A stretch of 64,000 nucleotides of DNA from Rhodothermales bacterium (lineage in GTDB: Bacteria > Bacteroidota > Rhodothermia > Rhodothermales > Bin80): assembly GCA_965207565.1 (NCBI GenBank), contig CBDBMQ010000007.1, positions 28,804 through 92,803 of the forward strand. Direction: 5' to 3'. Shown here piece after piece: positions 1 to 64,000 of the stretch. How positions within the stretch are numbered: position 1 is the first letter of the stretch; each line of letters opens with the position of its first letter. The position numbers and the translations under genes are program-made. Under the pieces are notes generated by a model that was given only the letters and a program-made list of their open reading frames with translations, was not told the origin of the DNA and searched no databases.

Positions 1-584
1 GATTCAGAGTGCCGACCGACAAATCCTTCGTCAATGCGCTGCTGTGTTTGGCTTCGAAGCGCATTCTGGATTCCTGCGATCACGATGATAAACTTGTATC
101 CTGCGTCTGCGGCTCGTGCTATCAGTGCAAGGTAGTTGGCTGTTTTTCCAGATTGTACGCTACCAATTACTAGGCCGCGTCTATCCCAGGTGCCGTCAGA
201 AGTTGGATCCCGCAACAGTCCAAGTATTATTTCACTTACATCACGAAGCGATTGGCACATCCTGTCGGACCATTCGCACGAAGCCAAGTGTTCGAAATAC
301 CCATTTGTATATGTCCATTTAATATCTTCTTGACGTCTGTGAACCCAATCGGTATCATGGTGGGAATCTGGTCGAGTTAAGGAAACTCCAGCTTCCATGG
401 TGGTAGTGATTGCTGTTTCAGCCCTTCTAATTAAAGGGTCCAGATTTCCGTCAAAACAAAAAGTCTTGGCAAGTTGCTCTCCTATAGCCCTGATGTCGCT
501 GGTTGATGGGGTTGATGGATGCTTCTCCATGACGGAGATCAGAAGGCTCACGATTTTGTTTTCCACTTCTAGCCGATGTGCCAT
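1..584 (-). CDS. Z1-domain protein of a MORC/Z1 restriction-type operon (N-terminal SF2 helicase-like ATPase part; runs off the window edge)
   Basis: Not in the ORF track. Manual translation from ATG 584 (overlapping the MORC stop) gives MAHRLEVENKIV...WDRRGLVIGSVQSGKTANYLALIARAADAGYKFIIVIAGIQNALRSQTQQRIDEGFVG, the G-x-VQSGKT-x-NY signature of Z1 proteins. Confidence 0.9.
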   Translation of the reverse strand, partial: MAHRLEVENKIVSLLISVMEKHPSTPSTSDIRAIGEQLAKTFCFDGNLDPLIRRAETAITTTMEAGVSLTRPDSHHDTDWVHRRQEDIKWTYTNGYFEHLASCEWSDRMCQSLRDVSEIILGLLRDPTSDGTWDRRGLVIGSVQSGKTANYLALIARAADAGYKFIIVIAGIQNALRSQTQQRIDEGFVGRHSE

Positions 585-2062
585 CACGATTCCCGCTGTT
601 CTATGTAATCGTCAACAGCACTCCGGTGCTGATCAAAGAGGTGTGTCGCATCAACGAATTCACGAAATCCTTCAATGTCGGACTGTAAGTCTTCGGGGAG
701 GCTGTTATGGAGTTGTTCGAGTCGCTCTCTGACTGCTACACTCATCTGATCCGAAGCATGTAGCTCCTTTGGGTTGTCATTCCAATCCAGCGAGATCCTC
801 TCTACTGGAAGGTCTTCCCCTATTGCACTGATGAGTAGTTTCAATTGCGATTGCCCAACTTGACCAAGTTTTTGCGTCAGCTTTTTTATCAGCGGGTGAT
901 CGCTGTTGAGTGCATATCGGATGCCTTTGTGATCTGCAATTCGATCCCATAATGGATAAGGATTATCTGAGTGAAGCCGCTGCCCACGTTCCTTGTAGAC
1001 TCTCTTACTGGGGGTAACAATCTTGTCCAGAATTTGCCGTAAGCGACTTCGGATTGCTCGGGGAGGCTGAACGCGTGATTTTTTGATATCAATCGTCCAA
1101 CGGTGGTCAAGCGAACTAGGGAAGTCAATCTGAACCCGTGCCAGTTGGGCAGATCTGTTTTTGGCAATCAGACGGAACCATCCGCCCCATGCAACCAGCC
1201 GGTAATTTCGGTACACATAGACTCCTTGGTTTTCAAAAAAACTGCTACGGTCTTTGTAGAGATTGAATCTCTGCACAGAAAGTTTGCTGTGGTGCGGCAG
1301 TGTGTATCCCCGCAGTTGAATCTCATGAGACTCTATGCGAATCCGGTCAACTGGTTGATGTTGTGTAGCTGGATGATCTCGGCAAAACGGATCAAAGGCC
1401 TCGATTTTATGACCATTTACAGAGACTTGCAATTGACAGGACCATGGGACTTCTCCCTCCATGAACCGATGAAATACCAACGCAATATGCTGACGTACCT
1501 CGGACAGCTTTTTGGTTACAACTTCCTGCCGCTCGTGCCCTTCAGAGTCCCCGAAAAGGCGGTCCAGGTTGCGCCATAGCACCAGTGTTCCACGCTCTGG
1601 CAGAAATTCAAAGCAAGGCAGATTCTTAATCTCTTCCTCATCCAGAAGAGAGATGATCCAGTCATCCCGGTCGTCCACCACATCAAGGTTCCACTCCGCT
1701 GCGTTAAGTTCTTCTCCCTTTCGGCTCACGACAGTAAGACGCCTGCACTGGGAGAAGGAAGCCGTCTTCAGGCCCAGCCCGAACTTTCCAAGATCATGTG
1801 AAGCTCGTTCCCGGTTTCGATCGATGCCACCGTGCCTCATGGCATGGATGATCTCATCAATTCCCATTCCGTGGCCATCATCAATGATGGCTACGGTGGG
1901 TTCCTCAGTATCCGTGACGCAGTAAATATCCACTTTCTCTGCACCAGCCGAAATGCTGTTATCAATCAAATCAGCGATTGCAGTCTCCAGTGAATACCCG
2001 ATATCGCGCATTGAAGCGGATAGGGAGGCTGCGCTTGGGGGGAGGCGGATTTCACGCGGCAT
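584..2062 (-). CDS. GHKL/MORC-type (MutL-like) ATPase
   Basis: Motifs YSLETAIADLIDNSISA, IIDDGHGM, DLGKFGLGLKTASFSQ, GTLVLW, QGVYVYRNYRLV and WTIDIKKS; SD GGAGGAGG before ATG 2062. Confidence 0.93.
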   Translation of the reverse strand: MPREIRLPPSAASLSASMRDIGYSLETAIADLIDNSISAGAEKVDIYCVTDTEEPTVAIIDDGHGMGIDEIIHAMRHGGIDRNRERASHDLGKFGLGLKTASFSQCRRLTVVSRKGEELNAAEWNLDVVDDRDDWIISLLDEEEIKNLPCFEFLPERGTLVLWRNLDRLFGDSEGHERQEVVTKKLSEVRQHIALVFHRFMEGEVPWSCQLQVSVNGHKIEAFDPFCRDHPATQHQPVDRIRIESHEIQLRGYTLPHHSKLSVQRFNLYKDRSSFFENQGVYVYRNYRLVAWGGWFRLIAKNRSAQLARVQIDFPSSLDHRWTIDIKKSRVQPPRAIRSRLRQILDKIVTPSKRVYKERGQRLHSDNPYPLWDRIADHKGIRYALNSDHPLIKKLTQKLGQVGQSQLKLLISAIGEDLPVERISLDWNDNPKELHASDQMSVAVRERLEQLHNSLPEDLQSDIEGFREFVDATHLFDQHRSAVDDYIEQRES

Positions 2063-2484
2063 GTTCAACCTCCTCCAAGTGGTATGCTATTCGCTGCGCA
2101 ACCTGATCCGTATCTGAGTCAATTTCGCATTCCCAAGCGATGAGGACCTGCCAGCCCCAGCTTTTTGAGTGCTTTCAAATTCCGTTCATCCCGCTCGAGT
2201 GTTTCGCGAAATTTTTCGAGCCAGAAGGATTCGTTGGATTTTGGAGTGGACGCATGCTTACAGCCATCGTGACGATGCCAGAAACAGCCGTGTACGAAGA
2301 TGGCTGTCCGGTATTTTGGTAGTACGACATCAGGCTTGCCTGGCAATTTCGTTTCATGAACGCGAAACCGAAAGCCCAACTGATGAAGGCATGAGCGAAG
2401 TTTTCGCTCGGGAATGGTATCGCGTCCTCTGATCCTAGACATATTCCAACTGCGTTGTTCTTTGGAGAGGTGATCTGCCATCAT
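2052..2484 (-). CDS. vsr: Very-short-patch repair endonuclease Vsr (1-bp frameshift near the 3' end, in the G4 run at ~2155)
   Basis: RSWNMSRIRGRDTIPE, LPGKPDVV and FVHGCFWHRH motifs. Removing one G restores the canonical tail LGWQVLIAWECEI, ending at TGA 2052. Confidence 0.93.
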
Positions 2485-4031
2485 GATTCCCCTCTAGCTG
2501 CATCCAGCGCATCAGCGACGACATCTCCAATCTGTCGGGCGAGGTATGGTGGCACGGCATTCCCGATCTGGCGATACTGCTCAGTTCGGGGGCCTTCGAA
2601 TTTGTAATTATCCGGGAATGTTTGCAGCCGCGCCGCTTCACGCACAGTTAGGCTCCTGCACTGTGCCAGGTCATAATGGATATAGAAGTGTCCATCTTTC
2701 GCCATGTGCGCCGTGATCGTGGAGGCAGACCGGTTTGGTAACTGCACTCGGAAACGGTCCACAAAATTTTTCCCTGCTTCTCCATTTACGACATCACGAT
2801 GAGCTGGAAGTAAAGCGGAAGGAAAGTCATGCAGTCTTGGGCTTCTCCCCATGACTTTAGCGAATGCCGCTGCGAACGCATAGCGCTGGAGATCAGAGGG
2901 CATATGTGCACGCGACTCGTGTCCTGTCAGTGTACGCACGCGTGGATCGTGCATGAATGCTATTGCTCCGCCTATGTCTGCTGATTTTGATGGGTAGGAG
3001 CAGTCCTTTCTTTGGAGTGAATCCGGTACAGACTTGAAGAGAGAAGTCACTTCATTACAGATACCTTCCGCGTGAATGTAGTTTTCAAAATTCACCTTAT
3101 CCAGAGAAGCAATTGCTTTTGTCCACGCCTCAAGAGTGTCTGGTTCCCCCGTGATTCCACTGCGAATTTTGGGTAATTGTCCGATCGTTTGCTCCACTGT
3201 TGGGGCTTTTCAGGCGTTAACTGTGGAGGCTCGATACCGAGATCACTGCGGATTCCCACGATGAATACCCGATGACGGGTTTGAGGTACGCCGTGCTGTT
3301 CAGACTTTACCAGAAAGTCGCTTGGCTGAGCTGAACCGAATAAAGCTTCTGGACAGTAAAGCCCGTGGAGCTCATATCTAGACGAACTGTTTTGCAAGGT
3401 CCCAAGGGCACGGCATGGGTTTCTGAGATCTTTCTGGATCATCTGGAATATGGGCTCTCCATCGTGCTTAGCGGAAAGCAATCCCTTTACATTCTCCATT
3501 ACGAAGATGGGTGGTCCGTGCTCGGCAATGACTCTTAGGTATTCTCTGTAAAGGAAGTGGCGCTCATCATGCTCAAATTCAGGCATGCCTTGCATACGTG
3601 ACCGTCCCGCCAATGAGTATGCTTGGCAGGGAGGCCCACCAACCAGCACCCACAGGGAAGTATTCGACAGGCGGTTAGCGATTATCTCGCAAACCTGAGC
3701 ATGATTTTCCGGGCCGAGTGTAAGGTGCAGGGCAGACTCCTCGGCATGATGCGAGGCGGTAGGATGAGAGGCAAAGAGTTCTGCAGACTCAATGGTGCCA
3801 TCCAGATAGCGATAATAAGCTTCAGGAGCTTCGCTAGGTGGGAAATGGCGAAAAAAATGCCTCAGCCGCAGCGTCTTATGCGCCCAAGCATCCTTTTCAA
3901 TCGATGCAGCTATAAAAAATCGGGGGGGGGGGCGAAATTTGATGTTTACTACCCGTGGCGGTAGCAAACCCTTCTCCTAGTCCTCCAGGCCCTGCAAATA
4001 GATCAACGACAGGGTACGGCGGTATTTTCAT
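2481..4031 (-). CDS. dcm: DNA (cytosine-5)-methyltransferase, split by two frameshifts (C11 tract at 3922-3932 and ~3205)
   Basis: Motif I DLFAGPGG, IV GGPPCQ, VI ENVKG, VIII QTRHR, IX RSLTVREAARLQTFP and X QIGNAVP, spread over three ORF pieces. Confidence 0.92.
3922..3932. repeat. G11 (coding-strand C11) homopolymer inside the methyltransferase 5' region
   Basis: Directly visible. C10 would be in frame (TCG CCC CCC CCC CGA); C11 is out of frame. Confidence 0.9.
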
Positions 4032-4109
4032 CACGATCAACACAGGAACAGGGACTGAATAGGATTTGAAGTATAATAAATTCCAGGTTCCTGGCAATCA
4101 TTTCGGGTG

Positions 4110-4633
4110 TATTCTTCGGTAGTGTTATGCTTCAGTGTAGGGGCAAGCAACCTATTGCAACGATTCATAGCCAGTAAATTCCCCAAAATCATCCGACGCC
4201 AGGAACAACGTATATGGTCTCCAATAATCCCAAAAATGCCTATCCTTGTCAGTCATTACAGTGATTGTGCAGATGATTACCAAGTTTTGATGGAAGAGGC
4301 ATACTTTTGGGGTTGATTGGCTAAAATGTACCAACAGAACATGGCTACTATTGGAAGCACAGAGAATCCCTGTAGGATTGCAATCATCGGAGCCGGTCCG
4401 GCAGGGTTCTATGCAGCAGGACACCTGCTGAAACAAAAAACTCACGTTGTGACGGTAGATGTATTTGACAAGCTTCCCGTCCCCTACGGGCTTGTTCGCA
4501 GCGGCGTTGCCCCTGATCATCAGAAAATAAAGAATGTGACGCGCGTGTATGAAAAAACTGCCGCACAGGAAGGATTTCGGTTTTTTGGCAATGTTGAGTA
4601 CGGCAGGGATATTGATCTTGAGGATTTAAGCAA
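4110..4633 (+). repeat. Direct repeat copy 1 (promoter plus 5' end of the ferredoxin-NADP reductase gene)
   Basis: 4185-4633 matches 10233-10681 with 4 substitutions; 4110-4184 is a diverged match to 10150-10232. Confidence 0.97.
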
Positions 4634-4652
4634 AAGAGGAAGCGGGTTATAG
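4341..4652 (+). pseudogene. Truncated 5' fragment (~97 codons) of the ferredoxin-NADP reductase
   Basis: Protein identical to the 10389 gene up to DIDLEDLS, then KRGSGL and a stop. Confidence 0.93.
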
Positions 4653-4838
4653 AATTCTCTGAAATGTGTTCTACAATGGGCGCAGTTCGCACGGCATGAT
4701 GGAGGTTCTGTAATAAGCTTGAACGGTTCAATGACGAACCGGGCATGGCTTTCGGAAGAGGATATTCCAGATCAAGTATTCCACACGAATCGTGATAGAA
4801 CCAAAAGGAAGATTTTCAATTATCCGCAAATGCAACCG

Positions 4839-5856
4839 CTATTGACAGGGTTGTAACTCGTTCGTACCAACGCCTAATACATCTTCCTGCCATTCATTTC
4901 CCTCTGTATCAAACCGATATACGTCGCTTGTATAACCCGCAAAAATTCCAAGCCCGTTCAGTACATTGGTATACACAGCAAGACGGTTACTGGTTTGAAG
5001 AATGTTTGGGGTGTGCAAGAATATGTCATGCAACTCAAGTGATCGCTCGTATGCAAACGATTCATTACTGAGTGCCGTGAGCACAAGCATAAAATGAGGA
5101 CTGATTGATTGGAAGATCATCGGCTCAAATGTGATTTCGAATTCTTTCGTAGTAGCCTCAAAGAGTTGATCAGAAAAGAATGCAGGCCCAAAATCTTTTC
5201 TAAATCAGGGATGGTCGGATCATCGACCGCCTCTATGTAGACATGGAATGAGGGTGAGTTGCTATGAAAAAAGAGCCAATCATAGTCCAATGAATATCCA
5301 GGGCCATCTTCGATTCTTAAGCCTCCGGCGTCGTCTTTGCAGAATGGCATCACTTGGTAAAGATTGAGGCGATAATAATTCTTACCTGGCTGGTCTGCTA
5401 ATCTGAAGCGCAGTCTGTAACCGCTTTTCGGTAGCAGAATCTTCTCTTGATATGGGTTCCATTTCCAGAAGCTTGCTCTCCAGGGACGGTGCCTGAGAGG
5501 AAGCCATCGCCATTGGGAAGCCGTTTACATTCACTTGTACTTCGTAGGTCATACCATTTATCGGGCGATGATTATGGACCGTCTGATAGATTCCATGATC
5601 AATCTGCTGTAGCGTATCACGAAAATGATCTTCTCCGATGATGATAATGCTGGCATCCGATAGCATCAATTCACTTGGCTTTGCATTGTCTCTTAAAGGG
5701 ACACTCTTGCCCACTTGCAACCTCCATAAGCTATCGGGAGAAAAATGCGATGTTACTACAAGCCTGGATTGGTAACTCTCCAGGAATATCCAAGTCAACA
5801 ATCGTTTCGCATCCACACAACAGTGCGAGGAGAAGAATTCCAATCCACTCGCGCAT
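4839..5856 (-). CDS. DUF4249-like lipoprotein partner of the TonB receptor (3 apparent 1-bp indels)
   Basis: Rejoined frames read MREWIGILLLALLCGC|ETIVDLDIP-ESYQSRLVV...ADQPGKNYY...FFSDQLF...YTNVLNGLGIFAGY, with a lipobox and a typical C-terminal motif. Confidence 0.8.
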
Positions 5857-5859
5857 CAC

Positions 5860-8280
5860 TTAAAACCTCCATTGCCAAGAAATAGCGGGGATTAACTGCA
5901 AAAAGCTCAGCTGCCTGTAGGAAATAAGAGATCCGCCAGTCAGGTTTTTTTTCGGATAGACAAACATGGGGTTTTTTCGATTGTAGGCATTGTATAAACC
6001 CACACTAATCGTGCGTTCTCCCCAGGACCTTTGCTTCTTGAAGTTCACGCTGATGTCAAGACGGTGATAAGCTGGTGCCCGGGCTGAATTAACTGGACCA
6101 GTGTCTAACAAATTTTGAAAACCACTTATATAGCGACCTATAGGAACCCAGGACTGGGTAACCACTGCCATACACCCACACAGCTGATATTTGTCTCGTA
6201 TTTGAGAGTTGATACTGCATCACCACCGAAATATCATGACGACGATCATATCCATCAGGAAAGGGATGCCCCCCATTAAGAGACTCAAATCGTCTGGTAG
6301 TCCGTGCCCAAGTATAGCCTGCCCATCCTGTCAGGTATCCCCTTTTCTTTTGAACAAAGATTTCCGCTCCACGAGAGGTACCCGTGCCAATCTCCAGAAG
6401 ATCTGGCCAATCCAAGAATGCTGACCGATATCTGTCTGCTCCAGTCGTGTATTCAAGATGTCCCGTCATATGCTTGAGATAGCTCTCAACTGAAAACTGA
6501 TAGCGACCCTCTTGGAAACTTTTCAGAAACCCTACTGCTATCTGATATCCGCTTTGAGGGGTAATGCGATCCATGCTCGGGATCCATAAATCCGTAGGAA
6601 ATGCGGTGCCTCCACCCGTCAATAAATGTATATACTGCTTTGACCGTGCATAAGAAGCCCTTGATCGCACTCGTCTCCGAAACTCGCACATTGATACCTA
6701 ATCGTGGCTCAATGGAACGGAAACGTGTGTGCTGGGGCAGTATAACCCGAAAGTCGGAGTCCAGTAGTCACTCTTAGTGCATGATGCAGTTGCATCACAT
6801 CTTCAGCGTAGAGTGCCATTTCCTGGGAGGTAATTACCCCCGACGGTGTCTGCAGTAGGCTGACGGGCGGCCTCCCCGACTCTTCCAGACTCGTTTGGGT
6901 AGTTCCCGGGCTGAAGCGATGCAAAATGCCCTCTGCTCCAAAACGCACATAATGCCGGGGATTCGGAACATACTCAAAATCAATCTTTGCAGTCCAATCA
7001 ATAATTTCAGAATGCCACATCCCTTCGTATGTGATAACATTGTTGTCACTATCGTCTAATGAGTGCGTACTTGAAGAGAAACGATATTGCATAACGCCCA
7101 TAAGAGCATTGGCGAATAAACGGTCCCTAATGAGCCGGTTCCAACGAAGAGATACTAAACGATTGCGCCAACCCAAATCATAATTAAGTTGGTCATCCGA
7201 ACCCAGATCAGGGGGTGCTGACCGCTTTTCATAGGAGAATTTATCCTGACCGGCATAGGCACTCAGGTAGATACGATTTCGCTCCGATAAAATATAGTTT
7301 GTCTTAAAGTTTAAATCGTAAAACGCCGCACCATATCGGGTAAGTTTACGCTGAAAGGGACGCAATAGCTGGTCTATGTATGTACGCCGACCAGCTACCA
7401 AAAAAGAGGCGTGCTCCCTCGCGATTGGTCCTTCAAGCATAATGCGTGAAGAAACAAGCCCAATTGCCCCCTCCCCGGCGAAATGTTTCAAGTTTCCCTC
7501 TTTCATCGTGTAACTGACCACCGACGAAAGACGTCCACCGTATCGCGCTGGGAAACCGCCCTTGATCAGCTCAACACGCTTCATCGCTGCCGAGTTGAAC
7601 ACGCTGAAAAATCCAAACAGATGATTGGGATTATAAAGCGGAAGTCCGTCCAGCAAAATAAGGTTCTGATCCGCACGACCACCTCGCACATACAGTCCAC
7701 TGCTACCTTCTACGCCTGACTGAACACTAGGCAATAGTTGGAGCGTTTTCTGAATGTCAATTTCTCCGAGGATCACCGGTAGTGTTTCAATTTCTTCTAT
7801 TGTTATCTCGTGGCGGCTCATCTGCACATCATCTAGATCATTTTCCCTTTCGGCGATGACCTCCATATCTTTCATTCTCACGACACGAGATGCGAGTGTA
7901 ATGGTCAATGTGGTATCTCCATTGATCTCAAGACGATGCCAAGCCGGTTCATATCCGACATGTGAAACCCAGAGCAAAAGAGATCCTGGATCAGTGGTCA
8001 GGCTATAGAATCCATACTGATTTGTTGTAGTACCGATCTGGAGTGCCGGAATATACACGCTCGCCCCAAGAATTCGTTCTCGACTCGCTATGTCTTCCAA
8101 ATAACCGCTGATCGTCGCAGGTTGAGCGGCTATCAAGTCGAATTGAGTGCTCCACAGTAGTAACATCAGCAGTCCTCGGTTCAACCACCTAACTGTCACC
8201 ATACTGTAACTCCAACAACTTAATGTAGAAATAAATATAGGGTAGCACCCAAACCTGCCCGTTCGTATTCTTTTAGACAA
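5860..8280 (-). CDS. TonB-dependent receptor with N-terminal carboxypeptidase-regulatory-like domain (3 apparent 1-bp indels)
   Basis: TTTNQYGFYSL, LYVRGGRADQNLILLDG, GGFPARYGGRLSSV, YDRRHD, AYHRLD, LYNAYNRKN and a C-terminal WRF. The true start may be ~8202. Confidence 0.92.
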
Positions 8281-8284
8281 GAAA

Positions 8285-8827
8285 TCAAAAGAAGATGTGC
8301 AGTGCTACCCCTCGTGCAGGAATAGCACCGAGACGCCCCATATGATCTATAGATAACCCGACATCCACGGTTAGAAATAACCCCTTAGAAGAGGGCTTTC
8401 TACCGATTTGAAGTTCCGCGCTACCACCTCCCGTAAATTGATACAGGGTCGATAAAACTGGTTCTTGGTCTGACATAGGGAATTCATGTCGGCCTACTTG
8501 TCCGAAGACTTTGAGTCTTACTCTTTTCCAATCCCGAACAGAATGGTTGTATCGAACGGCTATACGACGGGCATTAACATCAGTGCGATTGCGACCATCA
8601 GCACCGACACCACCGCTGATATTTGCATCAACTATAACCTGAATGGTCTTATAGCGAACACTTAATCCCCCGGCATATGGTTTTGAGAACACGAGTCCCA
8701 CACCAATACCAGACTGAGCGTGCGAGGGTTGTACGAAGCAGACAATGGGCAACAAAGCAACAAACAGTAGGCTGACAGATACCCCTTTACCAAGAAATTT
8801 GGAAAATGTATGGTATGATTCAATCAT
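8285..8827 (-). CDS. Signal-peptide protein, probable small outer-membrane beta-barrel
   Basis: Signal peptide ending SHA-Q, alternating amphipathic strands and a C-terminal LHIFF. Confidence 0.65.
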   Translation of the reverse strand: MIESYHTFSKFLGKGVSVSLLFVALLPIVCFVQPSHAQSGIGVGLVFSKPYAGGLSVRYKTIQVIVDANISGGVGADGRNRTDVNARRIAVRYNHSVRDWKRVRLKVFGQVGRHEFPMSDQEPVLSTLYQFTGGGSAELQIGRKPSSKGLFLTVDVGLSIDHMGRLGAIPARGVALHIFF

Positions 8828-8899
8828 GCATACCCCAAGCTAATGTGCAATGATGAGGGAATCGCCTAGATTATTATCTAACAACTGCTTTGTCTCATT

Positions 8900-9946
8900 T
8901 CATTTTCTAGAAGCATAGGTTGAACATGATCGGGTTCTGGTTACCCCATCATCAGTACGGTCTCCTGTATAGGTGCTAGAGATCCAACCTCTTATCTTAT
9001 TCGCTTTTTGCTTTATACCTACATTCCAGTCGAAATTCTTTCTAATTTCTGAAGCAGAGTATTTCGTTTTAGTATAACTGCCTTCAGTTGAGTTTACCAC
9101 AAAAGTGAATGTCCCCCACGCTGCTTCAACCGTCGTGACCTGCTCCAAACTATAATCCGCCTCTAAGCGTACCCAATTTATGGACGTACGCCACCACCGA
9201 AACCATGATTTTCTCTGACTCTCAATTTCCGTAGTCGCCGACGCAAATATACGCCAGTAGCTAATCCATGCCTGTCCTTTAACACGCCTCCGGTTATTAA
9301 AATATGATTCACATCCTTTCCTTCTACCGGATGATAAAGATTTGTTTGCTAATTCTATTTCAGATCTCTCTACTTCAAATACTTCCACACTAGGATCGTG
9401 GTTTGTCTTCTGAGTGAAGGGGACTTTATCACGATTTCTCAGAGAAATAGAGCTTAGGTAATCAGCGTTGGTTTCGGGTACCCGGTACACGTAGTTTCGC
9501 GTAATCTTATAGACCATATCTCCAACCTGGAATTCTCCTTCTGGGTTTAATACAGTTGCGAAAAATGGATCCTCTACGACCTCTATCTCGCCAATATCTT
9601 TTCCCAGTTCTTCTGCAAGTCTATCAGTGTCGGACCTCAGGGACACAAAGTTAATCGCTGTCTGTACAGAATCTAGATAAGGACCTTCCCTGTTGATAAT
9701 AGATGCCATGAAAACTCGAAATTCATCGGTGTCGTCAAAGACGATCCGGCTATCAATAACTGATGGTTGGATGACTCCATGTGAAGCTGTGTTTTCTTCA
9801 GATTGTGGAGGTGTCGGCTCAGTGATTACACCAGTGGAATCACATCCAACTGTAAGGACAAGAAATCCCAGAACGAAAGCAGTGGCCGTGGTCCGTGAGG
9901 TGGGGAATGAAAAATTTTCAAAGATTGAAGAGTTAATGCATTGCAT
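8900..9946 (-). CDS. Lipoprotein with DUF4848-like N-terminal domain and a basic Trp/Arg-rich C-terminal domain
   Basis: Lipobox LTVG-C; IDSRIVFDDTDEF and FATVLNPEGEFQVGDMVY motifs; C-terminal RKSWFRWWRTS. Confidence 0.7.
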   Translation of the reverse strand: MQCINSSIFENFSFPTSRTTATAFVLGFLVLTVGCDSTGVITEPTPPQSEENTASHGVIQPSVIDSRIVFDDTDEFRVFMASIINREGPYLDSVQTAINFVSLRSDTDRLAEELGKDIGEIEVVEDPFFATVLNPEGEFQVGDMVYKITRNYVYRVPETNADYLSSISLRNRDKVPFTQKTNHDPSVEVFEVERSEIELANKSLSSGRRKGCESYFNNRRRVKGQAWISYWRIFASATTEIESQRKSWFRWWRTSINWVRLEADYSLEQVTTVEAAWGTFTFVVNSTEGSYTKTKYSASEIRKNFDWNVGIKQKANKIRGWISSTYTGDRTDDGVTRTRSCSTYASRK

Positions 9947-10149
9947 TGGTTGATCGAATTTTAGATGAACGTCTCATCCTTTCTCTCTGTTTCTGGAAAA
10001 GGAATAGGAACAAGGCACAAACGAACAGGCAATATACAAACATTCAATGGACATAGTTTTATGAGGGGATGCAGATATGTTGGTTGGTTAGAAGGGTATG
10101 CGACGTGAGGTTCCAAGGTAACGATTTGCGGGTGCATCCCTCTTTCCAG

Positions 10150-10681
10150 ATTCTTCGGTAGGGTTACGCCTCAGTGTAGGAGTAAGCAACCGACCGCCAC
10201 GGATGCAACGATCCATAATCAGGAATTTTCCAAAAATCATCCGACGCCAGGAACAACGTATATGGTCTCCAATAATCCCAAAAATGCCTATCCTTGTCAG
10301 TCATTACAGTGATTGTGCAGATGATTACCAAGTTTTGATGGAAGAGGCATACTTTTGGGGTTGATTGGCTAAAATGTACCAACAGAACATGGCTACTATT
10401 GGAAGCACAGAGAATCCCTGTAGGATTGCAATCATCGGAGCCGGTCCGGCAGGGTTCTATGCAGCAGGACACCTGCTGAAACAAAAAACTCACGTTGTGA
10501 CGGTAGATGTATTTGACAAGCTTCCCGTCCCCTACGGGCTTGTTCGCAGCGGCGTTGCCCCTGATCATCAGAAAATAAAGAATGTGACGCGCGTGTATGA
10601 AAAAACTGCTGCACAGGAAGGATTTCGGTTTTTTGGCAATGTTGAGTATGGCAGGGATATTGATCTTGAGGACTTGAGCAA
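10150..10681 (+). repeat. Direct repeat copy 2
   Basis: Matches copy 1 at an offset of 6048 bp in the conserved core. Confidence 0.97.
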
Positions 10682-11777
10682 TCATTATCATCAAGTGTAC
10701 TTTTCCACAGGTGCACAGGTAGACCGCAGACTCAATATTCCGGGAGAGAATTTACATCGTAGCTACTCGGCTACTGATTTTGTCGCCTGGTATAATGGTC
10801 ATCCAGATTACACGGATCTGCAGTTTGATCTGTCCAGATCTTGCATAGCGGTCGTGGGGGTCGGGAATGTAGCAGTGGATGTTTGTCGAATTCTTTGCCG
10901 CACGGTTGACGAGTTAAAAAAGACAGACATTGCAGATTATGCTCTGGAAGCACTGGCTGAAAGTCAGGTGCGTGAGGTCTACATGCTGGGAAGGCGAGGG
11001 CCTGCACAGGCAGCATTTACCCATCCTGAAGCCAAAGAGCTCGGTGAGTTGCCCGGTGCGGATATCTTTGTCCCGGAAAGAGAAGCGGAGCTGGATCCAG
11101 GATCCGAAGCATGGATGTCCGCCCATGGCAATCGGCTGACTGCCAAGAAAGTCGAACTCATCCAGGGGTTTGCCAAAAAGACAGGAGGAGAGAAACCGCG
11201 TCGCCTGGCTCTACGCTTTTTGGTCTCTCCTGAGGTATTGCATGATGATGGGGCAGGTGGAGTAGGAGGTGTAACACTTCGCAAAAATAGACTGGTTACC
11301 GATGGAGACCGCCTGCGTCCGCAACCGACAGATATTACCGAGGAGTTGCCTGCAGAGGTTGTATTCCGGTCAGTTGGATATCGGGGAGTGCCGCTTCCAG
11401 GACTTCCGTTCAGGGATGATTGGGCAGTGATCCCGAGTAATCAAGGTAGAGTTACTGGGGATGAGATTTCCTGTGGGGTATACGTAGGAGGATGGATCAA
11501 GCGCGGACCCACTGGAGTGATCGGTACGAACAAGCCGGATGCTCAGGAAACCGTTCGGTGCATGTTGGAAGATATGGAAACTGGTCGTTGTTTCAATCCC
11601 GGGCATACAGATCCTGAATCCGTTGATCGTCTGTTGGAGGATCGGTGTGGAAGTGTATTTCGGTGGGATGATTGGGTAGAGCTGGATCGCTTGGAAATGT
11701 CTGCCGGTGATGCACTGGGGCGTCCCCGGGTGAAATTCACATCGACCGAAAGTATGCTGAAGGCGCTTCGGCGTTGA
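10389..11777 (+). CDS. Ferredoxin-NADP+ reductase, adrenodoxin-reductase/FprA type
   Basis: [44 protein letters not shown] and GWIKRGPTGVIGTN motifs. Confidence 0.95.
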   Translation: MATIGSTENPCRIAIIGAGPAGFYAAGHLLKQKTHVVTVDVFDKLPVPYGLVRSGVAPDHQKIKNVTRVYEKTAAQEGFRFFGNVEYGRDIDLEDLSNHYHQVYFSTGAQVDRRLNIPGENLHRSYSATDFVAWYNGHPDYTDLQFDLSRSCIAVVGVGNVAVDVCRILCRTVDELKKTDIADYALEALAESQVREVYMLGRRGPAQAAFTHPEAKELGELPGADIFVPEREAELDPGSEAWMSAHGNRLTAKKVELIQGFAKKTGGEKPRRLALRFLVSPEVLHDDGAGGVGGVTLRKNRLVTDGDRLRPQPTDITEELPAEVVFRSVGYRGVPLPGLPFRDDWAVIPSNQGRVTGDEISCGVYVGGWIKRGPTGVIGTNKPDAQETVRCMLEDMETGRCFNPGHTDPESVDRLLEDRCGSVFRWDDWVELDRLEMSAGDALGRPRVKFTSTESMLKALRR

Positions 11778-11957
11778 TGGAGAGGCTTCCCGGTTATTGG
11801 CTCAGATATTCTGGCTGCTCCGACACATTCAGGAGTACAGATGAGCACAAGAACATGTCCGAAACGCCCCCCGCTTAGTGATAACCTCGCCCGAACAATT
11901 TACGCAGATGCAATTCCTGAAAAGTTCGCGCCACAATCGTAGTGCGGTATTTCTGGA

Positions 11958-13121
11958 TCACTCCTGGATTTCATAGACTACGACCATTGGATCCATGCCG
12001 TCCCCCTGCTGTACGCCGTGGGCGTAGCCGCCTCGAATCACCTCAAGGTCCACGGCAACTGGGAGTGTCGTATGACCGACGGCGTAAGATTCTCGGTTCA
12101 GAATCAACCACTCCGCCTCAATCGCATCTTCGGGACTGCTCAGCTTGATCCACACTCGGCTCATCTCGTCCACCACAAAGGTGTGAAATGCCGGCTTCGT
12201 CTCGTGAGGCTCGCGCGACCCCAATAATTCCCGGTTGAAGGGATCCTCCGGTATCGCTTCAGCCATTTCCGTATCTGTAATTGGCACCGGTTCATGTTCA
12301 TAGCGGATAGTATCACGCATTGATCCGTCAGCAGATACAATGGCTATTTCGATCATGTCATTCCAGCCATAGTAGAGCATATCATCGTGCCCAACTGCTA
12401 GAGCGGGTGATCGGGCAAATGGGACACCAACAAAGCCGACGCGCTCTCCTCCTTCTAGAATGTAAGGAATCACTTCTCCATCCGGTACAATGCCAAGTGG
12501 ATCCGTACTGTAGCTTCCGTCTCGATTGACCTTGATAAGCTCACGGTAACGATCGTTATTGATCGTTATGGGACCGTCGTCGGGCATCAGGAATATGGGC
12601 AGGCCCATCTCCATATACCACCCATTCTCAATCGCATTGATCACGGGATCAATGATTTTCGGTTCTTCTCCCTCTATACGAACGTTGCGCACATAGGAAA
12701 AATTTTCGGGATCATAAATAAGGATCTGGCTCAGCCACGAGTCCCACAGGTATACAGAATCCGTTGCTCCAACGAATGGGCCTTCAACATAATATTGATA
12801 CTCGCCTGGTCCCTGTCCCTGCCCTCCGACCTGGTTCAGGTAGGTGCCGTCTGCCGCAAATGCATGAACCAGTTGGGGCCGCAGCCCTTCCGACACAAGT
12901 AGGGTACCATTCCTATTGACCGCGATTTGTGAAATCGGCCCAAATAGGATTGTGTCACCGGCAGACTCATCACCGATCCGAAGGACCTCTTGCAGCGTAA
13001 CCATGGAGGCTTCGCCTTCTTCCTGTTCTGTGCCTGTATCACGCCCGCACCCAGCCAAGAGGATAACGCAGAAAAGAACTAAGAGAGTAGTGGAAAAGCT
13101 GTTTCGGGGCTGATCTTTCAT
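11958..13121 (-). CDS. 6-bladed beta-propeller lipoprotein (TolB/NHL-like)
   Basis: Lipobox LAG-C, GGQGQGPGEY motif and blade-like repeats (VDEMSRVW). Confidence 0.8.
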   Translation of the reverse strand: MKDQPRNSFSTTLLVLFCVILLAGCGRDTGTEQEEGEASMVTLQEVLRIGDESAGDTILFGPISQIAVNRNGTLLVSEGLRPQLVHAFAADGTYLNQVGGQGQGPGEYQYYVEGPFVGATDSVYLWDSWLSQILIYDPENFSYVRNVRIEGEEPKIIDPVINAIENGWYMEMGLPIFLMPDDGPITINNDRYRELIKVNRDGSYSTDPLGIVPDGEVIPYILEGGERVGFVGVPFARSPALAVGHDDMLYYGWNDMIEIAIVSADGSMRDTIRYEHEPVPITDTEMAEAIPEDPFNRELLGSREPHETKPAFHTFVVDEMSRVWIKLSSPEDAIEAEWLILNRESYAVGHTTLPVAVDLEVIRGGYAHGVQQGDGMDPMVVVYEIQE

Positions 13122-13221
13122 GAGATAGGGAGCTTAGGGTGGGAATTGTCAAATTTGTCACACACGAGGACATCGTTATGGTTTTTCTTCGGGGTGGAAC
13201 CCTTTTTTCATCCGCTAAACT

Positions 13222-14199
13222 TCACAGCTCCTTTTCGATACGTTCATTGAGTCTTGCCAAGGCGATCAAGAGGGTTTCCAGCTCGGCATAATAAGTGTCC
13301 ACCTCCAACTCTCTCTTACGTACTTTGAGTAAGGCAATTTGGCCTTCAAGAGCAGTACGTTCGCTCGCTAAAGCAGGATCGCCCACGAGCATTTGATCAC
13401 GTTTGAGCCAGGTTGCACCTGCCGCAAATCCATCGGTTGATTCATCAAGCATCTCCACGCGTGTCCCTTCACCATCTGCATTGTCATCAAGCAGGCTGTG
13501 TTCGGTGGCCAGATGCCCCTCACGTTCATAATGCCGTGCCGTTTGTTCTGCAGTATACTGAAAAACTTCCCTGAGGGACAGATTCCCATCGCGGTCAAGG
13601 TCCGCAGCCGGTTCAACAAGGGCTTCAACCAGGTATTCTGGAAAGATCGTCTGATTGCGTTGCGTCCCGGTCCGGGTAGCTGTGATCACAACCCTTCCTG
13701 GTGCGCTGAGTGCTTGAATGAATGGGCCACTGGCACTCATGGTACAGATCCAAATGCTACGCTCCACTTGCAATTCGCTCAATAGCGCTGCATAGTCACT
13801 CCCGTTCAGATCCCGTCTAGGGATGTTCAGCGCCGACTGCTCTCCATCGTAGCTTCCATGACCGAACAGCAGGATATAGAGTTCATCTTCGGGGGTCAGG
13901 TCCTTGCTGAGTTCGGCAAACTGTGCACGGATATTCTCAGCGGTTGATTCACCGTGAACATACTCGCTTCCGGCAAGGGCGCGTTCCGCCAGTACTGTCA
14001 CATGTTCACTTGCGAACCCCAATGGACCGATCAAGGCATTGTATGTATTCTCTAGGTGGGAGGCAATCCGGCCGGTTTGTTCGGGAGCGCCCCCCAACCC
14101 CCCAATAATCAATGCGTGCCGCTCTTGCGCATTCGCACCGTTCACAATACAGGCAAGGATCACTCCTAACGTAAACCCTGTCGCCTTCGATATAGCCAT
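13222..14199 (-). CDS. Exported caspase/legumain (C13/C14)-fold protein
   Basis: HALIIGGLGG, LFGHGS, MSASGPF, VVITAT and an EF-like ADLDRDGNLS; signal peptide ending ANA-Q. Confidence 0.75.
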   Translation of the reverse strand: MAISKATGFTLGVILACIVNGANAQERHALIIGGLGGAPEQTGRIASHLENTYNALIGPLGFASEHVTVLAERALAGSEYVHGESTAENIRAQFAELSKDLTPEDELYILLFGHGSYDGEQSALNIPRRDLNGSDYAALLSELQVERSIWICTMSASGPFIQALSAPGRVVITATRTGTQRNQTIFPEYLVEALVEPAADLDRDGNLSLREVFQYTAEQTARHYEREGHLATEHSLLDDNADGEGTRVEMLDESTDGFAAGATWLKRDQMLVGDPALASERTALEGQIALLKVRKRELEVDTYYAELETLLIALARLNERIEKEL

Positions 14200-16418
14200 T
14201 CTCCGCATAAGAGAAGTACAGATAGAAGAAAAAGGAGCGGCATATCCCACAAGTAAGCCGCTTGATACACCGATGTACTGGTTCGGCGGGATCGCAGATT
14301 CATTGGCACCTCAGAAGCTTCTACGGGCTCGTAGTAAACGGTTGCCAACTGCTCCAGGAACTCCTGCTTCATGGTCGCATCATAATACTCAATCGGTTGA
14401 TGACGGACCAGATAGCTCCGCTGATCACGCCCAATCAATTCGTTCTGCTGCATCGCCTCAACCATGACCTCGTAGACTCCCTCCCTTTCGGGTACAAAGC
14501 GTAGTTGGAAGTGTCCCTCGTCAGAAAGTTTTTCACTGGCCGATAGTGATTGGATGGTTCCATCAGGGGTACGGATTGCCGCACGCACCTCTGTACCGCT
14601 CAGCGGGAGGTATGCCTCATCATAGACACGCACTCCCAGTTGATGGACTTCTCCTGGTGGAAGCCGGGTGGTGGAGGTCTCCAGGTCAACCCTCCCAGGG
14701 GCGCTCGCTGCCAGCCAGCGTGCGAATTGTTGCCAGAACCGCTCATGACGCTCGTCCTCTGCCTCAAGCAACATCTGCCAGCGCCAGGTGCTGCTGGTTG
14801 CAAGCGCAGCGGTTCGACCTTTGCCGTATCGCTGAATCGTCAGGAGCGGTTCCTCCGGACCGTACTGATCGTCCGGCTTCACCGCCAGAACCTGTGCACC
14901 GGGCTTGGCTCCGCCCAATAAATTGATGCTGGTAAGTCGGGGCATCCCACGCCAAAGCATCTGGTTGACAGAGGGATCCGGTGAGAGTTTCATAAACGGA
15001 TGCTCAATGCCTTCGGGGGTCGGCGCAAAGACATAGCCACGGTTCTCCGCTTCGCCCTCAAACCGGATCGGGAGAATCTGTGCACGGGTAAAGTCAAGTC
15101 GTACTGGCAGCATATCGGCAACCGGTGTGCCGGCATAGTCGCTCTCCGCAAACGCGTTGCGTCCTCCCAGCATCACGAATCCGCCGCCCCGCACACGAAC
15201 AAATGACTCCATGAGTTGCAGCTGGCTCAAAGAAAATACAGAGGCTTCCACATCCCCTAGAATAATGGCATCAAAGTCGTAGAGGGCCTCTGCTTCCGTA
15301 GGGAATCCTCCAGCCAATTCATCGGGGGATCGAATGCCCTGACGATAATACTTGCCGGTCCCCGTACGCGTGATCGCCGCAAAGCTGATCACCTGATCGG
15401 ATTCCAGCGCGCGTTTAATAAACTTGTAGTCCTGGCGTAAATGCCCCTCAAAATACAACACGCGGAGTGTGTCGGTGCGGGTATCAACTAAAAGAGGTAG
15501 CGAGTTGTTGAGGGTATTGAGTTCGTTGGCCGCGGGTTCGAGTGTAATCCGGTATTCCCGGGCACCACTGCCCGGCGGCTCAAAAAAGAACTTCATTTGG
15601 TCCACCAGACCATCCCCCTTGAGTCGAACAGACTCGGAAAAGACCTCAACACCCTGATCGTAGACCACGATGGTTGCCGGATCAGGCTCCAGGGAAGCGC
15701 TGCGGATCTTCACCTCAAGCTCTGCGCCGGCCTGCTCTCCCAATCCCTTGTGCACAATCACCTCAAGCAACTCCCGCTCGGTGTTAAATGCCGGACTACC
15801 CATACCCAGTACATGGACGCCAATACCCTGATCGCGAAGTGCGCTTGCCTGCTCCAAGGCGTCCAGGCGGCTCGTTGTATTGCCATCTGTCAGGATAACG
15901 ACCCCGGTCAAGGGGAGCCCCCGAAAATCAATGCGTACCCGATCCAGCACCGCGGCAAGGTCTGTTTGGTGAGCAGGAACAGCTTGGTGAATACTGTCCA
16001 CTCTTGTGGCAGTTGATGCAAAGGTGTAAAGCCGAACCTTGAAGAGATCCTCTATACCAGGAATGATTCCTGACTGGGGGTCGGCAAGAAGCTGTCTGGC
16101 CTGCTCAAGCCGGGTCTGTCCTTCTGGTCCATCCGGCAGCAGCATGCTGTCGGAAGCGTCCACAACGACGGCAACGAAATTTTCATCCGGGACAACCTCG
16201 GGCACAATCAGCTGAGGCTCAAAGAGAGGAAAAATTAATAGTAGCGCAGCGATAGACCGCAGTGCGAGACTGGTTCCCCGGACATGCAGGGGCGCCTCAC
16301 TACGCAGGAATGCGAGTCCCAGAACGACCAGGACCGCTACCAGCACCACCACTGCCAGCACATTGACTTGTAGGCTTACCGTCCCTTCAGCAAACTGGAC
16401 CGCATCAAACTTGAACAT
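14166..16418 (-). CDS. Membrane protein with vWA-like and glutamine-amidotransferase-like (DUF1355-type) domains
   Basis: N-terminal TM helices, VVVDASDSM, ILTDG, VRGGGFVMLGG, YGKGR..WRW and a C-terminal TM with EWLYRRRQGL. Confidence 0.82.
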   Translation of the reverse strand: MFKFDAVQFAEGTVSLQVNVLAVVVLVAVLVVLGLAFLRSEAPLHVRGTSLALRSIAALLLIFPLFEPQLIVPEVVPDENFVAVVVDASDSMLLPDGPEGQTRLEQARQLLADPQSGIIPGIEDLFKVRLYTFASTATRVDSIHQAVPAHQTDLAAVLDRVRIDFRGLPLTGVVILTDGNTTSRLDALEQASALRDQGIGVHVLGMGSPAFNTERELLEVIVHKGLGEQAGAELEVKIRSASLEPDPATIVVYDQGVEVFSESVRLKGDGLVDQMKFFFEPPGSGAREYRITLEPAANELNTLNNSLPLLVDTRTDTLRVLYFEGHLRQDYKFIKRALESDQVISFAAITRTGTGKYYRQGIRSPDELAGGFPTEAEALYDFDAIILGDVEASVFSLSQLQLMESFVRVRGGGFVMLGGRNAFAESDYAGTPVADMLPVRLDFTRAQILPIRFEGEAENRGYVFAPTPEGIEHPFMKLSPDPSVNQMLWRGMPRLTSINLLGGAKPGAQVLAVKPDDQYGPEEPLLTIQRYGKGRTAALATSSTWRWQMLLEAEDERHERFWQQFARWLAASAPGRVDLETSTTRLPPGEVHQLGVRVYDEAYLPLSGTEVRAAIRTPDGTIQSLSASEKLSDEGHFQLRFVPEREGVYEVMVEAMQQNELIGRDQRSYLVRHQPIEYYDATMKQEFLEQLATVYYEPVEASEVPMNLRSRRTSTSVYQAAYLWDMPLLFLLSVLLLCGEWLYRRRQGLR

Positions 16419-16423
16419 ACCCC

Positions 16424-19400
16424 CTACTGACTTGGCCGTCTGGAGAGCGATTCATAGTACTTTTCGATCAAACTCTCGTACTCGGCGGGGACCTCTCCGC
16501 GGCGGCTGCCGTACAGCTTGGATTCCAGTTTGACGGTTTCCAATGCTTCCAGCAGTTGCGTCTCGAGTTGGGAAAGCGGTGCATAAATATCGCGATCGAA
16601 GAATGTTTCGGCAGATTCTTCATCCAGCAGCACCCCGGTATGATCTGCGCGTGAGAGTGAGTTTTGGATTCCCGTAGCTGCGCGTTGGCCGTCACGCACG
16701 CCTTCCTGCAGGGTGCGTGCTGCCTCTCTCGCCCGGTTCATTTGGCTTTCCAGTCGTGCCATCTGGGCAGGGGATCCGCCGCCTTCACGCATGCGTTCTG
16801 CCTGCGCTTCAAGGTCCTGCAGTTCGTTTCGAAGCTGTTCAATGTCCTCGAGTGAACGGCTGAGGGTTTCTTCTTCGGTGACCGGTAGAGACTCGCGCAA
16901 CTCACGCTGAATCGCTTTCAAGCCCTCTAGATCCTCTGCAATCTCCTCCTGGATGCGTCGGGCAGTTGACATCCAGCCGTTACGCAGTGCCTGCCCAGAA
17001 TTTTGCATGTCTTCCGGGAGTGCACTGCGATGAAATTCCTGTCTCAGATTGCGTGCAGCCAGTTGCGCTTCAGAGTTGGATGATTCGAGCATTTCTGCCT
17101 GTTCCAGAATATCCTCCAGGTTTTCTGTGGCCTCCATGCGGCGATCCACCAACTGATCCAGATCTTCACCGCTGGGGCGATCCCCTGCTTCAGCCAGATC
17201 TTCGCTCAATACCTGCTCGTTCTCAATGAACGTGCTCAGGTCATCACTCAACTGCTCAAGCGCACGCCGGTCCGTTCCACGGGTTTGTACGCGCAGGGAT
17301 TCCTCCAGGGATTGCAGTGAGTTGGCTGCCTGCTGTTGCCGTCGCGCAGCTTCTTCGGTATCTCCTCTTCGAAGTGCACGTTGCGCTTCTTCCATGTTGC
17401 GCAGGGCCTGGTTCATATCATTCTGGGTCCGCCCGTCCGATTGCTGTCGTTGCAGGCTTTCCAGTGACTGCTGCAGCTCTTCCTGGCTGCGTTGCAGGCG
17501 GTCAACAAAGCGGCGGCGATCCTCTTCGGTTTCAGGGGGGCGCTGCTGCGCAAGCTCCTGTTGCCGCTCGGCCAGATCCCGCACACGTCGCAAGGCATCG
17601 TTTTCCTCGGCACTTGCTGCTGCGGCAGGTGCCGATTGCGGGGATTCATACTTGTCTCTGGTGATGTCCAGCTCCAGGTCCATCAATTCGGACATGCGTT
17701 CTTCAGTTGCGCTGGTACCACCTCCGCCCCTGCCTTGCTGCTGCCGTGCCACTTGCCGCTCGGTATTCAGGGCATCGGCCCGGAGCAGTTGATTCAGTGC
17801 CCGGCGCTCCGGGGTCAAAGCTTCACGAAGGCGCTCAGCAGACAGCTCCTCAATCGCCTCGTCCATTTCCTTGACGGCAGACTGAAGATGCTCGGCGATT
17901 TTCTGCTGCTCGGGACTGCCACGCAGCTCAAGCGAAAAAGCCGTCGTACGCAAGCGTTCCTGAATATTTTCCTGGAGATTGCGCTGCGCCTGGATGAGTG
18001 CTTCCAAAGCCTCCTCAAAGTCTGACGGCTGCTCTCGCAGTAGCCGCCAAGTTGCCGCAATGATATCCTGTTGACTGACCACGAGGCCTCCCTGACGTCC
18101 CTGCATTCCCGCCTGCCCTCCGCCAGCATTGGCCAACTGTGTGAACTGCTGCTCGAACGGCACGATCTCGATAAAGTACATGTCGGAGGCCTCCGAATGA
18201 AGTGCATCCGCGGCCTCAATGTAGTAGGTGATCACGTCTCCGGGTTCCAACGTGTAGTCTTCCAGAAACAGGAGATGTTCTCCGGTCACCTCGGTCCCGC
18301 CTGCATTCTCAAGCAGGTCGATACGGATCTCTTCTTCCCCATTGACCGAGTAGTTCAGGTCAAAAGAGCGAATCCCGTAGTCATCACTGGCATCGGCTGC
18401 AATCAGCACTTCCTGGATCGCATTGGCACGCAGGTCTCGTCCGGGCTCCTGGAGCGTGATATGTGGGCGGGCATCTTCAATCGGTGTGATCAAATAGGCC
18501 CTGGGGAAGCGGTTCGCGCGTGCCCGGTTATCCTCAAGCTGCACGGTATAGCGGTCTTCCTCCAATAGGTCGAGCGTTCCACGGAACTGGCCGGGTTCTA
18601 CCTTGGAGAGGGGAATATCAATCCCGTTTTCGAGTGCCAGTGTCGCCTCCTCGGTCACCTGATTCGTGTACACGGTGACGGTCACACGCGATCCCTTCAG
18701 ACCCTCAATATCCCCGTCATCCTCCTGTGTGCGTACAGGGAGGTTTGCATAATCGGGTGCCTCGTACGTGGCATCAATCTGTGCAACTTCTGGAAAGAGG
18801 TACACCGAAATCGTAAACGGATCCGTACGATAGCGCCCGGATTCAACATAGTACTGTAGATCCTGCTGGATGTCCGCAAGTTCAGCGAGGTGTGCTCCGG
18901 GATCTTTTCCCGGGATCATCGGCTGACGCACCCACTCACCGCTGTGGTCCTGGTGCACAAGAAACACATCATCCCGCCCTTCTGAGCGAAGGGTTGCAAC
19001 GACAGGGACGGTATCTCCCTGATCAACTTCTGTGTCCCCCGGAGAAACGACCAGATAAGGGGTACGCAGACGCAGTTCCGGGGGCGTATCCAGTTGCAGT
19101 CGGTTCAGCTGTGTGAGTCCCCCTACAAGACAGGCGCAGGCAATCGTCAAAGAGGAAGCAATCCACAGACGCGCTCGGAGTTTTCCGAGCATTGAGCGGG
19201 GAACCATAGCACTCACCTGACGCGCAGCATCCTGCAGAAGGGCGGTCATGACACTCTGATCTGCGGTCCCCGGGGCCTGGATGGCACTGTTGAGGCGATC
19301 TTCGAGATCGGGGTGATGCTCCTCGATGAAGAGAGCAATCTGTCCATCGGTGATGCGCTGTGATCGCCGCTGAAGCAACCAGAAAAGTGCCGCCGGAATG

Positions 19401-19588
19401 CAGACCGCCAGCGCCAGCGCCCCCCAAAGCAGGCCTGCTGTGAGATAAGGCTTGAACCATAAGAGGGCAAAAAGAAGCAGACAACCCGTCGCAACACAGG
19501 CTGCGAGATGCTGCCGACGTGTACGCCGGATAAATTGTCTGCGTACGTCTGCGATCAGCGTACGAACGGAACGATTATCCTGGGACAT
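16424..19588 (-). CDS. DUF4175-like large membrane-anchored coiled-coil protein
   Basis: Three TM helices, DLEDRLNSA, Ig-like region with ASDDYG, long Q/E-rich coiled coil and a terminal VPAEYESLIEKYY. Confidence 0.82.
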   Translation of the reverse strand: MSQDNRSVRTLIADVRRQFIRRTRRQHLAACVATGCLLLFALLWFKPYLTAGLLWGALALAVCIPAALFWLLQRRSQRITDGQIALFIEEHHPDLEDRLNSAIQAPGTADQSVMTALLQDAARQVSAMVPRSMLGKLRARLWIASSLTIACACLVGGLTQLNRLQLDTPPELRLRTPYLVVSPGDTEVDQGDTVPVVATLRSEGRDDVFLVHQDHSGEWVRQPMIPGKDPGAHLAELADIQQDLQYYVESGRYRTDPFTISVYLFPEVAQIDATYEAPDYANLPVRTQEDDGDIEGLKGSRVTVTVYTNQVTEEATLALENGIDIPLSKVEPGQFRGTLDLLEEDRYTVQLEDNRARANRFPRAYLITPIEDARPHITLQEPGRDLRANAIQEVLIAADASDDYGIRSFDLNYSVNGEEEIRIDLLENAGGTEVTGEHLLFLEDYTLEPGDVITYYIEAADALHSEASDMYFIEIVPFEQQFTQLANAGGGQAGMQGRQGGLVVSQQDIIAATWRLLREQPSDFEEALEALIQAQRNLQENIQERLRTTAFSLELRGSPEQQKIAEHLQSAVKEMDEAIEELSAERLREALTPERRALNQLLRADALNTERQVARQQQGRGGGGTSATEERMSELMDLELDITRDKYESPQSAPAAAASAEENDALRRVRDLAERQQELAQQRPPETEEDRRRFVDRLQRSQEELQQSLESLQRQQSDGRTQNDMNQALRNMEEAQRALRRGDTEEAARRQQQAANSLQSLEESLRVQTRGTDRRALEQLSDDLSTFIENEQVLSEDLAEAGDRPSGEDLDQLVDRRMEATENLEDILEQAEMLESSNSEAQLAARNLRQEFHRSALPEDMQNSGQALRNGWMSTARRIQEEIAEDLEGLKAIQRELRESLPVTEEETLSRSLEDIEQLRNELQDLEAQAERMREGGGSPAQMARLESQMNRAREAARTLQEGVRDGQRAATGIQNSLSRADHTGVLLDEESAETFFDRDIYAPLSQLETQLLEALETVKLESKLYGSRRGEVPAEYESLIEKYYESLSRRPSQ

Positions 19589-19592
19589 CCGG

Positions 19593-21536
19593 TTATCGCC
19601 GCGAGGCGAGTATGGTTTCGAGTGCAAATATTCCTATCATGATCAATAGCACAATCTTCCAGAGTTTTTGTTCTTGCTCTGCCGCTTCCAGGGGCTGCGG
19701 CGCAAGCACCGGCTGTGTGGACCGGGCTGCAAGGGCTGCATACACTTCTTCAACATCCCGGGCGGAAAGGTTGCTTTCCAGGGAGCTGATATTTACAGAG
19801 AACGATTGTTGATCCCCACCAAATCGGGCGTCATAATGGCCGGGGAGATCTGTATTCTGAAAGATCCCCGCACCAGTAGAGTCCAATATAACACTGAATA
19901 CATCTCCATTTGGATTTGCAATAGTCACCTCATCTGTTGGTAGTCCTCGGAACCCCACGGCATCCCCCACATGAAATGCCCGGTCTGTATCAGACCCCGG
20001 GCCCGCGTACTGGGCAATCTCGTACAGAAGTGGTAGATAGACTTCGCTCAGGGCGAGATCATTCCAGGTGGTCCCCAGGCTGGAAGTAAAGACGAGCACA
20101 CGTCCGCGTCCCAAAGGGCGTTCAATCAGGAGGGGGTCTCCTGTATCAAAGGTTGCAAGTACATGTGCAGAAGAGTCTGGAATTACCTGCACATAGCGCC
20201 GGAATTGGGGGCGAAGGACCGATCCTGCACTGTGCTGGGTCAGAGGTGCAAAGATGGGGTGTTGGTCATCAATCTCCGCGATAATTGCATCGGTGCCCTG
20301 ATGGTCACGAGCACGTACCGTAGTTGCAATCACTCCTGCACCCAGGAGAGAGGTTTGTGAAAGTCCACCTTCCTCAAAAGCCAGAAGGACTGTCCCCCCG
20401 CGACGGGCAAAGTTTTCTATGGTGGTCCAGTCGGGGGCGGAGGTCGTGTTGGCAGTTGTGACGATCAACAGGTCCACAGCATTCAATCGGACGGGGCGGG
20501 GGCTCGCATCAAATCTGTACCTGCTTGCATCCTGCAGGTCAAAGGCACTTTCGAGAAAGAATGCATTGCGCATGCCCAGGCTGCCGTCAACGGCAAAGAT
20601 TCCCGATCGTGGCCGGACCGTATAGGTGAAGTAATAGTGGTCATCGGCACCGGGGACGGGATCATTGACCTGTAGATTGCCTTGATAGAGGCCAGGCCGC
20701 TCCATCAATTGCTGAAAGGCCAGGGTGCGCCCTGTAGCCTCATCCACCTCTTCTGAATCCATACGGAGTGTCACGGCGGCGGCGGTTGGGATCCGGGCAT
20801 CAAACTGCACAGAAACCAGGGTTCCACGGCGCTCCTGGGTGAGTTCAACATCTTCGAAAAACTGGTTCTCCGAGGAGCCGTCTCCCACCTTGACAGGTTC
20901 GACGGTGATATCATCCGGCAACTGCAGGTTTTCCAGGATCGGGCGGAAAGCCGACTGCTGAAAATCGGAGATGAGCACGATCCGGCGCTGTTCAAATCGA
21001 GCATCCTGAAGAATTTCTGCGCCGAGTTGCATGGCAGGGTAGAGGTCGGTGGTCCGGTAGTCGGGGGATTGTGCAGCAAGCGCGGCTTCGTGCACAGAGA
21101 GATCATTGTTAAGTGGGGTCAGCTGCTCTGCAGCATCACTGAAGCGAACCAGGGCCCACTCATTGCCTGTTTCCAGGTGTATACGGGCCTGTTCGATGCC
21201 CTCTTCAAACCGCATGTTGTATTGCATGCTGTAGGATCCATCCAGAAGGATGACCACGGACTCCTGCCCAGCTTCCGGGAGGAAGGGTAAGTCTTCGGGT
21301 GGAATGAATGGACGTGCGAAGAGCAGTGCCAGAAGCATCAGTATTCCGGCCCGGAGCAGCATCAGAAGGATATCCTGCAGCTGTCGCCGACGAACCCTCT
21401 GAATCGGGGTTGCCTCCAGAAACATGTGCGTACTGAACGGCACTTCACGGGCCTTGAGCCTTCTCACCAGGTGCAGCAGTACCGGGATCAGTGCGGTGAG
21501 TCCTGCAGCCAGAAAAAGGGGAGTGATGAAGGACAC
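19593..21536 (-). CDS. BatA N-terminal double-TM / vWA domain protein
   Basis: MSFITPLFL..IPVLLHL, LLFARP, MIDAS DGSYSM and LISDFQ. Confidence 0.88.
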   Translation of the reverse strand: MSFITPLFLAAGLTALIPVLLHLVRRLKAREVPFSTHMFLEATPIQRVRRRQLQDILLMLLRAGILMLLALLFARPFIPPEDLPFLPEAGQESVVILLDGSYSMQYNMRFEEGIEQARIHLETGNEWALVRFSDAAEQLTPLNNDLSVHEAALAAQSPDYRTTDLYPAMQLGAEILQDARFEQRRIVLISDFQQSAFRPILENLQLPDDITVEPVKVGDGSSENQFFEDVELTQERRGTLVSVQFDARIPTAAAVTLRMDSEEVDEATGRTLAFQQLMERPGLYQGNLQVNDPVPGADDHYYFTYTVRPRSGIFAVDGSLGMRNAFFLESAFDLQDASRYRFDASPRPVRLNAVDLLIVTTANTTSAPDWTTIENFARRGGTVLLAFEEGGLSQTSLLGAGVIATTVRARDHQGTDAIIAEIDDQHPIFAPLTQHSAGSVLRPQFRRYVQVIPDSSAHVLATFDTGDPLLIERPLGRGRVLVFTSSLGTTWNDLALSEVYLPLLYEIAQYAGPGSDTDRAFHVGDAVGFRGLPTDEVTIANPNGDVFSVILDSTGAGIFQNTDLPGHYDARFGGDQQSFSVNISSLESNLSARDVEEVYAALAARSTQPVLAPQPLEAAEQEQKLWKIVLLIMIGIFALETILASRR

Positions 21537-21548
21537 GGCGACGTCGGG

Positions 21549-31598: not shown

Positions 31599-33157
31599 AC
31601 GGTCCAGGGGGTCGCCTGATAAACTAGCTCAAACCCGTCAGGGGTCGTCCCTTCCTGGCGCACGATGTAGTCAAACCCGTACTTGGTTGCCAGTTGTTGG
31701 ATTTGTGGGCGCGGAAGAGACATATAGGCACTATCCAGCGCAGTGATGAACTGCGCTCCGCCGCGTTGCGGTGGGGTGATGGGCGCAATATCCAGAAGTC
31801 TGGTGAACCACTCTGTCATGTAGGGCTGATGAAAAGGAACCGCTTTGAAGTTCACAACGATGGCACGTTGTGCCTGGGATCTGAAGTGGTCCCACCCGGG
31901 AGGGACAGCAAAAATCGCGTCGGTCTCCGTAGAGTCACGCGCCCATACCGCAACCTGCTCTGCAGGGGATTTCTCAGATGCCGGCCGAATGCCCAGCGCA
32001 TCAGGGGAAATAATAAGGAGTGTGGCTGCGATGAGAACTGTTGCACCAAGAGCATAATGTCCATGATCGAAAAAAACAGTTAGGGTACGTCGATAAAATT
32101 TGAGAATCAGTTGTGCCGCTGCGTTGGAAATCAGAATCACACAGAATACCTTGATTAGTACAGTAAGCTTAAAGAGTTGCAATCGGGTGACCATGTCGAT
32201 ATGCAAAACCTCCGTACACAAGAAAGAGGCGGTACAAAGTGCAGCAATGATGGTCAGGGATCGTCGAACCAGTACACGGTGAGTTCCAGGCAATAGAGTG
32301 AATGTAGCAAGCCCAAGTCCGAGCAGGATTGCAAACCGTATGGCCAATTCAGGGGCAAACGAAAGTGGCATATAATGATGCGGGGCCCGGAATTCGAACA
32401 GGATGTAGAAGTAGGACCAGAGTCCATCCGGGTGCGGGCGTGTGAGTTGGAACCAGATCAGTGGCCCCAAAGCCGGCAACGCAGACAGCGTAAAATAACC
32501 TGTAAACAGATAGGGCCGCCGCCCTGACCATCCGTGTCTCCAAAGAAGCAGAAGAGCACAGATCATGGCGACCTGCAGACCGACCAGCGCCTGGATCCAG
32601 ACTCCAAGGCCCATCAGAAGTGCTGCCTTGGCGAGTCGCCCACGTACGAAAAACACCAGACCCCATAAGCTGAATGCCCAGGCCGGGATACTTGGGGTGA
32701 GAATCCATGTTACCAGGTCGTTTCCCCCCAGTGTAAACTTGGGCGTGAGCAAGAGGGCCAAGATGACACAGATCGTTGCTGCCAAGCGCTCACGAGTCAA
32801 TTGCAAACCCAGTGTATACAATGCCATGCTGATCCCGAACCAGCTCGCCACATACATGCCCAGGATGGTTGCGTACGGGCCAAAGAGCTTCGCGGGGAGC
32901 CAGGTGATAAGGACGAAGAGGGTTCGGGGGCCGAAGGTGTCCAACTGGACATTCACAAACCAGTCCGATGAGTACAGGCTGGCATCCAGCAGGTGCATGA
33001 GGTAGGGCAGAATTTCATCCTGGTCACTGATCGCATAGTCATAGCCCCGCCAGAAGAAATAAATCGTGAGTGTGAGCAGCGGCAGATACAGGGGCGGGCG
33101 CATTCCCATCCCTGTGAGCAGCCGTGGCCACCGGCCAGTACGAAGCTGCATGATCAA
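31574..33157 (-). CDS. Polytopic membrane protein, DUF6798-like (possible GT-C fold)
   Basis: SDWFV, FRAPHH and RAIVVNFKAVP..EW motifs; many TM helices. Confidence 0.7.
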   Translation of the reverse strand: MIMQLRTGRWPRLLTGMGMRPPLYLPLLTLTIYFFWRGYDYAISDQDEILPYLMHLLDASLYSSDWFVNVQLDTFGPRTLFVLITWLPAKLFGPYATILGMYVASWFGISMALYTLGLQLTRERLAATICVILALLLTPKFTLGGNDLVTWILTPSIPAWAFSLWGLVFFVRGRLAKAALLMGLGVWIQALVGLQVAMICALLLLWRHGWSGRRPYLFTGYFTLSALPALGPLIWFQLTRPHPDGLWSYFYILFEFRAPHHYMPLSFAPELAIRFAILLGLGLATFTLLPGTHRVLVRRSLTIIAALCTASFLCTEVLHIDMVTRLQLFKLTVLIKVFCVILISNAAAQLILKFYRRTLTVFFDHGHYALGATVLIAATLLIISPDALGIRPASEKSPAEQVAVWARDSTETDAIFAVPPGWDHFRSQAQRAIVVNFKAVPFHQPYMTEWFTRLLDIAPITPPQRGGAQFITALDSAYMSLPRPQIQQLATKYGFDYIVRQEGTTPDGFELVYQATPWTVWRIKPES

Positions 33158-34059
33158 CGTCCAAAATGAATCCGCGGCCGTCGCCGCAGATGATAGTATT
33201 GTGTCAGTACTGGATTGAAGGAGCGCTTGAACTCGGCGATAGAGGGCGTGTTTGCTCCGACAAAGTCAAATTGCGTGATCCCGGATTGAGATAGAATTGG
33301 AAGCACTTCGCCAATCAACACCGTCATTGCGGGTCCGGGGATGCTCCCGGCGATCCAGTAATGTGCCGTATGCCCATCATGCAGGAGGATGAGGCCGGCC
33401 TCGGGGGTATTTCCCCGTAGCGCCACAAAGACCCGCGCCCATTCTCCCATCGCTTTCGTCAAGGCTCCCAGTGCTGCCGGTTGGGCAGGCAGGGATCGGC
33501 CATGTCTCTTATAGCTTTTTGCACAAAGATCAATCACCTGCTGTACACCAGAGGAGTCTTCCTGAATGTCGTACTCGGATACTTTGGATCTCCAGGTCCT
33601 ACGTGCCCCGCTGGACCAGTTTTCTGCACTTGTAGGCAAGTTGATGAGATAGGTGAAGAGCGGTCGTACCTGCCAGCCGCGCCACTGCGCAGTGCGGGGA
33701 TCCGCCAGGGGAACCAGCAGATCTACTCTGCGACTGGTTTGTTCGGCGTATTTGAGAAGCTGATCCAGAGGGCTCTGCTGCCGGTGAACTAGGTGTGCAC
33801 GCGGCGGGATGGGCAAAAGCAGCGCAGAATATTGTGTACACGGAGCAACGACAATGCGGCGAAGAGCCCCGGCCCCTTTCACATGTACCAGCAATGCCGC
33901 GTCTTCTTCGTGAAAACAAATCTGTGGCTTCAGCCCGAACACGTTGCCGGCTGCTTCCACATAGCGCAGGGATGCAAAGACTCCGCGTGTACGCTCCCAT
34001 AGTGCCTGATAGCGTGCACATGCACCGGGGTCATTCAGGTTGTAGATAGAGATGGCCAC
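33154..34059 (-). CDS. GNAT/FemAB-like acyltransferase
   Basis: FDFVGANTPSIAEFKRSF motif; AHYWIAG. Confidence 0.85.
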   Translation of the reverse strand: MAISIYNLNDPGACARYQALWERTRGVFASLRYVEAAGNVFGLKPQICFHEEDAALLVHVKGAGALRRIVVAPCTQYSALLLPIPPRAHLVHRQQSPLDQLLKYAEQTSRRVDLLVPLADPRTAQWRGWQVRPLFTYLINLPTSAENWSSGARRTWRSKVSEYDIQEDSSGVQQVIDLCAKSYKRHGRSLPAQPAALGALTKAMGEWARVFVALRGNTPEAGLILLHDGHTAHYWIAGSIPGPAMTVLIGEVLPILSQSGITQFDFVGANTPSIAEFKRSFNPVLTQYYHLRRRPRIHFGR

Positions 34060-34069
34060 CGAAGTACGG

Positions 34070-35440
34070 CTATAAGATGTACTGGCTGAGATCGCGGTTC
34101 CTCACGATAGCTCCAAGACGTTCCTCCACCTGATCGGCATCCATGGAGATCTCCTGTGCAGAGCTACCGTCAGACTCAAAGAGTAGGTCTTCCAACAGCG
34201 TGGTCATGATCGTATGGAGTCTTCGGGCACCAATATTCTCCACATCATCATTAACCTTGGCGGCAGTACGGGCGATGAGCCGAACTGCATCGTCCGTAAA
34301 GTCAAGGACAACCTTTTCCGCTTCCAGAAGTGCGCGATACTGTTTGAGCAGGGCATTGCGGGGTTGTGTAAGAATCAGATAGAAATCTTCCTCACTCAGC
34401 CGGTGCATCTCCACCCGGATGGGAAAGCGTCCCTGCATTTCGGGGATGAGGTCACTGGGCTTGGCGACGTGAAAGGCCCCGCTGGCAATAAACAGGATGT
34501 GATCTGTCCGGACCATCCCATGCTTTGTTGTAACCGTTGCCCCTTCAACCAGCGGCAGCAGATCCCGCTGCACTCCCTCGCGGGATACATCGGGTCCTCC
34601 TCCGCCCTTACTGGCCCGGCTGGCAACCTTGTCAATCTCATCAATGAAGACAATACCTGAATCTTCAACGCGCTTGAGTGCCTCCTGCGTTACGATATCC
34701 ATATCAATGAGCTTCGATGCCTCTTCCTTGGACAGGATCTCTTCGGCTTCCGACACTGTGACTCGGCGTTTCTTTCGTCGTTTGCCTCCAACATTTCCCA
34801 ACATATCCTGAAGGTTCATGCCCATTTCTTCCATTCCCATTGGGCCGAACACCTGCAGCATCGAAGATGACTGCTCCTTTTGGACTTCAATCTCGATCTC
34901 ACGGCTTGCAAAGCGCCCATCTCTGAGTCGTTTCCGAAATTTCATCCGTGTTGGAGACTCTTCCAGTGTGGCGTTTTCTGACTGGCCATTCTCCAGGTCG
35001 AGTCCGGCGACGGGTGGGGGAGGGAGGATCACATCAAGGATACGCTCGCGTGCGAGCTCGCGTGCACGTTCCTGAACATGGACTTCATGCTCCTGTCGTA
35101 CCAGGCGGATCGCACGGTCGGTAAGGTCACGGATCATACTCTCCACATCGCGGCCCACATATCCGACCTCTGTGAATTTTGTGGCTTCAACTTTGATGAA
35201 AGGGGCTTCGACCAGCTTCGCCAGTCTCCGGGCAATCTCCGTCTTCCCCACGCCGGTGGGGCCCATCAGGATGATATTACTGGGTAAAATTTCATCCTGT
35301 AGATCACAGGGCACCTGTTGACGGCGCCAGCGGTTGCGCAGTGCAATTGCGACCGTGCGTTTAGCCTCGGTCTGTCCAATAATGTAGTTATCCAGCTCTG
35401 CCACGATAGCACGTGGGGTCAGCTGCTCATTCATTGCCAT
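34070..35440 (-). CDS. hslU: ATP-dependent protease ATPase subunit HslU
   Basis: GPTGVGKTEIARRLA, KFTEVGYVGRDVESM and NIGARRLHT. Confidence 0.99.
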   Translation of the reverse strand: MAMNEQLTPRAIVAELDNYIIGQTEAKRTVAIALRNRWRRQQVPCDLQDEILPSNIILMGPTGVGKTEIARRLAKLVEAPFIKVEATKFTEVGYVGRDVESMIRDLTDRAIRLVRQEHEVHVQERARELARERILDVILPPPPVAGLDLENGQSENATLEESPTRMKFRKRLRDGRFASREIEIEVQKEQSSSMLQVFGPMGMEEMGMNLQDMLGNVGGKRRKKRRVTVSEAEEILSKEEASKLIDMDIVTQEALKRVEDSGIVFIDEIDKVASRASKGGGGPDVSREGVQRDLLPLVEGATVTTKHGMVRTDHILFIASGAFHVAKPSDLIPEMQGRFPIRVEMHRLSEEDFYLILTQPRNALLKQYRALLEAEKVVLDFTDDAVRLIARTAAKVNDDVENIGARRLHTIMTTLLEDLLFESDGSSAQEISMDADQVEERLGAIVRNRDLSQYIL

Positions 35441-35484
35441 CAGATTAATCTTGGATCATGGACGCCTTCGCTGCGGTTTGCAGC

Positions 35485-36438
35485 TTAATCGTTGTACGCG
35501 TCACTGGGATTATTTTCAACTTGCTCATAGCCCTCCTCGTCCTCACGCACCATCGCCTCATGAATCTCTATAACGTTGGGGTGATGGTAATTGATCAGTA
35601 GCACCGTATAGTTAAAGGGGAATCCCTTACGCTTTTCCAGCCAGATCGCGCCCGCGTCATTCAGTTTGCCAACAATCACCTTCGGGTCGTCATGGTCTCC
35701 AAACATGTCGGAGAGTTTCCGCAATAGGGGCGTGAGATAGATCTCCTCGTATTGTCCGAAGAAGTGTTCAATAATTTCCAGCGCAATGAGCGCCGTTTCG
35801 TCCGTGATCTCGGTAACCTTTTCGGGGGCGGTCGTCAATCCGGATGGGCGGACAGGAGTTGAAGCCTCCACACTCTCTTCCTCATTCGGGTATGCGTGAA
35901 GGGTTTCCTTCAGGAATTTGTCGGCATGGATGAAGAGATCCGAATACTCCCCTGAATAGTTAATGCCAGGAGGCTGGAATGTGATGGCAAAGCCGCGCAC
36001 ATTTTTTCGTTGGCAAAATTTGAGTAGAGGAAGATAGAGGCGGTTACCAGTAATCAGGAAGATGGCCCGTACATCTTCCTGGTTTTGCAGCGTTTCGAGT
36101 ACGTCAACGCAGATCTGGATCTCAGAAGCATTGGATTGCAGAGAGGCAGGCACAAATCTGGGTTCCAACCCGGCCAGATAGAGGCTTTGCTGAATCTCTG
36201 GATCTGCAGATCCGATCAAGGCGAAGTCTGCATAGGCAACCGGGGCATCTAAATTGAATTTCAGTTCCTGCTTTACATGGTGTAAGGCGGAATTCAACAG
36301 CGCATTGATCACATACTTGGGCCTTGTACGTTCGGTTGCATTTCGATCAATGTAATCGAAGAGATTATCGTAATCCACAAACATGCGGGCGCGTTGAGTT
36401 GAGGCCGTGTCGGGCGAAATTCGATCTGGCATGGTCAT
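35485..36438 (-). CDS. NYN (PIN-like) domain protein with C-terminal winged-helix-like region
   Basis: MFVDYDN, AYADF, SEIQICVD and ITGNRLYLPL motifs. Confidence 0.82.
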   Translation of the reverse strand: MTMPDRISPDTASTQRARMFVDYDNLFDYIDRNATERTRPKYVINALLNSALHHVKQELKFNLDAPVAYADFALIGSADPEIQQSLYLAGLEPRFVPASLQSNASEIQICVDVLETLQNQEDVRAIFLITGNRLYLPLLKFCQRKNVRGFAITFQPPGINYSGEYSDLFIHADKFLKETLHAYPNEEESVEASTPVRPSGLTTAPEKVTEITDETALIALEIIEHFFGQYEEIYLTPLLRKLSDMFGDHDDPKVIVGKLNDAGAIWLEKRKGFPFNYTVLLINYHHPNVIEIHEAMVREDEEGYEQVENNPSDAYND

Positions 36439-36440
36439 GT

Positions 36441-37010
36441 TTATTTTATTTTATGGCCGGAATCTTCATCTATCTCAAGTACGGTCAAAGAGTGATTGGT
36501 ATACACGCAAATATCTGCGGCAACGCGAAGGGAATCGGTCACAATCTCTCTTGCAGTCAGCTGTGGGGCATGCTGGATCATGGCACGCGCGGCGGCAAGT
36601 GCGAAGGCTCCTCCGCTACCAATTGCCGCAATATCATCATCGGGCTCAATGACATCTCCGCTGCCACTGATCAGGAGCAGTCGGTCAATCGTCCCAACCA
36701 CCAGCAGGGCTTCCAGGCGGCGTAGATATCGGTCGGTACGCCAGTCTTTGGCGAGTTCTACAGAAGCACGCGTAAGGTTTCCCCCGTACTGCTTGAGTTT
36801 ATCCTCGAAGCGTTCAAACAAGGTAAATGCGTCGGCAGTGGATCCAGCAAATCCGGCAAGAACCTCCCCATCAAAGAGTCGGCGAACTTTCTGGGCCTTG
36901 TGCTTCATCACCGTACTCCCCAGGGTTGCCTGCCCATCGGATCCGATCGCAACTTTTTTATGGCGCCGAACACCGATCACGGTTGTGCTGTGCAATGGAT
37001 GCTCCTGCAT
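36441..37010 (-). CDS. hslV: ATP-dependent protease peptidase subunit HslV
   Basis: [28 protein letters not shown] and AIGSGG. Confidence 0.99.
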
Positions 37011-37045
37011 TCGTGAATTCTAAATAAGTATGTAACTGAGGGACG

Positions 37046-37061
37046 TGCCAAGTGCACGCCA
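37046..37061 (-). promoter_or_regulatory. Possible sigma-54 -24/-12 promoter upstream of hslV
   Basis: Minus strand TGGCGTGCACTTGGCA has GG-N10-GC spacing but an imperfect consensus. Confidence 0.3.
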
Positions 37062-37183
37062 TAACTCTACCGACACCTAAATCCTATGCGTCAGGCTTTT
37101 CATGATTTTAATAATATAGTCGGGGTTCAATAGAAAGATTTTAGTATCAGGTCCCCGGCGCCTGGGTAGTATGGGCAACATGC

Positions 37184-38656
37184 TTAGTTGTTCCTTTCCA
37201 AGGGGAGATCAATCAATTCATTGATGAATGATTCCTGAATTTCGCGAATCGCCGCATGATGTCCTTGAAAATGATTTGCAAAAATTACAAATGCCAACAG
37301 GGATCCATCGTTCCGCATAAGATATCCTGCAAGGGAGTTTACATTGCCGAGCGTTCCTGTCTTCGCGCGTACGCGCCCATAGCCGGGGGAATTTCGGATA
37401 AACCGGTATTCGAGGGTGCCGTCCTGCCCACCCACGGCCAGGGAAGACAGAAAAGCGTCGCGAACCTCAGGGTTGGGGTGTAAGGCCATGTAGCGAAGCA
37501 GTGCGATGGTCATTGCCGGAGTGATCAGATTCTTACGGGAGAGCCCGGAGCCGTCCACCAGCTGCAACCGGTCCGTTTCGATCTGCGCATTTTCATAGGT
37601 GCGCATACTGGCTTCAATGCCCATCGCTGCCGAGCCTGGTTCAAAATCGCCAGGTTCCGGACGTTCGCGCCCCAGTGTTTTCAGTAAGTGCTCGGCATAC
37701 AGGTTGTGACTCTCCTTATTCACGGTTGCCACCAACTCAGATAACGGAGCCGAGGTATGGCTCGCAATTACGCGGGCCGCCGAATAGTCGGGATCCAAGG
37801 GCAGATCATCCACATCAAGGAGTTGTCCATGGACATGAATATTTCGGGATGTGAGGACCGTGCGGAGCCCATGCAAAAAATAAAGAGTCGGATTATGGAC
37901 TGTGATTGCCTCAGGGTCTGAGCGTCCAACCGGCACCTGGCTTGATACAATAATCCGGTTTGATTCGGGGATACGGATATGCCCTTCGACGAGTTCTTGT
38001 CCTTGCGGGAGGGTAAGTGTCTGGTTGTCAACCATCAGAAAGCTTCCCGAATCAGGGGTAATGGACAGCTCTCCTCTGATTCCTGGTCTGGTTGGATAGG
38101 CATGCAGATCCACAATGGCGTCGTAAAACGTCAATCCACTGATTTGTGCAGCATACCCATAAACCAGGTCCTCCCAACTCCAGTCTGCGCCCAGCGGCAC
38201 ATCATCAAACACATTGTCGTCCCCGATGAGATCTCCACGCACTTCCTGGATCCCGAGAGCCAGCAGGGAGTCGGCGAATGCATGAAAAAGATTCATCCAG
38301 TCGTCTCCAGCAGCCCCCGTGGAGGGATCTCCTGCTCCCCGCACGAGCAAATTTCCCTCCAGAACATCTCCAGTTTGCGTCCCCTCTGCATAGAGCCTGG
38401 TTACATAGCGGTAGTCGGGTCCCAGCTGATCCAGTACTGCTGCAGTTGTGAACAGCTTGGTAACCGAAGCAGGCATAAAGCTGCGCGCTGCATTGCGAGT
38501 GAAAAGAGTGTCTCCCGAAGCCACTTCCACCACCATGCTTCCCCACCATGCATGCGGGCGAGTATCGAGAACCGAATCCAGTGCACTTTGTGCCTTGCAG
38601 AAACTACCGGGGAGCAGCAACGCAATCAGATAGATCAAAGGGCGCATACGCTTCAT
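37184..38656 (-). CDS. dacB: D-Ala-D-Ala carboxypeptidase/endopeptidase PBP4 (peptidase S13)
   Basis: PASVTK (SxxK), SHN, DGSGLSR and KTGT. Confidence 0.96.
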   Translation of the reverse strand: MKRMRPLIYLIALLLPGSFCKAQSALDSVLDTRPHAWWGSMVVEVASGDTLFTRNAARSFMPASVTKLFTTAAVLDQLGPDYRYVTRLYAEGTQTGDVLEGNLLVRGAGDPSTGAAGDDWMNLFHAFADSLLALGIQEVRGDLIGDDNVFDDVPLGADWSWEDLVYGYAAQISGLTFYDAIVDLHAYPTRPGIRGELSITPDSGSFLMVDNQTLTLPQGQELVEGHIRIPESNRIIVSSQVPVGRSDPEAITVHNPTLYFLHGLRTVLTSRNIHVHGQLLDVDDLPLDPDYSAARVIASHTSAPLSELVATVNKESHNLYAEHLLKTLGRERPEPGDFEPGSAAMGIEASMRTYENAQIETDRLQLVDGSGLSRKNLITPAMTIALLRYMALHPNPEVRDAFLSSLAVGGQDGTLEYRFIRNSPGYGRVRAKTGTLGNVNSLAGYLMRNDGSLLAFVIFANHFQGHHAAIREIQESFINELIDLPLERNN

Positions 38657-38659
38657 GGA

Positions 38660-39475
38660 TTATTCGGCCGCGTCTGCGGTTTGCAGTTGGCCGGAGTGGC
38701 GAAGGACAACAAATGCAAAGTGGGAGGTGTGCAGGGGAGCGGCAGGCTGAATGCGAATCTCCCAGAAATTACTTCCCTGCTGTGCCCGATAGGCGGTGAC
38801 CGTGCCGACGGGGATATTTGGTGGGAAGACTTCACTGGCGTCATGCGTGATTACGCGCTGGCCGATCCGGACATTCTCTGTCTTCACAACATTACTGAGG
38901 ATCAACGAGTCCGGGGTACTGGTCTGACCCGAAACGATGCCAACGGCACCGAGGGTGTCAATCATGACAGGGACATAAAACTGTGAATGCAGGTAGGGCA
39001 TGACCTCACTGTAATTCTGGCTGACCTGAACAATCCGCCCCAGTATTCCCTTGTGGCTGATTACGGCCATATCCATATCGACTCCTTGTGCACGCCCCAC
39101 ATCCAGGGTAAAGAAATTGGTGACTCCAGAGGGTTCACGTGCAATGATGCGAGCGGCAACCGTCTCGAATTCGTTGCTGCGCTTCCATCCCAATGCCTCC
39201 CGCAGGTCTTCATTCTCGCGCCCCGCAATCCGTAAGCGATTGAGTTCGTACGTCAAACGTAGATTGGAATCCCGCAGCAGCTGATTTTCACGCAGGGAGC
39301 GTGGGATTTCTGCAGCCCAGCTGATCCGATACTCAACGGCTCCAACAATTTTCAGGGTCTGTGCACGAATGCCTCTCATGAGGGAGCGATTCGCGTTTGC
39401 CATGACAAAGGAGGAGATAGCAATCAGAACGAACAGAAGGATGAATGTACGTAGGCGGAGCAGAAGGTCAATCAT
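38660..39475 (-). CDS. mreC: Rod shape-determining protein MreC
   Basis: TM, coiled coil ENEDLR, LDVG..GV and FPPNIPVG; adjacent to mreB. Confidence 0.93.
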   Translation of the reverse strand: MIDLLLRLRTFILLFVLIAISSFVMANANRSLMRGIRAQTLKIVGAVEYRISWAAEIPRSLRENQLLRDSNLRLTYELNRLRIAGRENEDLREALGWKRSNEFETVAARIIAREPSGVTNFFTLDVGRAQGVDMDMAVISHKGILGRIVQVSQNYSEVMPYLHSQFYVPVMIDTLGAVGIVSGQTSTPDSLILSNVVKTENVRIGQRVITHDASEVFPPNIPVGTVTAYRAQQGSNFWEIRIQPAAPLHTSHFAFVVLRHSGQLQTADAAE

Positions 39476-39547
39476 CCCGACGCATGGTTAGGTCATATAG
39501 TGTGGTCAAGCTACAACGCGAAGTCTTGGTCAGCCGTGGAGTAAAGG

Positions 39548-40558
39548 TTATAACAGAACATCGGCGTACGGGGGCACATCTTCCAGAATTTTGCCGGTTC
39601 CGCGCACCACAGCGGTAAGAGGATCTTCTGCAACATAGACAGGAATATCTACACGGTTGCGGATATACTGGTCCATTCCATGCAGGAGCGCTCCCCCTCC
39701 GGTGAGCATAATTCCCCGTTCAAGAATATCGGATCCCAGTTCGGGGGGTGTTTTTTCCAGGCACTGAACCACCGCCGAAACGATATTGCCAATCACTTGT
39801 GAGATCGCGTTGCGTACTTCTTGAGAGGTCGTGGAATGCACTTTCGGCATGCCACTGCTTGAATCCTGTCCTTTGATATGCAATTCCATTTCCGGCTCCA
39901 TCACGACGGTGCTTCCGATCTCTTTCTTGATCCGCTCCGCAGTCCGTTGTCCGATGATCAGGTTATGATAGTGTTTGAAGTGGGACAGGATCGCCGCATC
40001 AATGGCATTGCCTCCCACGCGCACGGATTGATCAACCACGATCCCGCCGAGCGCGATCACCGCAATTTCGGTCGTACCTCCTCCGATATCCACGATCATA
40101 TTTCCGATCGGTTCGTGCACTGTCAGGCCAATGCCGATGGCGGCGGCCATTGGTTCTGAGATCAGGTGGACTTTCCGTGCACCAACATGCTGAGCACTAT
40201 CCCGGACGGCACGTTTTTCGACCTCTGTAATCCCGCTGGGGATGCAGATCACCATCTGGCGAATGGTTTTGATCCATCCGGTCTGCACTTTTCGGGTCAG
40301 GCCGCGGATCAGTTGTTCAGCCATCTCAAAATCTGCAATGACCCCGTCCTTCAGGGGACGCACGGTTTCAATATTCTTGTGCGTTTTTTCATGCATGGTT
40401 AATGCATCGTTCCCAATGGCAAGCACTTTCTCGGTGCTACGGTCATACGCAACAATACTGGCTTCACTGAGGACGATTCCCTGTCCTTTCACATAGACCA
40501 GGGTGTTGGCTGTGCCTAAGTCGACCGCCACATCGGTATTAAAATTATAGAAGCTCAT
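39548..40558 (-). CDS. mreB: Rod shape-determining protein MreB
   Basis: DLGTANT, RPLKDGVIADF, DIGGGTTE and LTGGGALL. Confidence 0.99.
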   Translation of the reverse strand: MSFYNFNTDVAVDLGTANTLVYVKGQGIVLSEASIVAYDRSTEKVLAIGNDALTMHEKTHKNIETVRPLKDGVIADFEMAEQLIRGLTRKVQTGWIKTIRQMVICIPSGITEVEKRAVRDSAQHVGARKVHLISEPMAAAIGIGLTVHEPIGNMIVDIGGGTTEIAVIALGGIVVDQSVRVGGNAIDAAILSHFKHYHNLIIGQRTAERIKKEIGSTVVMEPEMELHIKGQDSSSGMPKVHSTTSQEVRNAISQVIGNIVSAVVQCLEKTPPELGSDILERGIMLTGGGALLHGMDQYIRNRVDIPVYVAEDPLTAVVRGTGKILEDVPPYADVLL

Positions 40559-40606
40559 CGGCCGTTCCTGGTTGAATTGTGTACTCGAAAGATACGTTCA
40601 TTGTCG

Positions 40607-42175
40607 TTAGTGTCTGAAGTGTCTTTTCCCGGTAAACACCATTGCCATTTTGCGTTCATTTGCGGCTGCGATCACTTCGTCATCCCGTATGGAGCCACCT
40701 GGTTGCACGGCTGCGACTGCACCGCTGTCCGCTGCTGCAAGCAATCCATCCGGGAAGGGAAAGAATGCATCCGAAGCAACCACGCATCCTTTGAAGCTCA
40801 GCTTGGACTTCGCTCCTTTGGACACGGCAATCTCGGAGGCATCAATCCGGCTCATCTGCCCGGCCCCAATCCCCAGTGTTTGTCGTTCTTTCGCATACAC
40901 AATGGCGTTACTCTTTACATGCTTGGCCACGCGCCAGGCAAAGATCAGATCCCGAAGTTCAGATTCGGTCGGTGCGCGATCCGTAACCGCTGTCAGCGGG
41001 TCATCTCCAGCTAATAGATCTGTGGTCTGGCAGAGGATGCCGCCCAGTGCGCGGCGGAGCTGATACGTACTGGTGGATGTGGGGTTGAACTGGATCAGTC
41101 TACGATTTTTTTTCTTCCGAAGCCATGCCAGAGCATCTTTATTAAAGGATGGAGCGATCACTAATTCCAGGAAAATAGGATCAATGGCCTTCGCGAACGC
41201 AATCGTACAGGCCTGATTCATAACGACAATGCCACCAAACGGAGATTGCCGGTCCGTTGCAAAGGCCCGATCCCAAGCCTGCACGAGCGTATCTGCACTG
41301 GATACGCCACAGGGGTTGGTATGCTTGAGGATTGCGATCGTTGGATCTTCATCCATAAACTCCTGGATGAGTGCTAGCGCAGCATCAAGATCAATCAGGT
41401 TATTATACGAGAGATTTTTTCCGTGAAGCTTGGTAAAGAACTCTTCCGGATTGCCATAGAAGGCCGCTTCCTGGTGGGGGTTTTCCCCGTAGCGAAGCAC
41501 ACTGGTGCGGGAAAGCTGCAGGTTCAGCTGACTTGGCAGAGTTTCATCAGGCGCCCCCTCAAAGTAGGCGGCAATCGCACGATCATACGCTGCTGTTTTG
41601 GCGAATGCGGAGTGTGCGAGTTGGCGCCGGAGTGAAAGACGAAGATGCCCGTCTGCGTCATCCAGGGAGTCTAAGATGGTCGAGTACTCATCTGGAGATG
41701 TGATGATCGTAACATGGACAAAGTTCTTTGCTGCGGCCCGGATCATAGCGGGTCCTCCGATGTCAATGTTCTCTGCGGCAATGGCATCGTCCACATAGGG
41801 GCGTTGGATGGCTTCCGTGAAGGGGTACAGATTGACAACGACAAGATCAAAGGGCTCAATCCCGTGCTTCGCGAGATCCTCCATGTCGGTTTCTGCATTC
41901 TGTCTGGCGAGGATTCCTCCGTGGATTGCCGGGTGGAGGGTCTTTACACGTCCCCCAAGCATCGAGGGAGCTTTTGTAATGTCTGCAACGTCCGTAACAT
42001 CCAGACCGGCTTTACGCAGGTGAGTAGCAGTGCCCCCAGAAGATACGAGTAGGATTCCATGATTCTGGAGCCCTTTGGCAAACGGGACGAGTCCTTTTTT
42101 GTCGAACACCGATAACAGGGCACGGCGGGGGCGCACCTGATCAGGTATGGGCAGCTTTAGAGGTTTAATGGTCAT
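40607..42175 (-). CDS. purH: Bifunctional AICAR transformylase/IMP cyclohydrolase
   Basis: GRVKTLHP, IDIGGP, LRYGENPHQ, KHVKSNAI and SDAFFPF. Confidence 0.99.
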   Translation of the reverse strand: MTIKPLKLPIPDQVRPRRALLSVFDKKGLVPFAKGLQNHGILLVSSGGTATHLRKAGLDVTDVADITKAPSMLGGRVKTLHPAIHGGILARQNAETDMEDLAKHGIEPFDLVVVNLYPFTEAIQRPYVDDAIAAENIDIGGPAMIRAAAKNFVHVTIITSPDEYSTILDSLDDADGHLRLSLRRQLAHSAFAKTAAYDRAIAAYFEGAPDETLPSQLNLQLSRTSVLRYGENPHQEAAFYGNPEEFFTKLHGKNLSYNNLIDLDAALALIQEFMDEDPTIAILKHTNPCGVSSADTLVQAWDRAFATDRQSPFGGIVVMNQACTIAFAKAIDPIFLELVIAPSFNKDALAWLRKKKNRRLIQFNPTSTSTYQLRRALGGILCQTTDLLAGDDPLTAVTDRAPTESELRDLIFAWRVAKHVKSNAIVYAKERQTLGIGAGQMSRIDASEIAVSKGAKSKLSFKGCVVASDAFFPFPDGLLAAADSGAVAAVQPGGSIRDDEVIAAANERKMAMVFTGKRHFRH

Positions 42176-42791
42176 CAATGTGGGGAATGATCGCAACGTG
42201 CCGGCCCTGAATTTGGACACGTCCTTGTGCAATCAGGTGAATTGCTTCAGGAAAAAGCTGATGCTCCACGCTCAAGACGCGTGCAGCTAGAGAGTCCGAT
42301 GTATCATCAGCATGTACAGGGATCCTTTTCTGGAGCAGAATCGGTCCCGTATCATATTCTTCGTCCACAAAATGAACGGTTGCACCGCTGAATGTTTCTT
42401 TCGCTTCAAGGACTGCTTTGTGGACGCGGCTTCCATAAAAGCCTTTGCCGCCGAAGCGTGGCAGAAGAGAAGGATGGATATTCAGGATCCGCCCCCGGAA
42501 CACCTCGATAATTCGGGTGGGGACTTTAGACAGGTAACCGGCTAGGGCAATCAAATCAATGTTTTCTTTGTGCAACAGATCAAGAACGGCATCGGCATAC
42601 GACTTCTCATCCCCAAAGATACGAGGAGATAGGATATGTGAAGGTATGTCCAGCTTTTTTGCCCGGCTTAATACGCCGGCTTGGGGGCGATTACACACCA
42701 GGAGGACTACACGGTACTGACGGGCATGCTCTACCAGTGCTTGAAAATTCGATCCACCACCGGAAGCAAAGACGGCAACACGCAAACCCAT
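42165..42791 (-). CDS. purN: Phosphoribosylglycinamide formyltransferase
   Basis: ASGGGSN, NIHPSLLP and SGATVHFV..YDTG. Confidence 0.98.
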   Translation of the reverse strand: MGLRVAVFASGGGSNFQALVEHARQYRVVLLVCNRPQAGVLSRAKKLDIPSHILSPRIFGDEKSYADAVLDLLHKENIDLIALAGYLSKVPTRIIEVFRGRILNIHPSLLPRFGGKGFYGSRVHKAVLEAKETFSGATVHFVDEEYDTGPILLQKRIPVHADDTSDSLAARVLSVEHQLFPEAIHLIAQGRVQIQGRHVAIIPHIDDH

Positions 42792-42830
42792 ACACAACAA
42801 CGTTTAAGGATACAAGGGATAGGGCAAAAG

Positions 42831-43745
42831 TTAAGGTTTAGCGATGGGGTCCAACATTTCAAGGCACCCGCCACTCGGATCTGCACTCAGTCTGGCAGAT
42901 ACCCCGATAGGGAGTATCCTGCGCGAGGGGAGATGCCCGTACTCCAGCCCGGATACAACCGGCCAGGAATATTCATCAACACAGTCAAGAATGGTTTGAA
43001 TCACGATGCTTCCGGCTTCCTGGTCCATCTGAGGTTGATCCCCTGTAAAGTTGCCGATCATTAAACCACCAAGTCCCTCTAAGATTCCAGCATTTTTCAG
43101 TTGTGTCAGGAGTGCATCAATTCGGTAGGGAGCTTCATTGACATCTTCGATGAACAGAATTTTTCCTTCCAGGTCTGGCAGGTATCTGGAGCCAACCATT
43201 CTGGCAATCGTGGACAGGTTCCCTCCCAGTAGGGTTCCGGTGCACTGACCTTTGCGTACGGTCGTTAATCCTTCGATTGGCAAAGGCAGCTGTCCTTCAA
43301 GCAGACGCCGGACCTCTTCTTTCATGGTTGCAGAGATGGAATCCCACTCGACAACCACGGGTCCTGAGATAGATCGCCATCCTGCACAGGTGAAGAGCGA
43401 GAGTTGCAAGGCGGTGATGTCGCTGTATCCAATCAGTACACTTGGCCTTCGCTTCGTGGCAGCGTAATCAATCCGATCCAGGATTCGCAGGCAACCATAT
43501 CCCCCGCGAACGGCAATCAAATGTCTCGTATGGGTGAGTGTCCGGTGAAATTGTGCAGCACGCTCAGCATCGGAGCCGCTCAGGTATCCGCGTTGTGCAA
43601 GTTGACCCGGATCCCAGTGCACCAGATAGCCATCTTCGGCCAGTGCATTCAATCCGCACTCCAGCTTTTCAGGAGTGCGGGGCGCGCTTGCGGGCGCGAC
43701 AATACCCAGTGCCTGGCTGGGGTGCCATAATGGGGGATAGGCCAT
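42831..43745 (-). CDS. LD-carboxypeptidase (peptidase S66)
   Basis: RGGYG, IGYSDIT, GGNLS, LFIEDV and YGH. Confidence 0.95.
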   Translation of the reverse strand: MAYPPLWHPSQALGIVAPASAPRTPEKLECGLNALAEDGYLVHWDPGQLAQRGYLSGSDAERAAQFHRTLTHTRHLIAVRGGYGCLRILDRIDYAATKRRPSVLIGYSDITALQLSLFTCAGWRSISGPVVVEWDSISATMKEEVRRLLEGQLPLPIEGLTTVRKGQCTGTLLGGNLSTIARMVGSRYLPDLEGKILFIEDVNEAPYRIDALLTQLKNAGILEGLGGLMIGNFTGDQPQMDQEAGSIVIQTILDCVDEYSWPVVSGLEYGHLPSRRILPIGVSARLSADPSGGCLEMLDPIAKP

Positions 43746-43810
43746 AATTTATGTGAACGGACTACAGAACGCTATCGTAAACGAGCCATTGGATAGATGG
43801 TTGAACTGAG

Positions 43811-44497
43811 ATGGTAAACCGGCAAACCATAAGTATACGTCCTCCAGAGTATTGGCCAACTCTGGCATCCGCGGCCTTGATGCAGGCGGCAGATATTATT
43901 ATCCTGGCTGACACGTTTCAGTATAGTCGACAGTCATTGCAGAACCGCATGCGCGTGCGCAACCCGGATGGATGGCAATGGGTTTCGGTGCCCTTGAAGG
44001 GCGGACAGCATGGTCGGTCGCAGCACCTAACCCGTATCCGCCCGGTCCCAGGATGGCGGAAGCGCCATTGGAAAGCAATCCGGTTCAATTACAGTCAGGC
44101 TCCCTATTTTGATCATTATCAGGCTTCCATCAAATCCCTGTATCTGCAGGATTGGACCTATTTGGGAGGGTTGAATGTTGCAACGACCCGGTTGGTTTAT
44201 CAATGGATGAATGGGGCTGGAACCATGCTTGCTGCGACCGAATTGGACGGATATCCCGATACGGTGGAGGCCGTCATGGCCTATTGGCCTGAGGCCGAGC
44301 TTCTGGCACCTGCCGGGATCCCGGAACCCTGCCCGGCCCGGCGGTTGGTTTTTTCGGCGCCGGATTACCGTCAGGCGTTTGCCGGGTTTGTTTCCGGCAT
44401 GACCGTGCTGGATCTGATATTTAATTATGGCCCCGAAAGTGCGGGCTTGCTTCGCGCAGGGACACGTATCCTGCCTGTGAACCATCAAACGGAATAA
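43811..44497 (+). CDS. WbqC-family protein
   Basis: DTFQY..QNR, WVSVP, NYSQAPYF and VLDLIFNYG. Confidence 0.92.
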   Translation: MVNRQTISIRPPEYWPTLASAALMQAADIIILADTFQYSRQSLQNRMRVRNPDGWQWVSVPLKGGQHGRSQHLTRIRPVPGWRKRHWKAIRFNYSQAPYFDHYQASIKSLYLQDWTYLGGLNVATTRLVYQWMNGAGTMLAATELDGYPDTVEAVMAYWPEAELLAPAGIPEPCPARRLVFSAPDYRQAFAGFVSGMTVLDLIFNYGPESAGLLRAGTRILPVNHQTE

Positions 44498-44501
44498 TAA
44501 A

Positions 44502-45596
44502 ATGGATCTTTCTTTTTTATCGGAACAGGTACTGTGGGGAATTTCAATCGGTCAACTGATTGTTGCCGCCGTGCTTCCTCTGTTGGGATTACTGGCACAA
44601 AGTGTGGTGCGGCGATTGCTTCGCCGGGTGACGAGTCGTGCGAGCAAGAAGGGGGATGCGAATATCGTCAATGATGTCAATCGACTTCTCACCAAACCGC
44701 TCAGCTTCCTGATCAATGTGGCACTCTGGAATGGGGTCGTTGGCCTTCTCAACCTTCCAGAACAGCCGCTGAACATCCATCTATGGGCAACCACCGCAGC
44801 GATGGTAGCCCTGATTGTTGTGATTGCCTACTGCGCTTTTCATGTGGTGGATGTGTTTGCAGCGATTGTAGCGCGGGTGGCAGAAAAAACAGAAACAAAG
44901 TTGGATGATCAACTAGTGGTTCCGGTGACCAATACCGTGAAGCTTTTAGTGGCACTGATTATGGTTGCGGCGATCCTGGGGCAGTTCGGCTATTCGGCCA
45001 CCGGTCTGATTGCAAGCCTCAGTATTGGAGGGCTCGCGATCGCTTTTGCCGCAAAGGATACGCTGGCGAATATATTCGGGTCGGTTGTCATTTTCAGTGA
45101 ACGGCCATTCCAGATTGGGGATGTCGTTGAGATCAACGGGCTTGAAGGTTCGGTGGAGGAGGTAGGGATTCGCAGCACTCGGATCCGGCAGTTTGATGAT
45201 ACGCTCTCCATCCTCCCGAACCAGATCTTCACCACTGCGGAAGTCCGCAACCTTTCAAGGCGGGGTTCCCGCCGGGTTCGTTTTGAGGTTACCCTCTCCC
45301 ACGAGGCAACCGCATCGCAGTTGGAGAATTTTCTCGCTTCAATTCGTCATTCACTTGAACAGCGAACCGACCTTCATCCCGATCGGACCCTAGTCCAACT
45401 CACAAAACTGGACACTAGTGGACTCAGCGTGTTGGTCCAGGCCTTCACCGTCTCCACGGACTTTGCAGCGTTTATGGTGACGCAGGAAGAGATTCTGCTA
45501 TGTGTGCGGAAACTGGCCGAAGAGCAGTCGTTGCCCATCATGCCGGCGAAAGAGATTCGTCTCTCTGGTGAGGTCAAAGACCCCCAGTCATCCTGA
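44502..45596 (+). CDS. Small-conductance mechanosensitive channel (MscS family)
   Basis: GGLAIAFAAKDTLAN, PFQIGD and GSVEEVGIRSTRIR. Confidence 0.95.
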   Translation: MDLSFLSEQVLWGISIGQLIVAAVLPLLGLLAQSVVRRLLRRVTSRASKKGDANIVNDVNRLLTKPLSFLINVALWNGVVGLLNLPEQPLNIHLWATTAAMVALIVVIAYCAFHVVDVFAAIVARVAEKTETKLDDQLVVPVTNTVKLLVALIMVAAILGQFGYSATGLIASLSIGGLAIAFAAKDTLANIFGSVVIFSERPFQIGDVVEINGLEGSVEEVGIRSTRIRQFDDTLSILPNQIFTTAEVRNLSRRGSRRVRFEVTLSHEATASQLENFLASIRHSLEQRTDLHPDRTLVQLTKLDTSGLSVLVQAFTVSTDFAAFMVTQEEILLCVRKLAEEQSLPIMPAKEIRLSGEVKDPQSS

Positions 45597-45666
45597 ATTT
45601 TTACCGTCCATTGCAGGCAGACGCCTCAGGGTTACTATATTGTCTAGGCAATGAGCACACTGGTAC

Positions 45667-45915
45667 ATGAATCCTGAACGGTATTGGAAGATCAACCTGC
45701 GTTATCTGGGAATCCTTCTCGGGATCTGGTTTCTAGTTTCGTTTGGAGCCAGTGTCCTTTTCGTGGACACGCTGGATGCGGTGCGTATCTACGGTTTTAA
45801 GCTGGGGTTCTGGTTTGCACAGCAGGGCGCAATCTATGTATTTGTGGTGATCATTTTTGTTTATGTGGTTCTCATGAACCGGCTTGATCGGAAATCCCCT
45901 GCAGAGGCCTCATGA
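45667..45915 (+). CDS. DUF4212 small subunit of a solute:sodium symporter
   Basis: YW..N, GFKLGFWFAQQG and MNRLD; overlaps the symporter start. Confidence 0.93.
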   Translation: MNPERYWKINLRYLGILLGIWFLVSFGASVLFVDTLDAVRIYGFKLGFWFAQQGAIYVFVVIIFVYVVLMNRLDRKSPAEAS

Positions 45916-47591
45916 ACGTACAGGCATGGACCTTCACCCTGGTCGGGTTTTCCTTCGCACTCTACATTGGGGTTGCAATCTGGTCGCGCGCCGGTTCCAC
46001 CAAAGAATTTTATGTCGCCGGTGGGCGGGTTCATCCAGTATTGAACGGGATGGCCACAGCGGCAGACTGGATGAGTGCTGCCTCGTTTATTTCCATGGCG
46101 GGGCTGATTGCCTTTATGGGCCGGGATGGAAGCGTTTATCTTCTTGGATGGACGGGAGGTTACGTACTTCTGGCGCTCCTTCTGGCGCCGTACCTGCGCA
46201 AGTTTGGCAAATTCACCGTCCCTGACTTTGTCGGCGATCGTTACTATTCTCAAACCGCCCGTTTCGTGGCCGTACTCTGCGCCATTTTCGTGTCCTTTAC
46301 GTATGTAGCAGGGCAGATGCGGGGGGTCGGGATCGTATTCTCTCGTTTCCTGGAGATTGATATTATTCCAGGCGTGTTGATTGGGATGGGGATCGTGTTT
46401 TTTTATGCGGTTCTCGGGGGAATGCGCGGGATCACCTACACCCAGGTTGCCCAGTACTGTGTGCTGATTTTTGCGTATCTGGTTCCGGCGATCTTTATCT
46501 CGCTGCTGATGACGGGGAATGTGATTCCGCAAGTGGGCTTTGGCAGTACGCTCGTCGATGGTTCGGGGACCTACCTCTTGGATAAGCTTGATGGTCTGAG
46601 TACCGATCTTGGTTTCGCTGCTTACACGAGCGGGCAGAAGAGCATGATGGATGTCTTTGCCATCACTGCCGCCCTAATGGTTGGGACCGCGGGGCTTCCG
46701 CATGTGATTGTTCGATTTTATACGGTGCCGCGAATGCGGGATGCTCGTACGAGCGCAGGCTGGGCGCTGGTATTCATCGCACTTTTGTACACGAGTGCGC
46801 CAGCGGTTGCAGCGTTTGCCCGGACCAATCTATTGACTACGATCGTGGACCGTCCGTACTCTGAAGCTCCAGTGTGGTTCAAAAACTGGGAGCGAACCGG
46901 CCTGATTGAGTTTGAGGACAGGAATGGAGATGGCAGGATCCAGTACGTTGGGCCGGCATCAGAACAGGAGAATGAGTTAACGATTGACCGGGATATCATG
47001 GTGCTGGCGAATCCAGAGATTGCCAACTTGCCCGGTTGGGTGATTGGACTGGTTGCCGCCGGCGGGCTTGCAGCGGCGCTCTCCACTGCCGCCGGACTCC
47101 TTCTGGTCATCTCCACGGCAGTTGCCCGGGATCTCCTGAAAAAAGGGTTCATGCCGGAAATTTCGGAGAAGCGGGAGCTTTTGACGGCACGGATCACTGC
47201 AGGAGTGGCTGTCCTGATCGCAGGGTACTTCGGTATTGATCCTCCGGGCTTTGTCGCACAGGTGGTTGCATTCGCATTTGGGCTGGCTGCTGCATCGTTC
47301 TTTCCGGCAATTATCCTAGGAATATTTACGCGGTGGATGAATAAATATGGGGCGGTGAGCGGGATGATCACAGGGATCGTATTTACTGCATGCTACATCG
47401 TTTTCTTCAAGTTTGTGCGCCCAGAACTCAACAGCGCAGACTATTGGCTGCTGGGCATTTCTCCCGAAGGAATCGGGACCATAGGTATGGTACTGAATTT
47501 CATGGTGGCCATCACCGTTTCCAGGTTCACGCCACCGCCACCTGCATCAATCCGCACGCTGGTGGATCGCATTCGGACTCCTGGTGATTAG
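45912..47591 (+). CDS. Cation/acetate-type sodium:solute symporter (ActP/VC_2705-like)
   Basis: NGMATAADWMSAASF, GTAGLPHV and AALSTAAGLLL. Confidence 0.93.
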   Translation: MNVQAWTFTLVGFSFALYIGVAIWSRAGSTKEFYVAGGRVHPVLNGMATAADWMSAASFISMAGLIAFMGRDGSVYLLGWTGGYVLLALLLAPYLRKFGKFTVPDFVGDRYYSQTARFVAVLCAIFVSFTYVAGQMRGVGIVFSRFLEIDIIPGVLIGMGIVFFYAVLGGMRGITYTQVAQYCVLIFAYLVPAIFISLLMTGNVIPQVGFGSTLVDGSGTYLLDKLDGLSTDLGFAAYTSGQKSMMDVFAITAALMVGTAGLPHVIVRFYTVPRMRDARTSAGWALVFIALLYTSAPAVAAFARTNLLTTIVDRPYSEAPVWFKNWERTGLIEFEDRNGDGRIQYVGPASEQENELTIDRDIMVLANPEIANLPGWVIGLVAAGGLAAALSTAAGLLLVISTAVARDLLKKGFMPEISEKRELLTARITAGVAVLIAGYFGIDPPGFVAQVVAFAFGLAAASFFPAIILGIFTRWMNKYGAVSGMITGIVFTACYIVFFKFVRPELNSADYWLLGISPEGIGTIGMVLNFMVAITVSRFTPPPPASIRTLVDRIRTPGD

Positions 47592-47655
47592 GACATAATT
47601 TGCGACATAACGCTACAGGTGTTAGATTAATAGACAGTCCAACGATTTTATAGCC

Positions 47656-48129
47656 ATGACTACAAGATATCTGATCATCGCAGCATTTTTTCTCTTCGGG
47701 TGTGTAGAGACCGATCCCGAAGGTGTTTCTGAAACTTCCATGACCGAAGAGGTGCAGCAGGTGGGAGGGGATTCATGTCCGAGCCTTGCAGGCTCATGGG
47801 CACTCGTTGAGATTAGAGAGACTTCAGCGGCTTTGAGCGGAGAGTTTGAGAGTGATCCCGAATATCGGCAGGCTCCCACGTTGAAGGTACTCAACGAAAC
47901 GCACTGGATGTTTATCCGACAGACGGCCGAATCGTTTGTCCACGCACAGGGAGGCCGCTATACGTTGGACTCTCTGGGCTATACGGAATACGTAGAATAC
48001 AGCGCGATTCCTCAAAATGTTGGCCAGTCATTCTCCTTTGACTGCACGATGGAAGGAGACTCTCTCTGGCATCATCAGGGCGGCCAGGGGGATACCCGTT
48101 ATGATGAGGTCTGGCGTCGCGTCCAGTAG
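47656..48129 (+). CDS. Hypothetical lipoprotein (lipocalin-like)
   Basis: Lipobox LFG-C; LAGSWAL, GGRYTL and EVWRRV. Confidence 0.75.
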   Translation: MTTRYLIIAAFFLFGCVETDPEGVSETSMTEEVQQVGGDSCPSLAGSWALVEIRETSAALSGEFESDPEYRQAPTLKVLNETHWMFIRQTAESFVHAQGGRYTLDSLGYTEYVEYSAIPQNVGQSFSFDCTMEGDSLWHHQGGQGDTRYDEVWRRVQ

Positions 48130-48160
48130 ATCAGACTATTTACTCTCAATCCTCGATTGA

Positions 48161-49762
48161 ATGCAGTTTGCCCCGGTTGACTATGTGGTGTTTGGAGCAT
48201 ACTGCCTCCTTATCGTTTCGTTAGGGCTCTGGGTTTCCCGGGGAAAGAAAGGGCAGGTCCGGGATGCTGAAGACTATTTTCTAGCGAGCAAGTCTCTTCC
48301 GTGGTGGGCCATCGGTGCTTCGCTCATCGCATCCAATATTTCTGCAGAGCAGTTTATTGGAATGTCAGGGTCCGGCTTCCGGCTGGGGTTGGCGATTGCC
48401 ACCTATGAGTGGATGGCTGCGATCACACTGCTTCTGGTTGCGTGGCTGTTTATCCCGATCTATCTGAAGAAGGGCATCTATACGATGCCACAATTTCTGG
48501 AATCGCGCTACGATGCGCGTGTACGGACGCTTCTGGCTGTTTTCTGGCTCTTGGTGTATGTATTTGTGAATCTGACCTCGGTCGTGTACCTCGGTGCCCT
48601 TGCCCTGGAAGGAATCATGGGCGTTACCCTGTGGCAGGGTGTTCTTGCGCTTGCGGTTTTTGCTACGGTTTACAGTGTTTACGGAGGACTCAAAGCGGTT
48701 GCGTGGACCGATGTGGTTCAGGTCTGTTTTCTGATTGGTGGAGGGCTTTTGACCACGGTCATTGCGCTGAATGCCTACAGCGGTGGGGAAGGTATCTTCG
48801 CCGGCTTTGCAAAGCTGCTTGACGAAGTACCGGACCGCTTTAATATGGTCCTTCAGCAGGGGGAACTGCTTTACATTGATGACGACGGGATCCGGCAGGA
48901 TGCATGGGAATTGCTTCCTGGGATTGGGGTTCTTGTTGGTGGGATGTGGGTGGCGAATCTGTTCTACTGGGGATGCAACCAGTACATTATTCAGCGTACA
49001 CTGGCTGCGCCAACGCTGCGGGAAGCGCAGCGGGGGGTTGCATTTGCTGGGTTTCTCAAGCTGCTTCTGCCCTTGATCGTTGTCATCCCCGGAATCATTG
49101 CGTACGCGCTTGCAGCCCCAATCGAAACCGCAGATAAGGCCTATCCATGGCTCTTGAATGAATATGTGGGTCCGGGGCTGAAGGGACTGACGTTTGCCGC
49201 ACTGATTGCAGCGATCGTATCCTCTCTGGCTTCGATGATGAACAGCACGAGCACCATCTTTACGATGGATCTGTACCGCAACTACATTCGACCCAATGCC
49301 AGTCAAAAGGATCTAGTTCGTACGGGGCGGGTGGTCGCACTCGTCAGCATGGCCATCGCCGCGGTCCTGGCACCACAGTTGGCCTCTCTGGATCAGGTAT
49401 TCCAGTATATCCAGGAATATACCGGCTTTGTAAGCCCTGGTGTTTTGGCAATTTTTGTTCTTGGGCTGTTTTGGAAGAAAGCAACTCCGAATGCGGCGCT
49501 GATCTCTGCTGTGCTCAGCATTCCTTTGTCCGTCCTCGTGAAATGGCTTCTGCCCGGCATGCCATTCATAGACCGGATGGGATGGGTGTTTGTGATTTCT
49601 GTGGCACTGATCGTTGGTGTCTCTCTTATTGAGGGCAAGGGAAAGGACAGCAGCAAAGCCATCCGTTTGGGGCGCAATATCATTGAGACGGATCCGGTAT
49701 TTGCCATCCTGTCCTTTGCGATTCTGGCAATCACGGCAGCTTTGTATGTGATTTTCTGGTAA
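48161..49762 (+). CDS. Sodium/sugar symporter (vSGLT/SglT-like)
   Basis: ASNISAEQFIGMSGSG, YEW, YWGCNQYIIQR and FQYIQEYTG. Confidence 0.95.
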   Translation: MQFAPVDYVVFGAYCLLIVSLGLWVSRGKKGQVRDAEDYFLASKSLPWWAIGASLIASNISAEQFIGMSGSGFRLGLAIATYEWMAAITLLLVAWLFIPIYLKKGIYTMPQFLESRYDARVRTLLAVFWLLVYVFVNLTSVVYLGALALEGIMGVTLWQGVLALAVFATVYSVYGGLKAVAWTDVVQVCFLIGGGLLTTVIALNAYSGGEGIFAGFAKLLDEVPDRFNMVLQQGELLYIDDDGIRQDAWELLPGIGVLVGGMWVANLFYWGCNQYIIQRTLAAPTLREAQRGVAFAGFLKLLLPLIVVIPGIIAYALAAPIETADKAYPWLLNEYVGPGLKGLTFAALIAAIVSSLASMMNSTSTIFTMDLYRNYIRPNASQKDLVRTGRVVALVSMAIAAVLAPQLASLDQVFQYIQEYTGFVSPGVLAIFVLGLFWKKATPNAALISAVLSIPLSVLVKWLLPGMPFIDRMGWVFVISVALIVGVSLIEGKGKDSSKAIRLGRNIIETDPVFAILSFAILAITAALYVIFW

Positions 49763-50109
49763 TCCGGGTTGTCACCGTAGGGACATGCGAAAGTTTGAGT
49801 TATATGGCACTTGGGCGATACCATCACATGACCATGATTTTCAGGAGTTTGGAGGCATGCTTTGTTATGGGATAAGCTCTCAGGATCACCTGGTCGCTAA
49901 GTATTCAGTACGGGGTGATCTTTAGCACGATGATATGCGGTATATTACAGATGCGTACTCCGCACGAGTGCAGTCACTTTTATGGGGATCAGAAAAAAAA
50001 ATCAGAATCGTGAAGGTTATATGGATAGTTTGAGAATTTTTAATTAAATTAGTGGCGATCCATGGTTCGTTCGGTCGGAGGTTTCTGTAAGTTGCTTCAT
50101 GTGAGAGCT

Positions 50110-50123
50110 TGGAAACGCTTACA
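50110..50123. promoter_or_regulatory. Putative LacI/GalR-family operator
   Basis: TGGAAACGCTTACA fits the TGNAANCGNTTNCA pseudo-palindrome, ~100 bp upstream of the TonB receptor. Confidence 0.5.
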
Positions 50124-50224
50124 TTATGCGATGGTCGGACGACATGTGTCTCTGATCTGCTTCACGAAGGCGGACAGGGGCTAAGTTAAGAAACAAGTAA
50201 CAACAAGTAAATGGAGGATTTACT

Positions 50225-53200
50225 ATGAGATTTAAACAGCTATTAGGCTTAACAGTGCTTTTACTGCTCACCGTGCCCGTGGCATTTGCTCAACAGGGCA
50301 AGATTGACGGGGTAGTTACCGATGTTGCGACAGGGGAGACGATTCCTGGGGCAAGCGTTATCATTGAGGGCACCGCTCAAGGTGCAGCCACACAGGTGGA
50401 CGGTTACTACTTCATCAACAACGTTCGGCCTGGGACCTACACGCTGGTAGTTTCTTTTGTTGGGTTCGTAACCCAGCGGGTTGAAGGAGTCCGGGTTTCG
50501 ACCGGGTTGACTTCGACGAGAGATATTCAACTGAGCGAGGAAGCCGTTGGTCTGGATGAAATCGTGGTCATGAGTGAGCGCCCAATTGTTCAGTTGGATG
50601 TCTCGGCGAATGTGGCCAGTCTCAACTCGGAGGCTTTTGAAGATCTCCCCGTTGCCGGCGTTAGTGAAGTGCTTGACTTGCAGGCAGGGATTGAGCCGGG
50701 CCTTCGTGTACGGGGCGGAGGATTGAATGAAGTTGCCTTTGTGGTTAGATGGAATGAATCTACGGACGGGGCGCGCCCATCAGCCATTTACAAACATCAG
50801 CTATACTTCATTAGAGGAGGTACAGGTGCAGACCGGTGGATTCAATGCGGAATACGGGAATGTTCGCAGTGGTATCGTGAATGTCACAACCAAAGAGCCT
50901 TCCCGGACGCGCTACACCGTTGATGCACTTTACCGTTATCAACCTGCTCAAGCCAAGGCGCTTGAGGGATTGGGAGGAGTCTCACTGGATAACTGCAACT
51001 ACTCCGGCTCGGTAACAGGGGATTGCGACAGTTGGTTTATTCGTCCGTTCCTGGATCCAGCGGTTGCCATGGAGGGGACAGGTAACGGTGCATGGGATTC
51101 TTATACCCAGAACCAGTACAATGCTTTTGAGGGCTGGAATGCACTGGCTGAGCGGCTCGTGACTGGTGAGGGATTTGATGTCACGGCCCAGGATATGCAG
51201 GACTATTTCAAGCACACGCACCGCAAAGATAACGAGATCACCAAGCCTGATTATGAGGTGGATGTGACGGTTGCGGGGCCACTGGTTCCAGGCCTTAGTC
51301 GTAGGCTGGGTGATTTGCGTTTCTCTGCCTCATATCGGGGAACTCAGACCGCCTACATCTACCCGCAGACCCGGGATGCATTTACAAACCAGACATTCCA
51401 AGGTAAGATTATCTCGAATGTTAGACCTGGGATGAAGTTGAGTCTGCAGGGGATGAAAGGCATTGAGCGGGGGATAAACCGCTCGCAGGGGAGTGCAGAC
51501 CTCCGAATGTATGGTGGCCAAATGCCGGCGTATCCATGGTGGGGGGCAGGAGCAGATATCGTGGATGGCATCAATCGTCGAGGACGTGTTATCCTGTCTG
51601 ACGGTGCGTTCCCGCTCGCCAATGTAGACCACACGATGATCGGAGCAACCTTCACGCATACCCTGAGCGCGAGTACCTTTTATGAAGTGAATCTTCAGAA
51701 TATTGCTTCAAAATATCGTAGTCATTTCCCGAATCTTCGTGACGGCTCGTATATCGAGAATAGCGAGTTTTTCCCAGTTCCGTATACGAATAACTTCGGC
51801 CGGTTGACTCCGGCAGGGGAACAGAACAGGGATCAAGTCACCTGCTTTGGTGGGGCTAGCGACCTTAGTGGGGATGGGAAGGTCGTTCCCTACTGTGTGG
51901 GGGATGAGCCGTTTGGATTTTTGGGTCAGGGCGGAAACCTTTTGGGTGGAGCGGAGACCACCGGTGGTCACTGGGTCAAAACCCGGGACACCTCCGATGT
52001 GAGTGTCTTTTACGGGACGGTTTGATCTGACCAGTCAGGTAACACGCGTGCTTCAGCTTAAAACAGGTGCAGAACTCATTATCAGTGACTATGCCCTGAA
52101 CTATAAAAGAGTCAATCTGGCCTTGGTCGGACCGGAGCCTGAAGCGGATTATCCGTTCTCACGCCAACCGATCCAGGGTGCAGCCTATGCACAGGGTAAG
52201 CTTGAATTCCAGGGAATGATCGCCAATCTGGAGTTCGCGTTGACTTCTTTGATGCGAATACGGCTTGGTGGGTAGCAGAGAACCCCTATGATCAGGCGTT
52301 CCGGCAACGGGCGGAAGAGTTGGACGAACTTCTGCCGAAGGAGGATCCAGATGCCCAGATATTCATCAGTCCCCCGGCTCGGGATTTCTTTCCCGATCAC
52401 CTCGGAAAGCAAGCTCTACTTCAATTATGGTCATTTCCGCCAGATGCTGAATCCGTTTGATGTATTTGGCGTTCAGCAATCGCGTAACGGAGGGATTGAT
52501 GTTCTGGGGAACCCGGATCACCCAATGGCCTCAGACCGTGGCGTACGAGTTGGGGTTTGACCAAAACCTGTTTGACCAGTACCTGCTACGGATTAGTGGG
52601 TTTTACAGAGACATCCGGAATCAGCCCCGGAATGTCAGCTACAATAGTCTCGGTGGTGTTGTGAATTATACGATCAAGCAGCCATGGAATTACGAGGATG
52701 TACGCGGCGCGGAGGTCACGCTCACTAAACTGCGTGGGGACTGGATCCGTGGGTTCGTGAACTACACCTTCCTCCAGACGAAGAGTGGTAATTTTGGCTA
52801 CAGCCGCTTTCAACGAGAACACGTTCCAGCAGCGTAACTATCTGAGGACATCTACCGATTATCGCCTTTCGGCACCACTTGCCGAGCCGTTTGCCCGCGC
52901 AAACCTACTCTTCTTAACGCCAAGCAGCCTCGTCCCATCGGTGTTCAATGGTGCGTTGCTGGGGGATTGGAGGGTCAGCCTTCTGGGTGAGTGGCGTGCA
53001 GGCAGCCAGTGGACTTGGGCCGGTGGTGGTGGAACACCGCCAGAACTCCAGCAGAATGTGCGCTGGCGCAGCTACTTGAATTTTGACCTTCGTTTCACGA
53101 AGCACATCAATACGCGTTACGGCGGTGCACAGGTCTTCCTGGATGTTTCGAACTTGTTCAATCGTCGCCATCTCTATAGTGCGACCGGCTTCCATCCAGA

Positions 53201-53612
53201 TGGTCGGGACTTTGACCGGTATATGTGGTCACTGCACCTGCCGGAAGATATCTTTGATCAGTTGAATGCGGTAGATGAGACGTTGCCGTATGCAGAAAAA
53301 CAGGGACTCCCGTATATCTGGGTCCCGGGTGATGATCGTCCTGGAGTATTTCGTCATCCAGACGTAGCGTATCAGCCGATTGAAGCATCCAAATCGCTGG
53401 ATGGTGTCTCCAACCCGAATACTACCGCGTGGTATTGGGCAGCGGATACAGGGACCTACTCCCGCTGGAATGGATCCAGTTTTGAAGAAGTACCTAGTAA
53501 TGAGGTCAACCAGGTGCTTGATGATAAAGCGTACATTGATATGCCGAACCTCCGGTTCAATACGTTTCTCAATAATCGGCGGATCACGTTGGGGATTCGC
53601 GTAACCTTATAG
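50225..53612 (+). CDS. Large TonB-dependent receptor (6 apparent 1-bp indels)
   Basis: Signal peptide, ETIPGASVIIEGT, VRGG..EVAFVVDG, TGGFNAEYGN..SGIVNVTTK, SPRLGISFPI and a terminal strand ITLGIRVTL; SD GGAGG. Confidence 0.93.
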
Positions 53613-53621
53613 CTTGCAGTA

Positions 53622-53651
53622 AGGCTACCACCTCTTTGGGGGTGGTAGCCT
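53622..53651 (+). other. Intergenic stem-loop between the TonB receptor and cargo genes
   Basis: AGGCTACCACC ... GGTGGTAGCCT, an 11-bp perfect inverted repeat with no U-tract. Confidence 0.75.
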
Positions 53652-53686
53652 GCTGACTGACACAAAAACTAGACTTAGCAAGCCTC

Positions 53687-56030
53687 ATGAAAATCAGATA
53701 CCATTTCAAGGCGTTAACCATCGGCACGTTTTTGCTGATGCTTACGCCAACCGTTGCCATGTCGCAGTTCACCGCTCAGTGGCTGGACATTGGCACATTT
53801 CACAGTACGTACACCGAGTCGGGAGCGCAGCACGAAGGCAACTCCTCTGCTTCGGATGGCATGGAGTGGCCTGCCATCCTGCGGAACAGCAGTCACTATC
53901 GTGCCAGAGCACTTTGGGCTTGGCACAAAGAACTGGACCGCCTGCAGACGGGCAAAACTTTCCGTATTTCGTGGCCCGTATTGGCCCGCGTACTGCCGGT
54001 GCGGACGTGACGTATCCAGGTACAGAACCGTTTGATCCAGCAGGACGGAAGACACGGTTATAGAAGTCGATGGAGCACTGTCCTTTGACAACGTGGCGAT
54101 CGTCGACGAGATTAACCCATCCCTTCCAGCTGACCGGATGGTTCACAACATCCACAATACCTATATCGGTGTTACGGTGGATCGAAAAGCGTACGCCTAC
54201 GTGAATCAGGTGCACGATGATTCGAATGTGATAGAGTACACCTACACCAATACTGGCAATACCGACGAAGATGAAGATATTGAGTTGCCGGATCAGAGCC
54301 TGAGTGAAACCTACTTCTTCCGCATCCACCGGCTCAGAGGGAATTTGCAGGGAGCCTGGGCGGTCAGTGGTGGTCAGGTCTGGGGGAAGTTCAGCATGAT
54401 TGATGTTGTAGGAGACGGGCATGCAGATTATCCCCTCTCGTTTACATCCCAGTATCTCTGGATTGGAATTGACCCTGAAACCCAGGACTATGATCGTTTT
54501 GGTGGATCGCTGTTCAACCAACGAAATGATTGGCCTCAGGGAGATACGATCGGGCGTTTGGCAGCAGCTAGCTATATAGGTCGTGCTACGATCCATGCCG
54601 ATAATTCTCCGACGGACCCCACGTACATCCGCTGTACAACCGCCACGATTGATACCTGTCAGCCATCCACCATGGGATTCATGGACCAGGATGAGGCACT
54701 GACAGCGGACGGTAGTCCGCAGGAAGATTATTACGAGTGGGGCATCCGGACACGGGAAAATCCCGACCGGATTGAGGGTGGCTCTGCCCATATGTTTCCT
54801 CATTATGCGGATCGGATTGAGCCCGACGGGATTTTCTGGGAGCCCGAGAATGACTCCTCTACCGGGAAACAGGGTGGACACGCAATCACCACGGCCTACG
54901 GCCCCTATGATTTTGCGCCGGGAGAGAGTGTCAGGATTGTTGTGGTCGAAGGGGTTGGCGGGTTGTCCATTGATGCAGCGGTGCGGATTGGGAGAGCCTT
55001 CAAACTCGGCGGACAGGATCGGAATACACAGTTGATCCGATACGATGCGAATGGGGATGGAATGATTCAAACAGGCACTTTCGACTTTAGCATCAATCAA
55101 ATGGATGTGGATGGTGACGGCATGTTTGACACGTTTGGTCATGGTCTGGAGGAAATGACCAAGAATCAATGGGTTGTGACTGCGAGAGATTCATTACTGA
55201 CTGTTCAGCAGCGAGCGATCAACCTCTATGCGGCCAGTAACAATATGACAACCTATCCGATTCCAGAGGCGCCTCATTCTCCTACGAGCTTCACGGTCGT
55301 AGGTCGGCCAGACAAGGTTGAAATCGATTGGACTAACCCGGCCGGTGGTCCCAACCGTACGTCATGGAAACTGTACCGAACCTCTCGGTTTGAGGATTAC
55401 ATTTACCAGAACTGCATGAATCTTGATACCAGGCAGTTTACCGATGGCTCAAATGCGAAAGATCCGGCAGATCCTTCTGCAACACAGCAGGCGCATTGCG
55501 ACTATGATCTTATTGCGGATCTTGGTCCAGGGGCAACGTCGTACGAAGATACCGACCTGAACCGGGGAACAGATTATTACTACTACCTGCAAGCGATTGG
55601 TGAGCCGCAGTCCGTTGACCCCGATGGAATTAACGGAACCCCGACTGGCGCTCCGCTTCGCAGTTCTCGCTATCTCACACAGACGTACCTACCAGTGAAC
55701 CTCAAGCGTCCTCCTTACGGAGCAACAGGGACGGTGGCAGATGCGCGTATTGTGCCGAACCCGGTGAACCTTGGTTCAGATCCGACCATACGGTTTGATC
55801 AGGAAGATCGGGTGGCGTTCTTCAACATTCCCGGGAATTGCACGATCAAGGTCTATACCGAAATCGGTGAACTAGTCCATACGATTGAGCACAACGATGG
55901 AAGTGGTGATGAACTTTGGAACCTGACGACTACGTCTCGACAGCTACTGGTCAGTGGCATTTATATCGCGGTCATTACGGACAACGATACGGGAGATGAG
56001 GCAATTCAGAAATTCACGGTAATCCGGTAG
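53687..56030 (+). CDS. Secreted protein with FN3-like domain and T9SS/FlgD-like C-terminal domain (4 apparent 1-bp insertions at 53915-54040)
   Basis: Signal peptide; rejoined frame ..ALWLGTKNWTAADGQNFPY..YPVQNRLISRTEDTVIEVDG..; SYEDTDLNRGTDYYYY; C-terminal IVPNP..FFNIPGNCTIKVYT.IGELV..WNL..VSGIY..KFTVIR. Confidence 0.85.
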
Positions 56031-56038
56031 ATGTGGTT

Positions 56039-56070
56039 TGCGCCGCGCTTTGATGGTAAAGCGCGGCGCA
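56039..56070 (+). other. Intergenic stem-loop between the cargo and PorV-like genes
   Basis: TGCGCCGCGCTTT-gatggt-AAAGCGCGGCGCA, a 13-bp perfect stem with no U-tract. Confidence 0.8.
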
Positions 56071-56098
56071 GCCCATCACCCAAAGAAAACACAATGAA

Positions 56099-57166
56099 AT
56101 GAAAAAATATACTCTCCTTTCAACATTGACCATCTTGGCACTTGTGTTCGCTGGTGTGTCAATGTCTTATGGCCAGGCAGGCCTAACGCCGGATACGGAG
56201 GTGGAAACAGATAAGCGTGCCCAGGCTGGCATGAAGTTTCTCAGCACATCCGTGGATGCGCGGGCTTCTGCGATTGGTTCTGCCATGACGGCGGAACTGT
56301 CCGGTTCTTCGGTGTCCATGTTCTATAATCCTGCGAGTATGGGCTTTATGCCCGGACGCATGTCCGCAGCAGCGACGAATATGTCGTTCATTGCAGATAT
56401 TGGATACACGCAGGCCAGCGTTGCTTTCCGTCCAGGTTCAGCTGGCAATTATGGTGTCGTCGGCGTCTCGCTCGTGTCCGTTGACTACGGTGCCTTCCAT
56501 CACACGATTCGTGCGAACAACGATGATGGATTTATCGAAAACGGCACGTACAGCCCGACGTCGATGGCAGTCGGGCTCGGATATGCCCGCTCCTTCGGTG
56601 ACCGCTTCTCGGCCGGTGCGAATATCAAGCTTGTCTTCCAGGATATTGGCTCCGGGTTTTCAACCTCACAGGATTTTGATACGGGAGTCATTGCTACGAC
56701 AGAAGATTACAATACCCGGACGATCGCATACGACTTTGGTATTGTGTACGCAACCGGGTTTGAGAGCTTGGTGATCGGCATGAGTGCCCGCAACTTCGGG
56801 CAAGAGCAGATCTATGTACGCGAACGGTTTGAGTTACCCTTAACCTTCCAGATTGGAATGTCCATGAACCTGGTGGATCTTACTGCGATTGATCCGGATA
56901 TGCACAGCATTCAACTGCATGTGGATGCGCAGCGTCCACGTGACTTTGCGGAGCATGTTCGCTTTGGTCTAGAATACACCTTCATGGATATGGTATCGTT
57001 ACGTGGAGGATTTGAGCAGTTGGGTGTCAGTGAAGAGCAAGGGTTCAGCGCCGGTGCAGGACTTCGGTATGCATTTGGAGGATTCAACGTTGGAGCGGAT
57101 TATGCCTACACCGACTTCGGTCTGTTTGGTGCAGTCAATCGGATTGGACTTCAGATTGGTCTATAG
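56099..57166 (+). CDS. PorV/PorQ-like (UPF0164) outer-membrane beta-barrel
   Basis: KFLSTSVDARASAIG, MFYNPAS, LPLTFQIG, GLEY..VSLRGG and DYAYTDFG. Confidence 0.88.
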   Translation: MKKYTLLSTLTILALVFAGVSMSYGQAGLTPDTEVETDKRAQAGMKFLSTSVDARASAIGSAMTAELSGSSVSMFYNPASMGFMPGRMSAAATNMSFIADIGYTQASVAFRPGSAGNYGVVGVSLVSVDYGAFHHTIRANNDDGFIENGTYSPTSMAVGLGYARSFGDRFSAGANIKLVFQDIGSGFSTSQDFDTGVIATTEDYNTRTIAYDFGIVYATGFESLVIGMSARNFGQEQIYVRERFELPLTFQIGMSMNLVDLTAIDPDMHSIQLHVDAQRPRDFAEHVRFGLEYTFMDMVSLRGGFEQLGVSEEQGFSAGAGLRYAFGGFNVGADYAYTDFGLFGAVNRIGLQIGL

Positions 57167-57247
57167 AGCTTCGGCGTGACCAATCTTGGGTATTTTGAGT
57201 GGAAGGTCGTCAATCAACGAAACTCAATTTATGCTACGCTGAGTAGC

Positions 57248-58560
57248 ATGAGGACGGGGATCTTGTTTGTCACCTTGTTTTCTGTCGTATTTGGAGGCTG
57301 CGACAGCGGGGTTGACATGGAGGATCTTGCTATTTCAGACTCCGGCGCAATTAAGGCTGCTCAGCGGTTTTACGAGAATTTTCATGAACGGGACACCCAG
57401 TCACCTGGCGACAGTATCAGGGGCTTTGTGTTGGCTGATTTGTGTTGGCTGAAATGATCCGCCAATACCCGGCCGATTGGGCACAGGTCGTTGCATGGCC
57501 CGATGGTCGGGGAGGTATGTATGTATCAACCCTGATTGGTGCCGACAAGCCTGCGATCAGTTTTTCGCACGACGATATATCCGTTGTACGTACGCTGATG
57601 GTTGACATTAACTCAGAGGGCATGGCGACCGCGTCACGACTACTGGAGTTCATTAGTTCTGATCCACTTGATCAGTCCCAATTTCAGTACTATACGAAGC
57701 AATGGCTTGTAGGCGATTATGATACGACTGCAATGATGACCTCGGAATATAGTCTTGGTTTCGAGTCTGAGAAGGCACAATTCTTTTTGCCATCTGACAG
57801 CGCGCTGTTTCCGGTTGATATATCCCTGAAAGAAATTACTAGGCAGGGCAAGACGGAAGATGAGACGTATTGGTGTTACGTAAGCGATTATACGAGAGGG
57901 GGGGATGTGTGTTTTGAGTATCAGGGAGAATCCGGTTGCGGGCATACTCCTGGCGAAATAGAGATTACCTGCATCTGTACTTCTGGTTGCGGCGAAGAAC
58001 AAGATGGCGGTGGTGGCGGAGGAGGTACAGGAGGAAGAGGTATAGGAGACCCGCCTACCGGTAGGGGTGGAGGTGGGGAGAATGGAGATAATGAAGAGGA
58101 AGATAAATGCAACTGCGTCAGCCAGAAGGTTTGTGATCTTATCACAGAATACGAGGACGTGGGAGTTAACTTTACACCTAGTTGTTCTGACTTCCGAGGC
58201 GGGGGATCAACCGCAAATTTTTCATGGAACGAATTTATGGGAGGTTGGAGTAATGGTAATGAAGGCGGGAAACATAGCCCCTACGGTATCATGGATCAGG
58301 GCGTCATGAATCGTGTTCAGGAAATCCGCATTTTGTACGGGGGCCCAATCACATTGACTTCAGGCTACCGATGTCCAAAGGGGAATCAAGCTGTGGGTGG
58401 AGTGCCACAAAGTCGGCATATGCGAGGGACTGCAGTTGATATTCATACCGGATGCGATAAAGCTTATCACGATGACTTGGCAAGATATGCGGACGGTATG
58501 GGATTTTCCCCAACCGAATGGGGGACTTATCCAGATTGCCATCTACATATCCAGAGGTAA
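57248..58560 (+). CDS. Lipoprotein with Cys/Gly-rich linker and C-terminal peptidase M15 (zinc D-Ala-D-Ala peptidase-like) domain; frame broken by a 14-bp duplication
   Basis: Lipobox FGG-C; TSGYRC..N..VGG..SRHMRGTAVDI..HLH motif; removing one repeat copy fuses the two ORFs. Confidence 0.85.
57425..57452 (+). repeat. Perfect 14-bp tandem duplication TTTGTGTTGGCTGA x2
   Basis: Directly visible; accounts exactly for the frame change between ORFs 57176 and 57442. Confidence 0.95.
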
Positions 58561-58578
58561 TAGACCTATACACACGCT

Positions 58579-59385
58579 ATGTCTGCAAAATTCATCTTGC
58601 CACTTTTTCTCAGCCTGTTTTCAGTATGCACAGTACATGCACAAAAGCCCATGGGCGCCACGCCAGACGGAGTCATCCGGCAGCTCACCAGCTCAGATTA
58701 CAGAACGGTGCTTGATGGTCTGGCCGATTACATGAGTCTCCCGAAGAATCAGCGCACTCCAGCCGTGAAAGCTGCACTTGTGCAGGCACTCAAAAATGAA
58801 AACGAGCGTATTCGATCAATTATACTGACAAGAGGAGATGCAATGCCTGTATACGAAGATCATGGATCTGCTGAAGGGGCATTGCTTCTGGTAGGGGAGG
58901 TGTATGAACTGCAAGATCCTACTACAATCCCGGCACTTTTACCTTGGCGCGGATGGTCTGATGAAATGATTGATTTTGGACGACAGGCATTTGAACCTGT
59001 TTTGGGGTTTATCGAAGAATCGCCGCCAGGTACTACACGACACGCAATCGCCGGTCGCCTTTATACTCTCCGTATGATGGTTGATTACTGGGGTTTGGAC
59101 ACGTTCAGTGCATCCGAGCACCAACGTATGAAACAGGTTGCCGCAAAATATATCGTGAACTCTGAGTTCTCCACAATGAGTGATGCTATCTCGCTAGCCG
59201 CGTCTCTTCAGGAAAGAGCACTGCTTCAAATGGCAAACGTCTTAGTAAATGATGATGCGGAGATGGCAAAACGGGAGGTCGGTAACAGAGATAGGTTACA
59301 AGAAATTGCATCACAAGCGTTGGCAGGTACGCTAGAGGAGCGGCAGTATGTGCCATATGAGGAGCGGCGAAAGAGAGGATACTGA
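58579..59385 (+). CDS. Exported alpha-helical hypothetical protein, candidate immunity protein
   Basis: Signal peptide ending VHA-Q, helical HEAT-like pattern, 18 bp after the peptidase gene. Confidence 0.65.
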   Translation: MSAKFILPLFLSLFSVCTVHAQKPMGATPDGVIRQLTSSDYRTVLDGLADYMSLPKNQRTPAVKAALVQALKNENERIRSIILTRGDAMPVYEDHGSAEGALLLVGEVYELQDPTTIPALLPWRGWSDEMIDFGRQAFEPVLGFIEESPPGTTRHAIAGRLYTLRMMVDYWGLDTFSASEHQRMKQVAAKYIVNSEFSTMSDAISLAASLQERALLQMANVLVNDDAEMAKREVGNRDRLQEIASQALAGTLEERQYVPYEERRKRGY

Positions 59386-59466
59386 GTTTACATTTCTCCC
59401 AGGCTTTCACTCAATTATTCAAATTGTGAAACCTACATCTTCAGTGAGGCTTTACAGTTCGTCGCA

Positions 59467-61242
59467 TTGACCTTTCCAATAAAAAAGGTGAAGAGCCTCT
59501 TTATCAGCCTAAGGTATTGGGTTGATTTGGCTGTGGTTTGCAGGATAGGAGTCCTCGTTGTAGTCTCGTTTGGGATATTTGGCTGCCAGATATCGGAGGA
59601 TCCGGTGCCCGAACAGGGATTCATCCAATTCACCGAGGTGACCGATGAGGTGGGCCTCGGCACGTTTCGGCATGATAATGGGGAGGATGGCAAAAAGTAT
59701 TATGCGGAGCAGATGGGCTCGGGAGCAGGCTTTATTGACTATGATGGAGATGGTTGGCTGGATATACTTCTTGCGGGGGGTGGCTACTGGGATCGGGCTC
59801 CACATCCGTGGTACAAGCCCCTATGGATGTACCGTAATATGGGGGATGGCACATTCATGGAGGTGACCGACCACGTGGGATTGAAAGATCTTGATGCGTT
59901 TACCCTTGGAGTGGCGACAGCGGATTATGACAATGATGGGGATCAGGATATTCTGATCACCAATCTGAATGAAAATATGCTCCTGGAAAATAAAGGGGGA
60001 GTATTTGAGCGCAGGGGAGTCGACGTAGGACTCAGTTCAGAGGACGAATGGAGCAGTTCTGCCCTGTGGATTGATGGGAATCGGGATGGATGGCTGGATG
60101 TGTATGTGGGGAATTATGCGGACTGGACCCCGGAAACCGATAAATTTTGTCCAGAAGGAGGAGTTGAGAAGCTCTATTGTATTCCTGCGGACTATGAGGG
60201 ACAGGCCAGTCGTTATTATGAAGCCCGGGGGGATGGCTCATTCGTGGACCGGACCCAGGAAGTCGACGTGTATCATTCACTTGGAAAAGCACTTGGAATG
60301 GCAGAATGGGATTTTAATCAGGATGGCTGGCCGGATTTCGTGGTCGCGAATGATGGAGAGGGAGATCTGCTGTTTCTAAATAATAGAGATGGTACGTTTT
60401 CTGAGCGCGGTGTCCAGAGTGGCATTGCATTCAGCGAGCATGGGGAAGCCCGTGCCGGAATGGGCATTGATATTGGTGTGGTGGATCAGACTGGCCACCC
60501 CTCGGTTTTTGTGGGTAACTTTTCCACAGAAATGATTGGTGTCTACCGGTATCTGGGCAATGGTCTATTTGCAGATCGTGCTGCAAGATCCCAGATTGGT
60601 CAACCCAGCCTCAACACACTCACCTTCGGGCTCATGCTCGTGGATGTAGATCTGGATACAGATTTGGATCTGTTTGTTGCCAATGGACACGTTTACCCCG
60701 ACCGGCTGATTGGACAGGATAAAATCACCTATGAGCAGCGAGCACAGCTGTTTGAGAATGATGGAGCGGGCTTGTTTGAGGAAGTTCCCGCTTCAACGAC
60801 TCCCCCGCTTGTACTGGAGATGGTTGCCCGTGGCGCAGCCTATGGGGATTATGACCGGGATGGGGACTTGGATTTTCTCATTGTGGAGAACCATGGTCCA
60901 GCACATCTGTGGCGCAGCGATGTGAGGGGTCGAAATTGGCTACGGGTGAGTGTCACGGGTACCAATGGAAACCGTGACGCCTTCGGGACACATATCCGGG
61001 TACATGCTGGCGATCAGGTTCAAGAGCGCCGGATTCGATCAGGGGGCAGTTACCTGTCTCAGAATGAAATCGTTGCCGCATTTGGAATGCTGGACATTGA
61101 AGTTGTAGACAGTATGCTGGTCAGTTGGCCTGATGGGCAGACGCAGGTCCTGTATGATCTTCCCGTGAATATTGAGGCCCATATTACTCAGGGACAGGAG
61201 GGCTGGAGCACTCGCCCAATGCCTGGCAAGCCAACTAATTGA
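59467..61242 (+). CDS. CRTAC1-family (FG-GAP repeats + ASPIC/UnbV) lipoprotein 1
   Basis: Repeated DYDxDGxxD motifs, GGSYLSQ and lipobox IFG-C; the real start is probably further downstream. Confidence 0.93.
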   Translation: MTFPIKKVKSLFISLRYWVDLAVVCRIGVLVVVSFGIFGCQISEDPVPEQGFIQFTEVTDEVGLGTFRHDNGEDGKKYYAEQMGSGAGFIDYDGDGWLDILLAGGGYWDRAPHPWYKPLWMYRNMGDGTFMEVTDHVGLKDLDAFTLGVATADYDNDGDQDILITNLNENMLLENKGGVFERRGVDVGLSSEDEWSSSALWIDGNRDGWLDVYVGNYADWTPETDKFCPEGGVEKLYCIPADYEGQASRYYEARGDGSFVDRTQEVDVYHSLGKALGMAEWDFNQDGWPDFVVANDGEGDLLFLNNRDGTFSERGVQSGIAFSEHGEARAGMGIDIGVVDQTGHPSVFVGNFSTEMIGVYRYLGNGLFADRAARSQIGQPSLNTLTFGLMLVDVDLDTDLDLFVANGHVYPDRLIGQDKITYEQRAQLFENDGAGLFEEVPASTTPPLVLEMVARGAAYGDYDRDGDLDFLIVENHGPAHLWRSDVRGRNWLRVSVTGTNGNRDAFGTHIRVHAGDQVQERRIRSGGSYLSQNEIVAAFGMLDIEVVDSMLVSWPDGQTQVLYDLPVNIEAHITQGQEGWSTRPMPGKPTN

Positions 61243-62909
61243 TGCGGAGTGTGATTATAGCATGTGTGGGGATCACCCTGATTGCGGGATGTGCCGGGGA
61301 CGCCCCCCAGGATCCAGACGCAGTGAACACGCTGTTTGCGGATGTGACCGAGGAGATTGGATTCGGAGGGGTTGTGCATAATCACGGCGGGTTCGGGAAT
61401 TCCTGGGCACCGGAAATTGTCGGTGCAGGAGGGGCATTCTTTGACTACGACCAGGATGGCTGGCAGGATATTATTGTGGCGACAGGGGGGGCATTTGAAG
61501 GAGAGCCTCCACTTGGAGCACATCCGGCTCTGCGACTGTTTCGCAATCTTGGTAATGGACAATTCGATGAGGTGACCCAACCAGCCGGCCTAGCCTTGCT
61601 TCGCGCTTACAGCCTGGGAATGACCATCGGGGATTATGACAACGACGGGGATCAGGATATTTATGTGACCACACTGGAAGAAGATCTGCTACTGCGTAAC
61701 ACGGATGGCGTTTTTGAGGAAATTGGACAGGCGGCGAAGGTAGGCTTGGTCAGTGAGTGGAGTACGAGTGCAATGTTCTTTGATGCAAACCGTGATGGAT
61801 TCCTGGATCTCTATGTTGGAACGTATGTTCACTGGACGCCCGAAGATGATATTTACTGCAGTTTCGGTGACAGTAAGGTATACTGTACGCCTGAGTTGTA
61901 TGATGGGATTGCCAGTCGGTACTACCAGAATAATGGAGATGGCACCTTTACAGATCTTACGGAGCAGGTGGGATTCCTGTCGGGAGTCGATGCGGGTCGG
62001 GACAAAACGTTAGGGGTTGCGGAACTGGATGCAAATCAGGATGGGTGGCCCGATGTGTTCGTTGCAAATGATACAGAGCGGGACATGCTGTTTATGAATC
62101 AAGGCGACGGGACGTTCGTGGAAACGGGCAGACGCAGTGGGGTCGCGTATGATCAGCATGGGAAGCCGAGGGCCGGCATGGGTGTGGATATTGGTGTGGT
62201 GGATGACTCGGGGGAGCCATCTATCTTTGTCGGAAACTTTTCGGATGAGATGGTAGGGGTCTATCAGCATAGAGGCAATGGCATGTTCAATGACCGTGCA
62301 GCTGCATCCAGGATGGGGCAGCCCAGCCTGAAGACACTCACCTTTGGTCTGGTACTCTTTGATGTTGATCTGGACACAGATCTGGACGTATTGATTGCCA
62401 ATGGTCATGTACAGACACACATTGCTCAGATTGTGGACGGAGTCGCCTTTCGGCAGCGTCCGCAATTATTTTTGAATACTGGAGCAGGCACGTTTACAGA
62501 GATGTCGGCAAGCGGGCCACTGGCAGCGTCTTTTGTCGGTCGGGGTCTGGCCACGGGGGACTATGATCGTGATGGTGACCTGGATGTTCTTCTGGTCGAA
62601 AACAATGGCCCCGCACATGTGTGGCGGAATGAGTCCGAGGGAGAGACCTGGCTCCGGGTTGAACTCACAGGTACCAGGAGCAATCGCAATGCGTATGGTG
62701 CACAACTCCACCTGTGGAGTCGTGGACACATGCAGGTGCGGCGTATTCGTACGGGTTCCAGCTATTTGTCCCATTCGGAGTCAGCCGCCTTTTTTGGGCT
62801 TCAGGGGATGCCAGACAGTCTCTATGTCCGTTGGCCAAGTGGACTGGAAACCTGGGTTCATGAATTACCGATCAATACCACGATACACCTTTTAGAAGAT
62901 GAATTGTAA
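61239..62909 (+). CDS. CRTAC1-family lipoprotein 2
   Basis: Same architecture; lipobox IAG-C and GSSYLSH. Confidence 0.93.
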   Translation: MMRSVIIACVGITLIAGCAGDAPQDPDAVNTLFADVTEEIGFGGVVHNHGGFGNSWAPEIVGAGGAFFDYDQDGWQDIIVATGGAFEGEPPLGAHPALRLFRNLGNGQFDEVTQPAGLALLRAYSLGMTIGDYDNDGDQDIYVTTLEEDLLLRNTDGVFEEIGQAAKVGLVSEWSTSAMFFDANRDGFLDLYVGTYVHWTPEDDIYCSFGDSKVYCTPELYDGIASRYYQNNGDGTFTDLTEQVGFLSGVDAGRDKTLGVAELDANQDGWPDVFVANDTERDMLFMNQGDGTFVETGRRSGVAYDQHGKPRAGMGVDIGVVDDSGEPSIFVGNFSDEMVGVYQHRGNGMFNDRAAASRMGQPSLKTLTFGLVLFDVDLDTDLDVLIANGHVQTHIAQIVDGVAFRQRPQLFLNTGAGTFTEMSASGPLAASFVGRGLATGDYDRDGDLDVLLVENNGPAHVWRNESEGETWLRVELTGTRSNRNAYGAQLHLWSRGHMQVRRIRTGSSYLSHSESAAFFGLQGMPDSLYVRWPSGLETWVHELPINTTIHLLEDEL

Positions 62910-64000
62910 GGGACTTATCCGAATTGAGGGCATGATCTTGCTTTTCGTTTTCGGAGCATGCAGTCAATCCGCCCCTGACCCGCAGGTATCAGAAGAGATT
63001 CAGCAGGCCCCTCAGATCGTATTTACAGACATGACCGCGTCTGCCGGTCTGGGAGATTTCCTGCACGAAACCGGAGCCTTTGGAGAAAAATGGTTTCCAG
63101 AGACAATGGGGGCAGGAGGAGGATTTCTGGATTATGATGGAGATGGAATCCTGGATATTTTGCTGATCTCCGGTAGTGTGTTTCCATCGCAGGGAGCGAT
63201 TGCACAACCCTCAATTCGTCTGTATCGCGGTAGCGAGAACGGGCAATTCGCAGAAGTGACCCAAGGGGCCGGTCTACAATCTCTTCAGAGCTATGCATTT
63301 GGTGTGAGTGTTGCAGATTACGATAATGACGGCGATCCCGATGTGTTTGTGACGGCGTTGTATGAAAACCTTCTGCTTCGTAATGAAGGAGGAGTCTTTC
63401 GCGAAGTCAGTCAGGAAGCAGGACTGGGGGGATATAGCGAGTGGAGCAGTGCCAGTGTGTTTCTGGATGCGGATCGGGATGGGTTTTTGGATTTATACAT
63501 CGGGAATTATGTTCACTGGACTCCTGAAGAGGATATTTACTGCACACGGGTAGGGGATAAGAAATCCTATTGCACCCCGGAGCAGTATGAGGGAATTACG
63601 GGACGGTTTTACCGGAATCGGGGGGACGGCACATTTGAAGAGAGGTCAGATGATTTTGCCGGTTTGCCTGGCAAAACGCTTGCGGCTGCGGGTATGGACT
63701 ACAACCGGGATGGATGGCCGGATTTGATTGTTGCGAATGATACCCAGCGGGACCTTCTTTTTGAAAACCAAGGGGATGGAATTTTTATTGAGAAGGGCGT
63801 GGTCAGTGGGATTGCGTTCGATGAAAATGGGCGTGCACGCGCCGGAATGGGGATCGATGTTGGTGTGGTGGACCATACCGGTGGAGAGACGGTATTCATA
63901 GGACATTTCTCAGGTGAAATGGTGGGTGTCTATCGACATATGGGCAACGGAATCTTTACCGAACGGGCAGCGGTTTCCCAGATCGGACGGCCCAGCCTGC
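62899..64000 (+). CDS. CRTAC1-family lipoprotein 3 (partial, runs off the window edge)
   Basis: Manual translation MNCKG..LLFVFGAC..FTDMTASAGL..WFPETMGAGGGFLDYDGDG; paralogous to the two upstream genes. Confidence 0.9.
   Translation, partial: MNCKGLIRIEGMILLFVFGACSQSAPDPQVSEEIQQAPQIVFTDMTASAGLGDFLHETGAFGEKWFPETMGAGGGFLDYDGDGILDILLISGSVFPSQGAIAQPSIRLYRGSENGQFAEVTQGAGLQSLQSYAFGVSVADYDNDGDPDVFVTALYENLLLRNEGGVFREVSQEAGLGGYSEWSSASVFLDADRDGFLDLYIGNYVHWTPEEDIYCTRVGDKKSYCTPEQYEGITGRFYRNRGDGTFEERSDDFAGLPGKTLAAAGMDYNRDGWPDLIVANDTQRDLLFENQGDGIFIEKGVVSGIAFDENGRARAGMGIDVGVVDHTGGETVFIGHFSGEMVGVYRHMGNGIFTERAAVSQIGRPSL

Follow-up and report, generated by a model that had tools for sequence, protein, structure and literature searches.

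A conserved three-gene module, made of a TonB-dependent receptor, a protein with a type IX secretion system (T9SS) tail (the cargo) and an outer-membrane barrel, is found in a 3.35-Mb Rhodothermales genome. The copy described here lies in a 64,000-nucleotide stretch (the window) and is one of four such triads in that genome. We consider it probable, at roughly 0.55, that this copy represents a conserved outer-membrane module of three proteins that takes up glycans under LacI control. The module is recognized by the genes it contains, how far they are conserved, their domain folds and families, and their genomic surroundings.

Gene organization of the locus

All elements named by an earlier note on this DNA are found in the window at the positions it gave, and all genes are on the + strand. 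At the 5' side lies a first Na+/solute symporter (45912..47591, 559 aa; Pfam SSF, 1.1e-48). It is followed by a small DUF4488-like lipoprotein of 157 aa (47656..48129; lipobox ..LFGC by direct reading), which scores 24.8 bits against PF14869 and does not reach the cut-off of 27; this gene is kept next to the symporter in many orthologous loci. The second symporter (48161..49762, 533 aa, intact) had been called a Na+/sugar symporter, and it matches SSF at 9.2e-77, TIGR00813 at 385 bits, and PRK10484 at 378.5 bits, short of its 401-bit cut-off.

The triad follows as receptor (50225..53612), cargo (53687..56030) and barrel (56099..57166, 355 aa, intact). The gene order given earlier is correct for all the genes it listed, but it passed over two genes that separate the barrel from the FG-GAP genes: an M15 peptidase with a Gly-rich linker (57442..58560; PF08291, 6e-17), which is outside the conserved module, and a 268-aa protein with no family match (58579..59385). 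This insert varies among strains, being missing in G005, G001 and G012 and replaced by another insert in G003. The three FG-GAP/ASPIC-UnbV lipoproteins are present as described (59467..61242, with FG-GAP_3 at 1.2e-36 and UnbV_ASPIC at 3e-14; 61239..62909; and 62899..64000, cut by the window end), with FG-GAP_3 repeats, UnbV_ASPIC domains, and the lipoboxes ..FGC, ..AGC and ..GAC read directly from the translations. TPR and alpha/beta-hydrolase genes lie downstream of the third on the contig. An FG-GAP homologue is present in 46 of 57 triad loci, and in this genome such genes flank not only triads but all three SusCD pairs. Scanned for promoters and terminators, 49700-59600 showed no signal above that of shuffled sequence.

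Conservation and diversification of the triad

Of the Rhodothermales loci, 64 could be evaluated; 57 have the order receptor-cargo-barrel and one more has it permuted. A further 19 evaluable loci come from other classes and from Rhodothermia at a greater distance, and 17 of these have all three genes, in two gene orders. The survey of conservation proposed in the earlier note therefore finds the triad kept as a unit. Cargo homologues lacking the receptor or the barrel occur in 6 of the 64 loci and also in L111 and L114. At least about 400 relatives were found for one of two protein families that public records label hypothetical and at least about 1,500 for the other, among the top 8,000 candidates scored in each search.

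The three genes diversified in parallel: the division seen among cargo families recurs in the clades of barrels and of receptors. In a tree of 29 receptors, the four triad receptors of the genome form one clade (SH-aLRT 99) apart from its three SusC proteins. Barrels group by cargo type (support 100 and 90); a single clade of all triad barrels is unsupported (SH-aLRT 2). The two cargo families have only the C-terminal domain in common (hhalign 97.6%, 96 columns), and a PDB profile search with the second family returned no matches. Identities of cargo and receptor (r 0.99) and of cargo and barrel (r 0.94) are correlated across 57 loci; this correlation follows from shared descent and was discarded as evidence.

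The triad seems to be undescribed so far. No description of it was found in a literature search, although clusters of this kind may appear unnamed in Fig. S5 of PMC10576277 or in gene tables of other genome papers.

The cargo tail and its dedicated barrel

The cargo had been described as a secreted FN3 protein of about 780 aa with the tail IVPNP..FFNIP..KFTVIR, and this is what 53687..56030 encodes. Its leader (..AMS/QF) is of the signal-peptidase-I type with no lipobox, and is followed by a galactose-mutarotase-like supersandwich, FN3, and a PorZ-type T9SS C-terminal domain (CTD; 55734..56027). Against the type A model TIGR04183 (cut-off 23 bits), the window tail scores 17.2 and the orthologue tail 19.1; 14 of 16 triad tails are under the cut-off and two pass. 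CHU_C (type B) gives the cargo tail 18 bits only. For 15 of the 16 triad tails the best NCBIfam match is the PorZ C-terminus. These matches to NF052228 are local (19-45 bits, against a 260-bit cut-off set for the whole protein), and for the cargo the match is confined to roughly the final 90 positions, at 27-31 bits. Apart from PorZ itself, just two sites of this genome are hit by the PorZ model, and the window cargo tail is one of them; the true PorZ (375.6 bits) is at G000:C9:446178-448496. The modelled tail has the beta-sandwich CTD fold and superposes on the PorZ CTD 5m11_A over 87 residues (Z 10.8, rmsd 2.4 A).

The barrel had been called PorV-like. Its membership in the FadL-like PorV/PorQ family holds (NF033709, cut-off 90: 175.6 bits, with 162-214 for the three other triad barrels of the genome), but its equivalog scores are closer to PorQ (NF033711, 92.1 bits, cut-off 220) than to PorV (NF033710, 50.3 bits, cut-off 250), and neither cut-off is reached. 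Triad barrels as a group pass the subfamily model only and have PorQ as the best equivalog. Among solved structures, PorV (6h3i_F, 2e-18) is the closest in sequence. The genome's own PorV (303.6 bits) and PorQ (232.4 bits) are located elsewhere, as part of a complete T9SS with PorU, PorZ and SprA. The cargo-barrel pair looks like PorZ and PorQ rather than like PorV shuttling or SprB/SprF.

It had also been suggested that a special cargo tail goes with a dedicated barrel. This agrees with the PorZ-type tails of the triads and with the cargo homologues that have no adjacent barrel in L083, L085, L111 and L114, which bear a canonical type-A tail (31.5-43.7 bits). Counter-examples are L078, L079 (two genes) and L084, where a PorZ-like tail has no barrel next to it. 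Among 28 fused forms scanned, the 24 with a detected tail family all have the common T9SS sorting type (PF18962; FlgD_ig alone in P0375). It is stated in a section of a review that the PorZ tail is retained on PorQ and the PorU tail on PorV, and cognate barrels are proposed there to shield tails from cleavage (PMC10202324). By analogy, the cargo tail may stay uncleaved and be retained on its barrel.

A different reading, which we regard as doubtful, is that the three genes are co-regulated and their products form no complex. The barrel would then be no more than a dedicated secretion helper or shuttle for its cargo, as SprF is for SprB, and the cargo, attached to lipopolysaccharide or released, would be a free-standing SusE/F-like surface binder. 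The same review section treats the need of particular cargoes for a cognate barrel in secretion as established for type-B tails (PMC10202324); the cargo homologues without receptor or barrel and the use of the general pathway by the fused forms also fit this reading. However, the tail resembles precisely the two known retained tails, PorZ and PorU. The three genes moreover stay together across classes and through two gene orders, and receptor divergence follows the type of cargo.

Frame breaks in the window copy

The receptor and the cargo had been taken as single open frames, which is incorrect for the window: the receptor is in six frame pieces and the cargo in two. Relative to G003 (94% identical) there are ten single-base indels, six in the receptor (50745, 52008, 52230, 52371, 52527, 52810) and four in the cargo (53916, 53941, 54020, 54037). 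Nine of the ten are +1 insertions and every one alters the length of a base run (homopolymer). Intact orthologues encode a receptor of 1127 aa and a cargo of 781 aa, and both genes are intact in all five orthologous loci fetched.

These breaks are most likely assembly errors, because the relatives are intact, the near-identical contigs of depth about 2 end at the indels, and dN/dS is 0.09-0.11. It is unlikely that the ten frameshifts are genuine and that the locus is dead in this strain, with receptor and cargo as pseudogenes. A dead locus would account for the crowding of all ten indels into 3.3 kb, with no coding-sequence indel in the remaining 13 kb or so of the comparison, and none of the sites is bridged by a near-identical contig. 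Yet all ten are base-run length changes with the strong bias to +1 given above, and a similar break is seen in another cargo gene of the same assembly. The only 99%-identical contigs terminate exactly at the indel sites, and the contigs of relatives, at depth 11-29, have none of the insertions. With the indels disregarded, there are no in-frame stops in receptor and cargo, and their dN/dS (0.11 and 0.09) is within the 0.05-0.14 of the intact neighbours.

Fold of the cargo body

The predicted structure of the cargo is confident (pLDDT 88.4, pTM 0.85). A structural search with the model identifies residues 28-572 as a galactose-mutarotase-like supersandwich, followed by FN3. The best fold match is the glucoamylase N-domain 1lf6_A (Z 17.5, rmsd 3.0 A, 233 residues). 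Further matches are at Z 16.8, at 16.5 (glucodextranase) and at 14-16 (GH94/GH65 phosphorylase N-domains); in all, about 15 enzymes besides 1lf6_A are at Z 14-17, and mutarotase-like proteins are at Z 11-12. Sequence identity to the supersandwich matches is 5-12%. A SusD-like fold was considered for the cargo and ruled out, the model being a beta supersandwich and not a helical TPR-like protein.

The body has a carbohydrate-binding-type fold with no catalytic domain, and may bind sugar at the surface. Note that the supersandwich is non-catalytic in most of the matched enzymes, and that fold likeness alone does not prove sugar binding.

That the cargo is instead an enzyme (extracellular mutarotase, lyase or glycosidase) is very improbable. 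Galactose mutarotases and several lyases do have the supersandwich, mutarotase-like proteins are among the matches, and many cargo residues are invariant across 74 sequences. But the confident model has no catalytic (alpha/alpha) toroid or barrel, and in the top-scoring glycoside hydrolases and phosphorylases the region matched is the non-catalytic N-domain. The body has no Pfam or NCBIfam match outside FN3 and the tail, and a PDB profile search with it gives FN3 only. The cargo is not a recognizable enzyme, in keeping with what the earlier note had supposed.

The TonB-dependent receptor

The receptor has an N-terminal CarboxypepD_reg domain (75 bits) and a plug (PF07715, 31.8 bits, cut-off 23.9). 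No Pfam barrel model matches receptors of the window type; those of the paralogous triads are hit by PF00593 or PF14905. In a PDB profile search only positions 8-258 align, to a SusC homologue. Against TIGR04056 (SusC/RagA, cut-off 368.25 bits), the intact orthologue scores 69.6 bits over N-terminal positions 2-218 only, and in the genome search the window receptor scores 72.7 bits, compared with 546-638 for the three true SusC proteins. By these model scores the receptor is placed outside the SusC family. It is hardly credible that the receptor exports the cargo with no nutrient import, as the Oar TonB-dependent transporter does PopC in Myxococcus: a TonB-dependent transporter required for protein secretion is on record in part of PMC6434023 and some second-type triad receptors weakly match the Oar-like barrel model PF25183, but the cargo bears a T9SS tail and is paired with its own PorV/PorQ-family barrel, in a genome whose T9SS is complete, and the LacI genes, symporters and periplasmic GH13 of the loci suit import.

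Regulation and glycan context

The LacI-type operator reported earlier is present upstream of the receptor: the motif TGGAAACGCTTACA is at 50110..50123, 115 nt 5' of the receptor ATG. The palindromic motif TGNAANCGNTTNCA has only nine matches in the 3.35-Mb genome, and the operator is at the same place in four of five orthologous loci. In 15 of 67 loci it lies between -350 and +20 relative to the receptor start, compared with 3 matches in the 1.01 Mb that make up the rest of those loci. In G029 a LacI gene directly precedes the triad. The window has no LacI gene, and the genome carries two (C9 and C27). Judged from these motifs and genes, the window triad itself is putatively under LacI control.

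No CAZyme is found in the window's own locus. Paralogous triads adjoin CBM20 and an alpha-amylase, or GH16+CBM6 and LacI. In other classes, all seven loci from PF07980-negative genomes have, in this order, GH13, a SurA-like PPIase, receptor, cargo and barrel, with LacI upstream where the stretch extends that far (L120, L125). In the six that continue past the barrel, the next gene encodes a CTD protein (CBM20 detected in four), and the stretch includes another GH13, which in two cases bears a sorting tail. The triad with the second cargo family is central to this starch locus (LacI, GH13, receptor, cargo, barrel, CBM20 protein), which is conserved in all seven genomes tested from other classes. 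Triads fill the SusCD slot in these putatively LacI-controlled, CAZyme-carrying loci, both paralogous and in other classes, as had been proposed.

The absence of SusD after the receptor holds for four models (PF07980, PF14322, PF12771 and PF12741), with no match at E up to 1. Exclusivity of triad and susD stands per locus and fails per genome, since four triads exist here beside three SusC-SusD pairs; strict genome-wide exclusivity is refuted. Outside class Rhodothermia, 60 of 81 cargo-positive genomes have no PF07980 match, a tendency seen only there, and with PF07980 as the sole survey model such 'SusD-negative' genomes may carry a divergent SusD; one SusD of the present genome is seen by PF12771/PF12741 only. 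It is reported in part of PMC10576277 that susCD is scarce in gene clusters of Ignavibacteriales and absent from those of Kapabacteria.

Proposed mechanism and significance

In the module as we propose it, the receptor of the non-SusC clade would import the substrate. The cargo would be exported via the T9SS as a non-lipoprotein surface protein with supersandwich and FN3. Its PorZ-like CTD would stay uncut and dock it onto the dedicated PorQ-like barrel, as PorZ docks on PorQ. The barrel-anchored binder could then catch glycan at the surface for the receptor, in the role of SusD (or SusE/F), and the periplasmic product may enter through the adjacent Na+/sugar symporters. The earlier idea of a tripartite alternative to SusCD is retained in its conserved triad, SusD-less loci and special tail with barrel; its likeness to PorV shuttling and SprB/SprF gives way to PorZ/PorQ.

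A more tentative extension is less likely than not. Rhodothermia and several other non-Bacteroidia classes of the phylum might possess a lipoprotein-independent 'utilisome', in which a T9SS-exported glycan binder is fixed by its PorZ-like tail to a PorQ-like barrel that itself lies next to a TonB-dependent transporter. The binder would serve this transporter as lid, the role the earlier note gave the cargo, or as feeder. It would be a counterpart of SusCD, possibly older, and would explain glycan or starch import in SusD-poor lineages.

If true, a module in the SusCD slot would give a testable uptake machine for susCD-poor lineages and Rhodothermales, an extra marker for locating sugar loci in them, and a role for two protein families labelled only hypothetical in public records. 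The PorQ-PorZ anchoring principle would have been carried from a secretion machine to nutrient capture. Cultured carriers are found among the relatives (Rubrivirga marina and Rhodocaloribacter litoris), and the idea is therefore directly testable.

Comparison with known systems

The N-domains of GH15 glucoamylases and GH94/GH65 phosphorylases have the same supersandwich fold as cargo residues about 28-572. These enzymes carry a catalytic domain after it, whereas the cargo has FN3 and the T9SS tail.

The SprB/SprF pair uses a PorP/SprF-family barrel and a type-B CTD. Like SprB, the cargo has an outer-membrane barrel of its own encoded alongside it. In contrast, the triad barrel is of the PorV/PorQ family, the tail is closer to type A/PorZ than to type B, and there is no link to gliding. 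Cognate cargo-barrel pairs of the SprB/SprF type are mentioned in a passage of PMC10202324.

PorZ-PorQ and PorU-PorV share with the triad the pairing of a PorZ/PorU-like CTD protein with a PorV/PorQ-family barrel. In these pairs a retained tail keeps the protein on the barrel, according to the review section cited above (PMC10202324). The triad barrel differs in being under both the PorQ and the PorV cut-offs, and true PorQ, PorZ, PorV and PorU are elsewhere in the genome. The cargo body is a supersandwich with FN3, not two propellers as in PorZ, and the pair is linked to a TonB-dependent receptor and sugar loci.

A candidate relative is found in the Rhodothermus marinus xylan locus, where Rmar_1070-1072 come after a LacI gene and two xylan enzymes with CTDs; they are listed as a TonB-dependent receptor and two 'hypothetical' proteins, the first of them cell-attached and bearing a Por tail (PMC6987092, Table 1). 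In the parts of that paper concerned, a separate SusC/SusD pair is named as the transporter and the Rmar proteins are left hypothetical (PMC6987092). By table description alone, Rmar_1070-1072 has the triad pattern.

In Bacteroidota, glycan uptake is by general agreement recognized by its SusC/SusD pairs, and prediction of polysaccharide utilization loci (PULs) relies on them. SusC/SusD loci (e.g., Bacteroides Sus) and triad loci share a CarboxypepD_reg TonB-dependent receptor followed directly by a surface protein gene, together with a regulator, surface CBM proteins, and surface and periplasmic amylases; in this genome both also have FG-GAP/ASPIC genes alongside. The triad receptor is unlike SusC (69.6 bits against 368 for TIGR04056), and the cargo is neither SusD, nor TPR-like, nor a lipoprotein, bearing a T9SS tail instead. 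The triad adds a third gene, the PorQ-like barrel, and the surface enzymes of its loci bear T9SS tails, not lipid anchors.

Organization of the locus

From 45.9 to 64 kb of the window every gene lies on the + strand. Two Na+/solute symporter genes (45912-47591 and 48161-49762), with a small DUF4488-like lipoprotein gene between them, are followed after a 460-nt spacer by a TonB-dependent receptor (50225-53612), an FN3-containing secreted protein that ends in a type-IX-like tail (53687-56030; hereafter the cargo), and a PorV/PorQ-family barrel (56099-57166). Further 3' are three FG-GAP/ASPIC-UnbV lipoprotein genes, the third of which runs past the window end, and TPR and alpha/beta-hydrolase genes exist beyond it on the same contig. 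The barrel is separated from the FG-GAP genes by an insert of two genes (57442-59385), one for an M15 peptidase that has a long Gly-rich linker and one for a 268-aa protein. This insert is not found in three relatives' genomes (G005, G001, and G012), and a fourth, G003, has three different genes at the position, one of them 79% DNA-identical to part of the insert. The elements listed in the earlier note were right, but these two inserted genes and the frame breaks described below were omitted from it. Upstream of the locus (42831-45596) are an LD-carboxypeptidase (- strand), a WbqC-like protein, and an MscS-type channel, with no evident link to the module.

The spacer contains, at 50110, TGGAAACGCTTACA, a perfect match to the LacI/CcpA-type consensus TGNAANCGNTTNCA, which occurs only nine times in the 3.35-Mb genome. 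This LacI-type operator motif exists in the same place in four of five orthologous loci, and the genome encodes two LacI proteins. Fifteen of 67 related loci have it within -350 to +20 of the receptor start, and the rest of those loci holds three matches in 1.01 Mb.

In the window assembly the receptor consists of six frame pieces and the cargo of two. G003 is a complete genome from the same genus, with 94% identity in this region. Across the 16.4 kb compared with it, coding sequences differ in length through ten single-base indels (50745, 52008, 52230, 52371, 52527, 52810, 53916, 53941, 54020, and 54037); nine are insertions, all alter the length of a single-base run, and no other gene compared has such an indel. 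Very recent pseudogenisation is a less probable source of these breaks. The only contigs with 99+% identity are shallow (depth about 2) and stop precisely at the indel sites; none of them bridges a site. Contigs 95-99% alike from two public runs (depth 11-29) lack every listed insertion, and all five orthologous loci fetched have intact genes for receptor (1127-1136 aa), cargo (778-820 aa), and barrel. If the indels are ignored, there are no in-frame stops in receptor or cargo, and dN/dS relative to G003 is 0.11 and 0.09, respectively, compared with 0.05-0.14 in intact neighbours. The breaks are read here as probably assembly errors. A break of the same kind, with two homopolymer indels relative to G003, is found in another cargo gene on contig C6 of the window's own genome (G000:C6:62581 and 63585). 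On contig C13 (G000:C13:1932-2871, locus L016), an aldo/keto reductase exists in two overlapping frames, a further sign of single-base assembly errors.

Structure of the cargo

Proteins of the window's cargo family are named only "hypothetical" in public records. At least 401 relatives are found at E <=0.001 among 8,000 candidates scored, and 399 at E <=1e-30 among 50%-identity representatives. A confident structure model (74 sequences; mean pLDDT 88.4, pTM 0.85), together with fold matches and the FN3 sequence match, delimits an N-terminal signal peptide, a large body rich in beta structure (residues about 28-520), a long helix, the FN3 domain (about 525-675), and the tail (681-781). In a structural comparison with 48,161 solved chains, the body superposes on the N-terminal supersandwich of a bacterial glucoamylase (1lf6_A; Z 17.5, rmsd 3.0 Å over 233 residues), followed by those of dextran dextrinase (Z 16.8), glucodextranase (16.5), and GH94, GH65, and GH116 enzymes (14-16). 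Galactose-mutarotase-like proteins match less well (Z 11-12), and Foldseek returns FN3 tandems and weak GH94 N-domain matches. Since no catalytic domain follows the supersandwich in the model, the cargo is most plausibly non-enzymatic, with a fold of carbohydrate-binding type. The model therefore does not point to a recognisable released enzyme, the finding that the earlier note had named as counting against its proposal. The supersandwich fold of the body rules out that the cargo is a SusD protein. The cargo body also occurs in some organisms as a fusion with FG-GAP_2 repeats and a type-A tail (proteins P0246, P0250, and P0252), which hints that cargo body and FG-GAP proteins work jointly, as the window neighbourhood also suggests.

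Resemblance of tail and barrel to PorZ and PorQ

The window tail scores 17.2 bits with the type-A sorting-domain model, below the cut-off of 23, and matches the last ~90 positions of the PorZ model. Its fold corresponds to that of the PorZ tail in 5m11_A (Z 10.8, rmsd 2.4 Å, 87 residues, 20% identity). Searched with the PorZ model, the whole genome yields, besides PorZ itself, only the window tail and the tail of a 529-aa protein on contig C20. The PorZ C-terminus is the best NCBIfam match for 15 of 16 window-type triad tails from diverse genomes, and 14 of the 16 miss the type-A cut-off. Tails of a second cargo family, described below, match the C-terminus of PorU or PorZ best. Canonical type-A tails (31.5-43.7 bits) are found in cargo homologues without a barrel in loci L083, L085, L111, and L114. 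Exceptions are L078, L079 (two genes), and L084, where a PorZ-like tail has no adjacent barrel; the record sets of L079 and L084 also contain a triad with a very similar tail (L076 and L080). Of 28 longer fused cargo forms scanned, 24 end in a T9SS sorting tail of the usual kind, with LRR, FG-GAP, BNR/sortilin, RCC1, or beta-helix modules as fusion partners (Pfam Por_Secre_tail in 23, FlgD_ig alone in one); no tail is detected in the other four.

The only model passed by the four triad barrels of the window's genome is that of the PorV/PorQ subfamily (162-214 bits). Their best equivalog-level match is PorQ, at 84-101 bits against a cut-off of 220, so the barrel that had been called PorV-like belongs to the right subfamily but scores best at equivalog level with PorQ. 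A review reports that PorZ and PorU, the two proteins of the secretion system known to retain their tails, are held by them on PorQ and PorV, and it proposes that cognate PorV-like barrels shield tails from cleavage (PMC10202324). Because tail and barrel resemble PorZ and PorQ and because of this retained-tail precedent, it is fairly probable, by analogy, that the cargo is docked on its own barrel.

The 529-aa protein on C20 combines a PorZ-like tail (33.4 bits) with a match to a BNR/Ycf48-like propeller, and is followed by two tandem PorV/PorQ-family barrels (G000:C20:38220-41730; L117:2224-5731). This is a cargo-barrel arrangement without a TonB-dependent receptor.

Conservation and parallel divergence of the triad

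The names given to homologues and related records place the organism in the Rhodothermales. An orthologous barrel (at least 79% identity) is found in 16 of 18 genomes of the genus. Genome records yielded 70 related loci, of which 64 were evaluable on both flanks of the cargo: receptor, cargo, and barrel follow in that order in 57, one (L090) has the order cargo-barrel-receptor, and six have a cargo homologue alone. Twenty distant loci, 18 from other classes of the phylum and two from the same class, gave 19 that could be judged. All three genes exist in 17 of them, mostly in the usual order, but as barrel-receptor-cargo in L103, L106, and one of the two L101 triads; L111 and L114 have the cargo alone. 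Conservation of the triad is thereby confirmed, and the three genes stay linked despite changes of order and in different classes, which points to a functional unit.

Cargo homologues without receptor or barrel adjoin sulfatases in two loci (L079:3493-11403 and L084:3370-7727); those in L079 form a tandem pair, whose neighbours also include an FG-GAP/ASPIC gene and a T9SS-tailed M43 peptidase. In L087 (3203-10640) and L088 (6980-14374) the cargo homologues have a different tail; after them come proteins of 296-320 aa that belong to no family, and a convergent pair of FecR and CarboxypepD_reg receptor genes.

The window's genome has nine PorV/PorQ-family genes, four of which come after a receptor and a large tail-bearing protein (in the window and on contigs C1, C6, and C9). 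The four triad receptors form one group among the genome's 29 CarboxypepD_reg-type receptors (SH-aLRT 99), apart from the three true SusC proteins, with the window type sister to the other three. In the barrel tree there is a window-type clade (support 100), and the C1, C6, and C9 barrels are grouped (support 90); joint monophyly of all triad barrels is compatible with the tree but unsupported. The C1, C6, and C9 cargos are one family of about 1,200-1,300 aa, 31-32% identical. With this second family the window cargo shares by BLASTP only the last hundred or so residues (25% identity, E 4e-7), and profile-profile comparison of the two families gives 97.6% probability over 96 columns and no other region. 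Judged from sequence, the common feature uniting the triads is the tail. Since both trees and the cargo families divide the window type from C1, C6, and C9, receptor, barrel, and cargo partition alike, in line with the co-phylogeny looked for in the three genes.

Glycan context and distribution relative to SusD

Triads are found in starch and beta-glucan contexts. After the C1 triad come a CBM20 protein and an alpha-amylase, each with a type-A tail. The C9 triad is bordered on one side by a LacI gene, an FG-GAP/ASPIC gene, and genes for TPR and tail-bearing proteins, and on the other by a GH16+CBM6 enzyme; a SurA-like PPIase gene follows its barrel (L021:4149-5501). Neighbours of the C6 triad are an FG-GAP protein and a tail-bearing amidase. 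The window's triad has as conserved companions FG-GAP/ASPIC lipoproteins, a TPR protein, and an alpha/beta hydrolase. In the same genome, the three true SusC-SusD pairs (C13, C14, and C24; L016-L020) are each flanked by one to three large FG-GAP/ASPIC-UnbV proteins, an accessory family that they have in common with the window and C9 triads.

Seven second-family loci of starch type (L119-L125) were sampled from other classes, all in genomes without a match to the SusD model PF07980. All seven have a GH13 amylase gene, then receptor, cargo, and barrel. A SurA-like PPIase gene, which may encode a dedicated periplasmic chaperone, directly precedes the receptor in six (there is none there in L123), and a LacI gene exists upstream where the stretch reaches that far (L120 and L125). 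Except for L124, whose stretch stops within the barrel's first residues, the loci continue with a tail-bearing protein (6/6; CBM20 detected in four) and contain a further GH13 amylase, with a sorting tail in two. Rubrivirga marina is one cultured carrier of the starch-type triad. The triad here stands in the place of SusC/SusD, in agreement with the alternative to SusCD that had been proposed.

Of 401 evenly sampled genomes from the phylum, 155 have the second cargo family (E <=1e-40), 181 the window's family (E <=1e-10; tail-only matches included), and 218 a PF07980 match. The second family and PF07980 occur in 0/28 and 28/28 genomes of bacterial family f32, 0/21 and 19/21 of f26, 0/7 and 7/7 of f35, 21/22 and 6/22 of f37, 8/8 and 1/8 of f31, 5/5 and 0/5 of f29, 43/61 and 60/61 of f23, and 0/87 and 0/87 of f30. 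Outside class Rhodothermia (301 genomes) the cargo is found in 81, SusD in 124, and both in 21; because only one of four SusD models was used and kin are non-independent, these counts indicate a tendency to complementarity, not exclusivity. The window's genome and most Rhodothermia have both triad and SusCD systems. Thus, at the level of whole genomes, of the mutual exclusivity with susD asked about in the earlier note, only the tendency outside Rhodothermia stands.

Proposed function and comparison with known systems

The triad probably serves glycan uptake (a probability of roughly three in four). The cargo would cross the outer membrane via the type IX system, keep its tail, and sit on its own barrel, where it would bind glycan and hand it or its fragments to the receptor; the symporters would then import the product. 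Contact of the barrel-cargo pair with the receptor, in the role of a lid as first suggested, is a doubtful part of this scheme.

No description of a module of receptor, tail protein, and PorV/PorQ barrel was found in full-text searches of main articles. In the xylan locus of Rhodothermus marinus, Rmar_1070 to 1072 are given as a receptor and two hypothetical proteins (PMC6987092), and by that paper's gene descriptions they may be such a triad. Among the gene clusters treated in PMC10576277, susCD is reported to be scarce in those of Ignavibacteriales and absent from those of Kapabacteria; an ordinary sus operon is reported in Melioribacter (PMC3534657).

The starch-type loci share their layout gene for gene with the Bacteroides starch system, but the triad replaces SusC/SusD and secretion tails replace lipid anchors. 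The likeness to PorZ-PorQ lies in a cargo tail that matches the PorZ tail and a barrel closest to PorQ. The triad barrels are, however, under the PorQ cut-off, and the genome has its own true PorQ, PorZ, and SprA, and a true PorV beside PorU, elsewhere. By analogy, the triad would combine two known principles, TonB-dependent glycan uptake and anchoring of the PorQ-PorZ type.

Follow-up and report, generated by a model that had tools for sequence, protein, structure and literature searches.

A probable polymorphic lipoprotein toxin–immunity family, with a frameshifted toxin copy in a Rhodothermales genome

The window, by which we mean the whole 64,000-nucleotide stretch of DNA that was analysed, carries on its forward strand the pieces of a candidate lipoprotein toxin gene and, directly behind them, the gene of a putative partner. 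The 5' piece of the toxin gene (57248–57457) encodes a lipoprotein signal peptide, a lipobox in which a hydrophobic run leads to a Cys and then to Asp-Ser-Gly, and the first ~40 mature residues, and then continues out of frame to a stop, the open reading frame from 57248 closing after 69 codons. Its N-terminal stretch is homologous by tblastn to the intact relatives L057, L077, L074 and L078. The remainder (57442–58560) is read in another frame than the lipobox and the first ~59 residues, and begins with an N-domain and a Cys-rich segment with four conserved Cys (57442–58005, from alignment A1 and an AF2 model). A Gly/Asp/Glu-rich linker (58006–58092) follows, at which the homology to relatives with other tips stops, within which relatives have in-frame indels and which contains a 15-bp tandem repeat (58018–58048, detected by TRF). 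In the C-terminal tip (58093–58560), a Cys cluster is joined to a zinc peptidase domain of the M15 (LAS) type (Pfam PF08291). The partner (58579–59385), a candidate periplasmic immunity protein, is a helical protein of 268 aa with a signal peptide, and its start lies 18 bp past the peptidase stop codon, just where the preliminary description had placed it. That description had also listed the lipobox, N-domain, Cys-rich segment, Gly linker, second Cys cluster and M15 motif as parts of one gene; all of them are present in the sequence, but they belong to two frames and the description had read across a 14-bp duplication.

The lipobox frame is split from the frame of the N-domain and tip because a perfect 14-bp tandem duplication lies at 57425–57452 of the forward strand (TRF period 14, 2.0 copies, 100% match), and removal of one copy would fuse the 57248–57457 frame with the 57442–58560 frame. 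To judge from the sequence, the toxin copy in the window is a pseudogene disabled by the 14-bp duplication, and the adjoining immunity gene is intact. We consider it improbable that the duplication is an artefact of assembly or low coverage, or a reversible slipped-strand switch, such that at least some members of the population would still have a working toxin. The read depth is low (4.4 and 2.3) in the two runs whose contigs retain the duplication (X5 and X6, probably the source sample), both runs come from one sample, and a perfect tandem repeat is of a type able to arise and revert by slippage. The 14 bases at 57425 are also absent from contigs of relatives from two other studies (runs X1 and X7), and X1 has a further short-repeat indel of 4 nt at 57515, within a tetranucleotide repeat. 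However, X5 and X6 were assembled separately and both match the window without differences. In addition, the genes of relatives are broken in many unrelated ways, nonsense codons, several frameshifts and deletions among them, a pattern more in keeping with decay than with a switch.

Toxin and partner form an indel unit of 2.3 kb (57193–59511, from blastn against L063 and L065), flanked by a PorV-like gene (56099–57166) on one side and the first CRTAC1-like gene (59467–61242) on the other. When window 56001–60000 was aligned by blastn, positions 1–1188 and 1257–1745 of L063 (genome G005) matched window 56007–57192 and 59512–60000, with 68 bp between them; L065 (G008) gave the same picture, and neither contained a counterpart of window 57193–59511. 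The pair was therefore correctly described as interrupting a PorV–CRTAC1 run, because the two orthologues lie ~70 bp apart in these same-genus genomes, which lack the pair. A toxin/partner cluster occupies the same PorV–CRTAC1 site in G003 (L060). By Pfam, the neighbourhood consists of the PorV-like gene, a weak CHU_C match and CRTAC1-like lipoproteins; the adjacency to PorV is not kept at other copies of the family. A search upstream of 14 toxin loci revealed no conserved gene for an accessory or transport protein, and nothing sitB-like; the only recurrences were an IS-type transposase frame in three loci and one pair of syntenic loci. A scan of promoters and terminators gave nothing exceeding shuffles.

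The N-domain of ~190 aa is beta-rich and was modelled with an AF2 pLDDT of 89.1 and a pTM of 0.83. As had been proposed from the letters, it is not a recognised domain: it matched no Pfam or NCBIfam family, its model had no Foldseek match in the PDB at E ≤ 1e-3, the best fold match among 48,161 chains reached Z 4.7, and the best score in an Atlas search was 0.78, under the useful range. The weak rows of the fold comparison included surface lipoprotein barrels and LolA/MucB-like folds, at a level too weak to use. A word-indexed protein search returned only five close relatives, none of them named, and the N-domain profile matched 92 of 1.84 billion cluster representatives at E ≤ 1e-3. Among the genomes sampled, the N-domain is confined to one order. 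The lipobox Cys is followed by Asp in 46 of the 50 representatives with at least 45 residues ahead of the PDW motif, and in the other four Cys-Asp comes after a truncated signal; the family start is Cys-Asp-Ser/Thr, and more acidic residues do not appear before about +6.

Matches to the 372-aa frame were found in 30 of 61 related genomes, at up to eight places per genome, and were not found in the other 31. Many of them are limited to residues 2 to ~225 and lie within open frames of 400–640 aa. In the loci that were fetched, the N-domain is fused either to M15 or to an unrelated domain of ~300 aa, which we call tip B. The N-domain closest to that of the window (L023 in G005, 79% identity over residues 2–188 and none beyond by BLASTP) carries tip B, the similarity ending at the linker. 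In an 18-row N-domain tree, the tip type requires four changes, compared with a mean of 5.2 with shuffled labels. When the tips were clustered for the 50 representatives with at least 90 aa past the N-domain, 20 were M15 and 18 were tip B; the remainder were an HExxH-type group of three, a pair and one singleton of DUF6973, and six other singletons, three of which have a D..ExK pattern in common. One N-domain thus carries diverse tips, as in polymorphic toxins, including at least M15, tip B (Ig plus HExxH), DUF6973, a second HExxH-type group and a D..ExK group. Genomic context covers two of these families, M15 and tip B, and the others are known as protein sequences alone. A full-text literature search returned no paper on DUF6973 (PF22322), and the term "polymorphic toxin" was absent, among the matches listed, from literature matching at least two of the taxon and toxin terms.

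The M15 tip scored over the curated Pfam cut-off (PF08291, Peptidase_M15_3, E 6e-17, 62.2 bits against a cut-off of 23.2, residues 259–356 of the 372-aa frame), and the A2 profile matched the zinc D-Ala-D-Ala carboxypeptidase of Streptomyces albus (PDB 1lbu, E 2e-9). The zinc motif is intact, in agreement with the preliminary description: the H-x6-D ligands H109 and D116 are invariant in alignment A2, and the window keeps the C-terminal H-x-H, as do six of seven A2 rows, the exception being L012. No NCBIfam family matched over its cut-off; a weak match to MepK was seen (E 3.4e-4, 20.5 bits against a cut-off of 185). The window tip is therefore like known M15/LAS zinc peptidases in its score and zinc ligands, but unlike them it is preceded, in a fusion, by a lipoprotein carrier domain and then a Cys cluster. 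Tip B was modelled with a pLDDT of 89.9 and has an invariant HExxH; fold matches were obtained only for its N-terminal ~90 residues, which form an Ig-like domain (best Z 6.5).

The window partner, whose family alignment is A3, belongs to no Pfam family; an Atlas search gave HEAT-repeat-like clusters at 0.90–0.92, which we treat as a lead only. Homologues of the partner were detected in 17 of the 61 genomes. From a reading of the coordinates, 20 of the 29 non-own partner matches lay no more than 500 bp downstream of a same-strand M15 match. None was found in tip-B loci, where 18 of 22 have a same-strand ORF close behind; in 16 of these 18 it belongs to another signal-peptide family, A4, which is unrelated to the window partner family (hhalign probability 1.2%). 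The downstream gene hence changes with the tip, as in polymorphic toxins, partner A standing only beside M15 and partner B beside tip B. The preliminary description had suggested a search with the N-domain alone, to which homologues always carrying the same peptidase would have been the adverse answer; the homologues carry different C-terminal domains and different downstream genes.

Co-folding of tip and partner (A2 with A3) gave weak support for an interaction, with a median ipSAE of 0.38 (runs 0.63, 0.38 and 0.31) against 0.16 for the best control; the partner was modelled at a pLDDT of at least 86 and the runs shared at least 85% of contacts. When this approach was calibrated, 116 of 157 solved complexes and 2 of 215 mismatches attained the mark, but the band up to 0.60 contained just 18 of the 157 solved complexes and both of those mismatches; by this calibration, weak support is more often mistaken than correct unless the proposal was already probable. 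The earlier proposal of a candidate toxin–immunity pair gains from the tip swapping and the tip-specific downstream genes, and weakly from the co-fold; the frameshift in the window toxin counts on the other side.

Immunity-type genes were also found apart from complete toxins. Tandem units of an M15 fragment and an intact partner are present at contig C25 of G014 (L058), in G003 (L060) and in G020 (L059); an N-domain stub with a partner is present at C3 of G014, tandem copies of partner B were found, and further orphan tip/immunity cassettes, another feature of polymorphic toxins, lie at L069, L075 and C28 of the genome of the window. Of 18 loci with an N-domain and an M15 tip, five retain an open frame with a lipobox and the other 13 are interrupted, while 12 of 13 near-full-length partner matches contain no stop. 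Intact orthologues include the copies at C138 of G014 and C185 of G022. Toxin decay with the immunity gene kept is the common state in this lipoprotein-toxin family. Many of the relatives are metagenome-assembled genomes, and some of the breaks could therefore be assembly errors. In the genome of the window itself (87% complete), no intact family member was found, only remnants; because the window copy is also frameshifted, the organism may lack an active form of the system.

From these sequence comparisons, the window pair probably belongs to a polymorphic lipoprotein toxin–immunity family that is restricted, as sampled, to one order. A rather unlikely alternative is that the proteins are surface- or vesicle-borne hydrolases that serve in feeding or in the lysis of unrelated prey bacteria, with the downstream protein as a self-protecting inhibitor or a chaperone. 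The tips with genomic context are hydrolase-like (the M15 peptidase and the domain with invariant HExxH), the neighbours are secretion-related or surface proteins, namely PorV-like, weakly CHU_C-like and CRTAC1-like, and the search upstream of the 14 loci gave no gene dedicated to delivery. However, tip swapping, tip-specific downstream genes, orphan arrays and rapid toxin decay are untypical of digestive enzymes and are hallmarks of conflict systems between relatives (Zhang 2012, PMC3482391). The pair is also missing from the same site in congeners, which does not fit the hydrolase explanation well.

That the gene encodes a housekeeping lipoprotein for peptidoglycan remodelling, with a periplasmic regulator beside it, appears very unlikely. 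M15-type enzymes include enzymes of cell-wall maintenance, and the MepK match mentioned above would fit such a role. In E. coli, Asp at +2 of a lipoprotein means inner-membrane retention, and by this rule the Asp that follows the lipobox Cys could keep the protein in the envelope of its producer. Against maintenance stand the 31 of 61 genomes in which the gene was not found and its multiple copies in others, as well as the pseudogenised state of 13 of 18 loci, the indel at a conserved site and the unrelated tips on the same N-domain. Two further origins were dropped, that of a phage endolysin, as a lipobox is present and phage genes are not nearby, and that of a T9SS cargo, as the toxin has no C-terminal sorting domain family and its C-terminus is the peptidase core.

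Type VI secretion and colicin M-like bacteriocins both employ peptidoglycan-degrading toxins that are paired with periplasmic immunity proteins. The window pair resembles them in combining a predicted wall-targeting enzymatic toxin with an exported candidate immunity protein encoded adjacent to it; it differs in that the toxin is a lipoprotein, and Pfam found in it neither a trafficking domain of the type VI kind (PAAR, VgrG, Rhs) nor a colicin-type receptor or translocation domain. Closer in architecture is SitA of myxobacteria, a family of lipoprotein polymorphic toxins delivered by outer membrane exchange (PMC5562445; PMC8546572) and, according to its authors in 2017, the first polymorphic toxin found to be a lipoprotein in its own right (PMC5562445). 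As SitA is described there, the two have in common a lipobox lipoprotein, a family-defining N-terminal domain (the "escort" domain in SitA), polymorphic C-terminal toxin domains, a cognate immunity gene directly behind the toxin gene and the presence of several copies in one genome. They differ in phylum and, by the same descriptions, in that SitA tips are nucleases with cytoplasmic immunity, whereas the two in-context tips of the window family pair with partners whose signal peptides point to the periplasm; the window N-domain is matched by no family of Pfam or NCBIfam, and no sitB-like gene was seen upstream of the 14 loci. By this comparison, the family is new and analogous to SitA, whose own exchange is of the TraA/TraB type. 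The APD1/APD2 proteins of Amoebophilus asiaticus, lipobox prodomain effectors predicted to be aimed at the eukaryotic host (Zhang 2012, PMC3482391), also combine a signal peptide and lipobox with a conserved domain at the N-terminus and with C-termini that are highly polymorphic, and occur in a Bacteroidota-related lineage. This likeness is one of description, and the two are unlike in the predicted host target and in that the description does not mention immunity genes.

In the toxin–immunity interpretation, a full-length toxin would be a lipoprotein whose lipobox Cys is always followed by Asp, continuing into the ~190-aa beta-rich N-domain that ends in a Cys-rich segment of disulfide type, and the poly-Gly/acidic linker would join this to an exchangeable C-terminal toxic tip. 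The M15 tip of the window would be expected to cleave peptidoglycan peptides in the periplasm of a target cell, and the helical protein encoded downstream, with its signal peptide, would be the cognate periplasmic immunity factor, presumably binding the tip. Consistent with this picture, marks of an extracytoplasmic location are seen throughout, namely the lipobox, the conserved Cys pairs and the signal peptides on both partner families. We infer toxicity, neutralisation by binding and a role of the N-domain in trafficking or entry, and the toxin may be delivered as a lipoprotein or in vesicles.

The anchor itself bears on delivery, because an Asp after the lipobox Cys, read by the E. coli rule of inner-membrane retention, would be ill-suited to an exported weapon. 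The surface lipoprotein export motif described for Bacteroides, CS(D/E)2 or K-(D/E)2 with acidic residues at +3/+4 after the lipobox Cys (PMC6222051), is likewise not matched by the Cys-Asp start of the family, and as a Bacteroides rule it may not be that of this order. The single SusD-like protein of the genome of the window begins Cys-Thr-Asp. It is possible, though on the doubtful side, that the family arose outside myxobacteria as a second lineage of lipoprotein-borne polymorphic toxins with an origin of its own, in which the Cys-Asp anchor and the N-domain would act as a self-contained module that exports exchangeable tips (periplasm-acting peptidases and possibly nuclease-like tips) across the outer membrane of a neighbour via vesicles or membrane contact, without known secretion-system trafficking domains.

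If this is true, lipid-anchored toxin delivery would have evolved more than once, with the same logic built from unrelated parts in a different phylum, and the invariant Cys-Asp anchor together with the compact, confidently folded N-domain would offer a handle on lipoprotein transfer between cells. At least four protein families without current annotation would be defined, namely the N-domain, tip B and two immunity families, along with a clear pattern in which the toxin decays and the immunity is retained.

The N-domain of the putative window toxin was found to be joined to several different C-terminal domains, both in 61 related genomes and among 1.84 billion representative proteins, as the preliminary description had proposed for a polymorphic toxin class. 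The 372-aa frame of the toxin gene was matched in 30 of the 61 genomes (27 of the 36 within the same family), at up to eight places per genome, and many of the matches covered residues 2 to ~225 only and lay inside open frames of 400–640 aa. The loci that we read had a single architecture consisting of a lipobox, the N-domain, a Cys-rich segment, a Gly/acidic linker and a tip. In the fetched loci, two kinds of tip were found: an M15 domain, and a domain of ~300 aa unrelated to it (tip B), whose confident model (pLDDT 89.9) has an Ig-like domain (best Z 6.5) and then a domain with an HExxH motif invariant in the tip-B alignment. The N-domain nearest to that of the window (79% identity over residues 2–188) is in the related genome G005 and carries tip B, and the likeness between the two proteins stops exactly at the linker. 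A tree of 18 N-domains requires four tip-type changes against a mean of 5.2 for shuffled labels, which is not fewer than shuffling suggests.

An N-domain profile gave 92 matches (E ≤ 1e-3) among the representative proteins, and 50 of them have at least 90 residues past the N-domain. The tips of these 50 comprise an M15 cluster (20), a tip-B cluster (18), another cluster, defined by an HExxH-type motif (3), Pfam DUF6973 (3) and six other singletons, three of which have a D..ExK pattern in common; a full-text search for DUF6973 (PF22322) returned no papers. The same profile matched 7 of 401 genomes in a phylum-wide sample, every one in the order of the window. The N-domain had been called unrecognised, and this holds: neither Pfam nor NCBIfam has a family for it, and structure searches with its confident model (pLDDT 89.1, pTM 0.83) gave no clear relative.

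The downstream gene also changes with the tip, the second outcome that the preliminary description had named as its test. In the window, the signal-peptide protein described 18 bp past the peptidase stop was confirmed in the ORF table as a 268-aa ORF (58579–59385, + strand). Homologues of this partner are present in 17 of the 61 genomes. Of the 29 matches in genomes other than the window's own, 20 have an M15 match on the same strand no more than 500 bp upstream, judging by coordinates, and the remaining nine are fragmentary, at a contig end, 1–3 kb off or without an M15 match in the vicinity. No homologue of it was detected in the fetched tip-B loci. There, a same-strand ORF follows shortly after tip B in 18 of 22 loci, at a gap of a few to a few hundred bases, and 16 of these 18 ORFs form one family of signal-peptide proteins of 220–270 aa (partner B), frequently in two or three tandem copies. 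The two partner families did not match each other in a profile-profile comparison (probability 1.2%), and neither has a Pfam family. The signal peptides of both end in Ala-Gln, in agreement with the Bacteroidota habit of Gln at the signal-peptidase I site. At one G005 locus, a tip-B toxin and the two partner-B copies downstream of it have a 645-aa opposite-strand ORF between them (L023, 2454–4391), apparently an insertion that has driven the toxin and the putative immunity genes apart. Downstream of a toxin/partner-B pair in G025, a 415-aa frame with Pfam DruA (E 1.6e-19) is present twice (L048, 3202–4449 and 5343–6590), and each copy is ~30% similar to a middle segment of tip B.

All the elements previously read as one gene, from lipobox to M15 domain, are present in the window, but they are divided between two frames. 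By the ORF table and translations, the 5′ piece (57248–57457, + strand, 69 codons) encodes a hydrophobic signal and a lipobox Cys followed by Asp-Ser-Gly, and the remaining part (57442–58560, + strand) encodes the N-domain, Cys-rich segment, poly-Gly linker, second Cys cluster and M15 domain. The M15 motif is intact as described, with its zinc ligands and a Pfam Peptidase_M15_3 match (E 6e-17, 62.2 bits vs a cut-off of 23.2). Tandem Repeats Finder detected two tandem copies of a perfect 14-base unit at 57425–57452; removing one copy would make both frames continuous, and the junction would then agree with intact relatives. Logan contigs of four public sequencing runs were compared over 56900–59500. 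Runs X5 (depth 4.4) and X6 (depth 2.3), from one sample that is probably the source, had zero differences from the window, and exactly 14 bases at 57425 were absent from X1 (depth 11.5) and X7 (depth 27.1), which come from two other studies and are ~95% identical to the window. The missing bases indicate that close relatives have the undisrupted form and that the duplication arose later, as a lesion in the window population, which was sampled at low depth. The remaining X7 indels are all in the linker with a net sum of zero, and among the indels listed for X1, 4 further bases are missing at 57515, within a tetranucleotide repeat. The window toxin copy is a pseudogene adjoining an intact putative immunity gene. 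The poly-Gly linker (58006–58092, and in relatives) is built of short tandem repeats, with a 15-bp unit at 58018–58048, varies in length among strains through in-frame indels and is the only stretch common to other contigs of the source run, so that it is likely a hotspot for slippage, recombination and mis-assembly.

Among 18 loci with an N-domain and an M15 tip, whose state we read ourselves, a single open frame with a lipobox was found in five (G014:C138, G022:C185, G030, G021 and G056), and 13 were interrupted by frameshifts, stop codons or a lost signal (G000, the window's own genome; G001, G002, G003, G010, G020, G024, G026 twice, G027, G028 twice and G033). In contrast to the toxins, 12 of 13 near-full-length partner matches had no stop. 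Assembly errors could account for some of the toxin breaks, but several of the genomes concerned consist of a single contig each, and the lesions vary widely in type. Orphan cassettes take the form of two consecutive units of a broken M15 fragment and an intact partner (G014:C25), a frameshifted toxin, partner, M15 end-fragment and second partner (G003), a split tip, partner and partial partner (G020), and an N-terminal stub directly followed by an intact partner (G014:C3). The window's own genome, 87% complete, has the window copy plus two remnants and no intact toxin. One remnant (G000:C28:22749–23807) is the orphaned end of a tip B with a partner-B gene downstream, and the other (G000:C5:10230–11013, locus L002) is a stub of lipobox and N-domain, downstream of which lies the end of a partner-B gene. 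The open frame of the intact M15 toxin of G014:C138 (L057, 3025–4180) extends upstream without a stop; by eye the extension resembles a phospholipase-D-type nuclease and a helicase, and the toxin may thus adjoin a truncated gene of the defence type.

The pair was described as interrupting a PorV-CRTAC1 run, and comparison of the site agrees and shows the pair to be an indel: in G005 and G008 the orthologues of the PorV-like gene (56099–57166) and the CRTAC1-like gene are ~70 bp apart and window 57193–59511 has no counterpart, and in G003 a toxin/partner cluster is at the same site. Among 14 other toxin loci, three have a transposase-like frame upstream, and the 14 otherwise have no recurrent upstream gene. 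The CRTAC1-like lipoproteins are three tandem paralogues (59467–61242, 61239–62909 and 62899–64000) with FG-GAP_3 repeats and an UnbV_ASPIC domain, ~50% identical mutually, and the run is kept in congeners. Adjoining the PorV-like gene upstream is the gene of a 645-aa protein (54093–56030) whose only domain match is a weak one below threshold (E 0.0023, 18.5 bits vs a cut-off of 27), to CHU_C, a C-terminal domain of type IX secretion. A large outer-membrane receptor-like gene (50225–53612; TonB-dependent/SusC-like by eye) is split into at least five reading frames among intact neighbours, perhaps because it is a further pseudogene or because this stretch is poorly assembled.

The toxin is predicted to be lipidated and to exit the cytoplasm, judging from the lipobox and from conserved Cys pairs in the N-domain and tip, which suggest disulfides. 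The M15 tip would attack peptidoglycan peptides, given its intact zinc ligands and its closest solved relative by sequence, the zinc D-Ala-D-Ala carboxypeptidase of Streptomyces albus (1lbu, E 2e-9), and the partner, exported by its signal peptide, would block the tip in the periplasm. These predictions are drawn from the architecture and the comparative pattern. The proposed co-folding of tip and mature partner, with an alignment for each, gave a median score of 0.38 (runs 0.63, 0.38 and 0.31) vs 0.16 for the best control, with partner pLDDT of at least 86 and run-to-run contact agreement of at least 85%. In calibration, 116 of the 157 solved complexes passed the mark, as did 2 of the 215 mismatches; only 18 of the passing solved complexes, but both passing mismatches, scored 0.60 or less. 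The models lend weak support to binding.

In E. coli, Asp at position +2 leads to inner-membrane retention. In all 50 representatives whose N-terminus is long enough, Asp follows the lipobox Cys; the lipobox is clear in 46 of them, and the signal is truncated in the other 4. Among 100 lipoproteins predicted by regex in the window's own genome, just 11 have Asp at this position. This Cys-Asp start does not match CS(D/E)2, the Bacteroides surface-export motif of PMC6222051. Because both partner families are predicted to be periplasmic, M15 and tip B would need to cross only the outer membrane of the target, which would suit vesicle fusion or membrane contact transfer.

Polymorphic toxin systems, as outlined in Zhang 2012 (PMC3482391), follow the same logic and commonly have HExxH peptidase tips, and the three comparative features that we tested were found here: an N-domain with varied tips, a downstream gene changing with the tip, and orphan tip/immunity cassettes. 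The same paper describes APD1/APD2 of Amoebophilus, predicted to target a eukaryotic host, which resemble the present family by description (lipobox-preceded prodomains, polymorphic C-termini). The nearest analogue by description is SitA of myxobacteria. According to PMC5562445 and PMC8546572, SitA toxins are lipoproteins in which the N-terminal escort domain is specific to the family and the C-terminal nuclease is polymorphic; their immunity genes lie downstream, and the proteins move between cells by outer membrane exchange. Set against these descriptions, the present family is in another phylum, its N-domain is without detectable relatives, its tips are predicted to be periplasm-directed and its immunity proteins exported, and no accessory gene recurs upstream of 14 toxin loci. 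The phrase "polymorphic toxin" was absent from the papers listed in a literature search with the taxon names. The finding is real, and the idea of a polymorphic toxin class passes the comparative test proposed with it, with two corrections: the window toxin is a pseudogene, and its delivery route is one that we infer. The family is new, and its logic is that of known polymorphic toxin systems.
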